In this document: piece by piece, positions 1-64,000 of the stretch | How positions within the stretch are numbered: the first letter of the stretch is position 1 | Layout of the letters: each line of letters starts with the position of its first letter | Origin: Vermamoeba vermiformis | Taxonomy: Eukaryota | DNA length: 64,000 nucleotides | Assembly: GCA_045837725.1 (NCBI GenBank) | Contig: JBEWZL010000291.1 | Span: forward strand, 1 to 64,000 | Reading direction: 5' to 3' | Notes under the pieces: generated by a model | The model's input: only the letters and a program-made list of their open reading frames with translations | The model's database searches: none | What the model was told of the DNA's origin: nothing | Made by a program: the position numbers and the translations under genes

Positions 1-2
1 TA

Positions 3-1790
3 ATGTTTACTGCCTATCCGCCTTTATCGGAGGATGACATAGAACTAGCTCGGGCAAATAACCGAGAAGTATTCCCCGCCATGGGATCGCATGCTGATAG
101 TACGCAACAAACTATTGTTATTGCATTTGTATTTATTTTATCAATTAGATGACAAGTACTTGGGCAATGCAAGAGACGTTGTTGTGTTTACGGTCTCTGG
201 TTTCGTAGATCCAGATGAATTGGTGGCTAACTGTGATGCCCCACCGGGGTGGCGCTTTGTGGTGCAGGAGCGTTCGCAGACTGGGACTCGTGAGTGCGTT
301 ACCGTTTACGCAACAATTAATTTCTAATGCATTGTGCTTAGGGGATGTTGACATTCCGCTCGTGGACAATATGATGCTTTTACAACCAAAACGAATGCAA
401 TCATACTTGAAACATCGAGTAGTCGGTGTATATTCCAGATTTATACGTTGGGTGGCGACAATTCGTAATGTAGATGTAAACATTTACGAGTCCGAGAAAC
501 GCAACTGTGGTAAGCTGTTAATATTTGGTCTGTACTTCCACTAATTATTTTATAGAGGCAAATACAACTCTTGGTTATTCTTTGTCGACCTGGACAACCA
601 ACAAACAAAAGCTAATGCAGTGGAGGCGAGCACTGCGGCCTTCGACAAATGCCAAGAAACGAAAACTCTCGCGCAGTGGACTGGCTCGGAATACGGAACC
701 TATTAAGCCTTTGATTGATATATTTTTCCCCACCGGAGGTTGTTGGGCGTTTGCTCACTTGCTTTTGCACAACAATCAACTGTTGTATTGTGCGTCTTGC
801 AAAGTTTTGCTCATCGAGCAGTTGCATGAATGTGCCGTTGGTAAATCATGTATCTTCGGCCCGAGAAAACATCTTAAAGTAAGTGACAATCTTGACGTTT
901 AATCACTTCAATCAAAATAACGAAAGCTCAGGTTGGGGAGCTGTATTCCAAGTTCGATTTGGCCAAAGCAGAATTTACTGGTGGCTTAACAATAGACTCC
1001 TCCTTTAATGGCCTCAGTCAAATAGGTAATTCCAATTCTGCAAATTAAACGGCGCGATGGATTAATTCACTCCAGGTTGTACGTCGATGTTACTTCGGAA
1101 AAATTTCCCTGGTAATAATTGGAGTAATTGGCGCGAGGGGGTTATAACAGTTGGTGGGGCGGGCGGCACGATGATTGATGGCTCATTTGTCGTCAATCGC
1201 GGGGCAGATTCAGCAAGGAATGACATGGTGCGGCTCAATTGTTATCACTGTCTTCCTCTCGAAATTGCGGTTGAATATCAAGAAGATGTCTTCCAATTCA
1301 TCGGTAAGCAACTTTCGCACTGTGTCAATTTGTGTAATGATTCATTAGGCACGTGGTTTGTTCGTCGAGTGAACCTGGATGCATACACTGAATTCTCCGT
1401 CGAGCCGTTCTACACATTTGAGCTATTCAATCGTCATAAATTCCTACGCGAACACCCCTTGGCTCATTCAGTACCAACGATCAGTAAGAGGAGTCATTTT
1501 TATCATGCACTTTGTTGACACTGAGTTTCGCAGATCCATTGCTGGTCCAAGTTTGCGAATTGTACCAACGAGTTGCCGGTGTCGTGGATGAGTTAGAGTT
1601 AAGTGACGCAGGCGGGCTTGCTATGGCGACAATATTTGGCGAGCAGCCACTGGATCTGGTGCTACAGTACCTACAGCTCCATTATGAAGTGTTGCTTTGC
1701 TCGCTTGGACTTTTTGAAGTTCCTGAGTTCGATCCCAATGCATTCATTGCCGCTTTCAACCAGCTGAGTGATCTCGATGGAATTCCTTGA
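3..1790 (+). CDS. Multi-exon protein (possibly 5' partial) with a divergent SRA/YDG-like domain at ~851-1435
   Basis: Manual splicing of GT-AG introns gives an open frame including IFGPRKHLKVGELYSKFDLAKAEF…GCTSMLL…VITVGGAGG…RNDMVRLNCYHCLPLEI…FQFIGTWFVRRV…FYTFELFNR. This follows the SRA motif order (FG…VG; GAxSIv; YtGxGG; NxaL; PvRV; yrYDGlYxV; fxLxR). Confidence 0.6.
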
Positions 1791-2044
1791 AATAAATACT
1801 CACGTGCTTTTTCTGCAGTAATTCGCCATTTTCTGTTTTGAACCAGTTCGATGCTTATGTTGTTGCAAGATACCACCAATTGCCGGCCTTCAGTAGGGTA
1901 AATGAACCCGATCCTAATTTGTCATCGAATTTTCATATTTTTTATTTTACCTAAACGGCGAAAATCTCAATTAAATTTGGACGTTCTAGAGTAATTTACT
2001 ACATTTTTTAGCCAATACTAAGGTACTATTTTTTTTGGATGCAG

Positions 2045-5000
2045 ATGTCGCTTGTTCGTGTCTTTTCGGGTAAGGCTATGTTATTTGCGCTATTAAAAAT
2101 TTATTTTTAATGTGTCGTATCTTCAGACACCGATCTACAACGTTTTATAGCTTCTCCAAATGTCATGCAGTCGTTGATCCACTTCCACGAAACAAATGAG
2201 CGTGGTCTCTCAATGGGCGACATTCACTGGGTCTACGAAGCATATCACGGCAATATAGCAAAAGATGAATTTATTGCGATCATTAATAACATTTTAAAGT
2301 AAGAAAATTCGACGGTCGATCTGTCTTCTGTGCTAACAAATTTACAGCCAGCCAAAAAATAGAGGCAATTTTACTTCGCATAAGATAGGAAAGATACAAT
2401 TATATCCATTTGAATTTGAGGTAAGAATAATAATCTTGTGCAGTGTAATCCTAATTTTCTGCGATAGTCTCCGCTGTTTAAATTTGGGTTTGTTAACCCA
2501 AGTGTTCGTTGTTTTCTGCACGTATGCTTGGTACTTATTGCAAAGGTCCCGTGTCTACGGCAACTGTTTGAACAGTCAACTACCGAGATTGCAATGCTAG
2601 TCAACGAGTATTTACTCAAATTCATTGAACAAAGCCAACCGGTCGATGCTGCAGTTCTGTTTGAAAGACTAGCAACTACTCTCGCTATCAATTCTAATGT
2701 ACGAACAATTGTGCAAGCTGGACAACAAGACGCTACCCTATTGTTACAAGATTTGTTAAATTTGGTAGATTCGCGGCGAGAACTAGCTATCCAATTCAGT
2801 ACGGCGATATTTGATGAAAATTCTACCCAAGTGAACGACGGAAGAGTGGAGCAGATCAACTGTACGTATTGTTTTTGCGACACATAACTAATGTAGTACA
2901 GGGATCGACATCTACTTCAAGCCATCCGTTCAGAGTGTTCAACAAGGAATTGACGATTTTTTTGCTCCGGAAGTGGTAGAATATCAAGCAAAGGTAATTA
3001 TTATCAATGTTTGTTAACGAAGTACTCGATCTAATGATAAAAAGGATTGCCAATTACGCAAACAGGTGTTGAACCACCCAAAACTGTTATTGATTCGAAT
3101 CAATCGTTTCTCCGAGCTCGATGAACACAAGCAAGTTCGACGTTTGACAATCGAAACATCCGTTCACTTTGAAGGAACTTTGTACCTACTTTATGGTGTA
3201 ATTTGGCACGATGGAAAAACTCGCAATAATGGACATTATGGAGTTGTTGTCAACGAACGCTGTGCTTTACATTGGAACAATTATAATGATGCTAAAGTTA
3301 CACGGGTATGTTTTTTCCAACAAGCGATCTCGGACTAAATGTCAAGTAGGAGCGTGTTGCTATTCTTTCGCAGTTAAGCGGTGGTGTTCGCTCCGCCAGT
3401 GCAGTGGTTTACATTAAACAAGCCGAAGTCGGCATTCAATTTCCGTTGAAGACTGCCGTTCCTGCTTCCTGTACGATGCAAACAAGGAAACGTAAAATCA
3501 GTGTCGCTTGCGACCTGTTGGAAACAGAAGACAACTTAATTGCTCCTCCTAAAAAAAGTAAGTGCAACGCGGCTAATTTAATTCTAATGCACCGTTAAGA
3601 ACCCAAGCAATTGGAAAAAGGCCAACCAAAGCTTCAGACACCTTCGATAGATAAGGAGTGGCAGCTGCCAGACTCGCATATTGTTGTTAAGGCTGTAACC
3701 GACGATCTCCTTATGGTGGATAAAGTGGCACCGGGAAGCAAAATAGCTCTTGAGCAAATCAAGTGCATTTACAAAGTACGCTTCCATAATGTATGTATGC
3801 GAGATAATCGAATGGTTGTCTTATTTTGGCTAGGATCTATGGGAATGGCTCATCGATTGGAAAAATAAGAAGGTGCAAACAAATTGGATATGCGAGTCGG
3901 ACATTCGGGCAAATGCACTATTAATAATGAATAAGTACTTCCAATCTCCGCATGCACTATCCAATCAAGGTTGGCAAATACGAGATAAAACAAGTAAAGG
4001 TTTTGTTCGTACCTCCTTTTGTACGTTGGATAGCGGGCCCACCAATAAGCAGCCTATGACCAACACTAGCATCTTTTCGCGCTTTTTGCCTGGTACGTAT
4101 CATTCATTCGAGCGTTGAATATTCTCAGAATTAATGAATACCGCAGAGCAAACCCGTTTACAGATGGTCGAAGATATAAACCGTTATGCCAGTCTTTCAT
4201 TTTCTGAAGTTATGCAAGAACGAAAAACATGGCGTTTGAACAAAACTGCACAGCTCAAACTTTGGGCCGAGAAAATGCAACAAAAATACAAAGGTAAATA
4301 TTACATAAGCTAACGAGAAAACAAACATTCTGATCACAATTAGGATTGCTAACGGTACCAAGTTGGGTTTCAAACGTAAAGCATTTGGAAGAATATTTTA
4401 GTACCGAGTTTGAACCTTCCGAAGAAGACAAAGTTACTTTTCAAAAGCAAAGAACAAATTGGAAACCACTTACGCTGCCAGAATTTGATATATTCATTGC
4501 CATTGGGATCGCAAGTCGTTGTGTTAAAGGTCGTCGCCTCAGAGATTACTGGACTATCAAAGATCCCTTGTATGGCAACGAATGGATATCGTCAAAAATG
4601 GGCCGAGATCGATTCGAACAGATTATGCATTATTTCCACTTTGATATTGACAAAGTTACTCAAGAAGTAGCTCAACGATGCCAAAAAAATTGGTCTCCAT
4701 CTCAAAAAATTACCTTTGATGAAACCATCTTGCCGTTTTTGGGCCGCTTTTATGCCCGAGTAAGTACTTGTTATCGTTAGATAATACATTTTAACTAACG
4801 TAACTCAGCAATTCATTCCAAGCAAGCCACATCCAAACGGTGTCTTACTCTACTTGGCCGCCGATGAATCTTACTACATTTGGGACTTCGATATATTCTT
4901 GGGTCTATGTCTGCCTCCTAAATATCAGCTGTTAGAGCTAGCCGAGAAATTGAACAATCACAAGCCTGGCCACGTGATTATAACAGATAGCAAATGGGGT

Positions 5001-5915
5001 GCGGAAGAGACGGCTACTATTTTGGATGAACAAGGCATTAAATTCTTGTTGTCGGCAAAGAAAAATGCTCCTTCATATATATTTGGTACTTTGCAAAATC
5101 CTCTACAAGAACCAGGGCAACACTTGACGTTTGAAAAAGAAGGCACTGCTGGTCCGATTATTGCTCACTCTTTCCGCGATAACAATGCAATTATGAATCT
5201 CTATTCCAATTACGTCGATGGTTAGTTCAATATTAATCAAAGTGTTTATCTAATTTCATTGCAGCGTCATCAGCCGCAACAGATCTGTGTCAAGGAGTAC
5301 CGTCGACTGCAGTAAGCTTCTTATGCTTGCGTCATTAAGTTACTAATTTAGTTGTAAATGCAGAGTACAAAGCCACTTATTGTCCAAGAATACACAAAGA
5401 CCAAAGGATTTGTCGACGAGGCGGCAAGACAAATTCATACGTTTGATTGGCCGTTCAGATTAACAAAATGGACACAAGTAGTATGGGAAAATATTATAAA
5501 TATAATCACTTGGAATTCATACCAGTGCTATCGCTACTATAAGAAAGTTCAGAACAATGACGAAGATCAATTTCGAGATTTCTTGCAAATTTTAAAGGAT
5601 GAACTTAGTCAAGAGCAGTCTGCACGCAACAAGAAAAATGCATCTCCGTTAACTAGACACAGATCTCTCAGAACCCGAAGAATAATTGTCGCAAAAGATC
5701 TGAAATCAAAAAGTCTCTCTTCTCATGTGCGAGTTCAGAGCGAAGATGTCTTTGAAAGACGAGTCAATGGTTTTTGCCTAACGTGCAACCCACGTAAACG
5801 AAAGCAAATTAGCACAGTATGTTGGAAATGCAGCTCCGACAAAAAAAGACCAATTTTTCTGTGCAGTACTTGTAAGAACACACACAAACCCGTTTGTCGT
5901 AAGCTTAAACTATAG
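2045..5915 (+). CDS. USP (peptidase C19) - chromodomain - piggyBac transposase (DDE_Tnp_1_7-like) - Cys-rich domain fusion, ~1,100 aa, ~13 introns
   Basis: Continuous frame after removing short GT-AG introns (e.g. 2070-2126, 2299-2347, 2421-2467, 2862-2901, 2994-3044). USP motifs: GFVNPSVRCF, QQDATLLL, YLLYGVIWHDG…GHY…WNNYND. Chromo-like: EQIKCIYKVR…WEWLIDWKN…TNWICESDI. piggyBac motifs: MGRDRFEQI, FDET, QFIPSKPHPNG, ITDSKW, KPLIVQEY…GFVD, then a C-terminal CxxC…CxxC…CxxCxxxH. Confidence 0.85.
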
Positions 5916-5967
5916 AATTTGTTAACAAACTTGCTGTAGGTAGTATAATAAATACTGTTTGTAATAC

Positions 5968-6430
5968 ATCCGGCGTCTAAGGGTGAAGCCTTAGCGCCGC
6001 TACAATGAGAAAGTTACGCGCTGATTCTCGACGATGTGGGTCAGAGTATGGTCTGGAGGTCGTGTTGCCTCGGCAACACCACTGGTTCGGAACAGCACTC
6101 TCACTGGCACTGAGTTGGATGGGCTAGAAAGTGACTTGTCACTTGCCGTAGCGGACACTCTTTTGTTGTACGGTCTCCTTTATGGAGGGGTGTCGCCTTG
6201 ATGCCTGCGACCTTTCTATTGATGAATCACATGGTTTTGGTCGTGTCAGTCACCTCAACGTGACTTCGACACTTGGATGGGTTAGGGCCCGGCCAAATTC
6301 CTCCCTATGAATACATGTGCTTGCTCAACCAAGTATTGTATTGTGATTAATCATTTTTTATTAATAATACAAAGAAATGAGCTGGGGGAAGTGGATCGGA
6401 TCTGGGGCCGATCCGGATCTACTCAGGGGT
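5968..6430 (+). ncRNA. Candidate structured non-coding RNA (or structured 3' region) of the transposon
   Basis: GC-rich non-coding island with many nested stems whose non-canonical pairs are G-U on the + strand, plus a twice-repeated TTGGATGGGYTAG motif. No family recognised. Confidence 0.5.
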
Positions 6431-6550
6431 GTGGCGCACTGTCAATGGACATCACCCAACAAAATTGTACCTTTTTTTGTACTACAGTCTCTTCTGGCGA
6501 TTACCAAAAATCAACGGTCCTGAATTTTTGTATAATTTTTATCTAAAAAC

Positions 6551-6573
6551 ATTGGCCGGCTGAAAAGGGATAT
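6551..6573. repeat. Candidate right terminal inverted repeat plus ATAT target 4-mer
   Basis: …GGCTGAAAAGGG|ATAT. piggyBac-superfamily ends begin CCC, and Pokey-type ends begin CCCTTTT. The partner end is not in the window. Confidence 0.5.
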
Positions 6574-7737
6574 TTGTGCGTGCTTACCTGTGCTTCTTTC
6601 ATCGCACAAATACCCTCAATTTCATTGAGAATGCAAGTAGAAGTAACTAACGCGTCGCTTGGGCTTTGAGATAGCTGTGAAATGATGAGCATCGGAACCT
6701 GATCTTGATCCCAAAGACGACTTGTAAATCTTTACTTCAACGGCTCTGGCAATTGCGTGAATTAACTTAATGATACAGTATTTTGAAAGAAGGAACTTGT
6801 TGTGGGTGTCCAGAGCGAAGGTTTCGTAAAAAGAATTATTTTATCGCAACAACAAGAGAATTATGCATTCCTCGCCGAAATCAAATAAATTGTTATCTTA
6901 AGTTAATAATAAAAATAACTTATAGTTATATTCCGTAACCAACTACCACGTTAAATTTATTTTTTTTCGATAACACGACCACTTCAAGCATAGGCACAAT
7001 AGTAACAATATGTAAACAACTATTACTTCGCTATAGATATAGTAGACTTTGATTGGCTAGAAAGGTAAGTCCAAATCCAGATTCGTTTTTTAAGATCTTC
7101 AGTACTTCTTCCTATTACGAGTTCAATATACCTCCAAAAATTCGTATATATATTATTATTATTATGGATGAACCGATTAAGCAAATTGTTAGCAGAATAA
7201 TTAAATTGATTTTAATTAATTATGGTTCAAGCAGATCTCAACTCGTTCAAGTAATTTATCGATCCCGCTTCTAGATTTGCAGGCAAATTAATATATAAAT
7301 GGTACGCAATTACCTTGGCAGTGTTTGTTATCGATTAATCAGATCTGATCTGCTAGTGCGAACGCGAAGTTTGATATACCGAAGCTTATGAACCTGTGAA
7401 TGCTACAGCGGACTAAAATAAGGTAATTATATATATTAGCACTCATACCATACATTAACAAGCTGTTTAAGGACACAAAAACTTAGGGATCAGGATCGTC
7501 CTCATCACTCGTCAACTACTCATCAACATTATATCACGATAATATATATAATTAATTAACGCCACCAAGAGTTATAGTATCACACAGTGTTTGATCAAAA
7601 TCTAGTCATACAACAAATTTTTCCTGATATGCTGGATCTGCGACAGTCGAGTCACCAAATGATGTCATTATTTGTCAATTTAAACTTGTACAACCACTTG
7701 TTGTGATGTCTTACTTCTATGTAAATTGTTATGATGG

Positions 7738-8003
7738 CATGTTCCGCGTTGTGGTGTGACATGATCACAATAGTGACTGCAGATAATGCCTTGACGCAAA
7801 GTTGTCCAGGTGTAGGCCTAGGACTTCTGGGATGAGTCGGCTGATGCAGATTCATCATAATGATTCACCTGCTGAGTCTACAATTAAGTGACATGTTCCG
7901 TGTTGTGGCGTGACATGATCATGAAAATGACTGCAGAAGCTTTGACGCGAGGATGTCCAGGTGTAGGCCTAGGACTTCTGGGATGAGTCAGCCTATGCAG
8001 ATT
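7738..8003 (+). repeat. Two tandem ~113-bp copies (7738-7852, 7892-8003) of a structured non-coding unit
   Basis: Identical 36-nt core TGTCCAGGTGTAGGCCTAGGACTTCTGGGATGAGTC with diverged flanks. Intergenic. Confidence 0.9.
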
Positions 8004-8405
8004 TACTTAATTGACGATGGCTCAGGCTATTATTGAGTGATTTGGAGGAGTTTTATGAACGTCTACAATATAGACACTTAGTTGGTTAAGGAATATATAA
8101 TGTGATTTCTCTATTCTGCGCGAAACTAGATTCGATCCAACTCTCTTCATTCCTCATCGTGCAAATCGAACGAAACTCTTTCAATACGTCATATGCATGA
8201 TATACTTCTCCTCAGTTTGCAATTATTGGATTCACACGAGGGAGAACCCCAAAAAAAGCTTCTCTTTGATTTTGAGTGTCGATCGCGATCAAAATATTGA
8301 CGAATCCGATGCAATACCTTGCATATCAAAGATAAAGCCCGAAATATGATCGATCATACTAAATAAAAAATCAAATTTATTTACGTAAAGGAAAATAAGA
8401 GCAAA

Positions 8406-11400
8406 CTAACAATTATTATTCTGTATAATCATAACGACGCACTCGCGAGTGACATTCACTTCGGCTAATTCATAGTCTTCTTGAGCTTCATCTTGAGAAG
8501 ATTTGTCAAAGCGCGACTTTGTTGCATCGAACCACGGTTTGATTAATCGTTTGAGCAGTTCATTGTTCAAGTCGCCCGCTTCACTTTCCAATTCTTTTCT
8601 GAGCCAATCAAGTGCTACTTGACGGTCCATCTCGTCAGCAATTTCCAGCACGTCGAAGAAGTTACCAATCCAAGATATTGCTTGCGCTGCGTGAACGTCA
8701 TCTCCGATTCTCGCCAAGCAACACGCAGCGTTTAATGCGACTGAAAATCTGTCCTTCGGGTGCATACCAGTTTCCCACAGCATCGAGAAGATGTCCACAG
8801 CGTCCGTAAAGTATTTGGGGATCCCTTCGATCATACCAAGTTCATAAAGCAAGAATGCTCGCACCCACAGGGCCATGCTGTCGTCTTTCAATGGCTCCAA
8901 AGTGTTGTTTAAGTCTTGGCAAACAGCGCGTAGCTTCTTTTTTTCTTTTGTTGGCAGTGTTTGATCAAGGTTTTGGAGGTAGCGAATGACCGTATCTGCT
9001 AATAGCACGTGATACTTTCTATTGTTCAGCTGACGCCAATGATTGATAGTTCCTTTAAGCGACTTCCAAACATCTGCAATTGATTAGAATCATATTAGAA
9101 TGAGCAAAGTTCCCCTACCTATTTGACTCGATTGCTTTGGCGATGAAAAGAACAGGAACTTCGTGTAAATGACTTTGTAGATATCTGCGAATTCGGGGTT
9201 CTCAAAGTGAACTTCATCTAAGCGATTGCGTTCGGTTGGCTCTCGATTGCAAATTGTGGTCAAAAAGCTTAAGGTTTGCTCAACTCGATCAAGCTTGTAC
9301 TTCCACAAATCGCGTACGTCAACAAAATGTCGTTGCTCTATTCGTCTGGTCATCCAATCTATTACTTTCCAAAGTCGTTGCAGTGTCGCTTCGATCATTT
9401 GCGTATTATCTTGACCATCCAGGAAGTGTAGCGATAGGGCCAAATCAAAGTACTTGTAGGACCCAACTTTGGCGGCAGCAAACAGCTTCTTGTATTTCAC
9501 TGAATAATGCTTGGCATTGACGACGTTTGACTGCCACTTGTCGCGCTTTTTCGGTGATCCGCGAAGAAGCAGTTGGATTATTTTAGACTTGACTTCGTTG
9601 CCGTCAATAGGTGCTGATAATCCGTCAATCATGCTGTCCAACTGATCGAGGATGCTGTGCAAAAAGGGATTGCAAATGTCGCGACTTCGTAGAACAAAGA
9701 GCATAATCTCGAGGTTGGTAATCAAATCGTTCTCTGGATGGCGGAAGCTTTTAAGCAGACTCGCCTTCTCTGTGGAATATGACTTTTCCAGCTTTTGATA
9801 GATTGTCGAAACTCGCGAATCGCTTTCTGACACGGAGATGAAGTCCAGCAGGAGTAAGCAGTATTCTTCCTCGAAGCTGTCTCGTCGGTTCATCAAGTCC
9901 ATGAAGAATGGTAGCTTTTTGCCAGTACTTGGCAAGCACGCAGCAAACTTCGAAATTGCTTTGTTCAAGCGTTTCAAATCGCTCGGTGACGTCGTAATGA
10001 AGCTAACAATGTCACATTGAGTCTTCGGTGAGATGATGGTATTTTTTGGTAATGCCATTATTGCACGGAGTAAATCACCAAGAAGTCGCATTGTTGTTTG
10101 CACTGGTGCCAAATCAAAGAGGTCCTTCCATGTCTTGCGTTGTTGGGGGTGCCATTTCCACGCGTATGGAGCAATTCTTGGAGGGTTGGCCGTCTTTGTA
10201 AGCGGACCATAGTCATTGTGGTCGCTTTCATGCTTGCACACAAGCGTGTATTTGGGAAAGTAGAGAGAGTAGGCCAGAGACTTTAGGTCTTGCTTGTCAT
10301 CGGCTAAAAAGATGCTCATTTCGTTCGGTTTAGCTACTTCGTCACGGAATTCCATGCATGGAGGAAGGTGATGAAGCATCAACGTGAAGTAGTGCCATGA
10401 TGGTCGCATATCCCATGACATGATCATTGGTGGACCAAGTGGATAGACCAGAAGATCTTTTTCAATGCAGTAAGGTGGTGCGTAAAGGTTGTCCTTGTTC
10501 TGCTTGTCTCTTGCGACTCTATCGTGCAAGCTTATCCATCGAGTGATTTCCAAGTTGTAGGGGCACAAGTTGTGAACTTTGTTGTGGAACGACTTCGAGC
10601 CAAACTGCTTGCCGCCATAAGTCCAAACAATAACTTCATTCGACACTGATCTTTTGTCGACCACTTCTTGGTGACGCATTTCTGTTGCAATCATCATTCC
10701 AGCAAGAACTGCAATAGCTGATCCTGAATAGCCAACACCAGCGATGCGAATGACTTGAGGATTGTTCTCGTCTTTGGACTTGTTAACCCGTGGCTTGATC
10801 ATGTTATCGCCCTTGCCTCGGGTCAACGGATTGTAGAGGCGTCTTGCAATGGATAATGCAGCGTTGTACCATACGACTGGAACGCGATCATCTGTTGTAA
10901 TAGTAGTATGAAACTCTTCTAAATCCGCAGAAACAACATGTGCATAGTCTACAGTGTAGCTAAGTGGCAGGGGACGGATGTACCAATCTTGGGTGTTCCA
11001 AATAATGTTAAAAAATGATGATGAGCTCGGTTTGTCGTCGATCGCGTCGTAATTTGGTTTAAAGTACTTTGCGTCGCAGAGAACCAGTCCTTCAAGCTCC
11101 TTGATTTTTTGGGCGTTCTTCACGAGTGTTTCCCAGTCACTATTTGTTCTTGTCGTCCATTGCTGGAATACATCCTCGTAATTGTGATCTTCAATAGCAC
11201 CTCCTTGAGGAGCTTCATAGTGCGATAGCTGAACTTTTTGTCCATATTCCATTTCTGAACGACCGCGCTGATAAACAAGTGATACACGTGACTGCAACCA
11301 ATCAACAATATTCTGATTGTTCTTCACTTTTCGGTGTTGTCGAATGATCGATATCCAATGGACAATCTGATTCAACACTTGATTTGCAGCATCTATTGTG

Positions 11401-14231
11401 TTGATTGCCTGATTTCTTCGAGCTTCATGATTATTGATTACTGGGTCGCCAGGCATTAGAGGTGGCACAGGAAATTCAGCGCGTCCATCACAAAGAGTTT
11501 GAATAGCTCTTTCGTACCAAATAAAGTGAAGACATTCGTCGCATCCAAGGAACAACGAGCGCAGTAGGCCATAATATGTACCATCAGGGTTCAGCAGTTT
11601 GATGAAGTATTGAATTTTGATGTCGGTGCTGGAAAATTTTTGTTGGTTGAGAGTATCCATTATTTGTGGCAATATATTGGTAATTGTTGTCGCAAATTGC
11701 TCAAAGCCATCATAGTAGCCAAACGAATGCAGAAGTTCGATCACACCAAGAGCGTTCAGAGTGCCATAACCCCAAAGCCTTTTTTCTCGGCATAACGCCA
11801 ACGCTATTACAGCGTAAGCTCGAGGAAGTTGCGCCTTGCATGTCCAAGTGTGTTCTAGCTTTAGAGTCTCTTTTTGTTGGAAAGCTGAGTGGTCGAAGCG
11901 AAACTTCGTCCAGTATTCTTTTCCCGCCTTCTCTAAGTCTTTCAATTCGATGCAACCCATTGATATTGCACGACAGTATTCTCGTGCTTGAAGTTTGTGC
12001 TCGTGCGCACAAGGTGGAGGTGCCCACACACCATCGTCATCAGTGCAGAGAAGCCAACTCTTCATGGAATTGATCAAAGTACGTGAGTTTGCATGTTGAA
12101 CAAGGTAAGAGTTGCTGGTCATGTTCACTTCGACCAACAGATCGGAGATGAGAGCCAAGAACGGAGTGAGAGACTTGGTGCCATCGGGGATGTACACGTC
12201 AAACGATGAGTGAACTTGCTCGTAGTTCTTCTTCTTTGCCGTCAGCTCTTTGATGATGCAGTCTTGAAAAGCAACACCGTGACCAATTCTGCACTTGATT
12301 CCTCGAGCACAAATGCGACGGATTGCCAATGCCATGATGAACATGTGTGCGTACATTGCCTTTGCGATTCGACCTTTCTCTTCGCGAATGACACCTTCGC
12401 CACAATGCAAGCGAATGCCAAGCTTGAAGTCCGATGCAAAATCAAGCCATTCGTCTTGAATGAACGGGCAGTATGGAAATCCAAGCTCTTCAGAAACTAG
12501 ATCCAAGCCAACGACAGTATTCAGAACACTGCGATTATGGTGGTCTTTCTGCCGCAGCATTTGAAATAGGGTAATCAGCGTATGAAGTATGGGCGTGAAA
12601 TCCGAATAGGCTTCAGCATTCAGCGAATGTGACATCGCAGTATTTGGTTCTTTGATTAACAAGTCCAATGCTTCGGTACTTGTAGCTCTCCTTAGCTCTC
12701 CGTCAATTGGAAGCTTGACAAAAGTCCGAGAAATTCCTAGCAGAAATCTGTATTCCATCTTGCCGCCAGTACCCGCAGGTATCGCATTCCAAACGGAGTT
12801 ATGGACCAAGTACTGATAAATCCAAGGAGTAGTCATATCTTTCCAGCCCAAAGAAAATTCTATATAGCTTGTTCTTGATTGCGCGTAGCTCTGCAACACG
12901 TGATTGAGCAGAAGTGTGAGCGTGTATGGATGTTGCTCGTAGATCGGATCACGAAGCTTGAAGCGCATCGGATAGAACTCGGGTGTGAAGCGGCGTCTGA
13001 AGCGATGAACCAAATCAGAGTTCGATGGTGCTGAGCCGTCAACGTTGAGCATCGTGAAGCAGTTGCGAATCTGAGCCAGTGTTGCCTTTGCTTCTAGTTC
13101 TGTCCCTTCCATGAGGTAACACAGATCCGTGTTGGTGATTCCTGATTGATAGTCGAATTGTTGTGCCTTCGCGTTGAAGAACATGTACTTCTTGAGGTAA
13201 CGGGCACTGTTACCCTTTCGGGTCAACGCCAGTCGTGCAATTATTTCGTGAACCACATTGTCTTTTCCAAGGTTCGTCTTAATGTTCATCGATTCACGCA
13301 AGGCATCGATGTCGAACACTACATCAGTTGTGAAATTGAGGGCTGTTTGCCATTCCCAGTGCGGCCCATCCATTGACGTGCGCGAAAGCTTTTTGCACAA
13401 CTTGGGAGACAACGGTAGATTGAGCCATTCTTTGTCGCGGAAAGATTGAAGAATGTTCGCCACCAGGACCTTTGACAAACGGACTGGCCTTATGTTCTCC
13501 CAGTTCAGCATCGTATAAACTTTCCAATCTTGCTCTTGCAAACCAAGATCCAGCCATTTTTTTTTTGCACTCTCTTCCTTGGAGCCCTATTATTTATAAG
13601 AATGGCAACGATTTAACTTAAAATTTTTTGTGTTACATACCACATCTATTTGCTGATCTCCACCCCAGTCACATTCGACGCGAGTTGAAAGGCCCCAGTT
13701 GCGTATGGTAAATGCTTTTGATATTTGGTTATGAAGAACAGTGAACGTAAATGGATCCGAAGTCGGATGAAGTATCGCATGATAAACACCATCACGAAGC
13801 TAAAAATGTATTAGCTCAGTAAGCCTACGGTAGTCGCTCTTACCTCCATGACTGTGGGATCTTCACGGCCGTACTTTGCAATATAGCTTCCTTCTTTGTC
13901 CGGGGTCTTCAATATAATCTCGAGGGTTGGAAACTCGCGAAAGCACAACGGACCGTACCACTCCAATGACTTCAGTGGTCTATCGTTGTTAGAGAACAAG
14001 TACTTTCGCATGATTTGATCGATCCAGAACGAGTGATCTCCCATTCCCATGAAGTGGGTGTGAAGATCGGCGGTAATTAGCTCCGAATCCAAATACTCGA
14101 GCAATTGAGCGGCTTTTTTCTGGTCCTTTACCCATGCATCTCGTTTGCATTAACATTAGATACTGCTCTTAGTAATTAAGAGAGTACTTACCTCGTGCCA
14201 CCCTATCATCAGGTGGCCCATCACGATTCAT
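8406..14231 (-). CDS. Large protein: adenosine/AMP-deaminase-like amidohydrolase domain, degenerate Lipase_3-like alpha/beta-hydrolase domain, helical/TPR-like C-terminus
   Basis: Deaminase motifs: DLHTHFMG, YIEFS, VVGLDLVSEE, RLHCGEG, RIGHG, VEVNMTSN, LCTDDDG. Lipase-like: IAGVGYSGSAIAVLAG…VWTYGGKQFG…ITRWISLHDRV. Start exon MNRDGPPDD at 14231 splices to the HTH-motif exon. Main exon is ~4.4 kb. Confidence 0.8.
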
Positions 14232-15205
14232 TGCAGCGTAAAACAATTAAGGGGGGTAGGTGATGCAAACGAGTCTTTGAAATGAGATTAATAAGCATTT
14301 GGGTGAAGCGTCGATTTAAATATCAAACGAGACAAAATAATCAAACTTTCTCCGAATCGTCTTCAATATCTCCAATTATTTAAGCATGCAAACCGATCAA
14401 ATTATACTTTAAACGAGTATTTGCTTGTTTTTACCTTGATTCGGCGTTGCAGGGAAGACGTCTTTTGAACGATTTTCGATTTCAGAGCGGAATAACATTG
14501 GTTCAAGTAGTATTTCCTTAAAATAGACCGTCAGTGGAAATATTGACTCGAAATCATTAACAATTTGTAAAACTGCATAATTTTTAATTATCACCCAGGT
14601 AATTATTTAAATATCCACTCGGTTATATAAAGTTAACTTACCAACAGGATGCTGCGCCATTCGCCAGAATTATTAGAGCAAAGCTAGATAAAATTATAAT
14701 GAATATTAAAAATATTTGCAAAAGAATACACAAAAGTCGCGGAATCCGATCGGAGACGCCCGACAATTTAAGACATAATATTAGAAATTACCTTGTTTGT
14801 TAAATAAATTCCAAAAGGAGGCTATTTTATTGGATTGGATTTTTCCGCGGGATGTTGGTTGTTGCTGTTTCATTGGCGGATATTGTACATTGAGGTGCTC
14901 TTCCCAAGTCAATATTAGCTTTCACTGCGTTCATTGCGGTGCAATCCTGCAGGAAAGAATGTTTTTACGACGCGCCACGGGTTGCAATTTTTATTCTGCC
15001 GCTGATCAAGGAACACAAACCATTTTGTCTTCCATTTTATTAACCTTAATATTACTTTCAAGCAATTAGAAAGGATGCTTGCATTATTTCTATTAAATCA
15101 CGAGGAAAGAGAAGATTTTTATTTATTTTCTTTATCGAATCTCGCCAATTTTGGATTTTAGTTGAGTGTATTTCCGCGCATTAACTTCTTAAAGGTCATT
15201 CAATT

Positions 15206-16140
15206 ATGGACGTAGAAAGCATTTTACAATCCGATCTGTTTTAGGTTGATCAGGTCAAAATATTGCGAGTTCTATTTTCTGGTCAATCTCAATATGAATG
15301 CGATCTGCTTGAGTCTTCAATTATCTTCGTAATTATGCTAAATTCTTGCATCAAAGTAATTGACCCGACAGATAGTAGATCTGCTGAGATACCCACTTGG
15401 TAAGCGAGTAATTATAATGGTATTACGGCAATAACCACATTTTGAAGGAGACTTAACAATGAAGAGGTCTTACAGACTTGCAGATCTCGCAGAGTACTTT
15501 CCTGGAGCTACCGGTAAGCAAAATTTTGTATTGTACTTCAGTAACTAACAAATATAAAGGCTTGTATTCGGAGCTTCAGGATCAGCGTACGGAACTCAAG
15601 CAGTACCTGTCTTACACGGGAGAACCTCACTTAAACAACTTGAACTTCTACCTCGCAAAGCCGAAGGAAGGGTGGCAATCTCAATACTTCGTTAACTACG
15701 AGACAGGTAACATCGTCATAATTGATTATTTAAGATTCTAAAAATAGTCGTTTTCAGTCATTCCAACCCCTACGGGTTTAGCTTTGTACGGCGGAGGTTT
15801 TTTTGAGCAACTTTTCCCACTCGGGGCCCTGCAGAGTTTGGTAAGATCGACCTTTTGCGCCAATAGACCAGTACTGATTTGCACCAGAATGAAATAGGAG
15901 TCCTTTCCAAAGTAGGCACTGTTACCTCAGTTTCTGGCCAGATCCCCATGTCAACATTTTCATTATAAACGCGGTACGTTGACGTTTTTTTGAGGCAATG
16001 AATCAATTATAGCAAAATAGGGTGCGCCAGCGCCAGAAGTTGACGAACCTAGCAACAACATCGTCGCTCGATTGTGAGCACTTTCTCCAGGTTGAGTGCA
16101 ATCTGAACGTTGAGTACTCTCATTGACTGGACTTGACGCT
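15206..16140 (+). pseudogene. Degraded multi-exon gene of unknown family
   Basis: Exon-like segments with splice signals (e.g. ORF 15478-15741), interrupted by in-frame stops. Confidence 0.3.
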
Positions 16141-16335
16141 AAGTTTTATGGTCTTCGTGTTCGAATGCTGGACGTTCGACTCTCTTCTTACGCTTTTCAC
16201 CTATATCTCAACACAATCTCGCGGCTTTTTTCGGCCAATCAGAAAAAGGCAAAGTGTACTGGAAACTGACTAATCTTTTGTACTGAAACAAAATGAACTC
16301 GTCTTTGGAATTTAGTTGTCTTATTGTACTTACCA

Positions 16336-16814
16336 ATGAACAACAACAACCAAGTTCGAGTTTTGGCCAAACTCGCTTACGTCACGTTCGCCGACAACAT
16401 TGAAGCGAAGAAAACGGCGCTTCACTTAGCGCTACGTCTCGCGCGTCCTGACCTCTCTGACGAAGCGTGCAGTACGGAGGTTGAAGTCTCGTACGAGTAC
16501 ACTTATGATCAAGCCTACCAATGGCTGGTAAGTTGATAGATCAACTCCAGAAGTTCCTAATCTTTCAATCAGAGTGCTACTCGCATTCCGTTCTTAGAGA
16601 GTCCCAATACCTCCTTAGAGGTATCGTCGGAGAGCTCTTCGGATGAAGAACCCGAATTAAAGAAGTACATCCATGACCAGGACAAACTTATCCTCAACGT
16701 ATTAAACGACTGGCGAATTGGAGGTATGAAGCGCTCCGATGCTGTATACACTTTCGACGTAATTTACTCGGTCTACATAAAGAAGTCGGAGGCCAAAGAA
16801 GAGCTGTTCTCCTA
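16336..16814 (+). CDS. Small two-exon hypothetical protein
   Basis: MNNNNQVRVLAKLAY…DQAYQWL, a GTAAGT intron, then an exon encoding …SSESSSDEEPELKKYIHDQD…EELFS*. Confidence 0.45.
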
Positions 16815-17039
16815 GATCGAGATTTTCGTGGTCCATCTACAACAGCAATCTCTCTAATAGAAACGTTGTAACTCTGTAACGACAATCTAAAGAGATTTGT
16901 TTTTAACTTTCGCTTTGGTGCTTCGATCTCAGCCTAAATCTGCCGTAAATTTAAACAAAAACGAAGTGGATACATGCGTTTCATCTTAGCATTTTAATTT
17001 GGATTATGTACACTAATTAAGCCAATCAAAAGCGCAAGC

Positions 17040-17416
17040 TACGTAGTCGGCTGCCGAATCCTGTTTGGAGGGTGCTTATGAACTTGCATTCCGGGCCAGT
17101 TAGCGTCAACCAAACTCTTCAATTTTATCAATCTTCGGTTTGGTGTTAATTCTGCTATCTATATTTACTTTCAGCATTATTATCTAATTTCCTTTAAAAT
17201 TAGCAAATTGATAATGATTACCTTTTGTTCAATCTCTGATACTTTCCGGCAATAACGCAAACAATCATCAATCATAACGTTCAGATTTGGGTTCTTTTCC
17301 AATGCTGCTTTGTAAAGCCGTGTACTCTCTTGCTTAGATCGTTCTGTGGCTTCTTCCAGTTCCGCTTGTAAAGCCTGCAAAGCAATTGCGTCTGCTGTGG
17401 GTTCCTGTTGTTGCAT
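17040..17416 (-). CDS. Small coiled-coil hypothetical protein
   Basis: MQQQEPTADAIALQALQAELEEATERSKQE…EIEQK followed by an intron. The 3' end is approximate. Confidence 0.4.
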
Positions 17417-17709
17417 GGCTGGACCAAATGAAATGATAGAATAACTGGGTCTCGTTGGTTCAAAAAGGCTGAGCAACAAAAATAATTAAATTATTTCAAA
17501 CCGACAAAAGTCGGTTTTTACTCTAGTGGTAAAAACCACTAGATGAACCAACCGCAGTGGTGGATGCAGCAAAATGAGAACGAAACCCGTTTAAGAATAT
17601 TGGTTGTGAGTTTGTTCAAAGGTAGGCCAAAGCAAAAAATATGCCTGCCAAACATCTGGATTTAGAGCAGTTACAACAGTAAATAGAACTCTTTGAGCAG
17701 CTAAGCAAC

Positions 17710-20235
17710 TTAAGACAAGTTGGTAGTAACGTACTTGCGCATAACAGCGAAGTTGGGAGTACCAAGACCGGTCTAATAAATGAGACATTAAAATATATAT
17801 TACTACATTTGACCAGTTTTACTTACAACTGCGTCCCAGCCCTTGGTGGCACCGTAACCATAAGTGCAACATTGATCAATGCTGCAGTGGTTGTCACCCA
17901 TAGTAACGTCTATATGATCGCGTTAGTAAACACTAGTGACGCAGGTGTCAAGTGGACTCACCGTTAAAAGTAGCAGGGTTGTCGCCATACATCTTGTATA
18001 ACATGGGGTTCAAGAAACCGAGGGGTGCCTTGTTGTTGATAGCGCGAGCGTCGTTCAACAAAGCGATCAAAGCAGCGGCGATGGGAGTAGCAGCAGAAGT
18101 GCCAGCACCAATGGAAACCGAGCCACCACTAATGGTCAACAATCTCGAGCCAACAGCAGAGAAGTCAGGGTAGCCTCTGTTGGCAGCGTTGAAGTACTGA
18201 GAGGGAGGAATGAACAAGTTAGGAGTGCGCAAGTATTGTTGCACGAAGGAAGCCTAGAAGAGCATTGTAAGTTAGTACTGTAAGCACAGCATTACAGTCT
18301 GAAAGTAACGTACTTGATACGCGGGCATCGTAGAGATTTCAGAAAAACCACCGCCAGTAGTCCAAGCGTAGTAACTACACAGAAGAGTTAATGACTATTA
18401 ATCATCACTAAGAACAGAGCTTACGTGTTGTTAGTCATACAAGGCCACTCAGTGACAGATCCACTAACGCAAGGGAAACCTTGTTGGCAGATCGGCAAGT
18501 TGTTTTGAGCAACGCTGCGCTTCAAGTGTTGATCGACAGAAGAAGGAGGAGTCAAAGTGGTACCACTGATGGCAGTGATGTAAGGTGAAGATGACGGGTA
18601 GATGGCAAAGACTGGGTGAGCGGTGTTGGAGCAGTCGGAGTTGGTGGGACCAGGAGCACCTTCGTCTTGAGTGGCGGCCAACATGCTGACACCTGTCAAG
18701 CAGCGTTAATTCTGAGTAATAGCCCGACAAGTTACGCGAGTAGCAACTTACGTCTGAGACCCACTTTGATGAGTTCGACATTGGTTCGGTTGACCCATTG
18801 AGCAACAGACATGCTGCCGCAGTTAGCACCAGTGACAGCAGAGTCGCAAGAGTCAGATTCGGGCCAGCCGTAGGAGATTGAAACAACTTGAGGAGCTTCC
18901 TTCAAGTTGAACAACTCAAGAGCCATTTCGTAGATCCAGCCAGTGGAGACGGTGTAGTACCAGTTGGTGACTGCCGCGACCCGTTAGTCCCTACGCAACA
19001 ACGCATTGTGATACTTACCCTTAGTGCCGAGACCAGTCAAGAGCTCGACGTCCAAAGTGCTCTCGGTGTCTTCTTGGCCCTCAATAAACGGACCGATGAT
19101 CTTAGTGTAGTTGGTGTAAACTTCGTTAGACATTTGGCAGAACTGTTGAACGTCGGTGTAAAGAGGAGAGCCGACGGGCAAGAACTCCATGGCGACTTGG
19201 TTGGTCTTTTGGCTCTTGGCGGCAGTACCGGCAGGAACGTTGTAGACCGAGCGCAAGTTGGAGATGGAGACGTACGGGTAGTTGGCGGATTGTCTGTTTG
19301 AAGCGTTAATAAATTGTATAAGAACGCCTCGTAGAAATAATATCCAGTTTTAAGCGTCTTAAAGACTAAAGCACGCGTAAATCTGGTTGACAAAGTCACG
19401 TGTCAAACGGATCTCGAGCCTTACCTCTTTGCTTGGGCGAGGATTTCTTGCTTCTTTGCAATGTTCAACTTCTCGTTCAACTTGGTGCTAATGTCCTTGC
19501 GAACAAACGGGAACATAGTCAAGCCAGTGATCATGTAGACCTTGTCAGAGATCTCTTCGGGGATAGTGAAGCCTCCAACTTGACGAATGGCGTGGATGTG
19601 AGTCTTGCGAGTGTTTTGGAACTTGTACATGCGAGTTTTGAGCATCTTTTCGACCAAATGAACTGGCGCGGTGATTTTCAAGGCGTCGCCGAAAGACTGG
19701 ACTTGTACGTTACCTGCATAAAATGTTAGACGCCTTTGATATCAACAAACAAAAAGAAATGCTATACATACCGTGGGATTTAAACCAGTTAACAACAGCG
19801 TCGTGGTCTTCCTTGGGTGGGGCGATCAAGGCCATGATCTGTTCTTGGGTCATTGCCTCACCTTTAAAATTTTTGTTAATTACACTAACAATTGTCAAGA
19901 TTAATATTATTACCGTAGCGAGGGTGGGTGGGGTCGCTCACTTCGAACAAGTGTTTCTATATTAAAGACAGATGAGACACGAATCTGTCAAAGAAGTTTC
20001 GTACAGGACGTGATTTGGGATTCAATAATTATGATGCTTAACAATAAAATTATATAATTTAATATTAGAAAGTTACCTCAAGCAAGTCGGTATTGCGTTG
20101 ATGAAGAGCAACGTGGAAAGTAATGGGCTCATCTGCTCTAGCTGAACGAAGCATCTTCCATTCTTTAGGGTCTCTAGAGCACAACACGGCATGCAAGGCC
20201 GCAAGGCAAATAATCGCTATAATTACGGCTTTCAT
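17710..20235 (-). CDS. Secreted sedolisin/tripeptidyl-peptidase I-like serine peptidase (S53) with prodomain
   Basis: Signal peptide MKAVIIAIICLAALHAVLC; ESTLDVE, VVSISYGWPE, WTTGGGFS, RGYPDFSA, GTSAATP, LGFLNPMLY, GWDAV, GLGTPNF. Confidence 0.93.
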
Positions 20236-21001
20236 TGTGGCTGAAAAATATTGTTAGATCTGACATAATATAAGACATGCAAACACATATTGTACATTAA
20301 ATATTAACAACCTTAACTTACCAGTGGTATTTGTCACAAGATACTTAAATAAATACCAAAAAAACCAGTGAAGTAAATTTTTGTCGGGTCAATTGGACCA
20401 TTTGTCACCCAAAAATATCGCTGAGCCCAATGATAATTCAAATAACGCAGGATGTATTTGTTTATGGCCACGGAGTGCTTGCCCTTCTAACTATCCTAAG
20501 TGATGCGTGTTGGGGATCTGAGCATTAGAGTATGCAGGTATCCAAATTTAATATTTTCGGATTTTTGTTGAAAATAAATAAACTCTTGCTCGTGCAACAA
20601 TATTAATTTAACTTGTTTGATTAAAATACAGATTATTTTTCAGATACACGAAAATTATTGCAAAAATCTATTTTACCGGTTTGAAATTATTTAAAAATTA
20701 CCTTATATATTATATAACTTGTTCGTAGTGAATAAACTGGGTTTCTCTTCTAAATTCTTAAGAGAAATATTTTCTTGCTCGAGCCATTCTTTGTTGCACC
20801 GATTTTTGGAATAACATTAGCGCTGATCCTCTTCAGTAATTTGCACAATAAAGACACCACCCTTTGGCGTTGGAATATTTTTCCGATGAGCGCTAATCGA
20901 AACTGGAACTTTCGTACCAATTTTTTCGTTCCGACAGTACGGTACAGAATAAGTTGAAATACTTTGCTTGGCCTTGCGAACAGTACCTAAAGTGTCTAAA
21001 A

Positions 21002-22596
21002 ATGAAGACAATCATTGTTTTGCTTGCTTTACTTTCATTGGTAAGTGAGAAAAGTTAAAGATCCAAGCGTGGATCCACGGATTTGCCTTTTAGAACCGTA
21101 TAACTAGTTTAATATTGACTCCTTATTACGTCTAGGCTATCGCTCAACAGAGGCCAGTGATATTCAGTTCAGCCTACAGTCTCAACGGCAATTATTACTG
21201 GTTTGTTGGGCAGACCGAGATCAGCTCTGGTATCACCACCGAATTGGTTAACACCTTCTATAGTATTGATAGCGCGTACGAATATTACTTACCGAGAATT
21301 TCTTTTTCGCACCACAAACTTTCTATCAGATTCGATTTTTACTAATTTTGATCTGTAGCGCTGGTTATCTTGGAATTTCTGCATTTGATACCGACAAGGG
21401 CGTGTATTATTACGTCAGCGATGGTAGTTCTGGGGCTTTGGGCATCCGCGCCGATGTTTTAAGAAGCACCATAAAGGCTCCGATCGGATTTCAAATGGAC
21501 TGGGTCAACCAGTACGTTTTATGCAGGAGCTACGTCTACGAACTGCATTGATACTAATATTTGTATATAGATTGAATTACGACCCTATCAAAAAGCGTCT
21601 ACTTGGTAAGTTGGTCCTAAGGTGGATGTGATCAACTCGCGAATTGAGTCACTTCAGAGTTGATGAAATGAAACCAGTTAACTAATATATAATATTAAAC
21701 AGTTGCTGGTAGTGGCCGAGGAGTTCCAGCCTTAATTTCAGTTCCAACGGACGAATCCATTAAATCCAGTTCCGGTAAGTACATATGAATACATGTATAG
21801 TATTATACTTACGGTTAATCCCATGCCTAGCGGTAATTACGTTCGATTTTATTGGTAAATTCCGTCTATCTGCTTTGGATTCGGCCAACCAACAGTATTA
21901 CTTCATTACTATGCAGCAAGTCAATAATAGCTATGTAGATTTCTTGATTTATCAGGTGCGTATCCTTTAAAGATCGCATTAGTAGCGATACAAACTAAAA
22001 TTTTTTGGTGCAGCTGGATTTGAACAATCCTGGTCGTGGCGCCGGTCCCACTAAATTGAACTGCCAACGAACGGTATTCCCTAGCAAATTGGTTTGGGAC
22101 TCTCAGCAACAACAATTAATCATGTTTGGAATTGAACCAGGTACGGATTTTTCTTTTTTTTTTTGAGATAATTATGCGAAAACATTTAGCCTTAAACTTC
22201 CTATTAATGTACGATCAACTCTACGATAGTTTATTTTCGGACCAGCTCAATAACAATTTCGCGCACGAGGGGAAATTTCTTCTAATGTTAAAAAAACTTT
22301 GAAAGATTGATCGCCATAGAAATTAACGAGATTTATCCTAATTAGACGTTCCTACTATCAATTATTACACCCACTACATTTCAATAACTGGCGCGTGCGT
22401 TCAAAAGAAACTTGCTATTCCAGGCCCCGACGCACTTTTCACCTATGACCAGTACACTGGCCTCGGCTATGCAGTGATGGCCCCTGGGGGTATTAATACA
22501 TTATACACCTTCAATGCTAGCTCTGGTGCAATTGAAGATAAGGTGGTTTTGGGATCCACCGCCAAAATTCAATCTATTGAACTCGCGTATGTTTAA
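21002..22596 (+). CDS. Secreted multi-exon hypothetical protein (beta-rich, possibly propeller-like)
   Basis: Signal peptide MKTIIVLLALLSL, then repeated SAFD/SALD…YY motifs across short exons. Stop at 22596. Confidence 0.6.
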
Positions 22597-22801
22597 TCGC
22601 GTAGAACCTGAGTCCTCAAGATATGAGCGACGGAAATTTATAGTATTTGTTTCAATGGCTATTCCCACCATTGCTTAATTTGTTATATTCCAATATTGTT
22701 TTGAATAAAAAACCAGATCCGAAGGTCATGGTGCAATTTAGATTTACTTAGGTATGCATTATTGTACGTACAAATGCGTCATTTATTGCTGAATGCTGGA
22801 G

Positions 22802-24856
22802 TTAATTTACCGTGGCCTCGTCACTAATCACTTGCACAGGACCTTGCGGAGTTTTCGTGCGGAGGATAATGATGCATTGGCCGTCGCGCATTTTAATGTC
22901 TTCAGGCCTAATTTTCGTTTTATACAAATTGGCGTTCGGCACTTTGATCGTACGTTCAAATTGACCGCCGGTCCGTTCTCTTGAGAGCACAGCCAAGCTA
23001 TCGGCACCCCCTCCGAATTCTTCAAGAATATTTTGATGGATCAGATTCAGATCTCGTTGGCCTTTAAAACTAAATTAGAATTGATTTTTTAAAATTGTTC
23101 GTATTACAGCACATACCCCTCAGAACGATCGTTCGAGTCGTATTATCGTACTCGACACTCAACTGAGTGCCTGAATTAGGTCTGCTACTGAACCCAGGTA
23201 TATCAACAGCAATAATCAGATTTTGATTTGCTTCGTTTGATTCGGGTTGCAGGACATCGAACTACGAAGAGTGTAAGTAACAAATGTTAAATATTAATAA
23301 TTTTTGTACTTACTAAAGGCTCAAAGCCAGGAGCAGTTCTAACCCAAATAAAGTGACCATCAAAGTGCACGTCAGATTTTCGCAGTCTCAAGTTGCCTTG
23401 CACCAGAAGCACGTTTTCGTGGTGGATCTCGTCTCGCCGTGGCAAATCATCAATTTTTCTGGTCCAATCTGTACACGTCATATTAATAAAACATTGGCGA
23501 GATAGTTAACTTGATTTACCATAACCGAATGCAAGTCTCGGATTTTCAATGACCGGCGCGTCATTATTATTATTATTGTTATTATTGTTCATTTCAAGGT
23601 CAATATCTTCAACTACCACTTCAGCTGGATTAGCGCCAATGTCAATTCTTTGGAACGAGACTGTTTGCACTTCAGCGAGGTACTCCTCGAGGCAGTTCTT
23701 CGCGTTCGTCAGAATCATGTCGGTCAATGATTTTCTGTCGCCTTGTGCTTGCGTCAACAACTTGGAACGAAGCCAGTCAAACACCTTGTTATTCCAGTTT
23801 GACCCGAATTCCGTGGCGTGATTGGCAAGGCAGACGTGATAAATGTTCGGTTTGACCGCGTGTGAATTGGAATTTTCTCCTTTAATTCGTAAAGTCATCA
23901 CTGGCACATCCGGCGCAGTTTTTTCGTAACAAGTGCGACCGTCGTAACTACCCAGCACAAATTTCTGTACAAAAGAATAAGAATCGATATACATATATAT
24001 AAAGCAATGAATTAATGTCTTGCTTACCGACCAGCGCTCATAAGTTTCTTCGGCGGTGTTCGCGTCTTTGTAATTATGAATTACGTAGATCTGAGTCGGA
24101 AGCTTGCGAAGCTGTTGAACTCGGTGCAAGATAGTATCGAGCAACTCTTGGTCGTTGAAAGTGAGTTCATTGAACACCAAAAGAATTACGTCGGAGAGCG
24201 CGATCTGAAGGTCGGAGATGAAGTACTCGAGTGCTTTTTTGTTGGCCATTGTAGTGCGCCAATCAGGTTGACTCAACAATCCCGCAACAGCTTTAACATC
24301 GTTAATAATTGGACGAATATATAGTGCGAAATAACTTACATCCTCGAAGCGGACTGTTTGTTCCGGATGTGTCCAAGTAAATCACGTTTGAGTTGTCGTT
24401 ATCCTTGGGACATAAGAAGCTCAAACCTTTCGTTTGAATTTTACTACCACATGGCAACAATGTTTCCGCGAGTTGATTTATAATAAAAGTTTTTCCGCGA
24501 TCGAATCTGCCCATAATCGAAACAATATTTGGGGGGTCTTTAAAATATTGATCGATTACTCGGCATAGCTCTCTATTCGGATTTTGACTCGCTCGTTCAC
24601 GAAGCCACGGCGAAATCGATACAGGCCATTGTAAACTTAGTCCGTCGCAGATGTTGTTAATGTCAATGACCAGATCGTAGTCCGTGGACTTTCTTTCTTC
24701 TTCTGAACTATCAGACGATTCTTCTTCGATATCGTCCTGCTCTTGGGCGACGTTGTTTTCCAGCACCTCGACAGCAGGTGGGTTTTCATGCTGAACCAAC
24801 TCGACGTCATTTCGTACTGGATTGTCGTTTCGTGCGCGAGTGAGTACGTTGCCCAT
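22802..24856 (-). CDS. P-loop GTPase (TRAFAC-like) with C-terminal HSP20/alpha-crystallin-like domain and an N-myristoylation-like start
   Basis: MGNVLT start; G1 MGRFDRGKT, G2 QTKGLS, G3 LDTSG, G4-like VIHNYKD; C-terminal SRERTGGQFERTIKVP…MRDGQCIIIL. Confidence 0.75.
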
Positions 24857-25131
24857 TGGTGCTGCTATAATAAAGATTTGGTTAGATGTTATGGACAAAA
24901 AAATCGTTTTTAAGCTTTCTTAAAGAATAGAATCCTAGCAATTCTTCGTTAATATTATTCTTTTAGATTCACATAGAATACACGCACTTTTTGTGTCTGG
25001 ATCGAACCAAAATTAAATTTAATTCACTTACTCCGCTAGCGGGTCGAACAAGGCCTTGTACGGGCAGCCTACATTTTTGACTGTCACAGTTTTCCGCCGT
25101 ATTGCTTCGGTTTCAGGATATTGGCACGGTA

Positions 25132-25727
25132 AGAATCAGCCATACTTGTCGCTTCTTGTTAAGAATTAATAAAAGTAAGTAAGATTAATAAAATTAAGAG
25201 ATTTTTGTCGGGCAATATTATTGGCAATCTACCTTCTTAAAACCCGAATATTATAATTTGGAATAATTGGGCGCTTATAATAATTTAATCAATAAATATT
25301 TATTTTTCCTTTTCTTTTCGAATCAACCTACCACTTCGAACTGGGCAGCTGCTACGCATGCTTGCAAACCTAATTGGACGAATAACTATTTATCATTCTT
25401 CAAATGGGACTTTTGGGTGTCAGTTGTGGTGCTGAATTCGCAATTTTATCAAAGCAACTCAGATGCGATTTTAGAATTGAAGCTCTCTCTCGTGCGATTG
25501 TCCTCAAAACCTTATTCTGTCGTAGAATGCTATCTGTATTGCAGATCAACGCATTATGAATGAATTTGCACGATGAGAGATTGATAAATTGAGTCAACTC
25601 CGTATCCGAACTCGATCTCCATTCTTTCTCGTGCAAAATGCTTTTATCCGCCGCCTCTCGTCATATCATATGATATATCAGTTATTTATGCAATTTGGTC
25701 ATAATCGCACAATGAGGAGGAGCGTCC
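25132..25727 (+). repeat. ~600-bp dispersed direct repeat, copy 1
   Basis: Colinear with 30577-31155; shared blocks include ATTGGCAATCTACCTTCTTA, TTAGAATTGAAGCTCTCTCTCGTGC and ATCCGAACTCGATCTCCATTCTTTCTCGTGCAAA. Confidence 0.95.
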
Positions 25728-25844
25728 AAATTGATCTGGTCGTTAAAAAAAACCGCCATTTCAAAAAAAACAGTCATGACTGTATTTACTATTTATTAAT
25801 ACTATATACTTTTGTTTTCAACATCTCGAACTGCGATTTTGCTT

Positions 25845-28800
25845 TCAGTCCAGACTCCCGTCGGTAGTACTAGCAGATTCAATGAGAGATTCATCCTCAG
25901 CACTCGAGTCTGCGTCTCTATGAGAAGGCCATACAGACAACCAATGATTGTTGTTAACATAGGCCAACACCACAGTCTCGTCGTGCCTTTTTTCGTGAGG
26001 ACTGAACTTGAACGGTAACAATTCACTGAAGTTATTGGCAACGTAGTACTCGAGATCAACCCTTTGAACGAACAATTAAAACCTTTGTGTGCGACAGGGA
26101 CCAAGTCTGACTTACCCAAACATAATGGCAGCAACCATTGCAAACTCGGATCCGCACCAACTTTTCGGCGTTTTATGCTCCGTTGCCCATTTTCTGGCCT
26201 TCTCTTCGTTGTCAAAGTAGGGAGCAAGTTCATCGTACGTAGAAATCAACATCCAGTTCTTCTTCGCAAATTCACAGATCTCTTCTCTAAGATCGTCCTG
26301 GTCTCCGTCAAAGAGCAACATCTCTTTGAGATGATCCAACAAAGCGTACATGAGGCAGTCACCGTCGGCTAGATTATCTTGCACTCGGAGATGTCGTCGT
26401 TTCAACTCTTGCACGGTACTTTCATAGTTGGAAAAGGCTTGAATTGCCGGGGTGACGAACGACGATGAAAGAGTGACGAGATTGCCCAACGACATTTGTG
26501 AGTTGACAGGCTCAACTGAGTCAATCTCCGGAGCACGCTTCATCACCTCCGTTACTATATTGACCGTTAGTAAGTCACTCACATTACCAAATGGTGAACG
26601 TACTTTGACCTTTCTTAAATCTCGTTTTCGGTGACCAAGTGAACAGGTAGTTCTGCAACTGAACGAAGCCACAATCACGAAAAATTTTGGCAACATGTTG
26701 CTCGCGCTTCTTGTAGTGATCGATCCACTTTGCTGCTCGTAGCGTAGTTTTTGGGTTGGCTTTTGAACTACCTTTCTTTGAGCGAACTTCTCCAAGGTTT
26801 GTCGGAATTGTCATTCCGTTCAAAAAGTCATTGGGCGGGCAAAATGACAAGTTGTACAGCGCGTCAGTGCGGTAGATGACAGGTCCTTGAATAGCATAGC
26901 CACCAGGTGGAAGCACGCCCATGTACATCGGCCACTTTTTGAAGTTGTGGCGGTACGTGTCAATGTTGACCTTGCATGAGATAGCCACTAATGATTGAAG
27001 GACTGCTAGTTGATACGCCAACTGCTTGACAACGTCCTCTAATATCGGTAGTTGTGCTTGCGGAAAAGAATCAACGAAGCAGGGTTGTTTCTGCAAAAAG
27101 TGAACTAACGTCTCCAAGTGTGACACTTCCAACTTTCCTTGATCTTTTTCAAGCTTGATATTTTTCAAGAAGGCAAGTGCGGTGATGTATGGCGTGCTGT
27201 CGTCAATGTCCATTCTTCTTACGGCCAACATCAGCAACTTTTCGTTCTCTTTGATGACCTCTAGCGACTTCTGCCACAGCTCGGTTTCAAGTTCAATTAA
27301 GAATGATTGGGTCCACATCAAGGCACGGGCTGGTGTGCATTGACGCAATCGAAGTACCAACAACTTGAACTCCGAGAAGGCTTCAACATTGTCAGGCACT
27401 CGTATGATGTACGGAATCTTGAACTGGGTTGCTATGAGGCGGATGGATTCGAAGTAAATGTCGAGTTCACTGTTGTCAGGCACAACGCTGAAAATGATGT
27501 CTAACTTGCTTGGGAGACACAACTGGGAAACTTTTTCGTAGTGCGCACGATACATGTCAAGCTGTGACTCTTCTACAACGAGTGTGATCAAATGCTCCAT
27601 GTCACCTTCCAAGCACTCAAAGTCAATTCTTTTCTGTCGTACTAGGCACCCGTGCTCATCAAAGGCTTTAGAGGGAATGAATAGGCAAAGCCCTCCCTTG
27701 CCTTGATGATTGCGCATCTTGTTCGCAATGTTCTCGAGCAAGCCTTTGACACGAGGTGACAGCACCATAGTGACTTGCTTTAACTTGACATCTCGCTCGA
27801 AGGTAATCACATCGTTCTCTTTGCTAGTCGTCCTAACTTCTTGGAGCTAAAAGTCAATTAGTAAGGGTTTACAGGGAACATTGTCTACGTACCTGCAGAA
27901 CTTCGCCTTTAAAAGCAGGTGCTTGGCTGGAAGCTTTCTGATAGATCTCGCCAATGATGGAGTCCATGACTGTTTGATGTTCATTTCCAAACAGCCCAGT
28001 AAGCGGATTCTCAGCACTTTGTCGACTGATCTTCTTAGCTACCATATCAAGTCGGTAATTGGCGTTTTGGAACCACTCCAATAGAATCTTTCTCCATTGG
28101 GCAATCAGAGACTTAGTAGTCTCGAGAACACCTTTTGGAAGACTGATCTCTTTGGCCAGTGAGTCGGTGATCTGCTGACACACTTGCCTGAACGTGTCTT
28201 TGCATATTTCAGGAATGCCGTAGCTCTTCACTTTGTCTCGTATCAGTTGCACAAGTCGATCGAGATGCTCAGCGCTTCGTCGTTTGATCCACGAAGAGAT
28301 CAGATCTGTGAGCTTCATATCGGACAGCTCGTTTGAATGGATAGGCACGACACAGCTTTGAGAGTATATGGCGTCCATTTGAGCAATTGAGAATTCGAGT
28401 AAGGGGTTCTCTGTTGCGCCTTTTGTGACACCAAGTTTCTTCATCAGATCTTGCAAGTAACGTTTTAATAGTGTCTCGCCGTGGCCTCTAATCCGTCTTA
28501 GCAATGCCAGTGTCTTTTTCAAGCATAGGTTACTCATGGATTCAATGGCAGTTGCACGAGATTGCTGATCCATCGACACTTTGGAGTAGTAGTTCTGAGC
28601 CAACTTCTCCAGCCTTGAAACCAAGTCCTGAAGTTCAGAATCTATCACAGGATCGAACTCCGCGTTGAGCTTGCCTTCGTACACGTTGACCTTGTCCTTG
28701 ATGCCCTTGGATGCCTTGCCGTCAGTAGTTCCCATGACGTTAATAGCGAACAACAAGCTGCATGCTCCACGAACTATAACACGCACTGAGTTGACACGAA

Positions 28801-30514
28801 CGCCATCGAGAATCTTGGCAAACAGGCTTTTGCGTGCCTCTGCTGATGTAAGCATGGTCTCAGGATGAATGATGATGACACGTGCTGCAATGTCACCAAG
28901 GAGCGAAAGTCGCATGATCGGGTCGTAGTCAGTCAAAAGGTCTGTGTCGTCTGCTGCAGCCATAATCATTTCCATTTGTCTGTCTTCTTCTTCTTGCAGA
29001 GTAAGTTGACTGTCCGCCTTAGTGACCACACCAATCACAGGCAGTCCACGTGCCGGGTTATCAAACACGCCTTGACGCTCCAAGAACTTCAAAGACTCAG
29101 CTGTAAGCAACGTCGATTTGGGCAGCATGATCATGTCAGCGGTGCTAATCTCCTTCTTGACAAGTCCAGCTTGAAAAGACGATGATTCGGCCAAGCCCAT
29201 TGTGTCCACCAGCTCCAACTTCTCGGGCATGTCCCACGGTCCGTGGATCTCCATGTGGTCGATGGCGAGAACGATGTCAGCTGGCACGGAGGCATAGTTG
29301 AAGTATCTGCTCCAGTTACTAACTTCTCCAATTGACTTGAGCCTGCGGACTACGTTTGATTCTCCAAACTTCAACGTGACATTGAGCTGCTCTAAAAACA
29401 GTTCATCGCGTGTCCCACCTCTCTCTTGATAGGTCGCCAAAGGGCAAGTCACAGCAAAGATGGTAAACTCTTGTGAATCACTTCGTTTCAGATGGTAGTT
29501 GAAACATGTTAGCGAAGTCACTTTGTGTTGCACATCGCGATTATCGAGTGGCAGCTTGCCCCAGTCATTGATCCGTTCAGCCCTTGGCAGCAAGGCAATC
29601 TTGTTGGCAGCCACACTTTTGCCGCTTCCAGGCTCGCCGATCAAGCAGATCTTTGGTTCGTGATCTTTCATTTCACGAGCGATCTTGATTAAATCTTTGT
29701 TTCGCTAGCAAAGAAATACATTAATACAATGAATGTTATATACAGTGCCTAATTAAGAGTACTTACACCGTCCAAAAAAGTGCGCTGTGACTGATGCACT
29801 TGCGGTGACTCGATAATTGTTTCACACAATTTGTTGCACTCGTTAACCAAGCCATGAACTTCGTCTGCATTAACGAACACACGGTCGCAAAACTTGAAGT
29901 CCCGTTGAACTTTTTGCTTCTTTTGCGGCGGAGAATCCAATTCTGCATGAATTTCTTGTAAATATTATTTCTAGGCAATTCGCAACTAAAATCTATTTAC
30001 CTTGGTCACTTGAACTTGATCGCCTTTTCTTTTGCTGACTGCCTTCAAAATTCTGAAACGAATCCGGATCAATTTCTTCAAGTACGGCGAGCAGAAACCA
30101 ATTCTTGAATGCAGAATTATGCTTTGATTTAACAATATCAAGCAGCTTGAGCACTCCTTGTACGCTAACAAAGGAGCCCTTGTGGCTTGAGATTTTTGTT
30201 GAGCAATTTGACGGCAGTGCTTGTAGGTGTTGTCGAATATTCTTTAGATCGAGGATCTTCTCGAGATCTGGGACGTAGAAGCCAAGGCATTGACCGCTCC
30301 CCTTAATTTTCAGGAGAGTGTGCTTTGACAGGTTCAACGGCGGCGTGAGTGTTTCTGAAATGAAGTTGGTGACTGTTGTCATCCTCGTGTAAATTCCATA
30401 CGTATTCTTCGCCGCTTTTGTTGCTGATATTTTGAAATCTCGCGCAAATTTGTTCCCGCTCACAATCTTAAGTTGCATCCGAATCACCAAGTTGCTGCAC
30501 TCAATCGAATCCAT
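25845..30514 (-). CDS. Multidomain protein: Bro-N-like, dynamin-like GTPase, GREB1/TAGT-like glycosyltransferase fold, OTU deubiquitinase
   Basis: Six exons splice in frame. Bro-N-like: FYVPDLEKILDLKNIR…FVSVQGVLKLL…AFKNWF…VLEEI. GTPase: GEPGSGKS, LVDTMG, VTKAD. GT-like: LFIPSK…LVVEESQLDMY…IRVPDNVEAF. OTU: DGDCLMYAL…LR…W…NHWLSV. Confidence 0.8.
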
Positions 30515-30576
30515 TTTCAGGTTCAGAAAATTGCTGCAAAATGGATAGTGATTGACATTGGAATTAGGGACAAGAA

Positions 30577-31155
30577 AGAGTCAGCCATAATTGTCACTTC
30601 TAGTTACGAATTAATAAAAGTAATTATGGTTAAGAGATGCGTTATAGTATTATTGGCAATCTACCTTCTTAGAACCCAGATATTATAATTGAAAATAATT
30701 GGGTCTTAATAATAATTTAATCACGAATAAATATTTTTTCCTTCGAATCACCTACCACACTTCGATCTGGGCAGCTCCGATGCATCTTGCAAACCCTGAT
30801 TGGGTACATATATTTAACATTCCTCAAATGGGACATGAGTGCCAGTTGTGGTGCTGAATACGCAAGTTTGTGAAAACGACTTGATGCGGATTTTAGAATT
30901 GAAGCTCTCTCTCGTGCAATTGTCCTCAAAAACGTATAATGATATAGAATGCTATATGTATTGCAGATTCCCGTATTATGAATGAATTTGCACGATGAGG
31001 ATTTGATAAATTGAGTCAACTCAAAATCCGAACTCGATCTCCATTCTTTCTCGTGCAAAGTGCTTTATCCGCTGCTACTCGCCGTATCATATGATAGATT
31101 AACTAATTATGAAATTTGGTCAAAATAGCACGATGAGGAGGCGCATGTCGCGTCC
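30577..31155 (+). repeat. ~600-bp dispersed direct repeat, copy 2
   Basis: Same orientation as 25132-25727; diverged, with substitutions and small indels. Confidence 0.95.
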
Positions 31156-31990
31156 ATCATTTCATCATTTGATCTGATGACTCGACCACAACTGGTTTGA
31201 CAATGCGATAGAATTCATTTTTATTTACTTTTTTATATATTAATGATTGCACTCTGCGTAAAGACGATAAAGACGATAGCTGTTGGAGATGCAAGGCGAG
31301 ATTTAAAAAGCTCAATGTTAAATATGAATTCTAAGCCACCCAAATATAATTATCGTTAAGCAATTAAATATATACCAATATTTCATTCCCTTTTGAGCAG
31401 TGCTGCGCTGCAAGACTGGCCAATGGAAGAAAGATTACCGTATGATTCGTCCGCAATTTTCTAAAATTATAACACTGTCGATTTATTGCATGGTATGGTT
31501 CAAGCATTACCCCGACAAATAATGCCGTAATTTTGAAAATGACTAAAAAATTTCCATCTAGGCGGCGAGATGCCTAGTCTAGGACAACTCTATTCGCAAC
31601 AATAGGGCCAAGTGCTGCAGCAAGATTCAAACGTAAAATGAAGTAAGTACGCGTGCTTTGATCTTTTAAGTTTTTAATCTCGCGGGTCACGGATGGGCTT
31701 CAGCGAGAAAATTCCGCAGTGGAAGCTGTACTTTGCTGTTAACTATGCTTTTCAACCATTAACTTAATGGGTGTATATTTAGATCCAGCTTTTGATTCTT
31801 TCATTTTTCTGGGTCTCGAGATTGAACCAATTCGCCTTGCACGAGCGGAAATTTTGCTTGCACGCCACCGAACGTTTGACGAGATTCCCGTAGCATGCCC
31901 GGGATTTGCCGCCAATAAAAGCTGCTGGTTTGTATCATTAATGATTTAATTTTATTTACGGTAACACAACAGCAGTTCGTCGAAAGCCCA

Positions 31991-33847
31991 ATGGATCGTT
32001 ACGATTACATTATCGTTGGTGCTGGCGCATCTGGCTGTGCACTGGCCGGGACTCTAGCATTGAATTTGAACATTCTCAAAGACTCCAAGATCCTGGTGCT
32101 AGAATCTGGTCGAGATATTACTCAAGAGGACTTAATCAAGATGCACAAAAATTCGGGAAATATTCCTGGATCTGGCCAAGGATTCGAGTGGAAGGATCAA
32201 ACAGTTACTCAATCTAAAGTCAACACTCCAGTTGTTATTTTTCCGCAAGGAAAAGGATTTGGCGGAGGCAGTTCAGTGAACGGCATGCTTTGGGCTCGTG
32301 GCCATCCTGATGACTACAACAGCTGGATCCCGAACGACAAGAAAGATGATCCTCAGTGGAGAAGATGGAGCTCAGAGAACATCACAAATATTTTTGATGC
32401 AATCGAGCCAACGAATATTCCTGTTATCAAAGAGCCCTTTCCAACACAGCAAACTTTAACGCCGGCAGAAGACAAACCTCCATTAATTATTGACGAAGTT
32501 TCAATCGTGGTTCGAAACACTGAATTGCAACAACTACAATACGTCCCTGCAAAGAGCTTCGTTAATGAGGTGTGCACAACAAAACACCCGTTCAAGCAGA
32601 ACTATTTGAGGGATTTGACAGAGTGCGTGTCATATCCGATCTTCAACATTGCAGGCAATCCCGGCGAGCACATCAGATGCGATGCTTATTCGATCTTCTT
32701 GAATGGTTTGGCTCAAGTTATTCACACTCCAAACTCGAACAGCACTACACCGAAGCCGGTTGACAACAAGCCCACTCGTACTGGTCCCATAGTCCATATT
32801 CTCGAGCACGCCTTTGTGTTTGACTTCATTTGTGATGACTTGAAGCGTGACACTGCCGACCAGTTTGACCTGCAGCGCAAAATTACTGGAGTCAAGTTCT
32901 TTGATGAACGATCAAGTAGAGAAGTGTATTTGACTGACAGACCAAACGCACAAGTCATTCTTTGTGCCGGAGCAATTCGCACACCTCAGATATTGTTGCT
33001 TGCTGGTGTTGGCGAAGGCAAGAATATGAAGCTGAATGATTCAGAGGTGCGTCTTAGACTGCCAAAAGTTGGACAGAACCTTCGAGATCACGTTGCAACA
33101 ACAGTTTTGGCAAAAGTCAACACGGCGAAGTGGATCGATTCGAGGATTCCAGAACTATTCACGTACAAGCCTACAATGTTGCATCAATATTTGCAGTCTC
33201 CGATTCGATTGGTCAACACAACAGCTGTCGTGGTGTTTTTTTCACTGAAGAACCAATCTTCCAAGGACAATCGTCCTTCGTTCCAACTTCAATCGAATAC
33301 GGCACAAATCGTTAGCGTACAACCTGGTAAGGACCAACCTGATGTCGGCAATTACTTTGGATTGGCTGTCATCAAACTTCGTCCTGAAAGCAAAGGAAGT
33401 GTTACACTCGAATCCCGGTTTGCACTTGATTCTCCCGCAATCAATCCGAACTACTTGGATAATGAAGACGATTTTAAGGGCCTCTGTGAAGCAACTAAAG
33501 AAGCACTGGAACTCCTGCGACACGAGAATTTCAAAAAGTGGCTCGATGATCCTGAGAACCCCGACATCACTCCTGATAAGGACGAGGACTTAGAGCACTA
33601 CATCCGCTCGAACATTGCATCATACGCACACTTTGTAGGCACGTGTCAGATGGGAGAAGATCCAAAGGACAGCGTCGTTGGACCGAACTTGAAGGTTTGG
33701 GGCTTTGCCAACTTACGCATTGCCGATGCATCGATCATACCTTCTTTGCCTTCAGCGAACACGAATGCAACTGCAATGATGATTGGCATTCAGTGTGCAC
33801 ACTTGATAATTACTGAAGTATGCAGCAAACACGTATCTAAATTGTAG
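31991..33847 (+). CDS. GMC oxidoreductase (choline dehydrogenase/alcohol oxidase-like), intronless, 618 aa
   Basis: YDYIIVGAGASG, GKGFGGGSSVNGMLWARG, VGQNLRDH, HFVGTCQMG, NLRIADASIIP, NTNATAMMIG. Confidence 0.95.
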   Translation: MDRYDYIIVGAGASGCALAGTLALNLNILKDSKILVLESGRDITQEDLIKMHKNSGNIPGSGQGFEWKDQTVTQSKVNTPVVIFPQGKGFGGGSSVNGMLWARGHPDDYNSWIPNDKKDDPQWRRWSSENITNIFDAIEPTNIPVIKEPFPTQQTLTPAEDKPPLIIDEVSIVVRNTELQQLQYVPAKSFVNEVCTTKHPFKQNYLRDLTECVSYPIFNIAGNPGEHIRCDAYSIFLNGLAQVIHTPNSNSTTPKPVDNKPTRTGPIVHILEHAFVFDFICDDLKRDTADQFDLQRKITGVKFFDERSSREVYLTDRPNAQVILCAGAIRTPQILLLAGVGEGKNMKLNDSEVRLRLPKVGQNLRDHVATTVLAKVNTAKWIDSRIPELFTYKPTMLHQYLQSPIRLVNTTAVVVFFSLKNQSSKDNRPSFQLQSNTAQIVSVQPGKDQPDVGNYFGLAVIKLRPESKGSVTLESRFALDSPAINPNYLDNEDDFKGLCEATKEALELLRHENFKKWLDDPENPDITPDKDEDLEHYIRSNIASYAHFVGTCQMGEDPKDSVVGPNLKVWGFANLRIADASIIPSLPSANTNATAMMIGIQCAHLIITEVCSKHVSKL

Positions 33848-33951
33848 TAAAGGAGTGGTAGAATCCAAAATATTGTTAACTCTTGTTTTTGATGGCAATG
33901 CAGTGCTAATTGGCGTAAAAGTTGATTTATGGATGCGGACATTAAATGCCG

Positions 33952-35290
33952 CTACTTGCTTGCACAAACCTGAGTTAAGTCAAAGCAACTAGATAAAGCA
34001 TTGATAGCTGCCTGAGCACAGGATGGTCTACCAGCTTTTTGAACCAACAAGGCCATAAAATTCATAGTGAAGTATGGACGCCCTTGCAATGTCTCAGAAA
34101 TTCTCTCCAATAACAGCTCCAGTTCCTTTTGTTGCTGTGAGTCACTTTGCTTCCAAACTTCATCTAAAGCAAGGTTTTCTTGAAGATATTTCATAACTCC
34201 ATCAGGGCTGAAGACAGGAAACAGATGCAAGTACACAACTGATTTGTCTTTCGCTAGTGGGGATTTCAAGTTCTGAGTGACATTAATTGGTCCATTTCCT
34301 GCTATTATCTTCTTAGTTATATGAAGAGGACAAGAGTACAACACTAATGCACCAAGCAAAGACCGCCTACAAATAATATCAGAAAGTTAAAGAGCTGAGG
34401 TTAAAATTCATTCTTACACGTCATAGTCCAGGGATAGAACTTGATTTGCTGCTACAAACTGGGCGTTATCCACAACTAACCAAACTTTGCAATTATGGAG
34501 GAGTGGTACCAGAAACAGTCTTTGAATGGAGGCTGGGAGATTGTAGTGTTTAAAACAGTCGTTCAGCAGGTATTCTTGAAAGGCTGCTATAATCTTGCTC
34601 CCATCATTTGTAGTCCAGTACATCCAATCACGTGGTGTTAGTGCTTTGTTATGTTCTAAAAGAATCTTTAGAGCAATAGCTTTGGCTAACCAAAACAACG
34701 TGCAACTTTGAATAATGCAGGTGGATTTTTGAACTTTTGACATTTTCTTCTCTAAAATGCCATCAATGTGCAATTGTAGTGAGAGGTAAGGATAATCTAC
34801 CTGAATAAATAATATTTAAGATTGGCTATCAATCGATCAAGTGCTTACAAAGTCAACACTCTGCCTTCCACCGCACTCAGTGTAAAATAGAAAAGCTTTT
34901 TCGCTGAGGTTAAAGATCGCTCCTGTGGCACTTTAAGTTAGTGCTGGATTTATATTAAGTTGGCTACATACCTGTTTTACCAGCTCCTGAAGCTGCTTGT
35001 AGAACGTAACAAAAAACAGTAGAGGTCTCATATTTTTCAACGGCTTCGAACAGTTGTGCCATTGCCTTGTCGGGCATAGTAGTGCCTGCCCAGCGCGGTT
35101 CAAAATAGCTCTCATTTTTAGTCGGATTTGTCGGAAGATTGCGCTTATAAAGAATTCCGAGGTGATTTTTTTGGAAGTCAGCGACCTCTTGGGCAGTTTT
35201 TCGGCGAAGAGTGAAGTCAAACGACGCAAAGAATCTCTGCTTGCAGTCTTTAACTAGTTCCTCCACAGTAAACGGAAAAGGGTCAGATTC
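33952..35290 (-). pseudogene. Truncated Crinkler-effector-type P-loop NTPase
   Basis: Walker A AASGAGKT, Walker B LVVDNAQ, LTPRDW, LQGRPYF. It ends soon after the NTPase with no downstream effector domain, and the 5' end is unclear. Confidence 0.5.
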
Positions 35291-35756
35291 GACATGTAGT
35301 TGCTTCGAGCAAGCGCCTGTAGAGCGCCGTCGGGGTTTTGAACTGTTCCAGCAGATTTGCAGCCTGCATGTAATTGAGTTACTCTGATAGCAAACTCAAA
35401 ATAATAAATTGTGATGAAAGAATACCTTGGTGCAGAAATATTGCGGCTTATCACTCTACTTCGTTCATCGTGTTGCCGGTTATACGCTTGCGAGCAAAGT
35501 CCGATGCAGGTGCGCGTTGGTCTTACTACACGAACCAAGCCTTGTGCGCGGGTGCACTTGATAACGGTAGCAAACATATTCGATCCGTGGGTTACTACGT
35601 CTACAATAGAATAAAATGAGAAAACCTGCAAATTTTACTTCGATACAAATTATCGTCAACTCACCATGCACGTGTATCATACGCCCATAGACGATGAAAC
35701 AACTAATGCCAAATAGCAGGAAAATCCCGAATTCATAAGATTAAGGATCGGTCCGA

Positions 35757-38700
35757 TCACTCATCTGCACCAAAGTGCATCGATTTCTTTGCTTCATTGT
35801 ATCTATCTTGCGCAGATTGCGAGTGCTTAATGTACTTCATCTCTTCTTCTACAGATATTTTGTGAGAATGAACCTCATTAATTTCGGAGCAAATGCTAAT
35901 AACGACCAGTTCTTCGATGAGACCGAGATTCTTGTACGCTGTTATCTACGACGAAAAATATTATTATTATTATTATTAGCCTGAAACAAGTGTAATTTTT
36001 ATAGCTCTTACCTTATGATGTCCGTCAATAATAAATAGTTCCTCGTACCATGCGATCGCTAACGCTGCAGGTCGCCGACCTTTTCGGATCTGTTCCTCGT
36101 AGTACTTTACACGCTCTTTGTTTAACAAATCAGATGGTTGAGTGAAGTATACGAGAGGATGGATTGGAAAGTCCGCTACAAAAATCTTGTTAGAAAGATC
36201 CGGATCTCGACAAGTATTGTTTTTACGTACTATCCCCCTCAGAGAGGTCACTGTCAGATGTATATTCAAACAGCCTGTAGTCTCCTCGTACTTGGACAGA
36301 AATTTCGTAAAAACCTGAAGAAAGGCATTTCATGAACGGCATCATTGTGTCAACCAGACTTTCAAAATCAATGTGACCCTTGTTAAGGACAGTTTCTAAA
36401 TAATATTATAAGTAACCGTTACTATCTGGTAAGTATTATTCTACGCACCTATTTGTTTCACGGCAGATTCAATACTCGTTTGCGAAAGTGACCGAGATCT
36501 GACCATGCAGCGAAAAATGGATCCATCATATTGTGGCCACGAAGAGATTATGGGCTGTCAAAATCAATCGTTATATATTTTGAATACTACGCGAATATGA
36601 CTTACCTCGCCGTTGAGTTTGAGTCCGGTAAGAAAACCGTGCTCGAGCACTAGAAGTCCTTCACCGTCATCAACATGCACAGCTTGACGGAAACATTCTG
36701 AGTATCGATTTCTTATGTAGTCATTTGTGAGAGATTTTTGAATTGATCGGAATGGATTTGTTGAATCTGGATCGGCTTTCGGATGCGCGATCCAGATTTG
36801 CTTTGCTGTGATTTCTTTGAACCAACTCTTTGATACTGCTGCAGTTTGACACGCGTCATTGAAGGTCAAGTAGCTGAATACCAATGATACAATCTCACGA
36901 GGGAGATTCAAAAACGTTCCCAAATTGTATTCGGGCTCAGATCTCCACAAAGTGTTCGACAAGCGGTAGTCCTATGATAATATTATAAGATTACATCGAC
37001 CTATTGACGCATATTATTCTTACGTCTGGCAACAGAGTTTGACTCTCGACAAAATAGCGCAATTTTTCTCCGTCTCTTGTTTCAGTATTTAACAACGTCT
37101 CAATCTCTTCTCGCGAAAAATTATTCAACGCGTGTTTCCAAAGAGCACGAATTGTCGATTCTTGGCGCATCAAGTCCCATTGGAACCGATTGAGAGCGAT
37201 CTTCTCTTGGATGTGCTTGTAGTCCCTGAACAGCTTCTCAATGGGCTTCAATTTCTCGCCGTAATTGATTTCGTATATTCGCTCAGTTATAAGGAACGCA
37301 ATAATATCACTCTTAATTAAAAAAGTTAGCATTAGAGGAAATTCGTGACCGTTGCGTGCCGCGCTTTTCTTGACCTAACCGCTCCACACCACTATCACCT
37401 AGACCTCTCTTATAAAATATTTATGTAGTAGCCCTCGGGCACTATATTTTTAAGATCTAAAAATAGGATTTGTTCTTGTGGGAGGCGGAGGCAGATCGAG
37501 TAAAGACAGCGCGGATCAAGCAACAAAAAATGTCCTTCAGATAAGAATTTTAAACTTACCGTACGCACATAGGGCCACATTGTCCATATTATAACGTAAT
37601 CTCCGTATAGTATCAGGTCCTCAATGATTTGTCGATCCAACTCAGGATCGTACGGCAGAGTTGACTTTAGCCTTTTGTTCAATATTAGACTACGGCCAGT
37701 ATGGACAGTATAAATATTACATACTCTAAAAGCTGTTTCAAAACATTGTACTGAAGGCACAGTGCCGCGACGCCAAACACATTTACACCATCCGGCATAA
37801 GTGTTTCGAACCGTCTCATCTTGTTGGTCTTAGCACGAAGATTTAGCGTTGGATTGATCAATCGAGCAGTATCGTTGTAGCCATACGCGCAAGCATAGAA
37901 AATTGCTAGCAATGAAATAGTTAGTTATCCGTGATCTGAAAAACTTGAATCGAGATCTTACCTAAATTGCCGTTTTTATCCTGCACCGTAATATCTGCGC
38001 CACGTGATAATAAATAATCAGCAGCTGGTTTTTTCTGGCCGTGAAAGTTCAACGCGTGTTGCAACGGCGTCTTTCCACAAACGACGTCACTCACTGACAA
38101 GCCTTCGTGCTCAATCAAGTATTGCAATATTTTCGTGCTGTGTCTGCATGCTAATTTTAGAGCTTTGTCCATTCGAGGGCTCTAAGCAATAAAATTTAAC
38201 AAAAAAATTGAAAAAGATTTGGATCTTACTTTGCTGTGCTTTAACATCTCCTTAAAGTACTCCACGTTCTCCTTTCGAATGGTTATTTCAATAGCGCTCT
38301 CTTTTTGCCGATAACTGCAGTCCGCTCCCTCTGGATTTGGGGCGAACGGATCTGTTGCTTTGGGGTGTGTCAAAATCATTCGCAGTTGCTCCACCGTTAA
38401 CTTTTCATTTGTAACTGCTATCGACAGAAAAGATTGCTGGTCTTCGAAGTAATCTACAGCAGTTAGCGTTAGTCATCTGTAACAAACCAGGTTACAAACA
38501 AGTTTGACCGAAATTAAACGCACCTATATCAAGGCTGTCCATTAAATTAAGTAATATTCGTAAAAGCTCGCCGTTACTCGGATCTCCGTTCTTGCACAAG
38601 GTAGAAATTGGATTATTAATTTTGTCGCTGAGTAAATTCTTCGTATGCTGCATTACCCGTTCTGAGGGATTATTCCAATTATATGATAAGTAGTTCTGAA

Positions 38701-38863
38701 TTTTTTCTTGATCATTCTGATTAATCCAATCAAAGATCTCGTTTTGATTTTGTCCACAAATCCACTCTTCTTGCAGCGCGTCAAATAATGTATCTGCATT
38801 TATATTTGCATCAGTAGTTGCATTCGAGGAAAGAAAATCGACAACAGGCTTGTTGTCCTCCAT
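35757..38863 (-). CDS. Ankyrin-repeat / F-box / ParB-Sulfiredoxin-like protein, paralogue A
   Basis: ANK: GKTPLQHAL…YLLSRGADITVQDKNG. F-box: FLNLPREIVSLVFSYLTFNDACQTAAVSKSW. C-terminal RVKYYEEQIRKGRRPAAL…LFIIDGHHK…AY. Confidence 0.75.
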
Positions 38864-38958
38864 TCTGAAGAGCCAAAAAATAATAATTGCTTGCAAGATC
38901 CGGTAGTTATAGTTCGTTTATTAAAGACAAGATTGTCTAATAAGGGCAGTGTTGGAAT

Positions 38959-41900
38959 CTAAAGGTCGCCAAACAATGAATGAAGGTCTGAATAGTTGTA
39001 GTCACGGATCATGTCACGCAATGTCAACAGATTGTGAAGCAACTTCGAAGGCTTGCTGGCGAACAAGCGAGAGTGATTCAGCACTGTGGTGATTAATTTG
39101 ATCATTGATGCGTTGTGAGGTCCTGATGGAGGCACCAAATCGTCACGTTCTTCGACGAAACCGTTGTGTTTGTCAAGTACTGTTGCACGACACAACGCGT
39201 TCCATGTCTCGTGCCACTTGTCAGAAGACAACTCTATTCCTGCAATAGTTTCATCGATGAAGTCCATCTTGTCAGGAACGACACTAAGAAGCATCATGAG
39301 TGCCGTCTTCTCTTGTTTGGAATAGCTCAAGTTGCCGTTGAGAAGTTTGAGCAGTGTGATGCATCGATGCTCGTCGTTGTTCGTGCCATGCATGTAGCGT
39401 AGATGATGAAACTCTGCTATTGAATTATTTGACTTGAGGAACGGGATCAACTCATTTGCTTCGAAGAGCGACACGAGAAGGAAGTGCGTCTTGGGGCCGT
39501 TGAATTTGATGACAACATCGATTGGTCGAATGTAGTTGGACAGCATGTGTGACTTCACTGTTGATAAGAAGTTCTTCGTAACATAGATGTTGTTGAGTAT
39601 ATCTGCCCTTTCGAACGCTCTGTTATTGCTCCATTCAGCGTCCAAAATTGTACCGAAAAATATGTGCTTAATTGGCAAAACAGGCAAAGCAGATATGGCA
39701 TCAAAGTGCGTGACTCGATCAAACGGCCAAGATCCCTCCTCGCTAGGTTCGACAAGGGGAGGTAGCTCTCGTTGTCGCTCCTCTTCGACTTCTTGTTGGA
39801 GTTCTCGTTCGTACTCTTCATTCACACTGCCAGAAATACGAGTTATCTTGCCAGTAGGAACAAGTTTGCAAGCGTGATTGATCAGATTGTCATACAGAGG
39901 ACGTGCTTTCTCGGTGAGCTGATATTCTTGACCAATCTCTCGACCCAACAACTCGCTCTTCGTTCTTGTTCCATGTTGATTGATGTGATCTTTCACGTTC
40001 ACGGACTTCAACGGAATGCCGTACATGTCTTCTGTTGCAAGTACCTCTTTTAACACCACCGCTTTGATGATATCTGTAGGCGTTATTGATGGGCTGGAGT
40101 GCAGCAAGTCCAATGCCATCGCCGCTGCATAGTGATGGAAGCCTTGTGATGCATATGTGATGATCGCTTCTTCTTGTGCTTTGATTGTGTTCTCAACGAC
40201 CCATTCGAGGATATGAACACTCGTTATTGCGTCCTCAGTGAGTTCTTGGTTGTGAGCCATTTGTTGAATCTTCATCGTCACTTCTGATGTGCCCCAGAAT
40301 GTCACATTGTGCAGTCCAACAACAAGCTTTCTCATGCGCATACAAGCTTGCATCAGTTTGTCTTTTGTGATACCAGTTGCAACCGTAACGAATGCATGAG
40401 ACTTTGTTGGGAATGGCAAGTCAGTGCCTCGAGTGTGAATGTCATCCAAGTACGTGAAGCACGAGTGCTCAAGCGGTCGACTGCTGCTCAGCTGAGTGCT
40501 GTTGCCATGTCTATCGATCAATGCCAATCTGTTGGACTCATCAAAGAAGATGCCTGTCTGAAAGCGAGGACAGATCTCGAGCACTTTCACAACAACTTCA
40601 CGGTTTGACATGCCTTCGATCAGTGCTCCGCTATCAATCAGCACATTCCAGTTGTCGTGACTGCACATCTCTTGTAAGATTCTCTCCGACTCGAACTCTT
40701 TTGGCAATGACTTGTATTGACGATTGTTGAACTTTTCGTTGGTCAGAACGTCAATCATTTTGCCGTTCGTCGACTCCACTGATGGAAGCGCCACTTGTCT
40801 GACGTACAGCGGAAGAGTGTGTTTGGTGTCATCAGTTCCCGAGAAGCCAACAACCTGTTCACACTAGTAAGTACGAGAAGTATGTATAATGGATGAGCAG
40901 CAACCTACCTTATCAGCGCTCTTTGCAAGGTCCCAAGAGTTTGCAATGATCTTTTCTGGGAATGACCGCGTGCCCAATGGAAGCACGAAGTTGTCAAGAT
41001 AGTATGCAATAACTTCGTAGTTACGACCAAAGTACAGTGTCAAATGCTGTGCAGGTATTAGTAAGTTACTCTTCAATGAGACGGTCTACTTACCTCCATC
41101 AAATTGACGTTCTCAACGTTCACTGCTTCGATCTTCTCAAGCAAAGTGACATACTTCGCGTTCATAATTGGCCTCGAGATCATGTACCATGTGCGATAGA
41201 TCTCTCGCTGTTCGTTGATTCCTTTCGTTTTCAAGTACACAAAGCATGATTTGACAGCTTCTGAGTCGATTCCAGCGCTATGTGCCAATATCGTGAGTGT
41301 GATCGCCATGTCTGGTTGACCGAACTCCACTCCATCTGCTGGCGTGTCTTTGCCTCTGAACGGAACTGCCATCGGTACTGCCCTACGTTTGTCGATACCA
41401 TAGTGAATGCGATGACGCTTCATCAGCGATGCCTTGAGCACTTCAAACGATAGCAATCCACGAAGCACAAACACAGGTACTCTGATTGACTTGTCAAGCA
41501 CCAACTTGTTCTTGAATGCATCGCACTTCTTGTCGCCGTCAGGAGTATCAGGATAGTTGTTCAGCACGAAGTCCTCAACTTGCTTCAACTCGTCAGGAGA
41601 CTTTCCTTTTGCAATCCGTAGCCAAACAGGATCAACTTGAAAGACACTAAATAGACTTGCTCTGAATGCCTCGAAGAAGTCTTCGTTGATTAAGCGAATG
41701 ACGGGAAGTACGTGCGGCTCTCCTGCACCAGGATGAAAGATGAAGTGTGCCGTTGAGGCTTTCATTACGTTATATAGCTTCTCGAGCTTTGATGGTCCGT
41801 CGCAACTGCTGTCAAGATATCTGCCTGGTACAGCATCCCTGTTCATTTGATACAAGTTGGCCATGAAGATGCATCGAACAAGTGCCAAATGAACGTTCCA

Positions 41901-44900
41901 TCGCGAGCTGCCTCCTTCAATCAACTGTTGATCACCAAGTGTGTAGATCAGTTGGTACTTGTGACGAAGAATCTCATCGCTCTCGTCAAGCAGTTCGAGA
42001 ATTGGTGCATCGATGATGCCTATGTCATATAATTAGCCATAGTTAGATCGAAACACACCATTACCTTTGAAATTCTCAACTGCCAAGCTGTTGTTTTGCT
42101 TAGGGTACGTGGCCTGCCTTAAGACTTCTCTGTATTTGAGTTGCATGCTCAAGCGATGCTCTGGAGTTGACAATATGATACCGCCATGAAGCTTGCATTC
42201 TTCGAATTGCCTTCGCAACTCATCCATTGCTTGAGGTGTTAAGGGCACATTGCGTTGAAATGGAAACAAATAGATTCGCTTTCCAAGCATATTGCCAAGT
42301 GCGAGTTTAAGATAGTTGTGAACTTCGTGAAATAGTGACGGGAGTACGTTGACCCGAACGAGAGTTTGTCCGTTTGCCAAAACGCTGCACAAGATCGGAA
42401 CAATCACTTTCGACTTGCCTTCGCCCATGTTCAACTGAAGGACAATGTTCCTTTCTTCGAGAAACTTCGTGGCAATCTCCACTTGGATTGATCGAATGCA
42501 CACTCGTCGCTCCATCTCGAAGATGAGCCATTCAGGGTGTTGACGCGGACTCCACTCTCGCCTATCTGACAGCTCTGCGAACAGTTGCGATTCAAATCCT
42601 TGGCGATCGCCCTCATCGGTAAGCGAGTGCAAGTCGTTCAAGAGCTCAATGATCCGTGCCAACTTGACGAAATGAACCTGAAGGATTGCGAAACGCAACG
42701 CTAGTTCATGCAAAACATTGGCATCTTGGAGACAAGGGTTGATCGCATGATATTGATAGCCATTCTTGAGGAGCGAAGGAATTATGCGAGGATGAGGTCT
42801 TGTTAGTAAATTCGTCATCTTCCATAGGTTTAGCAGTGGAAGGTCAACGCTCATCAAGACCCGCACAATCTCTGACCAGGTTCTGTTGCGCTTGTTGATA
42901 ATTTCATCCTTCAAATTGACGTAATTGTCTAAATTCATGTCAATCTTTGGCGTTGGTTGCTGTGAATAAATGTGCTTTTGGTAGCTATCTTTCAGCTCGT
43001 TGACAATCTTAGACTGAATTTCTGCGCTTCCTTCGATTGACTGAATTTGTAATGGAAAGTCAACTGGCTTTGCCTCTCCTTCGTAAACGTTGAGAAGCTC
43101 TTGAATTTCATCTAGTTTGTCATTCAGTGCCCTTCTTTCTGCTGCCTTCGTTCTATCTTTTGCTATTGAACTTAGTCGCTCTAATATCGCCGATTCTTCT
43201 AATTTAAGCGCGTTAATATCTACTGACGGCTTAACCTGTGAACTGGCAAATTCGTAAGACGCTCCAAGCCTTTGCTCGAAGAATTCCACTCCGCTACAGA
43301 ACTTATTCAGCGGTTCTAACTCCAAGTCCATGACATCAAGATTGATTGCTGGCCATGTAAACGTCAATTGCCGAGAAGGGCTGAACGAAACTGTCTCTTT
43401 CAACGTAAAGGACGAAGACTTGACATTGATGGGTCTGGCAAGCTCATCAAGATAGTCCCATAATAACCGCCCGAGTAACCGAGTGTTGTGCAAATTTTTC
43501 AGCCTCTTCAAAAACCTGGTTCGCCACGTAACGTTGAACGAACGGAAGTAGTCCTCTTTCTCTTCAAATGATGACGAAGGACAACCATTTTCGTCCAAAT
43601 AATTGCTAGAGTAGATTTGCCAAGCTGTTTCCTTGTTCTGCGATGTGTCATCTCGAGGAATTAGTTGTCTGAAATCATCCTCATTGACAATTCCATAGCA
43701 GCGAATAGAACTGCTCTCCAGTAAGCGGCGGTCGGGACGCACGAGGTTTGGCGTTGTCATTGTGCAATAGATACACTGCAAAAGCACCAATTCAGCCGAA
43801 TTTTTTAGCAAGGCATTGTGAGCCAAGAAGGTCAAATACGTCAGCACTTCATCGGGTTTTCGGTGCTCCAGCTGCTTGATAAACCAGAAAAACATTTGTT
43901 CGTTGCCAGCCTGTCCCAAAGCCTGCCATTCTGAAGGAAGATTGCCTACAAACGGCGATATCGTTACTTCCTGAATATTGCATTAGTACTCTAAAATGCC
44001 TTGATTTAATTTCCGTTTGAAACCTACCCTATTGAATAAGCGTCTAATCGGGAATGAGGATGGCAACGTTTCTTTCGAAAAAAATATTGTCGGAACGTTG
44101 GTGAAGTATTTGCCAGGCGAGTAACTCTTAAGGACTAGATATCTCTTAAGATAACGTTCAATGCTCTCATCCAACGTTGCTCCGGCAGGTAAAAGGTGCT
44201 TTGTCTTGAAATACTTCTTCGCTTGGTCGGCAATGAAATCTTCATCTATTTTGATTATCTTGGCTTCACCTTGCGGGGTTAAGAATAACAGCCTCGTTGA
44301 TTCAGAATAGAGATGATATACAAGGAGCTTGATAGAGTAAACCATCGGCGAGTATTCCTTCAACTTCAGAAGATCTTTCATCGCCTCTACCTCTGCGACA
44401 GAATATACATTGTTCTGCCAGCATTGATGAAGCAAATAGAGTGCTTGTTGAAGCCCAGTAGTCTGAGTTAAGGGATCTATGGTGTATGAATACTTCGCGT
44501 AAATATGTGCCAGCACTAAGCGCGACAATGTCGTTGATGGTATCAAGCGCTGTTGTACGTCGTCAAATTCGTACGGATATATTTGGTCTTCTCTGGAAAT
44601 CAAGACGATGGGTAACTTCGTGCTGTGGGCGCTTGCAGGTTGAATATACAGGTATCTGGAGAAGAGTGGAAACGTTGGTACCACTTGGACATCAGCGAGT
44701 TTGTAGCCCGGGTAGTTGTCTGAAATGATTTCTCCGCTCTCTTTGATCGTAAACGTCAAATTGAACTTCATATAGGTTACTTGGCACTCTTTAGGTGAAG
44801 ATCTTGTGCATAGTATGTTCTCCACTTTGTCAATTCTGTACAGAACCTTCATTAAGCTGCACAACCGGTCGTCTTTGGCATTCAGCAGCTGATTTCTCTT

Positions 44901-47900
44901 GCCCTTGTCATTTACGTAGCACTCGCCCGTGTCAAGCTTCATCCAATAGCTAAAGTCAGTTCGTCTGAAATCTGGTGGACGAAATTCGATGACGCCGTTC
45001 TCGAAATCAATCCAGTGTGCCATTTCATTAACGAGTATCGTTGGTAGGTTCGAACGTGCCAAGAAATTTCGTGGTAGCAGTGTGAGCTTTCTTCCATCTT
45101 CGTGCTGTTCTTGAATAAAAGGAAACTGCTCTAAGCTCTTCCAAAAGCCAAACTTGAACGTGCGCTGACCAAAGGGCAATGAAACATACTCGTTGTTGAC
45201 GCGTTGCACGATGAAATTTGTGTTCTTCATCACTTCTTGGTATAGAGGTGACTGAACTATAATCGATGGAAGCTCTGATACTGTGAACCCCTCTCGAAGA
45301 ATCAAACCAGATATTGGGTTGACCGAGTACGGGCCGCTCGAATACCAATCTGTAAATCGACCATCCTCGCGCGTCATTCTTCTCCACGATAAATCTTCTT
45401 GCCCGACATCAACTCCGTCTTTGATTAAATAATAAAGCAGAGCAGGATCTCTTGTTATTAGCTCGTGAATGCGACTTGTATTGTTGAATGCATGAGCGTC
45501 GACTATCATGAGCAAGCCATCAATGTCAGCTGTAATGTTATTTCCAACAACGCTTTTTTGTCGCTGCAATGCCGATCGATAGCTTAAGTATTGTCCTGTA
45601 ACTTCGCGTGATGCAAGGAGCAGGTACGCGTAAAACTGAATGAGTAGCAATCTCCATTTAAGGACGAGCTCCGGTCTAGTGATGAACTCTCTGATCAGCT
45701 CCTCGACTTCTTTGGTCCATTCTATTATTACTGCACGTGCTTTGATTAAAAGATTATCGAACTCTTGTTCCAGTCCAAACTGTGCAACAAATGTCGAAAT
45801 CTCGATGATGAGTCGTAATGTAGCGTGCGATTCCCAGTTCTGGTGGGTGGTGGATAATTTCGCTGACAAAACTTGATAGAGCTCGGTTAGCCAGGTTTCA
45901 TCAAACAAATCCTGCTTCCAGCTCCACTTGCACGCTGCTTCGGGTGAGATCGGACCTACTTCATACAACACTCGTTGAGCCAAGATAAGGAAGTCGCTGT
46001 TGTTAATTTGTTTGTCTGACAGTGACTTCAGCGTCATGACGAGTTCTCTGATCTGCAAGTTGGGCGCTGCACGGACTCTTCCGAACGATATGAACTCGCT
46101 CTTTGTCATCGTTGCTGGCATTTTGTGTTGAGATGCCAGAACCTCGTTCTCGGTATGGTTTGAGTCGGCCATCCAAGGCAAGTTTGCAAGAGGTCCATTC
46201 AATTGGTATTGGTACTTAGTTACATCAAATTTGAATGGATCCGATTCGTCTAAGCTGCTTCCGCCCAGTGAAACCAAAGCATTGAAGTCGGGATAAACTA
46301 TGTCAACTGTGAACGTAGAATGCTTTTTGAAATGAGAATCCGTCGCCAGTGGCTTTCGTGTGCTGACTAATGATACCTTCGAAGAGTGTCTCTTCAGCTG
46401 AAGCCCGTTGTCTAACGCCCAGTTCACACAGTCGACCGTTGTTAGAGTAGCACTACCAAATTCGCTCGAATGCAACTTGTATGCATTAGTGATTACTGAT
46501 CCATAAGCGATTATGATTTGTGGTTGGGTTGTGAAGAACATGACTTGTTTGGCGAGCTCATCCTTCGCAGGCAGCGGATTAACCACTTGAGTCGATGTTT
46601 GCATCAGCCTCTTCAGTTCGAGGCAACGATCACAATGTTTTATGACACGCTGCTTTTCGTTTTTCTCGCACTTGCACGCCTCATCCTGTAGCGTTGAGTA
46701 CTGTTGTTGGATTTGATCTAACTTGTTTTGGCGCTCAATCTTCCTTTTTCTCTCATTTTCTCGCTCTACGGCCAAGAGGCTCTTCATGTCCTCTTTTGAG
46801 TCGAAATACTTTTGAGCAAAATCTTGCGTTACTGAAGGGCACTCGTAGTCGAATAGACCGTTGTAGCCCAATAATCGCTTGCGCTCAATTAGAGCAGCTG
46901 CTGTCTCCATTAGAAAGCGTTCTCTGAAAGTGAGACTCTCCAAAAGATCAACGGGAAGTGCCATGCCAACATTCGTAAACAAGTCCGGCCATCGTACACG
47001 AGCAATGCAATCGACCAAAGCAGTCAAACACCACACTGCCAAGACCTCTCGACTGCGTCGCTCGGCTGACGTCTTCTTCACTTTGGCAACTAATGCTGTG
47101 TAGGCATCTGATAAGCTCCGTAGATTGCTAGCCCAGGCATCAAGATCCCCGTCTACATGTTGTGCACGCACGAGATTGAAGAGATGATAGATGAAGGACT
47201 CGGTTCCTTGCAGCATTAGAGAGGCCGTGAACATCGCCAACTCGGGCTTCTGTTTTGTAACAATGACCAGCGCCCGTTCTATTTCGTGCGTGGTGGAATT
47301 AAGCAACGCAAAGGCTGAGCTCGGGTTGATGGATGTTACAAACTCTGCCGGATTGACAATTGACGAAAACTCCTCTTTCAAGAAGTTGATCTCAACGTTC
47401 GAGCCAGCTTTCAGCGACCGCAGTATTTCTGGGGCCGGAAGAGCAAACCTGCCTAAAACGAGCGTTAAATTGGTCCTATGCTGATTAATTGCCTATTTAC
47501 CAGATATGCCCTGCACATCAATTTTGCTCGGCAATCGCTCCTTCAGCATACGCTGCTTGAGGACTTGCGGATAGAAATCATCAATTCGCTGCTGCATAGG
47601 CTGGCACTTTGTCGTAATGAACGTGATGACTTTCTCTGCCGCACTGTTCAGTGCTAGTAGCTTTCGTGATCTTAGGCCAATACGCTGCAGCATCTCCGCC
47701 TGCACTGCCGCACGATCTTGCTCTATCATAACCTCTTTGTGGCTCAACCTGTTGTATTGCAAAGCGAGCCAAGTCTTGAAGCCCAACACCAGGATTTTGT
47801 ATTGCTCCAACGAGAAACCACCCCATCTCTGAGCCAGAGCAGTTGCAAACCGGATGGAGTTCCAGTGGATAGATCTGCGCCAGGGCACGCCCTGACCGAC

Positions 47901-48623
47901 GAAGTTCTTGAGGGATCCAACAGTCTTCAGAGCATCGAGCGATGTTTCCACGAGAATGGTTTCTTTTGATAGTAATGGCAGTAGCCACTCGATAATGTAC
48001 GTGGGTGTCGGTGGTTTTCTATTATCGGGAAGCTGACTTGCGCGGCTTTTCCCCAACGGATACGCACCAGAAAACTCGTTGAGCTGCAGGTCAGCCATAT
48101 AATGTAACCATCTGTCGGTAATTCTAGCCTTCTCCACTCTAAATATTGCTTTAGGCAGAGCGATACGCCACGTGCGTGTGAATCCATCATCTTCTACAGG
48201 GTAGACCGAGGAATAGTTAGTGCGACGTAGCTCCATGGGCACAAATAGCAAGTGACCTGCCGACTCTTTGTCGGCGAACACCACAATGTCACATGAGTGG
48301 TACGGAAAGTGCAACACGATGAAGCTGCCTAAGAACGCGGTTAATTGGATCGAGAAGCAATGAGATCTTGAGATACTTACTCTCTGATAACGAATTTATG
48401 GCACGTCGAGTTTTAGCGCAGACATCCTTTAACGAATTAGTAGCATTTCGGTAAATGTCCAAAGTGCTCTGCCAGCTGATTCGCAAAGAGGTGACAAAAA
48501 GTGGATCTAATCCGGGCAGTTTTGTGATGAAACTTGATGCTAGGTAAGCAATGAATGACTCTATGTATATAGAGAAGCGAGCATCTTTGGCATAGTTTGG
48601 TTTGTTGAAGAGCGGAAATACAT
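38959..48623 (-). CDS. Giant DUF3638/DUF3645-family protein (SF2-helicase-like P-loop core), ~3,000 aa
   Basis: HPEWLIFEME, QLNMGEGKS, TPEHRLS, LDESDEIL, AVPFRGKDTP…EFGQPD, GFSGTDD, LIDSGALI, YLDDIHTRGTDL, KDKLMQACMRMRKL, EEYERELQQEVEEERQ. The start codon is uncertain; extra 5' exons to ~48780 are possible. Confidence 0.85.
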
Positions 48624-48939
48624 TTAAATAGACGTCTGAAAAAATTGAAAATAATTAATCTTCGCCTTCATATTGATCCCCGCACTCGATTACCTTCGAT
48701 TTCACCATCCTAAAATTTTTTAAAATTAAAATAAGCCAAAATTAATTTTGGATCGTGTTACCAACCTTTGAAGATTCCATTGCACCATTTGTAGCTCCAA
48801 TAAATTACCGATGCAAAAAATAGTTTTCAAATTAACCACAGTTAACATTATCTGTGGATGCAGATCATTGTCGGCCTATCGACTAAAATTTATGAAACAA
48901 TTTTTCGAAACGACAAATTTATTGGGATAGCCCGAACCC

Positions 48940-49170
48940 TCAAGAATTAGCATTGACTCTTCGCTCGTATCTTTCATTAGGAGCCTTGAGTGTACGGACG
49001 TACTTCATGTTCGTATTTGCAGTACAAAGGTGTCAAAACTAAGGAAAAAAAGTCTAGCTTACCTTGTGACGTCCGTCAATAATAAACAGCGCCACATTTG
49101 CGTGAATTGAAGGCAGCTGGTCGGCACCTGCTTCGAATCTTCTCCATATAGTACTCTCATCGAGTAAGAG
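48940..49170 (-). pseudogene. Degenerate third copy of the ParB-like 3' end of the ANK/F-box genes
   Basis: EYYMEKIRSRCRPAA, a frameshift, then LFIIDGRHK followed by the same GTAAG donor as in the paralogues. Confidence 0.65.
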
Positions 49171-49254
49171 TACCATGAGTATGGCGCCGTTAAAAAGAAT
49201 GGCATTACGAGTTGTTGATTTATTTGTAAATCGGATGTGATCGCGGGGCTTCCT

Positions 49255-52131
49255 TCACCAGTCTTCGTCAGAAATGCGCATTGAGTTCTTTGCTTGGTTG
49301 TACCGATTTTCTATATTTCTTGCGTGGTTGATGTACTTCATCTCTTCTTTCAGCGGTATTGTGTGGCTCAAGTCGACTTCATTAATACCGATGCTAACGA
49401 CTACTAGCTCATTGATAAGGCCAAGATTCTTGTAAGCAGTGATCTATTATCGTGTTAAAAGGTGTAGCAATCGTTCAATGTAACACTTCGTACCTTATGG
49501 TGTCCATCAATAATAAACAGCTCTACGTTCGAACTGATAGCCAAGGCAGCAGGTCGGCATTCGCTTCGGATCCTCTCCGTGTAGTATTCGACCCGCTCCT
49601 CGCTCAACAAGTCAGAGGGTTGTGTGAAGTACACGAGCGGATAGAACGGAAACTCCGCTGAAAATAATAAGTTAAAACCAACAGGTTGGACAATACAAAG
49701 TTTGACGTACTTTCAAGATTTGTAAAATCCGTAGTAGACGAGTATTCGAACAGCCTATAGTCTCCTCGACTTCGAACTTCAACGTCGTAATACCCTGACG
49801 AAAGACACTTCATGAAAGGCAGCAAGGTGTCGACAAGACTGTCAAATTCGATAATTCCGCTGTTTAGCGTATCCTCTGATCAGTGGCATTTAGTGTCAAT
49901 CATAAGTGACGAATATTATATTCTACGTACCAATCTTCTTCACAGCACCTTCTATACTATCTCGTGAAAGCGACTGACACCTCGCGATGCAACGGTAGAC
50001 TGATCCGCAGAATTGAGGCCAAGTTGACATAATTGGCTGCAACAATGTTATATACGTCACTAGGATGGATGAATGGCCACTACTTACCTCGCCATTGAGC
50101 TTGAGTCCAGTTAAAAAGCCATTCTCCAGTGCGAGCAACCCTTCACCGTCATCTAGTCGCACCACTTGCCAGAATTGAGGCCGCTTTTTCAGCCGACCAA
50201 CGATGTGAGACTTTTGAATTGAACGAAATGGGTTTGAACAATTTGGAACTGCTTGCGGGTGTCCCTGCCATAAACTCTTTGCTGTTATCACCCTGAACCA
50301 ACTTTTTGACACCGAAGCGACCCGACACGCCTCATTAAAGGACAGATAGCCGAGCGTTAGCTTTACGATCTCTTGAGGGAGATTTGAGAACATTCCCAAA
50401 TCGTATTCGGTAGTGTTTTTCCACAACTGGGATGACAACCGATAATCCTAAAATAATTGGGTTAAAATCGCATAATATGATTAACTTTTGATTACCTCTG
50501 GTAGTAGATTGCAACTCGCGACCAATTGCATCAATCGCCCTCCACTTTTAATCGGTGCGTCCAACAGCATACGGACTTCTTCTGATGACAAATTTTTGAC
50601 CAAATGTCGCCAGATTGCCCGTATATTCGACTCTAGTCTGTAAAAGTCCCATTGATTGTCCTTAATGTCGATTTGTTTTTGCAGGTCCTCGCAACTTCTG
50701 AAAAACTTTTCGATTGGCGTCATCGTTTCTTGTTTGCCCTCGATCTCATATAAACGTTCAGTCAACAGAGAAGCGACAACGTCTTGCTAAAATGGAGGTA
50801 AATCAATCAAGGAAAATATCAGTAACCCACAGACCTACCTTCGAAACAAAAGGCCACATCGTCACAACGCCAGCATATTTTTCAGCGCTTAAAACGTCAG
50901 CAATGACCTGTCGGTCAAACTCAGAATCAACAGGCATTTTTGCCTTGAATCTATTGTACGATTAGAACACGCGTATTCTCGCTTAATTGAACATACTCGA
51001 ACAGTTTGTTCAAAACATTGGTTTCCTGGCTAGACGCAGCAATTCCAAACACAGTTATCCCGTCCTGAATTGGTTCTCCGCCCTTCATATTTCGTGTTGT
51101 TGCTTTGATATCAAGCTCCGCATTAATCAACTTGTCAATGTCGCAGTAGTCATAAACAGCCGCGTAGAAGATAACTAAGTAATGGCCATTAATTAGCGAC
51201 TCGTATCGTCTCTATCGTGCTTACTTGCCTGGATTGCCATGGATATCTTTTCCGTTAACATCTGCCCCACGTGACAAAAGATAGTCCACACAAGGCTTTT
51301 TCTTGTTCCACGATGTGAAAGCACGCTGCAGTGGCAATTTACTACCAACCCGATCGTTGACCGACATACCTCGATCTTCAATCAAGTAGCGCAAAATGTC
51401 AACGCTGTATTTGCAAGCTAATTTTAGAACTTGATCCATTTGAGGATCCTGTAAAAAGGAACTGAGACACATGTAGGTACCAATACTTTCTTACCTTGCT
51501 ATGTTGCAACATCTCCTTAAAATAGTTCAATGCGTTTTTTCGAATGGCAAGTTCAATGGGACTCTCGTGATGATGGTAATGATAATTAGCGCCTTGCGGA
51601 TTTGGAGCGAACGGATCTACCGCACTCGGATGGGTCAAGAACATTCGCAGCTGCTCTGCTGTCAACTGTTTTGACATTGCAGCTATAGAAATATAAGGCT
51701 GCTGATCTGCAGCGAAATTAGGTCTTTCATTTTGAAAAAAGATACTTACGAGGATCAAAGGTAGCTTTGAATTTGAGTAGGACACGCAGCAGCGCTCCAT
51801 CGCTCGGATCTCCTTTTTGACAGATTGACGAAATAGGATCGGCATAACCTTGTGGAGTTAATATTGATTTCATATGTTGATAGACGCGCTCGGAAGGATT
51901 ATTCCAGTCGTACAATAAATATTTCTGAATTTTTTCTTGGGTATTTTTGTTGATCCAATTAATTAGGGTCTTTTGGTTTTGCCTGCAGACCCACTCTTCG
52001 ATTGTAGGCTCTTCGCATTTTTTTTCTGGCTTAATTTTTACATCCGAAGGATCAACTAAGTCGTCACCAAAATCAAACGGGTTGTCTTCTTCCATTGCGC
52101 GGCTGAAATTGTTTTTCTGGTCTGTGTTCAT
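49255..52131 (-). CDS. Ankyrin-repeat / F-box / ParB-Sulfiredoxin-like protein, paralogue B
   Basis: Colinear with paralogue A: EEWVCRQNQ…YDWNNPSERV, YLLSRGADVNGKD, FSNLPQEIV…VSKSW, PLVYFTQPSDLL…LFIIDGHHK. Confidence 0.75.
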
Positions 52132-52264
52132 TTTACTCCTGATGTTGTTGCGACGCCTCACAACATTATTTTCAAGCGGTAATAGTACTCGGTGTATTAC
52201 TATTACACGAAAATCAACACAAGCACCATCGTTATTTAAGAGAAGTTATAGATACGCTGCTCAC

Positions 52265-54079
52265 ATGGCTCAAACTGGCGTTGCAAGTCTAATTAACGCT
52301 CGCTGGGTCATCCCTATAGTGCCTGAGAATAAGGTGCTCGAGAACCATACCATTGCTGTCGACAATGCAGGTAAAATCACGAACTAATTTCTCAAGATCC
52401 ATTCCTTTAATTTAGAAAATTCGACTATCATTCTATTTATTCTCCAAATAATATTGTATGTTATAGAGTCCGTTGTATTATAATTTTAAATTGCGGCTCT
52501 ATTTTTTAAAAATACGCGATCCGCTTAGATCTTTATTTTCGTGCTAATTATCTTCATAATTATTAGGAGATATCGTCGATGTTTTGCCGACCGAAGAAGC
52601 TAAAAAGAAGTATTTGAATGTTCCTAACATCGTGGATCGACCACACCACATCATAATGCCTGGTCTCATCAACATGCACTCCCACAGCCCGATGGTAAGA
52701 AAAATAATTACAACGGTTATTGATCCTTGATGAATAGCAATGACGGAATTAAAAAAATATTCGGCAATTGTCGAAACACGATCTGATCTCGTTCTTAGGT
52801 TTTACTTCGCGGCTTTGCGGACGATATGCAATTGATGGATTGGCTCAATAACAAGATCATGCCCGCTGAACAAAAGTGGGTCACACCTGAGTTCACCAAG
52901 GACGGCACTACTCTCGCTGCCGCTGAAATGATTCGCAGTGGTACTACGTGCTTCAATGACATGTATTTCTTCCCTGAAGCCTCGTACGTGATATAATTAT
53001 CCATTGTCATTACCATTAACGTTAAATTTTTAGCGCTGAGGCCATTGAGCGTATTGGCATGCGTGCTGCTTTTGCTACTGTTATCTTGAAGTTCCCGTCA
53101 ATGTACAGTGACACTCTCGACGGCTACTTCACTAAGGCACGTGACTTAGGGGTATAATGATTTGAGACTAATCACTTGTAAAGGCCCAACAACTGATCAA
53201 ACAATACAAAAATCACCCACGTATTCAAATTACTTTGGGTCCTCATGCCCCTTACACCGTCAATGACGCCCAATTTGAGCGTGTCGTGAAGATGGCACAC
53301 GAGAACAACGTTAAGATTCACTTGCACTTGCACGAAACTGCCGCTGAAGTCGAAGGCGGATTGAAGGAGAACAACCAACGCCCGTTCGCTCGTATGGAGA
53401 AGTTGGGCGTTATTAATCCCAATTTGATTGCTGTGCACTGCACTCAATTGACTGATGAAGAGATTGCTTCGCTCGCCAAGCACCATTGCTCCGTCGCGCA
53501 CTGCCCTGAATCAAACGCCAAGTTGGCTAGCGGTTACTGCCCCGTGCCCAAATTGACTCAACAAGGCGCCAATGTCTGCCTCGGTACTGACGGTGCTGCC
53601 TCGAACAACGATTTGGACATGTTTGTAGAGATGCGCACATCTGCTTTGTTCGGTAAGTTCTAGTTGTTATGACCGAACTATTACTATTACTCTTTACTAC
53701 GTCCTACGCATATGCAAACGTTTAACATGTTCATTTAGCCAAGTACTTCACTATGGACGCTAAGGCTGCTGACGCGTTCTCTGTGTTGAAGATGGCAACT
53801 ATTAACGGTGCCAAAGCCTTGGGCCTCGAGAAACGTATTGGTTCGCTGGAAGCTGGCAAAGAAGCCGACATGATCTCCATTAACCTCAACACAATTGAGA
53901 CCGTGCCTATGTACAACCCCCTCTCACACTTGGTCTACTGCTCTGGTCGCGAATCCGTCAACGACGTCTGGGTCGCTGGCAAGCAATTGATGGAACACAG
54001 AAAACTGCTAACTATCGATGAAGCACAAGTTATGGCTAATGCTCGTGCCTGGGCTGAAAAGATCGCTAAAGACCACTAA
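52265..54079 (+). CDS. 5'-methylthioadenosine/S-adenosylhomocysteine deaminase-like amidohydrolase (Atz/Trz family)
   Basis: MPGLINMHSHSPM, EMIRSGTTCFNDMYF, GPHAPYTV, IHLHLHET, HCPESNAKLASG, LGTDGAASNNDLDM, GSLEAGKEAD. Confidence 0.9.
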
Positions 54080-54257
54080 ACATTTGTAATAAACTCGTCA
54101 TTCAAATTTCTCAAAGTATGTCTGACAGATGTGCAACAAGAATTGCGAAAAAGAATACATTTAAGGCCCTATACTCTTAGTATAGAGTCTGACTTTATTA
54201 CATGGCTACTATAAATGAACTCAGGTTCACGAACAATAGCAAAATTCTTGAAACATC

Positions 54258-54863
54258 TTATTTGTTGGCAACGATGGTTTCTTCGAGCTTGGCAGCGTTG
54301 GCACCTATTTAATAGTACGATTAATATTTGGTCTACCGCAGCAAATAATCAGATCGAAATAGAAAAAATTTTCAATTTTCAAGAGGGCTTATCGCGATAG
54401 TCTTTAAGACCTACCCTTGAATTCAGCAACCTTAGCTCCGTTCTTGAAAAATTGGAAGGTGGGCATAGCAGTGATACCGCAAGCAGCAGCGACGTCTTCA
54501 GCCTCATCAACATCAACCTTGAAGCAGGCAATGTCGGTGAATTTCTTGGACATCTCCTCAAATTTGGGAGAAATCATCTTGCAAGGACCGCACTATAGGA
54601 CAATTATTAGTACGTATTAACAAAAACAAATCCGATGAAGGAAAACTTTCTACCAAATTATTCTATTAGCGCAAAAATTGATTTATCCCAGATTATTTTT
54701 TCATGTCGGGAGCAAGTTGGTACTGTGCCTAATAGTCACGTTAAGTGACGTAAATTTTTAAATTACTTACCCAAGTGGCGCTAAAGTCAATGACGACGAG
54801 CTTGTCCTTGTTGGCAGCAAGAGCGTTGTCGAATTCGGCCTTGTTCTTAATTTCGTGGACCAT
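54258..54863 (-). CDS. Thioredoxin
   Basis: Three exons: LVVIDFSATW|CGPCKMISP…KVDVDE…AMPTFQFFKNG…GANAAKLEE. Confidence 0.95.
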
Positions 54864-55295
54864 TGTGTTATGTGTTGTTGTCTTGAGTTTTGATTTTGGA
54901 CTGAAGAATGGAAAATTGCGCGCTTTTGTTGATCTTCCGACCACGTGCGGCTTCTAGAAACTTGACTAGTTTTGGTTCTCTTCCCGAGCGCCGAGTTATT
55001 CTAATTATACCGAAGCATCGAAGAAGCCACGAGAGGGATCTTAAATCACGGTGGTTGTTCTAGTCGCGAGGTACCAAATCCAATTTCGGACAACAGCATC
55101 CGCGGAGCTCGGTTCTATTGCAAACTAGAATACCGAAGACTGTTTTTTATTTACAAAGTATTGCTATTGTATTGTACATTTACTATAAGCGTCTCTAAGA
55201 GGAACGTGAAAGCTCCACGAATACCAAAAAAATATTTTACAATAATAGGGCGATACGGTCCCATAGAATAGACGACTGATTATTACAACATGACA

Positions 55296-56162
55296 CTAAT
55301 TGTCAATTTTAGTGTAGTGAGGTACGACTCTAAAGGCGAAATAAGAATTTAGCTGCGATCTAATCGATCGTTTTAGCGTTTCCTGCTTACCGCTTGATAC
55401 GTGGGTTGATAAGACTTCGTCCTGCCTTCCGTTTAACTCCTTTAGGCTGATTCGCGGCTCTGTTGTTATCTACAGTCAACGTGTCGACCATCGCAGAGGG
55501 CTGTGATTGCATCGAGAATGTTGCAACAGGCAAGCTGGATTTGACCTCAGTCTTGAAACCTGTAACGATCTTAGCTTCGTCCGTATATTCATAGCTGCAC
55601 TTACCGTTATTTCTCGCAGAGCCGCCAGCACGCACTTGATCAACCAACGAGAAGACGAGTTGAACAAACGCGGAGTCATTATCAGGAGCGCGTCTAAGAA
55701 CGGTGAGGTAAGCAATTTTGAAGAGCAATCCGACAGAATTCACTTACGCCAACTCGAAAGTAACCGAGGTCTGTTGTTTATCATCAAAAGAGCACCAAAT
55801 AGTCATCGTAAGCTGATCTTCATCCATTGAAATGAACAAATCATCGTTTCCAAGCGCTTCTTTAATTTTCTCGAAAAATATTTGCCAAGAGAGGCTCTCC
55901 ATATCGAGGGCGCGTTTCTGCACCAACAATTAGCAAATCTACGAATTTCAATGATTTCCTTAAAATAAATTCAAACTACCTGCTTATCCAATGCATCTAG
56001 CGAATAACTTGACGCCCATAGCTCTTTGTCGTCCAAGCAAGCACAGCTGACCTTCAGCTTGGCTTTTCTTGCCTCGAGCTTACAGATGTAGTTCTTACCC
56101 AGCGAGGTGACCTTAGCGTAGGTGCTGTCTACAATTATCAAATAATCCTCTGCTTTTGACAT
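55296..56162 (-). CDS. PAXX-like (XRCC4/XLF superfamily) NHEJ protein
   Basis: N-terminal head domain with ELWASSYS…W…F, and a C-terminal KRKAGRSLINPRIKR that resembles the PAXX Ku-binding GxSLINP motif. Confidence 0.65.
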
Positions 56163-56448
56163 CTACAGCTGTTATTTCATTTGAATATTGAAGGACGATT
56201 CAAATTGTGTAACGGATAGATTTGAGATTTCGCGGGCCAACAGTCACATGCCCAGTCCCGTGCAAAGCAAGGCGAATCAAGAAGCTCAAGCATAATTGTT
56301 GCAGCACGACGTAATTACGAACAATCTAATGAAGGTCCTGGCTCATAATTGGTCCACCAGGCAAACTCTTTGAAATCTGCGTTGTTTCTATTTTTGTCGA
56401 AGATTTTGGTTCAAAGCATTTAGTTTTATCAATTCGCACATTAACAAC

Positions 56449-59400
56449 ATGAGCGGACGTAAGATTACTCTCGCCGAAGTGGCCCAACACAACAAAGCCG
56501 ATGACTTGTGGATTGTCGTCGCAGGCAAGGTGTATGATGTGACAAAGTTCTTGTCCGAACATCCCGGTAAGTTCGTACTACGATAACGTATTTATAAATG
56601 ATATATTCACCACAATTTAAACATTTTGGCTCGTAATTTCGAAAGTGCAACGTTTCTTCAAAGAGTTTTTTTGGATTCAAATTACGTATTTAAAAATAAT
56701 TTCGAGAATGAAGCCTTGTAGAATTAGTTATTGTTAACCGGGCTCAAATCCCCCCGTAAACTGTTTTATAAAACTGTTCAAATTAAATTAAAGTTTTAAT
56801 TTTATTCAAATGTTTAATTTGCGAAGCGATTTAGAACTTCGATTTCTACATTTTATTGAAAGAATTTGTAAATTTAAAATGTTAATAATAATTAAACATT
56901 TTAATTAATTGATACCAGCGGTGCTCGCGGTCACGTTCGGCACGTGGCTTCAGTGAATAAGACACTAGTATTTAGTGAACGTAATTTTATTTAGCGTTGC
57001 AATTACAATGCACAGTACGACAGTTCAAGGCGGCTGGTTGCTCTGCTTGCTCGTGTGTCATTAGCGATAAACTTACCCAAGTGCAGTGCGTCGTGTGGCT
57101 ACGTGGCTTGTGCTGACTTTGACAATGAAAAACATGACTTGCGGTGACAACGAATCAAAGCTCGCTAACGATTGGTCATTCTAGTTTTCGGACAAGAATT
57201 TCCTATGAATTTGGCCATTTTGACCATATTTGGAAGGAGCTTGACGTCACCGCAGAATCTTTTCCGTTCATTTTTCAAAGTTTAATCACGAAGTAAGCCA
57301 CAAAACCACACGATACACGGCGCCTTGGGTAAGTGAACCTACCACCGCTACTGACACTCACAAGTGCACAACAGCTGTCCCGCTGATCGTACTGTATATT
57401 TGTATTGCAACGTTAAATAAATATTATATACTTCCCTAAATACGTGTGATATTACTATTGCTAACGGGCGAGGGCAATGCATCGCACCGCCAGTATTGAT
57501 TAATTAAAATGTTTAATTATTATTAAAATTTTTAATTTATCGAATTCTTTCAACAAAATAAATTAAAAAGTTCTAAATCGCTTCGGAAATTAAACAATTG
57601 CATAAAATCAAAACTTAAATTTAATTTGAACAGTTTTATAAAACGGTTTACGGGGGGATTTGAGCCCGGTTAACAATATGAATTTACTACGATGATTTTT
57701 CGTAATATTTCCAATGGAATCATTTATTTAAATGGATTTGTCTCCTCAGGTGGCAAGAAGGTCCTCGTTAATGTCGCTGGCAAAGACGCTACCAATCAAT
57801 TTAATCAATTCCACAAAGCCGATGTATTAGACAAATACGCGCCCAAGCTTTATATTGGAGACGTCACCGAAGGAGATGCGCGTCACTCCAACTTGGATAA
57901 CAAGAAATCTGTTCGTACTAACCCCGAAGGAATGACAGTCGCTCCTATGCAATTTGCTGCTGCTTTAGGAGGTAAGCTCAACAAATAGTCGACAATTATG
58001 TCTTAAATACAGTAGTTAGATGAATAGCCGCTATTTAAATTTTACGTTATTGCTCAGAAAGTTTTTAGAAGGCGTTCTAATTAATGAAATACGTTGCTAA
58101 TATAGTTTATAATAGAGGGCACGTTCGGCGACCTCGTTCCGTTTGGGGATCCGTCGTGGTACCAAACCTGGCACTCCACTTATTACAACGAATCTCACAA
58201 GAAATTCCGTGCTGCAGTCCGCGAGTTTGTTGAGAAGAACGTGATGCCGTTTGTTAACGAATGGGACATGAAGAAACATTTCCCTAGAGACTTGTTCAAA
58301 AAGTCGTATGAGGCTGGTGCGTGGATCTTTCATAATACCGCGATTCAAAGGAGTTTTCTAATATTCGATTATGGACTATAGGTATTTTGCCGAGCGGTGC
58401 TGGTGCTCCTTGGCAGACTGAATACGCTGGCACTCACATCGCTGGTGGTGTCAAGCCCGAAGAGTTTGATTACTTCCACGAGTTGATTGCCGTCGATGAG
58501 ATGTGCCGCTGTGGTGCTGCTGGTGTTTCCGCCAGTTTTGTTGGTCTTAGCATCGGTAAGCGAACCACACATGCGCTGGATCTGCTCGCGTCCCTGGTCT
58601 TACTAGTCAATTAGGCTTGCCTCCTGTCTTGAAGTTTGCCAACAAGGCACTCAAGGATAAGGTCGCTGGTCCTTGCTTGAAGGGTGACAAGATCATCTGC
58701 TTGGCTATCACTGAACCGTGGGCCGGATCTGATGTTGCTAACATTCGCACTGAAGCCAAGTTGACCGCTGACGGCAAGCACTACATTGTCAATGGCGAGA
58801 AGAAGTGGATCACTAACGGTAAGCGTTATGTCCAAAAATTAGTGGCCGTGCGCGGATGTGGAACAAGTGCAGTTCTAGCTAAAGTAGTGACCCGAACACG
58901 GCGTTGCCAAGCGTCTCGGGCACGACCACACTAACAAGAATGCACCGCTTCCCGTCCGATCAGCGAAGTTAAGCTTGTTCAGGCCTTCTTAGTACTGGGG
59001 TAGGAGACTACCTGGGAATCGGAGGTGTTGTGCTCTTATCTTTTTGCATTCGGCTCTTATTCCTTTTTTTGTTTTCGTGTGGGATTCTTTCTTTTTCCAA
59101 TTGAGATCCGGATGCGACATCCGCTCGTGGTTTACTTTTTTTTAACGTTACCAAATAATTAACTTCCGTATTCAGGTGTCTACGCCGACTTCTTCACCGT
59201 TGCTGTTCGCACTGGCGGTCCTGGTATGGAAGGCATTTCGCTTTTGTTGTTGGAGAAGGGTATGCCTGGCATTACCACCCGTGAAATGCACGTCAGCGGT
59301 CTCTGGGGCTCCGGCACCACTTATATTACCTTTGAGGACGTCAAGGTTCCTGTTGAGAACCTGATCGGCAAAGAGGGTCGTGGATTCAAGTACATTATGA

Positions 59401-60060
59401 GGTACGCATGACTATAATATTACGATCTAGATACTAAACTGACTGTTTTGTTTCTTATTAGTAACTTCAATCACGAGGTATGCATGACTATAATATTACA
59501 TTCATAGTAAACTAACTGTCTTAGCGATGGGGCATTATTGTTCAAGCCATCCGTTGTGCTCGTGTTTGTTACGAAGAGTCCTTCACTTACGCCCACAAGA
59601 GAAAGGCATTCGGCAAGAGATTGATTGACCAGCCCGTCATTCGTAACAAGCTGGCTCACATGGCGTACGTATTATTATTCCAAATTTTCGAAATTATGAC
59701 AGTAAATTGATCCGGTTAAATTTTAGTCGCCATATTGAGGCTACTCAAAACTGGCTAGAGAATGTAACCTATCAAATGACCAAGATGGGTGAACAAGAGG
59801 CCAACATCAAGCTTGGTGGCCCTATTGCCCTCTTGAAGGCTCAAGCCACGCTCACCTTCGAGTTGTGCGCTCGTGAGGCCGCACAGGTTATGGGTGGTAT
59901 TGCTTATACTATGGGCGGTCAGGGCGCTAAAGTTGAGCGATTAAACCGTGAAGTGCGTGGTTGTGCTATTCCTGGTGGCTCCGAAGAAATCATGCTCGAT
60001 CTCGGCATGCGTCAAGCCATCAAGATCTACCAGATGACCTCAAAGATGTCAAAGTTGTGA
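56449..60060 (+). CDS. Cytochrome b5 - acyl-CoA dehydrogenase fusion
   Basis: b5: VYDVTKFLSEHP|GG. ACAD: CLAITEPWAGSDVA, YIVNGEKKWITNG, NFNHERW, FGKRLIDQPVIR, IPGGSEEIM. Confidence 0.93.
56729..57678. mobile_element. ~950-bp foldback / MITE-like long imperfect inverted repeat in intron 1 of the ACAD gene
   Basis: TATTGTTAACCGGGCTCAAATCCCCCCGTAAAC… pairs with …GTTTACGGGGGGATTTGAGCCCGGTTAACAATA, and complementarity continues inward to a centre near 57200. Non-coding. Confidence 0.8.
58918..59036 (+). rRNA. 5S rRNA gene (intronic)
   Basis: 119 nt, GGGCACGACCACAC…CCCGTCCGATC…GAAGTTAAGC…TTAGTACT…GGAGAC…TGGGAA…GTGTTGTGCTCT. Helix I GGGCACGAC/GTTGTGCTC; T-run at 59041-59045. Confidence 0.93.
59041..59045 (+). 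terminator. Pol III oligo-T terminator of the 5S gene
   Basis: TTTTT immediately downstream of the 5S sequence, with further T-runs beyond. Confidence 0.7.
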
Positions 60061-60490
60061 AGAGGCACGCAAGTACTCCGCTACCACGACTTGAATAGTG
60101 TTTATTAGTAACCCCATATATTGCAGTGTATTATTTGACAATAATACGAAATTTTTGCAAAGATTAGATTTTCTATAACGTTCGAAATTTAAGTTTTACG
60201 GATACTATTAATAACAGGCATCTTGCTACACACAGCATAATATCCAAAGTAAATAGTACTGTTAAGCGGGCCGAGCAATGGTAAGCAATTTTCAAGCCCG
60301 TTTATTCGTACTTATTCGTTATACACGAGACCAAAATTAATTTTATTGCAAATAACGTGCAATTTCATGTGCCAATCCAAATTTAGTGCAAAATCTTTTA
60401 AAATTTATTTGCACGTGGCCGAATCAACTATAAATTTGAATGATTACGTCCGTTTATTCAACTCACAAACCAAACAACAACAACACAATA

Positions 60491-61147
60491 ATGAGCAAGC
60501 TAATTCTCATCGCACTCATTGCTTTCGTCGGCATTGTTTTCGCTGACATAGAGAGAGTAAGATACCAGCTCCCTGCCGGCGTGATCTACAATGGTCCTCT
60601 GTTTTCTGGCTATCGTGGTAGAGTTCAGCGTGCTATTTTCTCCTTCGCGGAATCCTACACGACCTGCAACCGCAACAAAATGATTGAAGTCTTCGACGAG
60701 GATGTGCTCTTCTCGTACCTCTTCGCCAGATACCAAGGCCTTACAGCTGCTCTAACCGACATCGATAGTTACTGCGTGCCCACCTCTCGCCCCAACAACG
60801 TCTCTGTCTTCTTTGAAGCTGATGGGTTCTCAATCGATCCAGCCACACGCAACGTTGGCGTGAAGGTTCAATTCAGACAAACAACTCAAGCTGGCGTTCG
60901 CTCGGTAGTCAATGATATTTGGTTTGGCAAGACCAACTTCTGGGGCGACCAATTTACCGAGTTCACCGAGTGGTTGTCAGATTCCGTTCGATTCCTCCAA
61001 CAATACGGAGTGTTGAACTACGACGAAGGCGCCAATCCTCTCTTGCCGTGGCCTACTTATGTACCTGGTCGTGAAGGTTGTGCTCGCCGTGTTACGCACA
61101 CTTGCCCAGATGCACCTTGCCAACCTTCTCAATGCGTTCGTCCCTAA
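60491..61147 (+). CDS. Secreted NTF2/SnoaL-like fold protein, intronless
   Basis: Signal peptide MSKLILIALIAFVGIVFA; …NRNKMIEVFDEDVLFSY…YQGLTA… pattern; Cys-rich tail. Confidence 0.6.
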   Translation: MSKLILIALIAFVGIVFADIERVRYQLPAGVIYNGPLFSGYRGRVQRAIFSFAESYTTCNRNKMIEVFDEDVLFSYLFARYQGLTAALTDIDSYCVPTSRPNNVSVFFEADGFSIDPATRNVGVKVQFRQTTQAGVRSVVNDIWFGKTNFWGDQFTEFTEWLSDSVRFLQQYGVLNYDEGANPLLPWPTYVPGREGCARRVTHTCPDAPCQPSQCVRP

Positions 61148-61455
61148 GCCTGTATATAAAGCGAACGCTGTATTAAATTATTATACCATTGTAGATTATG
61201 TAAAAACAAATCATTATTATTACTCAGTTTCCTCGTTCATTCGTCTTGCGAATAGCAAATAACCAGTTTTGGTCCCTCTAGTAGTAGAGTACTACTATAG
61301 TAGTAGTACCCAATTTTTTTTTGCTATTATTCTTTGTCGCACAAATGGCCATTTAACAGACTCAAAAATGAGACTGGCGTTGTGTCCACAATACGTCAAT
61401 TAGAATAACACAATGAAGTTTTTTCTATCTACCTTACAAACTTGTTCCATTGAAA

Positions 61456-64000
61456 ATGGCAGCAACAACACCCGAAGACATCGATTTAATTGATGATATA
61501 TGGCAGAGGATATTTAGTAGCCTAGATTACAGGTGCAGAGTTTCCCTCTTTCAGGTAAATCTGCTACTCTTTTGAAAAATAGGAATATTTTCTATATTTA
61601 GTATTATTTCAAATATCAAGGCACCGAATTTTCTTACTCCAGCTGTATCTTGTTATTTTTCTTCGAAATAATCAATTAATTATAAATTAATTGAATAGCC
61701 GTTTTAAAATTGCTTTTCTTTAACAACCATTTCTCATCCTATTGAAAGATCTCAAAACGATGGAAAGCGCTTGCTTCTAACCCCGTTTGTTGGACATTTC
61801 TGGATGTGACGCTTCCCAGTGAAAGAGAACCCCAAGCTAGCGAGCGAACAACTCTGTTTTGCAAATTCGTAGCTAAGTATTGTTCTTTGACGACGAAGAT
61901 CAAAATAGAGAAAGAGGACTCTTTCATGTTTTGGACGGTGATGCAGGCCCTCTTCCCACTTCGGCACTTGCGCTACTTGAAGATGATTGTCCGTGGAGGT
62001 GGCGGTTATCAACCTCTAAACGGGTCTTTATTTCCAAAACCAGATTGGTCGAATCTAATTTACCTCAATTTGCAATTGCACGAAACAACAGTTTTAAATG
62101 AAGGGTGGGCTTGGGTCAGACTGACCGAAGTATGAACCGAATTCAGCTTTGTAATTTCGCTCACAAATGTTATTTTAGGGTGCGCTTAACTTAGAAGAAA
62201 TCCACTTGGCTCAAACGCGACCAAGAATGGATCGCACTTCGTTCGTAAATGGGTTGGCGAATTGCCAGAAATTGAAACTATTGACGATGCCAGATGTCTC
62301 GCGTCTAACAACTGGCGCTACAAATCCTGGCCCTCAAATTCAGCAGGTGGTCGTTATGGAGTCTATTTACGAACGCTTGCCGGATCTACAAACTGTGATT
62401 ATTCCGACTATCGAGAAAGGTCTTCGAGTAGGAGGCTTTGGGCAAGCATTTGGTGCTCCTGCCAATCCACTCTTTGGAGCCCCGCAAGCATTCGGTGGAG
62501 GTTTTGGGCAAGGATTTGGTGCTCCTGCCAATTCAACACTGTTTGGAGCCCCACAAGCATTCGGCGGAGGGTTTGGGCAAGGATTTGCGCATGCCAATCC
62601 AACACAGTTTGGCGGAGGCTTCGGCGCTCCAGCCACACCGCCTCTGTTTGGCGGCCCACCACCATTCGGTGAACAACAACAGACTGAAAAGTTATCGTTA
62701 GAGTACCATGGCAACACTCTTGTGGTCACCGAGGAAATTCTTCGCTCACGCGACTTGGAAATCGTAACGAAAATTGGACACCTGCTCAAGAAAACAAACT
62801 ACGTTGGCTATTTTATGCGGAGACTTAACAGTGCCGGTGGTTTAGAACAGCTGACAGCTCCATTGATGCACTGTTTAATCAACGAACTGAAGCTCGATAT
62901 TAACCGCAGCTCTGCACAAGCGGATCCGTTTGCAGTTGATGTATTTCATGTGGAAGCATTTTCACCAGTAAGTAGAAGCGATATCAAAAATCAATATTAA
63001 CATGTAATCTTTTTACTGCAAGGTCTATCCGCTAAGTTCCGTATTGGATGATGTCGAACAAGTTCAGTTGATGCTTGACTTCGGAGCAGATCCGAATTGC
63101 CCTGATGGAGTCCCACCGCTGGGGTTTGGTACCACATCCAAAGATAGCTGCATTCTTCTACTTGAGCGTGGAGCGGATCCTCTGAAGCAAGTTGACCGGT
63201 CGTCACCCGCAATATGCGGCTGGTTTACAAAATTTTCTGACCAAGGTACATTTGACTTGTCTTTCAATTATAAAGCCTCAAGATCTGTCGAGCACTCATA
63301 TTTCTAATTTTCATCCAGATCTTGCCGAGATTTTGACGGTGGTGTTAAACAAAGGATTAATTGAGGTTAATCAAAAGATTGATGGTTCGAAAACTCTCCT
63401 TGATGTAAGCATAGCTTTACTCTATCGAATTAAAAAAACTTATGTGAGTTCTAATGATTAGTTTGCCGTTGCAAACGAGTACTCGCTTACAATCCAAGAG
63501 TTGCTTGCACGCGGAGCAAGATGGACACCGCGAGCGATGGATAAGTTGATTCATTGGGATCTTAATCAGGTGAGGCAAAGTATTCGCGGGTAATACAACT
63601 AACACTCTATTTATTAGTGTTCTGATGTCATGACGAGCGGCAAGTTTGATGTTAGTCAATTGCTTCTCGGTACCGCGTTGACGGCGATACAACGTGACAT
63701 GTATCCACTTGTGTAAGTGCCCATAATTTTGGTAGAACTTATTGGTTTAATCTAATTGAGCAGTCGTGAGCACCTTCAGAATCTTCCTCGCGATCTTGAT
63801 CAGAACGGTTTTGGAGTGGTGCACTACCTTTCATTGCTACAACAAAATGCCATGCCGAGTCAGGCAAAGACTGGAATTACAGGAACGTTTTGGGGCGAAG
63901 ATAGTGCTACTGTAGCACCCATCGAATCTGCAGAACAAAGTCTTCGTGAACTGGATCAAATGATCAAAGAGCTCAACCTGGACGTCAACTTAAAGACGTC
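61456..64000 (+). CDS. F-box / LRR-like / ankyrin-repeat protein with an FG-rich insert (3' partial)
   Basis: F-box-like LIDDIWQRIFSSLD; LRR-like NCQKLKLLTM; ANK VQLMLDFGADPN…LLLERGADP. Confidence 0.7.
62430..62668 (+). repeat. Coding tandem repeat (66-69 bp unit, ~3 copies) encoding GGFGQxFGAPANxxLFGAPQAF
   Basis: Visible directly in both the DNA and the translation of ORF 62206-63000. Confidence 0.9.

Follow-up and report, generated by a model that had tools for sequence, protein, structure and literature searches.

A probable multi-copy piggyBac-superfamily transposon in Vermamoeba vermiformis with a deubiquitinase-transposase fusion and an ATAT flank

The window analysed here is a stretch of 64,000 nucleotides of Vermamoeba vermiformis DNA, and its first 6,573 bases are, with good probability, the right-hand part (~6.6 kb) of a two-gene, cut-and-paste transposon that belongs to the piggyBac superfamily, is present in multiple copies and was active recently. 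The left end of the transposon lies upstream of base 1, and the window opens inside the element. The preliminary description of this DNA, made from the sequence alone, had proposed a mobile element of piggyBac type whose cargo is unusual, and two co-oriented spliced genes. Both proposals are borne out, the first by a depth step, a sharp right end, a DDD triad and a fusion of the transposase to a USP deubiquitinase domain, and the second by gene models of 8 exons (gene 1) and 14 exons (gene 2), with introns of 40-57 nt that have GT..AG ends. The features are as follows:

1-6573, + strand: part of the transposon in the window (X1 unitig depth step and an alternative flank after 6573)
3-1790, + strand: gene 1, predicted accessory protein with no family match, 480 aa from the ATG at 3 (gene model and spliced contigs)
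1791-1796, + strand: AATAAA right after the gene 1 stop (read from the sequence)
2045-5915, + strand: gene 2, predicted fusion protein of 1082 aa (gene model; same domain order and exon breaks in the relative L001)
2468-3305, + strand: USP / peptidase C19 domain on three exons (Pfam PF00443, His-box alignment, L001 homologue)
3722-3962, + strand: chromodomain-like module, split by the intron 3791-3833 (ESM Atlas Chromo clusters; invariant block shared with L001)
4448-5522, + strand: piggyBac transposase catalytic domain (Pfam PF13843 on three exons)
5775-5900, + strand: C-terminal cysteine-rich region (conserved Cys columns)
5965-6330, + strand: conserved non-coding island with hairpins (identity to L001, compensated stems)
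6554-6569, + strand: candidate TIR at the right terminus, with GGG as its last bases (single occurrence; homologous position is the L001 contig end)
6570-6573, no strand: ATAT, target-site duplication or last four bases of the element (two copies and the L001 end)

The transposon stands out from its surroundings by copy number. In X1, unitig word depth, which as Logan unitig depth is a proxy for copy number only, is 2231-2579 inside the element (38-5903) versus 260.3 for the boundary-crossing unitig 6544-6957, which begins 30 bases ahead of 6574, a drop of eight- to ten-fold. Directly after 6573, one contig from another copy runs into a different flank; at least one alternative flank from 6574 is present among the loose ends listed, and there are 13 further loose ends. 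At least 99% likeness is reached by 178 of the 219 contigs placed on the sequence. The last 600 bases show extra depth and two variant classes, which fit additional end-containing copies. The depth step and the differing flank together reveal the dispersed, multi-copy state characteristic of the piggyBac superfamily.

The catalytic core of gene 2 is recognized by the Pfam profile DDE_Tnp_1_7 (PF13843) on three exons, with E values of 9e-17, 2.5e-7 and 3e-4 that jointly cover profile positions 28-349. The Asp codons at 4718-4720, 4986-4988 and 5415-5417 encode D733, D806 and D917, whose columns we take to be the catalytic DDD triad. When gene 2 is aligned with 43 piggyBac proteins, these columns hold Asp in 41, 38 and 35 of the 44 sequences, and the triad, as read from the sequence, is intact. 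The closest full-length piggyBac protein found (P0057) is 31% identical. Weak matches to the pfam01609 transposase family occur here too. In the cysteine-rich region, the Cys residues at 1037 and 1040 are conserved in 35/44 and 31/44 of the aligned sequences, respectively; a Pfam search of the gene 2 C-terminal region at E<=1 gave no match to zf-Tnp_2 (PF13842).

The right terminal sequence occurs once in the window and closes with GGG at 6567-6569; inverted repeats of the piggyBac superfamily start with CCC and finish with GGG. A metagenome contig that carries a relative of the element, L001, likewise closes with GGG and ends exactly at ...GGGATAT, at the base homologous to the right end in the window. 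ATAT thus follows the terminal GGG in the present copy, in the copy with the alternative flank and at the L001 contig end. The piggyBac-style end of the preliminary description holds for the base-exact boundary at 6573 and the GGG, but the flank is ATAT instead of the TTAA target site of the superfamily, and the insertion target in this lineage appears to be ATAT, not TTAA. The earlier reading accepted the ATAT flank without remarking on it; we consider the departure from TTAA to be among the more interesting features of the element.

Gene 2 has 13 introns between its 14 exons (2045-2069, 2127-2298, 2348-2420, 2468-2861, 2902-2993, 3045-3305, 3350-3557, 3600-3790, 3834-4092, 4147-4293, 4344-4759, 4809-5220, 5265-5311 and 5364-5915) and a TAG stop. 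Pfam UCH/USP (PF00443) matches the His-box exon (3045-3305) with 32.6 bits, above the cut-off of 23.9, and the Cys-box exon (2468-2860) with 15.3 bits, below that cut-off, at profile positions 2-108; the USP domain of the L001 homologue matches at E 3.2e-10 (Pfam). The predicted catalytic Cys codon (2510-2512) falls in the stretch that matches the beginning of the UCH profile, and its exact register was set by hand from the Cys-box motif. Among PDB sequences the His box aligns to chains of Ubp6, USP2 and USP21, and with Ubp6 the alignment takes in the predicted catalytic His (codon 3234-3236) and the Asp that comes next. The predicted catalytic Cys, His and Asp/Asn are in place, and the domain is a putative enzyme.

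L001 encodes a USP domain, a chromo-like linker and a transposase in the same order as gene 2, with 41-67% amino-acid identity and interruptions at matching exon borders. In every gene 2 exon compared with L001, the USP and chromo-like exons included, the third codon position is the one that differs most. The USP-transposase fusion, which was also part of the preliminary description, is confirmed by matches to both PF00443 and PF13843 on gene 2 exons and by the conserved order; judging from the pattern of substitutions, it is kept in the relative under purifying selection.

Could gene 2 be a domesticated, piggyBac-derived host gene of the PGBD or TPB type, amplified by segmental duplication rather than by transposition? 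The gene is intron-rich, its protein is under purifying selection and its chromatin-type fusion recalls domesticated transposases, but it retains an intact DDD triad. Many introns are more typical of domesticated transposase genes such as TPB2, according to parts of PMC5381638, and the 13 introns in the transposase gene count against a mobile element, as does the absence at the element end of TTAA, the defining flank of the piggyBac family. Against domestication stand the eight- to ten-fold depth step, a base-exact boundary at the GGG terminus, a second and unrelated flank after that boundary, a relative whose contig ends at the homologous base, and the extra depth and two variant classes that fit further end-containing copies. 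We regard domestication as very improbable, and gene 2 as probably the transposase gene of a mobile element.

Between the USP domain and the transposase core lies the chromodomain-like module. Chromo clusters occupy ranks 2-3 of the ESM Atlas search with the module (0.89), and the ten residues that open the second chromo-like exon are identical in the window and in L001. Pfam Chromo (PF00385) gave no match at E<=10 on the separate half-domain exons of either the window or L001, and a PDB profile search returned one chromodomain chain (E 1.3) among 9 chance-level matches. An AlphaFold model of the second-half exon only was helical (pLDDT 52.5) and not usable, the Chromo fold being three strands and a helix. 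The chromodomain proposed in the preliminary description may be retained as a lead from the language model and the motif, but nothing significant came from Pfam or PDB.

Gene 1 precedes gene 2 in the same orientation, with 254 bases between them. It consists of eight exons (3-99, 149-289, 342-509, 556-878, 932-1025, 1076-1303, 1349-1483 and 1534-1790), with an alternative start at the ATG at 81 and a TGA stop at 1788-1790. Two runs that come from different studies, X7 and X12, have spliced contigs that span 5-1795, and one from X7 ends at 1795, within the AATAAA. Six of the seven introns appear as exact joints in X7 contigs and four of the seven in X12 contigs, while the seventh is visible only as short loose ends. 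In the runs aligned, neither gene 2 nor the island is represented by a transcript, and X7 and X12 have no contig from 2001 onward.

An SRA-like identity (SAD_SRA, PF02182) had been suggested for gene 1 and is not supported. None of seven exon pieces of gene 1 matched a Pfam profile at E<=1, and three pieces had no match at E<=10 either; two PDB sequence searches at E<=10 returned no SRA chain; and ESM Atlas gave a best score of 0.76 with no family. A single-sequence AlphaFold model of 1078-1482, part of gene 1, had a pLDDT of 38.1 and an unusable fold.

Perhaps gene 1 belongs to the host, or to another repeat, and lies beside a one-gene piggyBac with which it has been co-amplified, rather than having a function in the transposon. 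It has neither detectable relatives nor a domain related to transposons, it alone is represented among the spliced contigs of X7 and X12, and its linkage cannot be read from L001, which starts inside the USP domain and leaves the gene 1 region outside the contig. On the other hand, the gene 1 unitigs have depths of 2579 (38-345) and 2231 (377-1362) and those of gene 2 2354-2545, with no step between the genes, and this equal depth places gene 1 within the repeated unit; the two genes are also co-oriented and close together. A composite of this kind is improbable in our view. On the overall interpretation, and with the same good probability, gene 1 lies inside the repeated unit as an accessory gene with a transcript of its own.

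Downstream of gene 2 lies the non-coding island, most conserved at 6231-6320 (78% identity to L001), followed by 6101-6200 (69%); both blocks exceed the third codon positions, where identity to L001 is no more than 28-46%. The + strand consensus structure reaches -61.45 kcal/mol with 71 pairs, 19 of them compensated, compared with 1-3 in slid controls, although it was built from the same two sequences that were used for counting pairs, and 5965-6100 aligns to L001 at only 44% identity, so misalignment may account for some of the compensated pairs. The - strand consensus is poorer (-37.25, 49 pairs), and that of the + strand uses conserved G-U pairs. Rfam gave 0 matches at E<=1 in 5800-7000, and the island shows no tRNA or tmRNA match and no codon periodicity. 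The structured RNA of the preliminary description is upheld in part, as a conserved non-coding island with compensated hairpins in L001, but not as a member of any Rfam family.

It is possible, if rather doubtful, that the island is a degenerate subterminal repeat, or a nested foreign repeat, without a function of its own, and that its apparent structure simply comes with palindromic DNA. Relative to shuffled sequence, both strands fold better, by a z of only -2.4 on the + strand and of -4.4 on the - strand, the terminal 204 bases show no such advantage (z -0.04), and the island lacks both an Rfam family and a transcript in the runs aligned. However, two of its blocks are more conserved than synonymous sites, its stems are preserved by changes on both sides, and the + strand gives the better consensus.

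How might such an element work? Gene 2 would yield one polypeptide with an N-terminal USP, a short basic linker and chromo-like module, the DDD core and the C-terminal Cys-rich region. Most likely, the core would cut the element at its ends (terminal ...GGG), with insertion into a palindromic four-base target, ATAT taking the place of TTAA in this lineage. Chromatin, or the transposase itself, may be what the USP and chromo-like modules act on: the transposase could be tethered by them to marked nucleosomes, and the USP could strip ubiquitin from histones, repair factors or the transposase. The hairpin-rich 3' subterminal island would be a cis-acting part of the element that serves transposase recognition or end processing, or else a structured transcript. 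More tentatively, the lineage may have switched from TTAA to ATAT and may use an intact deubiquitinase with a methyl-lysine-reader-like module, an expressed accessory protein and a structured cis-RNA in choosing or preparing the chromatin that it enters or leaves, a scenario that we consider possible but unlikely. This chromatin toolkit is a much weaker reading than that of a piggyBac core, and cooperation like that of UHRF1/USP7/H3K9me is speculation by analogy.

Canonical piggyBac has one intronless ORF of ~600 aa and a TTAA target, as given in parts of PMC5381638. Like T. ni piggyBac and its relatives, the present element has a DDE_Tnp_1_7 core, a DDD triad, a candidate Cys-rich C-terminus, multiple copies, and a GGG terminus flanked by a palindromic A/T tetranucleotide; unlike them, it has two genes (13 + 7 introns), a 1082-aa fusion and an ATAT flank. 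A long, intron-containing gene with the core joined to extra modules is shared with TPB2 (Tetrahymena), PiggyMac (Paramecium), human CSB-PGBD3 and PGBD1, and TPB2 interacts with heterochromatin (PMC3861120, in part). Those four, however, are host genes without ends of their own, whereas the present unit is repeated, with a defined terminus and ~8-10x the depth of its flank, and no USP domain is described for them in the portions of the literature examined.

Transposases joined to ubiquitin or SUMO proteases are described elsewhere: Ginger1 (OTU or Ulp1), MULEs (Ulp1), Helitrons (OTU, VTD) and a Trichomonas vaginalis protein that combines a pfam01609 transposase with Peptidase C19 (parts of PMC2836005 and PMC9741609). 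These cases resemble ours in having a ubiquitin-system cysteine isopeptidase built into a transposon protein, and that of T. vaginalis shares the protease family, C19/USP. None, as far as those portions go, is a piggyBac, and the present element differs in its N-terminal protease followed by a chromo-like module and in its second gene. In chromoviruses, a chromodomain on the integrase steers insertion to marked chromatin. The possible methyl-lysine reader here is similarly attached to a DDE-type recombinase, but the enzyme superfamily is another one, and the candidate module is N-terminal to the core and without confirmation by profile search. Teratorn, a piggyBac fused with a herpesvirus-like genome, is ~180 kb with viral cargo (PMC10175614, in part). 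Both are piggyBac-type elements with cargo beyond the transposase, but ours is probably <10 kb and has one accessory gene. For neither the accessory gene nor the structured, conserved island do we know of a described counterpart in the piggyBac superfamily.

The piggyBac transposon is a main tool of gene delivery, from a family defined by strict targeting of TTAA. If the target choice proposed here is true, a natural ATAT-using relative would reveal the parts of the enzyme that set target choice, and would widen the toolset. To our knowledge, no role is known for any of the Ulp1, OTU and VTD proteases in other transposons. A transposase-deubiquitinase fusion, possibly with a histone-mark reader, offers a handle on how transposons contend with host chromatin, and it raises the same question as those proteases: how do DNA transposons cope with ubiquitin-dependent repair or silencing?

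The stretch is eukaryotic DNA with a G+C content of about 42%, and the introns of its genes are very short, with GT..AG borders. On the + strand of positions 1-6000, two co-oriented genes can be modelled, and these belong to the right-hand part of a piggyBac-type transposon, whose features are as follows.

Features of the element in the window
3-1790 (+): gene 1, the accessory gene; 8 exons, 7 introns of 45-53 nt
2045-5915 (+): gene 2, the USP-transposase fusion gene; 14 exons, 13 introns of 40-57 nt; 1082 residues; stop TAG
3722-3962 (+): chromo-like module of gene 2, at about residues 440-515; split by the intron 3791-3833
5947-5952 (+): AATAAA of gene 2
5965-6330 (+): conserved non-coding island
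6554-6569 (+): right terminus
6570-6573: ATAT

Gene 1 has an open frame as far as window base 1, so its start and the element's left end lie outside the view. Gene 1 stops with TGA, directly followed by AATAAA. About 660 non-coding bases lie 3' of gene 2, terminating in ...GGCCGGCTGAAAAGGG and then ATAT.

The domains of gene 2 were searched exon by exon rather than on the joined spliced protein. In Pfam, exon 3045-3305 matches the UCH/USP family at 32.6 bits (cut-off 23.9), while 2468-2860 scores 15.3 bits against the same cut-off of 23.9 in a match that extends to the start of the profile. Three segments further downstream match the piggyBac family DDE_Tnp_1_7 (4346-4759, E 9e-17; 4809-5219, E 2.5e-7; 5364-5912, E 3e-4). 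The codon for the catalytic Cys of the USP domain falls at 2510-2512, inside the profile-start match, in an exact register that is set by the Cys-box motif. The His box, with its His codon at 3234-3236 and an Asp after it, aligns with the chains of yeast Ubp6, USP2 and USP21. In an alignment of gene 2 with 43 piggyBac proteins from a representative search (44 sequences), the Asp columns are retained in 41/44 sequences for D733, 38/44 for D806 and 35/44 for D917, and two Cys columns are conserved in the C-terminal region. The proposed fusion of a USP domain to a transposase is thus borne out, both by the UCH and DDE_Tnp_1_7 matches and by catalytic residues that stand in register.

Judged by sequence comparison, the transposase of gene 2 represents a lineage remote from other piggyBac proteins. 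It has 352 relatives at E<=1e-3 and only 7 at 1e-10; the latter are without exception exon-sized fragments of 58-358 aa, with the four closest spanning 100-221 aa. Among full-length transposases the nearest, the 531-aa piggyBac protein P0057, is 31% identical, and a protein homologue search with the transposase exon returned none at longer lengths. Among 150 listed piggyBac relatives, Pfam was applied to the nearest full-length protein and to nine from the group of longest ones, and it detected neither UCH nor Chromo in any of these 10.

Is the fusion an accident of one genome? Metagenome contigs were scanned with a profile built from the closest transposase fragments, and three loci were recovered (L001, L002 and L003). 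The 3989-base locus L001 has the same order as gene 2, running from USP through a linker with the chromo-like module to the transposase and a Cys-rich end, at 41-67% amino-acid identity. It breaks at the same exon borders, its exons are without stop codons, and its USP exon matches Pfam UCH at E 3.2e-10. Each of the six exon pairs compared between gene 2 and L001 has most mismatches at codon position 3 (0.54-0.72) and fewest at position 2 (0.15-0.36), a pattern that extends to both USP exons and to the chromo-like exon. This distribution argues that the whole fusion has been kept by selection on the protein. The other two loci are one sequence (99.7% identical) and hold a degenerate relative fragment (L002, 1597-2408; L003, 119-930), in which transposase sequence follows within about 60 bases of the USP end and the chromo-like middle part is missing. 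A scan of viral contigs gave no relative, and the sole match among genome contigs (L004) was weak and covered 37 residues.

The preliminary description also placed a chromodomain between the two enzymes, and here the evidence is divided. The second half of the module begins with ten residues that are identical in the window and in L001, and a search of the ESM Atlas with the chromo-like exon returned two Chromo clusters at 0.89 (ranks 2-3). The ten best family-bearing matches of that search all fall in one family or clan, as do those of one third of shuffled proteins. On the other side, Pfam at E<=10 finds nothing on either half of the module, and PDB searches with the chromo exons gave matches at chance level only, one chromodomain chain at E 1.3 among them. 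An AlphaFold model of the half-domain encoded by the chromo-like exon was poor and unusable (pLDDT 52.5). We consider a chromo-like fold in gene 2 somewhat probable and treat the chromodomain as a lead rather than a finding.

The element is mobile and multi-copy, and its right end is known to the base. In the best DNA run, X1, the unitig word depth is 2231-2579 inside the element (seven listed pieces, 38-5903) and 260.3 in the unitig that crosses the boundary (6544-6957); unitig depth is not the same as copy number, and only the ratio of inside to outside, about 8-10, is used as an estimate. The boundary unitig begins 30 bases before 6574, as expected of a graph branch at a repeat end, and one X1 contig continues after 6573 into quite different sequence. 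Together, the depth step and this second flank show that other copies exist. Since 178 of the 219 X1 contigs placed are at least 99% alike, the copies are young, and since unitig depth is equal in gene 1 and gene 2, gene 1 is part of the repeated unit. Over the last 600 bases of the element the total depth is higher (3161-5547), with two variant classes that each account for roughly one third to one half of it, which fits extra copies that share the end only. Independent support for the right end comes from L001, whose contig ends exactly at the homologous base, ...AAGGGATAT. Within the window there is no second good copy of the 16-base terminus, the one match, at 50183 with 3 mismatches, being at chance level. 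The GGGATAT of L002/L003, a candidate for a third terminus, was rejected, as the bases before it resemble the 3' regions of neither the window nor L001. One X1 contig of depth about 300 carries a fragment of a transposase exon (4805-5065) that skips 4837-4983 and 5009-5043 and is flanked on each side by unrelated sequence; the fragment is probably a decayed piece of the element at a single-copy site.

With its domain, catalytic triad, right-hand GGG terminus and copy number, the element was rightly interpreted as a piggyBac-like transposon with unusual cargo, and a piggyBac character that it lacks is TTAA. In all three cases available, namely the window copy, the copy with the other flank and the L001 contig end, the terminal GGG is followed by ATAT. 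Like TTAA, ATAT is palindromic, and a palindromic tetranucleotide is the expected duplication from the four-base staggered cut made by the piggyBac family of enzymes. ATAT may be the target duplication; alternatively, these four bases may close the terminus itself. In the accessible portion of a survey of 157 piggyBac-like elements, the target is TTAA, and ATAT occurs only among rare sites at unique copies, where it was ascribed to mutation (PMC5381638).

The gene 1 model holds up, splicing included. Contigs from two public sequencing runs, X7 and X12, whose organism labels both differ from that of the source and whose kind is only a guess of the tool, were placed on 1-7500; they cover only 5-1795, with no contig from 2001 onward. 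Six joints are exact in X7 (99/149, 509/556, 878/932, 1025/1076, 1303/1349 and 1483/1534), and four of these six are also present in X12. The remaining intron, 290-341, is visible only as loose ends of 8-13 letters, both with a T-to-C difference at 346. Two donors lie 4 bases apart at this intron: the loose end from X12 agrees with 289|342 of the model and that of X7 fits 293|342, which leads to a frame shift and an early stop. The proposal of two co-oriented spliced genes is accordingly upheld, by the models at 3-1790 and 2045-5915 and by the gene 1 joints in these contigs. A search of public sequencing runs listed no RNA run carrying element sequence, and the RNA run X20, which bears the source's species label, placed 0 reads on 1-7500, an outcome that the tool rates as no test.

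The identity first proposed for gene 1, an SRA-like protein, fared less well, since each available test either gave a negative result or failed. Pfam gave no convincing family match for seven exon pieces, with SAD_SRA never among the matches, and two PDB sequence searches of gene 1 pieces at E<=10 returned chance-level matches only, with no SRA chain. A language-model search had a best score of 0.76 and no family. Protein homologue searches found none with exon 558-878 at longer lengths or with piece 1078-1482 at near lengths, metagenome contigs scanned with a gene 1 exon contained no relative, and an AlphaFold model of a gene 1 piece was unusable (pLDDT 38.1). In the translation, a basic stretch resembles an NLS, and Cys and His residues form a cluster. 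As matters stand, gene 1 encodes a protein of unknown family; its motif resemblance may reflect a very divergent SRA domain, the searches having been made with exon pieces rather than the joined protein.

A structured RNA had been proposed for the non-coding DNA 3' of gene 2, and part of that proposal stands. Identity to L001 reaches 69% over 6101-6200 and 78% over 6231-6320, against only 28-46% at the third codon positions of gene 2. The island was judged to be non-coding, as mismatches have no codon periodicity and the tblastx matches are short and in all frames. An RNAalifold consensus of the window and L001 yields 71 pairs for the + strand. No pair is broken and 19 differ on both sides, a figure that falls to 1-3 in slid controls; these counts come from two sequences only, with the structure derived from the same two and part of the region aligned at chance level. 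The - strand consensus is weaker (49 pairs; -37.25 versus -61.45 kcal/mol on the + strand). The first hairpin, just 3' of the gene 2 AATAAA, keeps 11 pairs with 4 compensated changes. On the other hand, no Rfam family and no tRNA was found in the island, 5960-6300 folds only moderately better than shuffles (z -2.4 on the + strand, -4.4 on the - strand), and the last 204 bases of the element fold no better than shuffles. The conserved blocks and compensated pairs argue that the island is a selected and probably structured cis element, acting as RNA or DNA.

The remainder of the window holds several other features. A complete 5S rRNA gene (58918-59036, +; Rfam RF00001, 104.7 bits) lies alone amid protein-coding genes. 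Five adjacent long open frames on one strand (38959-48395, -; 634, 319, 649, 1169 and 300 aa) are probably one giant gene, and the 649-aa frame matches DUF3638 at E 2.9e-49. Without introns are a 1498-aa open frame (9090-13586, -) with only a weak Lipase_3 match (E 5.6e-5) and a GMC oxidoreductase (31919-33847, +) with both Pfam halves. Gene-flanking sequence has been duplicated locally to give a repeat of about 500 bases (25131-25644 and 30576-31066; 5.4 kb apart, 82-89% identity). Two 111-base arms (56729-56839 and 57568-57678; 95% complementary, 728 bases apart) form an inverted repeat, which has a second inner pair and could represent a foldback or a further small transposon. Finally, Gly/Phe-rich repeats of 66-69 bases within an open frame (62431-62604, +) recall the pattern of FG-repeat proteins.

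Proteases of the ubiquitin/SUMO system have been described in other transposons. The accessible portions of two reports mention OTU or Ulp1 in Ginger1, Ulp1 in MULEs, OTU and VTD proteases in Helitrons, and a Trichomonas protein that joins a Peptidase C19 domain to a pfam01609 transposase domain (PMC2836005, PMC9741609). In the literature searched, which was available in part and did not extend to Repbase, we found no case of a piggyBac element that has a fusion to a USP domain or chromodomain, and none with a second gene like gene 1. As an observation, the preliminary description is largely right. The more specific idea of a silencing toolkit, made up of SRA, chromodomain and USP, is not established, as the SRA component is unsupported and the chromodomain is a lead only. 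The chief interest of the element lies in a natural USP-transposase fusion that is under selection, its ATAT flank, the expressed accessory gene 1 and a conserved, probably structured end region.

Follow-up and report, generated by a model that had tools for sequence, protein, structure and literature searches.

The stretch of DNA analysed here, hereafter the window, covers positions 1 to 64,000 of contig JBEWZL010000291.1 of Vermamoeba vermiformis (assembly GCA_045837725.1). It contains, on the forward strand like all the coding features described below, a coding region (2045..5915) of 14 exons and 13 introns that encodes 1,082 aa plus stop. Exons 1-5 lie at 2045-2069, 2127-2298, 2348-2420, 2468-2861 and 2902-2993, exons 6-10 at 3045-3305, 3350-3557, 3600-3790, 3834-4092 and 4147-4293, and exons 11-14 at 4344-4759, 4809-5220, 5265-5311 and 5364-5915. 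The compatible splicing from ATG 2045 to stop 5915 with about 13 introns that the initial annotation had described holds: the path is open from the ATG to the TAG at 5913-5915 with 13 GT-AG introns, and in our hand model these measure 40-58 nt and carry GT..AG in 13/13 cases. An open path required 21 introns in the reverse-complement control and 20-25 in mononucleotide shuffles (10/10 shuffles), against 13 in the gene. The codons previously named for the catalytic residues are also correct, namely TGT at 2510 (Cys105), CAT at 3234 (His316), GAT at 4718, GAT at 4986 and GAC at 5415. Two donors of exon 8 are in frame, and comparison with a relative found on a metagenome contig (L001) favours 3791 (GTATGT) over 3776; moving the donor accordingly gives the protein of 1,082 aa. 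Since L001 begins at aa 141, exons 1-3 (aa 1-90) draw their support entirely from the reading frame and the splice signals. All Pfam scans were made exon by exon on contiguous sequence. Three RNA-seq runs bearing the same species label had 0 reads on 1700-6200, also at the 3' end of the neighbouring gene, a result that carries no weight for or against expression or splicing.

The first module is a USP / peptidase C19 domain (2486..3425, exons 4-7), recognised by Pfam UCH (PF00443). Exon 6 alone matched this family at 32.6 bits (E 8.2e-8, profile 144-237), above the 23.9 cutoff, and its equivalent in L001 reached 41.2 bits (same cutoff), so that the USP assignment made earlier passed the profile check with one exon alone in both sequences. 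Exon 4, which contains the Cys box, matched profile 2-108 with 15.3 bits (E 0.015), a score that by itself stays under the 23.9 cutoff. When an exon-6 profile was compared with the PDB at E<=1, all the proteins among the best 60 of 69 matches were USPs, with Ubp6 at the top (E 0.0016), while single-sequence PDB searches with exons 12, 6 and 4 returned no relevant match. The motifs read from the N- to the C-terminus are GFVNPSVRC (Cys105, 2510), QQDA, LLLIRINRF, GHY (His316, 3234) and W..YND, of which the first is the Cys box and the last two form the His box. Cys105 lies 8 residues past the start of the exon-4 UCH match, in a part of the protein that has no counterpart in L001, and we take it to be the putative catalytic Cys by the USP consensus. 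The His box (sGHY and W..y(n/d)D.kV) aligns with Ubp6 345-386 and is kept in L001, and the ND reported after the USP His was found as N333-D334 in W..YND. By its sequence, this part is a divergent deubiquitinase of the USP type that retains the putative catalytic motifs and is predicted to be active.

The USP domain is followed by a poorly conserved linker with a basic patch (QTRKRK; PPKKKPK; 3426..3739), which shows 31% identity between the window and L001. This low conservation would be expected if two adjacent genes, one encoding a USP and the other a piggyBac-derived protein, had been wrongly joined by the exon model. Such a misjoining is nevertheless highly improbable: the frame is open through linker exons 7-8 in both sequences with every linker indel in frame, introns 7 and 9 have equal phase in both, the USP domain ends and the linker begins within exon 7, and in a second, decayed relative (L002/L003, frameshifted and internally deleted) the USP C-terminus also adjoins the piggyBac N-terminus.

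Downstream of the linker lies a conserved chromo-like module of about 60 aa (aa 456-515, 3740..3962), which intron 8 (3791-3833) interrupts. The window and L001 are identical at DLWEWLIDWK and TNWI, and the module as a whole has 52% identity, with pN 0.32 and pS 0.86. Its language-model features matched Chromo clusters at 0.89 and 0.88. Because intron 8 splits the module, its pieces were scanned separately, and neither the exon 8 nor the exon 9 piece of the window or L001 matched Pfam Chromo (PF00385) at E<=1-5; an exon-9 profile gave no match in the PDB at E<=10. For exon 9 alone, AlphaFold (2-sequence alignment) predicted only helices, with a mean pLDDT of 51.4 and a pTM of 0.24, a quality too low for a fold search; the first strand would sit in exon 8. 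In a comparison by eye with the HP1 pattern, LIDW contributes the one residue, its Trp, that falls at an aromatic-cage position. The chromodomain announced earlier is thus not borne out, with profile support neither from Pfam (on exon pieces) nor from the PDB profile, and chromodomain identity of this middle module is treated here as a lead only.

The C-terminal half consists of a piggyBac N-terminal region and DDD catalytic core (4147..5522), with Asp733 (4718), Asp806 (4986), Asp917 (5415) and Ala920, followed by a probable Cys-rich domain (CxxC...CxxC...CxxC...C; 5775..5897). Pfam DDE_Tnp_1_7 (PF13843, cutoff 22.4) was matched by exon 11 (61.9 bits, profile 28-141), exon 12 (30.8 bits, profile 145-282) and exon 14 (20.5 bits, profile 298-349), and the exon matches to UCH and DDE_Tnp_1_7 are collinear along the gene. 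The core aligned in the PDB with piggyBat (9c0f, E 1.2e-6) and with the T. ni piggyBac transposase (6x67). The Asp triad recognised in the initial annotation does fall in conserved Asp columns: among 13 piggyBac relatives, Asp is found at D733 in 13/13, at D806 in 13/13 and at D917 in 12/13, the last aligning with D447 of 6x67. Both deviations that it had pointed out are real, namely TDS after the second Asp and VDEAA, in which Ala stands where T. ni has D450, a fourth conserved Asp; the window (Ala920) and L001 share this Ala, and 12/13 relatives have Asp. As to the proposed Cys-rich domain, the tail aligns in one stretch with the piggyBac CRD of 6x67 (E 0.003, reaching residue 593) and its cysteines are kept in L001; Pfam zf-Tnp_2 had no match in this tail at E<=1.

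The substitution of the fourth Asp, shared by the window and L001, suggests that the piggyBac part of a domesticated fusion might no longer cut and might serve only as a DNA-binding and dimerising module which tethers the deubiquitinase to chromosomal sites, in a sequence- or structure-specific manner. All four aspartates of T. ni piggyBac are needed to some degree for excision, according to Keith et al. 2008, the locus has no transposon ends (see below), and precedents exist in CSB-PGBD3, which tethers to chromosomal sites, and in PGBD1, which has lost its transposase function. On the other hand, both lineages have retained D733, D806 and D917 although their synonymous sites have diverged to saturation, no other part of the protein is as well conserved as the core (68% identity, pN 0.25), and in the solved piggyBac structure only D268, D346 and D447 are assigned to the active site. 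Considering both sides, we regard a purely tethering role as unlikely. Being the most constrained part, the transposase core has probably kept DNA binding and perhaps also DNA cutting.

Full-length-type comparison was made with one relative, L001, whose 5' end is missing. This metagenome contig contains one open frame of 10 exons in which the USP domain, linker, conserved module and piggyBac part occur in the same order, and 9/10 comparable introns are common to both genes at the same place and phase. Identity to L001 is 49% in the USP domain, and 68% in the piggyBac core against 52% and 31% in the chromo-like module and the linker. Synonymous sites are saturated (pS 0.74-0.88 overall; 0.80-0.88 in the USP, chromo-like and piggyBac modules), whereas pN is 0.33 in the USP domain, 0.32 in the chromo-like module and 0.25 in the piggyBac part. 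The conservation of all three modules despite saturated synonymous sites, together with the shared introns, argues for one polypeptide under purifying selection. The single USP-transposase polypeptide with intact catalytic residues that had been put forward is therefore supported by comparison with L001 and L002/L003, and the whole fusion would be expressed as one transcript.

Other relatives are more fragmentary: ORF fragments of several diverged lineages (P0001-P0004) were found in metagenomes at 43-77% identity. Neither UCH nor Chromo was detected at E<=0.001 in any of ten piggyBac relatives with long N-termini (0/10, picked from 150 listed). No relatives came from word-based searches among proteins with exon 9, with its alignment or, at longer lengths, with exon 11, and none were found in the prokaryote genome contigs and viral contigs scanned.

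The gene lies among ordinary genes, including those for a GMC oxidoreductase, a DUF3638 protein and a lipase_3-containing protein, and only 255 bp separate the stop of the upstream gene from the ATG. Of the 23 inverted pairs found in 1-12000, none joins the 5' flank (1791-2044) to the 3' flank. Matching TTAA ends were not found either (1 TTAA on the left versus 26 on the right, with a best end match of 9/20), and the longest match between the flanks by blastn-short was 13 nt. The inverted pair I12 (1663-1677 / 5933-5947) was considered as a pair of transposon ends and rejected, its left arm being inside the coding frame of the upstream gene. No second copy of the gene occurs within the 64 kb window. 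On the 3' side of the stop, a structured non-coding element (5965..6335, no strand assigned) is also present 3' of the L001 gene, with 83 nt at 78% (E 1e-12) and 36 nt at 92%; it has no Rfam match, and a tblastx search with the window flanks recovered this element only. That this non-coding element can still be aligned despite saturated synonymous sites suggests a shared locus, as judged from this one part of the surroundings of L001.

These flanks bear on another reading, in which a family of piggyBac-like transposons acquired a USP and a chromo-like module and the gene encodes its transposase; the protease would then aid transposition or protect the transposase, and the window copy would be old or without ends. 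Protease-transposase fusions do occur in transposons, as reported in PMC2836005: Ginger1 (OTU or Ulp1), Mutator (Ulp1), Helitron (OTU) and a T. vaginalis transposase_11 with peptidase C19. A captured protease would also agree with the decayed, deleted relative L002/L003, the diverged metagenome lineages P0001-P0004, the intact DDD triad and the probable CRD. The absence of inverted repeats or matching TTAA ends, the single copy in 64 kb, the upstream stop only 255 bp from the ATG and a downstream non-coding flank that can be aligned where silent sites are saturated all speak against a transposon family, which we consider doubtful. As a separate observation, the decay of L002/L003, as in a decaying transposon family, counts against domestication.

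Since the locus has no transposon ends, it is better explained by a domesticated gene than by an active transposon. We favour, at about an even chance, a domesticated and immobile host gene derived from piggyBac with a built-in USP, encoding one tripartite chain of about 1,082 aa whose C-terminal part looks like a complete piggyBac transposase. Both signs of a domesticated gene, purifying selection across species and the lack of transposon ends, were found, as judged on one relative, L001. In the proposed mechanism, the protein would be recruited to DNA by its transposase core and Cys-rich domain and may be positioned on chromatin with help from the middle module, and the USP would remove ubiquitin there, either from a histone or another chromatin protein or from the fusion protein itself and its partners. 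That either domain is enzymatically active, that the protein reads chromatin and what it acts on are predictions. Further features count against this domesticated host gene, namely the Ala at the fourth Asp position in the window and L001, the Cys-box exon below the Pfam cutoff and the chromo-like module without profile support. A still-active, chromatin-guided piggyBac nuclease outside ciliates, whose built-in reader module and built-in deubiquitinase would enable a single chain to locate marked chromatin, deubiquitinate it and cleave or excise DNA at that place, appears quite improbable. If true, it would mean programmed DNA rearrangement or elimination in a new lineage; to our knowledge, neither process is known in the lineage of the organism studied here.

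We found no report of a piggyBac-USP fusion in the literature, and further PGBD sequences in the supplements of PMC5381638 could include a related one. The nearest precedent is, according to PMC2836005, an IS4/IS5-type transposase of Trichomonas fused to peptidase C19 (T. vaginalis XP_001314237.1). Like the present gene, it joins a DDE transposase, of the IS4-like group, to a USP (C19); unlike it, its transposase family is pfam01609 and not piggyBac PF13843, the two being compared by description only. Ginger1, Mutator and Helitron similarly combine a transposase with a protease that removes ubiquitin or SUMO, either fused with it or encoded alongside, but they involve other protease clans and transposon superfamilies and are multicopy elements with inverted repeats, with copy numbers and TIR lengths tabulated in PMC2836005. 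In the locus studied here, a single conserved chain has naturally kept the catalytic residues of the two enzymes, so that one recombinant protein and its point mutants could be used to probe how ubiquitin removal is linked to DDE transposase action. Protease-transposase fusions recur across several transposon groups, and we know of nobody who has shown the role of the protease in them.

Among domesticated genes, PGBD1 (SCAN + transposase) and CSB-PGBD3 share with the present gene a piggyBac body, N-terminal host-type exons, no transposon ends and conservation between species (PMC5381638). Their additions are SCAN or CSB, whereas here they are a USP and a chromo-like module; in PGBD1, moreover, the catalytic-motif aspartates are replaced or missing according to a table in PMC5381638, in contrast to the DDD triad kept here. 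Intron-containing domesticated piggyBac genes include PGBD5, Paramecium PiggyMac (2 introns, ~1,065 aa) and Tetrahymena TPB2 (12 introns, 1,220 aa), as given in PMC5381638, and Tpb2p interacts with heterochromatin according to PMC3861120. Like our gene, they encode long piggyBac-derived proteins, rich in introns, and the ciliate nucleases act on marked chromatin. Unlike it, PiggyMac and TPB2 are linked to chromatin by interaction and not by a fused reader, and the table in PMC5381638 lists no protease domain for them. Tamed piggyBac transposases are the cutting enzymes of ciliate programmed genome rearrangement and have been reused in vertebrates. In chromovirus integrases, a chromatin-reading chromodomain at the C-terminus of a retroviral-type integrase steers a DDE recombinase to marked chromatin. 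The present gene resembles them by a chromatin module on a DDE recombinase and differs in that the module is C-terminal there, while its chromo identity is a lead here; if the middle module does read chromatin marks, the gene would provide a naturally occurring model for recombinases targeted to chromatin.

At window 2045-5915 (+), short open pieces alternate with stretches of 40-58 nt that start with GT and end with AG. In a shortest-path search, a stop-free path from the ATG at 2045 to the stop at 5915 requires 13 introns, compared with 21 for the reverse complement and 20-25 for ten shuffles. Our hand-built model of this predicted fusion gene contains 14 exons and its 13 introns are all of the GT..AG type, many of them carrying, by eye, a CTAAC/CTAAT-like branch site. 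The exon 8 donor was shifted from 3776 to 3791 because the five residues that follow the first donor are kept in both the window (VRFHN) and L001 (FRFAN), a metagenome contig carrying a related fusion gene whose frame is preserved by the later donor only; with this donor, the protein has 1,082 aa.

Pfam scans were run exon by exon rather than on the joined coding sequence. The UCH/USP profile (PF00443, cutoff 23.9 bits) matched exon 4 (profile 2-108, E 0.015, 15.3 bits) and exon 6 (profile 144-237, E 8.2e-8), the latter reaching 32.6 bits, so that the USP assignment of the initial annotation is backed by a profile search. The piggyBac profile DDE_Tnp_1_7 (PF13843) matched exon 11 (profile 28-141, 61.9 bits), exon 12 (145-282, 30.8 bits) and exon 14 (298-349, 20.5 bits). 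For both families the profile coordinates continue from exon to exon, and the splice model is therefore supported independently. When exon 6 and its L001 counterpart were searched as a profile against the PDB, 69 sequences were found at E<=1, the best 60 of these 69 being all USPs; the top match was yeast Ubp6 (E 0.0016) and the alignment spans the GHY histidine and the W..(N/D)D.KV motif. The piggyBat transposase 9c0f aligns with exon 11, and residues 432-593 of T. ni piggyBac (6x67) align with exon 14, so that the VD of the window falls on D447 and its cysteines fall within the Cys-rich domain. The codons initially proposed as catalytic were correctly located: Cys105 at 2510, His316 at 3234 (followed by W..YND) and Asp at 4718, 4986 and 5415. 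Among 13 longer piggyBac relatives, picked from the 150 matches listed in an exon 11 search, the columns of the three Asp hold Asp in 13, 13 and 12 sequences, respectively; at a fourth conserved position, Asp in 12 of the 13, the window has Ala. The active site was described as D268, D346 and D447 in the 2020 piggyBac structure paper, and excision was reported by Keith et al. (2008) to depend partly on each of all four aspartates.

The middle module (window 3740-3962, about 60 aa) was initially annotated as a chromodomain. The corresponding sequence pattern is present (ALEQIK..., LWEWLIDWK and TNWI, followed by ALLIMNKYF, which looks helical) and ranks with the best conserved parts of the protein, but profile searches gave no match, neither Pfam on exons 8 and 9 of the window or L001, each scanned singly, nor an exon 9 profile against the PDB at E<=10, which covers the module in part only. 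AlphaFold returned a poor model of exon 9 alone (pLDDT 51). In the ESM Atlas, Chromo clusters ranked first for exon 9, with scores of 0.89 (window) and 0.88 (L001); both being under the tool's line of 0.9 and the queries being homologous, these matches count as one lead. As intron 8 splits the module, Pfam, PDB, AlphaFold and Atlas each saw only part of it. We therefore name it "chromo-like", a candidate chromodomain that is still unproven.

The HMMER search with exon 11 retrieved 352 proteins at E<=0.001. The best four matches, all of them short ORF fragments, show 77% identity over 100 aa (the first) and 43-46% (the others); three of them read through the exon 10 equivalent into exon 11 with no intervening intron. 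In all four, similarity is lost directly past FLGRFYA-x, where a V (GTN) stands as in the window and L001; such an end fits a conserved donor site. A metagenome scan for relatives of the fusion gene yielded three loci. L001 (3,989 bp) is 5'-truncated, beginning at aa 141; read with 10 exons separated by 9 GT-AG introns, it stays open up to a stop. Its exons match UCH (41.2 bits) and DDE_Tnp_1_7. Of the 10 window introns that can be compared, 9 have a counterpart in L001 at the same place and in the same phase, intron 13 being the one that L001 lacks. Identity between window and L001 is 49% for the USP, 31% for the linker, 52% for the chromo-like module, 68% for the piggyBac core and 37% for the Cys-rich tail. 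Synonymous differences are saturated (pS 0.74-0.88), while non-synonymous values are 0.25 (piggyBac), 0.33 (USP), 0.32 (chromo-like module) and 0.51 (linker); all three modules have therefore long been maintained by selection. The linker, too, has retained its frame. The earlier claim of a single polypeptide is strengthened by L001, which has the module order of the window (USP, linker, conserved module, piggyBac, Cys-rich tail) in one open frame with the linker frame kept, and we regard a mis-joining of neighbouring genes as highly improbable.

No inverted repeats were found that pair the downstream flank with the 254 bp preceding the ATG, nor was a right end matching the sole upstream TTAA (1971). 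The frame of the upstream gene ends at 1790, with AATAAA close behind it; the 64-kb window contains no second copy of the fusion gene, and its other genes are ordinary. We consider that the locus is probably a domesticated gene, a reading divided between a version still cutting DNA and a version binding only. Against domestication stands a decayed copy: L002 and L003, which represent one locus found in two metagenomes and are 99.7% identical over 1,992 nt, contain a relative (L002 1597-2441, L003 119-963) in which the USP C-terminus adjoins the piggyBac N-terminus, the middle module being deleted, with a frameshift within the exon 11 equivalent and similarity stopping past aa 790, the 3' half missing. 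A gene carried by a transposon seems rather unlikely to us. In the domesticated protein, the Cys-rich domain and DDD core would bind and possibly cut DNA, the middle module may position the protein on chromatin, and the USP would strip ubiquitin locally, from histones or from its own protein complex.

Directly 3' of the gene, about 50-420 nt past its stop, there is a structured non-coding element (window 5965-6335, possibly reaching about 6470) that can be aligned to the sequence following the L001 gene (3425-3762): 83 nt match at 78% (E 1e-12), and a core of 36 nt (window 6279-6314) reaches 92%. Because the silent sites of the gene are saturated, yet this flank is alignable, the flank must be under constraint itself. 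Its place beside the gene in both organisms would favour a shared chromosomal locus. Each strand folds better than shuffles (z -2.4 and -2.7), and RNAalifold predicted 49 pairs on the minus strand, 15 of them changed on both sides, from two sequences only. Rfam gave no match for this element. The core contains GGGTTAGGG at 6279-6287, read on the minus strand as CCCTAACCC, that is 1.5 TTAGGG-type telomere repeats; one speculative reading is that it could be a telomerase RNA template.

Elsewhere in the window, a 5S rRNA gene lies at 58918-59036 (+) (104.7 bits, E 6.6e-22). A very large gene with a DUF3638 domain (38959-48395, -) is read as open pieces of 634, 319, 649, 1,169 and 300 aa that abut one another in the same frame, which suggests short in-frame introns containing stops; its intron density is far below that of the fusion gene. 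Translations of 36564-38917 and 49923-52245 (-) reveal, by eye, two pairs of similar open frames, one starting DYRLS..LW...EY.LG and the other containing WNNPSERV, which suggests that a block of two genes was duplicated locally. An inverted repeat pair in the gap that follows the fusion gene (6927-6945 and 8079-8097; 19 nt, 95% complementary, 1,133 nt apart) may mark a small mobile element.

Full-text literature searches returned no piggyBac fusion with a ubiquitin protease or a chromodomain, and the word 'ubiquitin' is absent from the main text of the 2017 survey of the piggyBac superfamily (PMC5381638), in which SCAN and CSB are described as parts added to domesticated piggyBac genes. The closest precedent is a T. 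vaginalis protein combining transposase_11 (pfam01609) and peptidase C19, reported by Bao, Kapitonov and Jurka (2010, PMC2836005), who also described OTU and Ulp1 proteases in Ginger1, Mutator and Helitron elements. The locus is therefore a variation on two known themes, one being the fusions of domesticated piggyBac genes and the other the joining of transposases to ubiquitin-like proteases.

Follow-up and report, generated by a model that had tools for sequence, protein, structure and literature searches.

Large GTPases of the Mx, GBP and IRG groups are core effectors of cell-autonomous immunity, and both OTU proteases and Bro-N domains recur in host-virus conflict. The Bro-N domain is found mainly in phages and large DNA viruses, and the known Bro-N proteins are small proteins of these viruses that carry various C-terminal DNA-binding or nuclease modules. 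GREB1 provides another point of comparison: its glycosyltransferase domain has been presented as a relative of phage and kinetoplastid DNA-base glycosyltransferases, and it is preceded by an inactive SF2 helicase (PMC7968844). Here, we analysed a gene in a stretch of 64,000 nucleotides of Vermamoeba vermiformis DNA (the window). The protein is predicted to contain, in this order, a Bro-N head, a linker resembling a nuclear localisation signal (NLS), a large GTPase with an extension, a region that we call module X, and an OTU domain. We assign a probability of about 0.6 to the combined reading that the locus is one expressed and selectively constrained eukaryotic gene, that its domains follow this order, and that the protein works as in the model presented below.

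The gene is real and eukaryotic, and it consists of six exons. It occupies exactly the interval 25845-30514 on the minus strand, with the ATG at 30514 and the stop codon at 25845. Six open frames of this strand are joined via five GT..AG introns of 46, 62, 46, 49 and 54 nt, resulting in a coding sequence of 4,413 nt with a single terminal stop (1,470 aa); an alternative acceptor of intron 1 at 29942 is likewise in frame and would yield 1,466 aa. Seven transcript contigs from run X1, which represents a relative 97-99% identical to the window, correspond to the gene, and all of them are confined to exons: One contig joins 29704 to 29768 and thus lacks exactly intron 2 (29705-29766), with one synonymous difference at 29767, and the other six fall in exons 3 and 4 only. 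A comparison of these contigs with the window revealed 19 differences; two are non-synonymous, and the remaining 17 are synonymous changes of third positions. RNA evidence therefore covers one of the five splice junctions, i.e. that between exons 2 and 3. The RNA-seq runs X6-X8 that carry the species label contributed 0, 2 and 0 reads, respectively, and have no bearing on expression. The first-pass annotation had proposed a single gene assembled by in-frame splicing, and this view was borne out by the frame-restoring introns, by the coordinates, and by the splicing of intron 2 in the X1 contig; all the motifs that it had named, i.e. G1, G3, G4, the OTU motifs DGDC and NNNHW, PPQKKQK and two PDN motifs, are present.

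Table 1. Coordinates of the gene, its predicted domains and motifs, and the flanking repeat in the window.
Feature	Position	Strand	Basis or remark
Whole coding sequence (1,470 aa)	25845..30514	-	exons 30514-30001, 29954-29767, 29704-27893, 27846-26604, 26554-26116, 26061-25845
Bro-N-like DNA-binding domain, about residues 60-150	30065..30337	-	Pfam, PHROG, Atlas
Basic NLS-like linker, KKRR (162-165) and PPQKKQK (180-186)	29911..30031	-	motif; spans intron 1
P-loop GTPase domain	28907..29704	-	nucleotide-binding motifs; P0004 motif spacing
G1 GEPGSGKS, residues 257-264	29615-29638	-	motif
Candidate G2 HKVTS	29513-29527	-	motif
G3 DTMG, residues 401-404	29195-29206	-	motif
G4 TKAD, residues 462-465	29012-29023	-	motif
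Presumed helical stalk, ~340 residues between GTPase and module X	27893..28909	-	no family match
Module X (exon 4), residues 839-1252, ~410 aa	26605..27846	-	homologue clusters, alignments A3 and A5
OTU cysteine protease domain	25893..26414	-	Pfam on exon 5; motifs; split by intron 5 (26062-26115)
OTU Asp/Cys motif DGDC, residues 1316-1319	26355-26366	-	motif
OTU His motif NNNHW, residues 1435-1439	25941-25955	-	motif
~600-bp direct repeat, upstream copy	30576..31144	.	80-85% identity to second copy
~600-bp direct repeat, second copy	25131-25723	.	just downstream of stop codon, upstream of next gene

The ~600-bp repeat that flanks the gene is present in only two copies within the window, and neither the locus nor the repeat gave a match in Rfam. 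A fragment of a piggyBac-like transposase is also located in the window.

None of the four domain calls on the window sequence reached its Pfam gathering score. For the N-terminal head, the comparison of sequences nevertheless provides good support for an assignment as Bro-N (PF02498, gathering score 25.6): The profile gave 14.3 bits (E 0.063) with the window, 22.1 bits (E 2.4e-4) with the orthologue fragment P0007, and 25.0 bits (E 2.9e-5) with the orthologue fragment P0008. These values are all below the cut-off, the latter ones just so; the profile matched in three of three family members, and it was the sole Pfam family matched in P0007 and P0008, where the 96 positions of the model were covered nearly completely (10-93 and 33-95). 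The Atlas search recognised the domain independently, with a Bro-N cluster as the top match (0.92, 169 shared features) and a family or clan in common with Bro-N for nine of the ten best family-bearing matches; P22_AR_N was listed as well. In PHROGs, the region matched the anti-repressor Ant with an E value of 0.17. The earlier identification of a Bro-N domain can thus be maintained. In contrast to the phage Ant and viral Bro-N proteins, the domain is encoded by an intron-containing eukaryotic gene, as a fusion with a GTPase and a protease. A basic cluster follows the Bro-N region also in P0007 and P0008, and the NLS-like linker may direct the protein to the nucleus. Similarly, the protein may be involved in DNA sensing and may be partly of viral origin, as had been suggested before.

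In the GTPase, the nucleotide-binding motifs G1, G3 and G4 are intact, and their spacing (144/61) matches that in the distant homologue P0004 (142/65). P0004 passes the Pfam cut-off for Dynamin_N (PF00350; 28.9 bits versus 27), and it also gave a weak LeoBC match in PADLOC (E 0.0022). Exon 3 of the window, in contrast, did not match Dynamin_N in Pfam at E <= 1 and gave only P-loop-level matches; the alignment of the two GTPases (E 0.047) is restricted to the surroundings of the P-loop, and no homologues of the GTPase exon were found among longer proteins. The label dynamin-like, which we retain from the first-pass annotation, is therefore to be read as a probable one based on motifs and on transitivity via P0004. 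With the dynamin superfamily and the IRG proteins (dynamin/Mx, the bacterial dynamin-like LeoBC), the predicted protein has in common the motifs GxxxxGKS, DxxG and TKxD. In both cases, G1 and G3 are separated by a long insert, and the GTPase domain continues into a long non-catalytic extension, which in our protein is presumed, by analogy to dynamin, to form a stalk. The protein differs from these GTPases by the N-terminal Bro-N domain, by the C-terminal module X and by the OTU domain, none of which is known to us in dynamins. Moreover, there is no sign of membrane binding in the window protein: the maximal hydropathy over 19 residues is 1.58, and there is no clear transmembrane segment.

At the C-terminus, the catalytic Asp/Cys and His motifs of an OTU protease are intact and in the canonical order of the OTU consensus. 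The Pfam OTU profile (PF02338) matched exon 5 with 16.3 bits (E 0.015, positions 2-69 of 128; gathering score 23.3), and this match stays below the threshold because intron 5 splits the domain, with the rest encoded in exon 6, and exon 5 was scanned alone. The motifs and the partial profile match agree with the earlier call of an OTU domain. As in the OTU deubiquitinases, there are DGDC, a middle segment W...E..A..A, and NHW, Cys and His being about 120 residues apart; here, however, the domain is the C-terminal part of a GTPase fusion. A DpdH match of exon 5 (E 0.0013) in the NCBIfam and PADLOC searches, which otherwise yielded only P-loop noise, was treated as a chance match.

Module X starts with an alpha/beta N-terminal half that has invariant F, H, E-x-S-Q, F..P and C..ARA residues; this half is followed by a helical bundle, which comprises about 130 residues and splits the module, and by a conserved C-terminal block (LPPxGxAIQ ... 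RDxGFxQLQ). Homologues are very rare: only four clusters were found among 1.84 billion (1.84e9) representatives. In P0004, one ORF encodes the module and, in front of it, a dynamin-type GTPase (residues 839-1043 of our model align with 682-878 of P0004), and this protein has neither Bro-N nor OTU. P0002, likewise a single ORF, continues beyond module X with another C-terminal region; an OTU assignment of this C-terminus was not significant (z = 2.1, a score reached by 12 of 300 shuffles). Orthologues in other assemblies are 56-78% identical. For the fragments P0007 and P0006, which correspond to the Bro-N exon and the X exon, respectively, the longest listed contig has the same length of 7,293 bases, and this is consistent with their origin from one locus in a relative. 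The search with alignment A4 found no locus in IMG/VR and the JGI metagenomes, tblastn against phage records gave a best E value of only 5, and the window contains no paralogues. The four-domain fusion is documented in this lineage only, and we found no description of it in open-access papers and preprints.

What kind of domain is module X? The first-pass annotation had regarded it as a GREB1/TAGT-like, glycosyltransferase-like region, and of its domain assignments this is the one that could not be confirmed, as opposed to the single gene and the Bro-N, GTPase and OTU domains. It is tentative, though conceivable, that the module is a GT-A glycosyltransferase of this family, active or with its DXD motif lost, and the protein a DNA- or protein-glycosylating chromatin effector. 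TAGT (PF20691, cut-off 27.5) is indeed the best Pfam match for exon 4 (16.7 bits, E 0.0072) and also matches P0006 (16.8 bits, E 0.0067), but these short matches below the cut-off cover one strand-helix-strand element (positions 24-58, i.e. 35 of 205), and they are found in two of five X-bearing members and not in P0001, P0002 and P0004. The nearest Atlas clusters (0.94) are phage proteins, unnamed or, in one case, automatically named glycosyltransferase, and the nearest Pfam-bearing cluster contains Glycos_transf_2 in 30% of its members; however, module X shares only 138 features, compared to about 170 that are typical of matches within a family. The succession of strand, helix and strand with LFIPS, VVEESQ and VVPDN after the strands in our own reading resembles the N-terminal half of GT-A enzymes. 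PHROGs had no match for module X at E <= 1, NCBIfam and PADLOC gave nothing significant, no sequence match to the PDB was obtained at E <= 1 or 10 with exons 1, 3, 4 and 5, and the best matches of the PDB profile searches with A5 and A4 (E 0.11, a protein of the Rossmann superfamily, and 0.44) were not glycosyltransferases. The statement that PDN replaces the expected DD presupposes a GT-A alignment: There are two PDN motifs (VVPDN, 959-963; RVPDN, 987-991), and at the presumed DXD position after the fourth strand, which we judged by eye from alignment A5, PDN is present in the window, P0001 and P0006, APN in P0002 and SQS in P0004, so that no acidic metal motif of the DXD type is conserved across the three lineages in A5. 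The AlphaFold models of full exon 4 (pLDDT 52.8) and of the N-terminal half (57.0) are both of low confidence, and five fold searches with them gave no significant match (none with E <= 0.001 or, for the alpha/beta half, Z >= 5). Seven of the 47 matches listed for the full exon are GT-A enzymes of the GT2 type (ArnC, TarS, GtrB, PcManGT; E 0.011-0.06), i.e. at noise level, and the N-terminal half matched no glycosyltransferase among the 42 PDB and 50 BFVD matches listed (best VIA Z 4.6). Matches of the helical bundle (residues 178-300) reached a Z of 9.3, in a range deemed uninformative for helical models. An alternative that we consider quite improbable is that the N-terminal half has another alpha/beta fold, e.g. 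that of a PD-(D/E)xK nuclease, which would combine the DNA-binding head with a DNA-acting effector. Endonucleases of the PD-(D/E)xK type account for 21 of the 42 Foldseek PDB matches listed for this half (EndoMS, TnsA, bunyaviral cap-snatching endonucleases, MspJI, T7 endonuclease I and XisH), and the BFVD search repeatedly listed N-termini of bunyaviral L proteins as well as endonucleases of phages. In the model, residues 53-92 are predicted to form a beta-meander, after which a helix and a strand follow; the invariant acidic residue E92, and also H85, are located in or beside that strand. Yet all these matches have E >= 0.057, probability <= 0.35 and TM <= 0.23; region 58-83 of the pLDDT 57 model is below 50 and is arranged differently in the full-length model; the invariant motif is E-x-S-Q rather than (D/E)-x-K; and no nuclease family was found in Pfam, PADLOC or NCBIfam. 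In GREB1 as in the predicted protein, the candidate domain is located C-terminally of an NTPase-like region with which it is paired. In contrast to GREB1/TAGT, module X is split by the helical bundle and has no conserved DXD-like motif, and structural support was not found. We consider module X at most a divergent, GT-A-like nucleotide-sugar-binding domain without DXD. As this motif is absent, the module is more likely to have a ligand-binding or regulatory function than to be an active glycosyltransferase.

Two alternatives concern the locus as a whole. The long model might be an artefact of joining ORFs from two or more genes, e.g. for Bro-N, GTPase/X and OTU. Such a view could refer to the four junctions outside the RNA support and to the public gene calls of the relatives, which are single-exon fragments; these calls each start at an internal Met or enter intron sequence and therefore look like intron-blind ORF calls. 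The canonical, frame-restoring introns of 46-62 nt at each exon boundary, the absence of a plausible start context of their own from exons 2-6, the transcript contig that links the Bro-N linker to the GTPase, and the distant homologues that have GTPase plus X, or X plus a C-terminal extension, as single ORFs make separate genes highly improbable. It is also unlikely, if somewhat less so, that the locus goes back to the capture or endogenisation of a viral or mobile-element gene rather than being a long-standing host gene. The mainly viral distribution of Bro-N, its viral or bacterial Atlas neighbours, the two direct repeat copies that bracket the coding sequence at a distance of 5.4 kb, and the transposase fragment in the window would fit this idea, but the five spliceosomal introns with host-like signals, the orthologues in other assemblies, the purifying selection on the gene, and the lack of a relative in IMG/VR or phage records argue against it, and a duplicated promoter shared with the neighbouring GTPase gene would explain the repeat equally well.

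We thus favour a single host gene, and the following working model for its product: Bro-N would tether the protein to DNA, either foreign or in chromatin; binding and hydrolysis of GTP would, as is the case for other large GTPases, lead to assembly or to a switch in conformation, and in this way the OTU domain would be positioned or licensed to strip proteins in the vicinity of ubiquitin or of a ubiquitin-like modifier; and module X would act as the family-defining partner of the GTPase. The architecture is new, and its function we infer. With a head that binds DNA, a large GTPase and a deubiquitinase in one polypeptide, such a protein would provide a compact model for nucleotide-driven assembly coupled to ubiquitin editing on DNA, and module X deserves attention on its own, as it comprises only four clusters and yet has kept its position behind a dynamin-type GTPase in two lineages that diverge strongly. 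It is tempting to speculate, improbable as this is, that GTPase and X form an ancient, sparse eukaryotic sensor-effector pair, in which X descends from phage-type DNA-base glycosyltransferases, lacks DXD, and recognises or even still modifies hypermodified or foreign DNA, and that the gain of viral Bro-N and of OTU in this lineage resulted in a nuclear effector of an undescribed kind, which is switched by GTP and directed against viruses or transposons.

The genomic setting suggests a role related to conflict or immunity rather than to housekeeping, since the gene adjoins a gene for a GBP-like GTPase (Pfam GBP, 22.5 bits versus a cut-off of 21.1) that has the ~600-bp upstream repeat in common with the fusion gene.

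The gene on the minus strand can be regarded as encoding a large GTPase with unusual accretions that contains a rare, uncharacterised module. Six long open frames lie between positions 30580 and 25845 of this strand. They were joined by a script across five introns (46, 62, 46, 49 and 54 nt), all of which begin with GT and end with AG; the donors are of the GTAAGT or GTACGT type, and branch sites resembling TACTAAC or TACTAAT are present in two of the five. The spliced coding sequence of 4,413 nt has its sole stop at the end and encodes 1,470 amino acids, and its ATG and stop coincide exactly with the limits 25845..30514 proposed in the first-pass annotation. Intron 1 has a second in-frame acceptor at position 29942 that would result in a protein of 1,466 amino acids, and either version may be the one that is made. 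The open reading frames called for two orthologue fragments, P0007 and P0008, continue with "...QGK" beyond exon 1, just as the window does if it is read into intron 1; thus, the position of the GGTAAA donor appears to be conserved among the relatives. Upstream of the gene (30520-30585, minus strand), an ATG at the end of the repeat unit opens a short upstream reading frame (about 21 codons) whose stop immediately precedes the main ATG, and about 20 nt upstream of the main ATG there is a TTTTGCAG acceptor-like site. The transcript may thus have an intron in its 5'-UTR or an additional exon upstream.

The gene is transcribed, and one of its junctions is spliced. Seven short contigs of the public run X1, which was classified as an RNA run only by a guess of the tool, are 97-99% identical to the window, and all of them fall within exons 2, 3 and 4. 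One of these contigs joins position 29704 to position 29768, i.e. intron 2 (29705-29766) is excised exactly, with a single base difference at 29767; since it is in spliced form, this contig must be derived from RNA. It connects the Bro-N linker exon with the GTPase exon and provides RNA support for one of the five junctions. Moreover, 17 of the 19 differences between the window and the X1 contigs are synonymous third-position changes, a strong sign that purifying selection acts in the predicted frame. Three raw-read RNA runs sharing the species label yielded 0, 2 and 0 reads, too few to bear on expression. Of the in-frame junctions that would join all four regions, the one between exons 2 and 3 is seen in RNA, and the other four are predicted. 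That the locus is not one single gene is highly improbable. Two distant homologues carry parts of the arrangement in single open reading frames: P0004 (1,040 amino acids) has the GTPase and module X, encoded here by exon 4 (residues 839-1252), in one uninterrupted frame, and P0002 (661 amino acids) combines module X with a further C-terminal region.

The domain encoded by exon 3 is safely assigned as a large GTPase. The motifs GEPGSGKS (257-264), DTMG (401-404) and TKAD (462-465) correspond to intact G1, G3 and G4 elements, as had been proposed, and a G4 motif of the TKxD type is typical of dynamin/Mx and IRG GTPases. The attribute "dynamin-like" comes to the window by way of the motifs and of P0004. 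In Pfam, exon 3 is recognized only as a P-loop (matches to AAA_22 and MMR_HSR1 with E of about 0.01-0.02), Dynamin_N does not match at E <= 1, and searches against the PDB, NCBIfam and PADLOC returned nothing. For P0004, module X establishes significant homology (E 5.6e-4, 1.84e9 proteins searched); this protein matches Dynamin_N with 28.9 bits, above the cut-off of 27. The motifs of P0004 are G1 (residue 78), DTPG (220) and NIKD (285), spaced by 142 (G1-G3) and 65 residues (G3-G4) as compared to 144 and 61 in the window. A direct alignment of the two GTPases reached only E 0.047 and covers the P-loop and a following "LPL..D..H.VT" stretch, which could be switch I. Taken from these similarities, a dynamin-like GTPase is the reading that we somewhat favour.

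An exhaustive HMMER search with exon 4 among 1.84 billion cluster representatives identified no more than four proteins with E <= 0.001, namely P0001 (73% identity), P0002 (34%), the 111-residue fragment P0003, and P0004 (30% over 150 residues). A profile search contributed P0006, another close orthologue, besides the reading frame of the window itself. Judged by these searches, module X is thus a real but very rare family. Invariant in one alignment of its members (A5) are F56, H85, E92-x-S94-Q95, F119, P123, F142, P145, E159-F160 and C170-x-x-A-R-A of the alpha/beta half, and a second alignment (A3) revealed, towards the C-terminal end, another block of conservation (I319, R326, A329, G352, K366, G393-F394). 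P0004 has the same order of GTPase and module X and ends after the latter, and the C-terminal extension of P0002 shows no significant similarity to the OTU domain (z = 2.1; 12 of 300 shuffles reach the score). The GTPase and module X are therefore the conserved core, to which Bro-N and OTU are accretions documented only in the lineage of the window. A search of open-access papers and preprints found no description of module X or of a Bro-N/GTPase/OTU fusion.

The weakest part of the earlier interpretation is the designation of module X as a GREB1/TAGT-like glycosyltransferase (for the GREB1 domain, see PMC7968844; for phage TET-glycosyltransferase clusters, PMC8256090). The Pfam TAGT profile matches with 16.7 bits (E 0.0072, cut-off 27.5) over 35 of its 205 positions, and this match recurs in P0006 but not in P0001, P0002 or P0004. 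In the Atlas, a protein-language-model cluster resource, the closest clusters (0.94) consist of phage proteins that carry no Pfam family, and one bears the automatic name "glycosyltransferase family protein"; the 138 shared features are below the level typical of same-family matches. With the model of the full exon, 7 of the 47 rows listed by Foldseek were GT2-type enzymes, all with E values of 0.011-0.06 and interspersed with RIG-I and ATPase entries. Judged by eye, the order "LFIPS", "VVEESQxD", "VVPDN", helix, "IPYII" is reminiscent of GT2-like enzymes in their N-terminal half, and this resemblance keeps the hypothesis alive. On the other side, module X has no match in PHROG, NCBIfam or PADLOC, sequence and profile searches against the PDB gave no glycosyltransferase, and no relatives were found in phage records, IMG/VR or JGI metagenomes. 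The AlphaFold models are too poor for a fair test: that of full exon 4 has a pLDDT of 52.8 (6 sequences), and that of the N-terminal 205 residues a pLDDT of 57.0 and a pTM of 0.52 (5 sequences). With this low-confidence N-terminal model, no chain reached Z 5 in the structure comparison (the best, at 4.6, was a prolidase N-domain), and no Foldseek row reached E 0.001. Glycosyltransferases were absent from the 42 listed PDB rows and the 50 listed BFVD rows; the 42 PDB rows instead include 21 endonucleases of the PD-(D/E)xK type, all at noise level. At the presumed DXD position, A5 has PDN, APN or SQS across three lineages; if derived from a GT-A fold, module X would lack a conserved metal-binding acidic pair. 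The profile and structure searches do not support a glycosyltransferase, though they do not refute it, and we consider this assignment rather doubtful.

For the N-terminal domain, Bro-N is very probably the best reading, in agreement with the original proposal. The Pfam profile matches exon 1 with 14.3 bits (E 0.063), and it is the sole Pfam family found in P0007 (67% identity; 22.1 bits, E 2.4e-4, profile positions 10-93 of 96) and P0008 (56% identity; 25.0 bits, E 2.9e-5, positions 33-95), all three below the cut-off of 25.6 bits. Independently, the Atlas puts exon 1 closest to a Bro-N cluster (0.92; 169 features in common) and lists P22_AR_N too, and the PHROG anti-repressor Ant matches exon 1 at E 0.17. 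The domain is followed by a basic stretch (KKRR 162-165, PPQKKQK 180-186), with a comparable cluster in P0007 and P0008, that makes nuclear targeting plausible. At the other end of the protein, the OTU domain is split by intron 5, and exon 5 alone matches the Pfam profile with 16.3 bits (E 0.015, cut-off 23.3, positions 2-69 of 128). In the spliced translation, DGDC (1316-1319) is followed by "W.GSEFAMVAA" as the middle segment and by NNNHW (1435-1439), so that the Asp, Cys and His residues are indeed intact; their order and spacing correspond to the canonical OTU arrangement. Very probably, the C-terminal domain is an active-looking OTU protease.

It is tempting to speculate how these parts might work together: Bro-N would take the protein to DNA, the GTPase would supply nucleotide-dependent assembly or switching, and the OTU domain would then strip ubiquitin or a ubiquitin-like modifier off proteins at the Bro-N-bound site. 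Module X, which invariably accompanies the GTPase, might bind a ligand or regulate assembly.

The window, with a GC content of about 42% and short spliceosomal introns, is eukaryotic. The gene that follows downstream, also on the minus strand, encodes a GBP-like GTPase, and two large-GTPase genes are thus adjacent. The coding sequence is bracketed by two copies of a direct repeat that are 80-85% identical and 5.4 kb apart; the 64-kb window contains no further copies, and Rfam gave no match. The repeat may be a duplicated promoter common to both GTPase genes or a dispersed element. Farther away, a run of five reading frames probably represents one giant gene, perhaps the other "DUB fusion" mentioned in the first-pass annotation. 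A GMC oxidoreductase is also encoded within the window, farther from the gene.

Coordinates of the gene and of neighbouring features
Feature	Position	Strand	Remarks
Exons 1 to 6	30514-30001, 29954-29767, 29704-27893, 27846-26604, 26554-26116, 26061-25845	-	frames joined by script
Direct repeat (~600 bp), upstream copy	30576-31144		just upstream of the gene's ATG
Direct repeat (~600 bp), second copy	25131-25723		between the gene's stop and the GBP-like gene, just upstream of the latter
GBP-like GTPase gene	23509-24919	-	N-terminal Pfam GBP, 22.5 bits (cut-off 21.1); asparagine run
Reading frames of 300, 1169, 649, 319 and 634 aa	38962-48395	-	DUF6606, DUF3638 (167.9 bits), DUF3645
Single open frame of 1,498 aa	9093-13586	-	sole Pfam match class-3 lipase (lipase_3), 23.5 bits (cut-off 22)
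Fragment like the C-terminus of a piggyBac-type transposase (DDE_Tnp_1_7)	5358-5912	+	E 2.5e-4, just below cut-off
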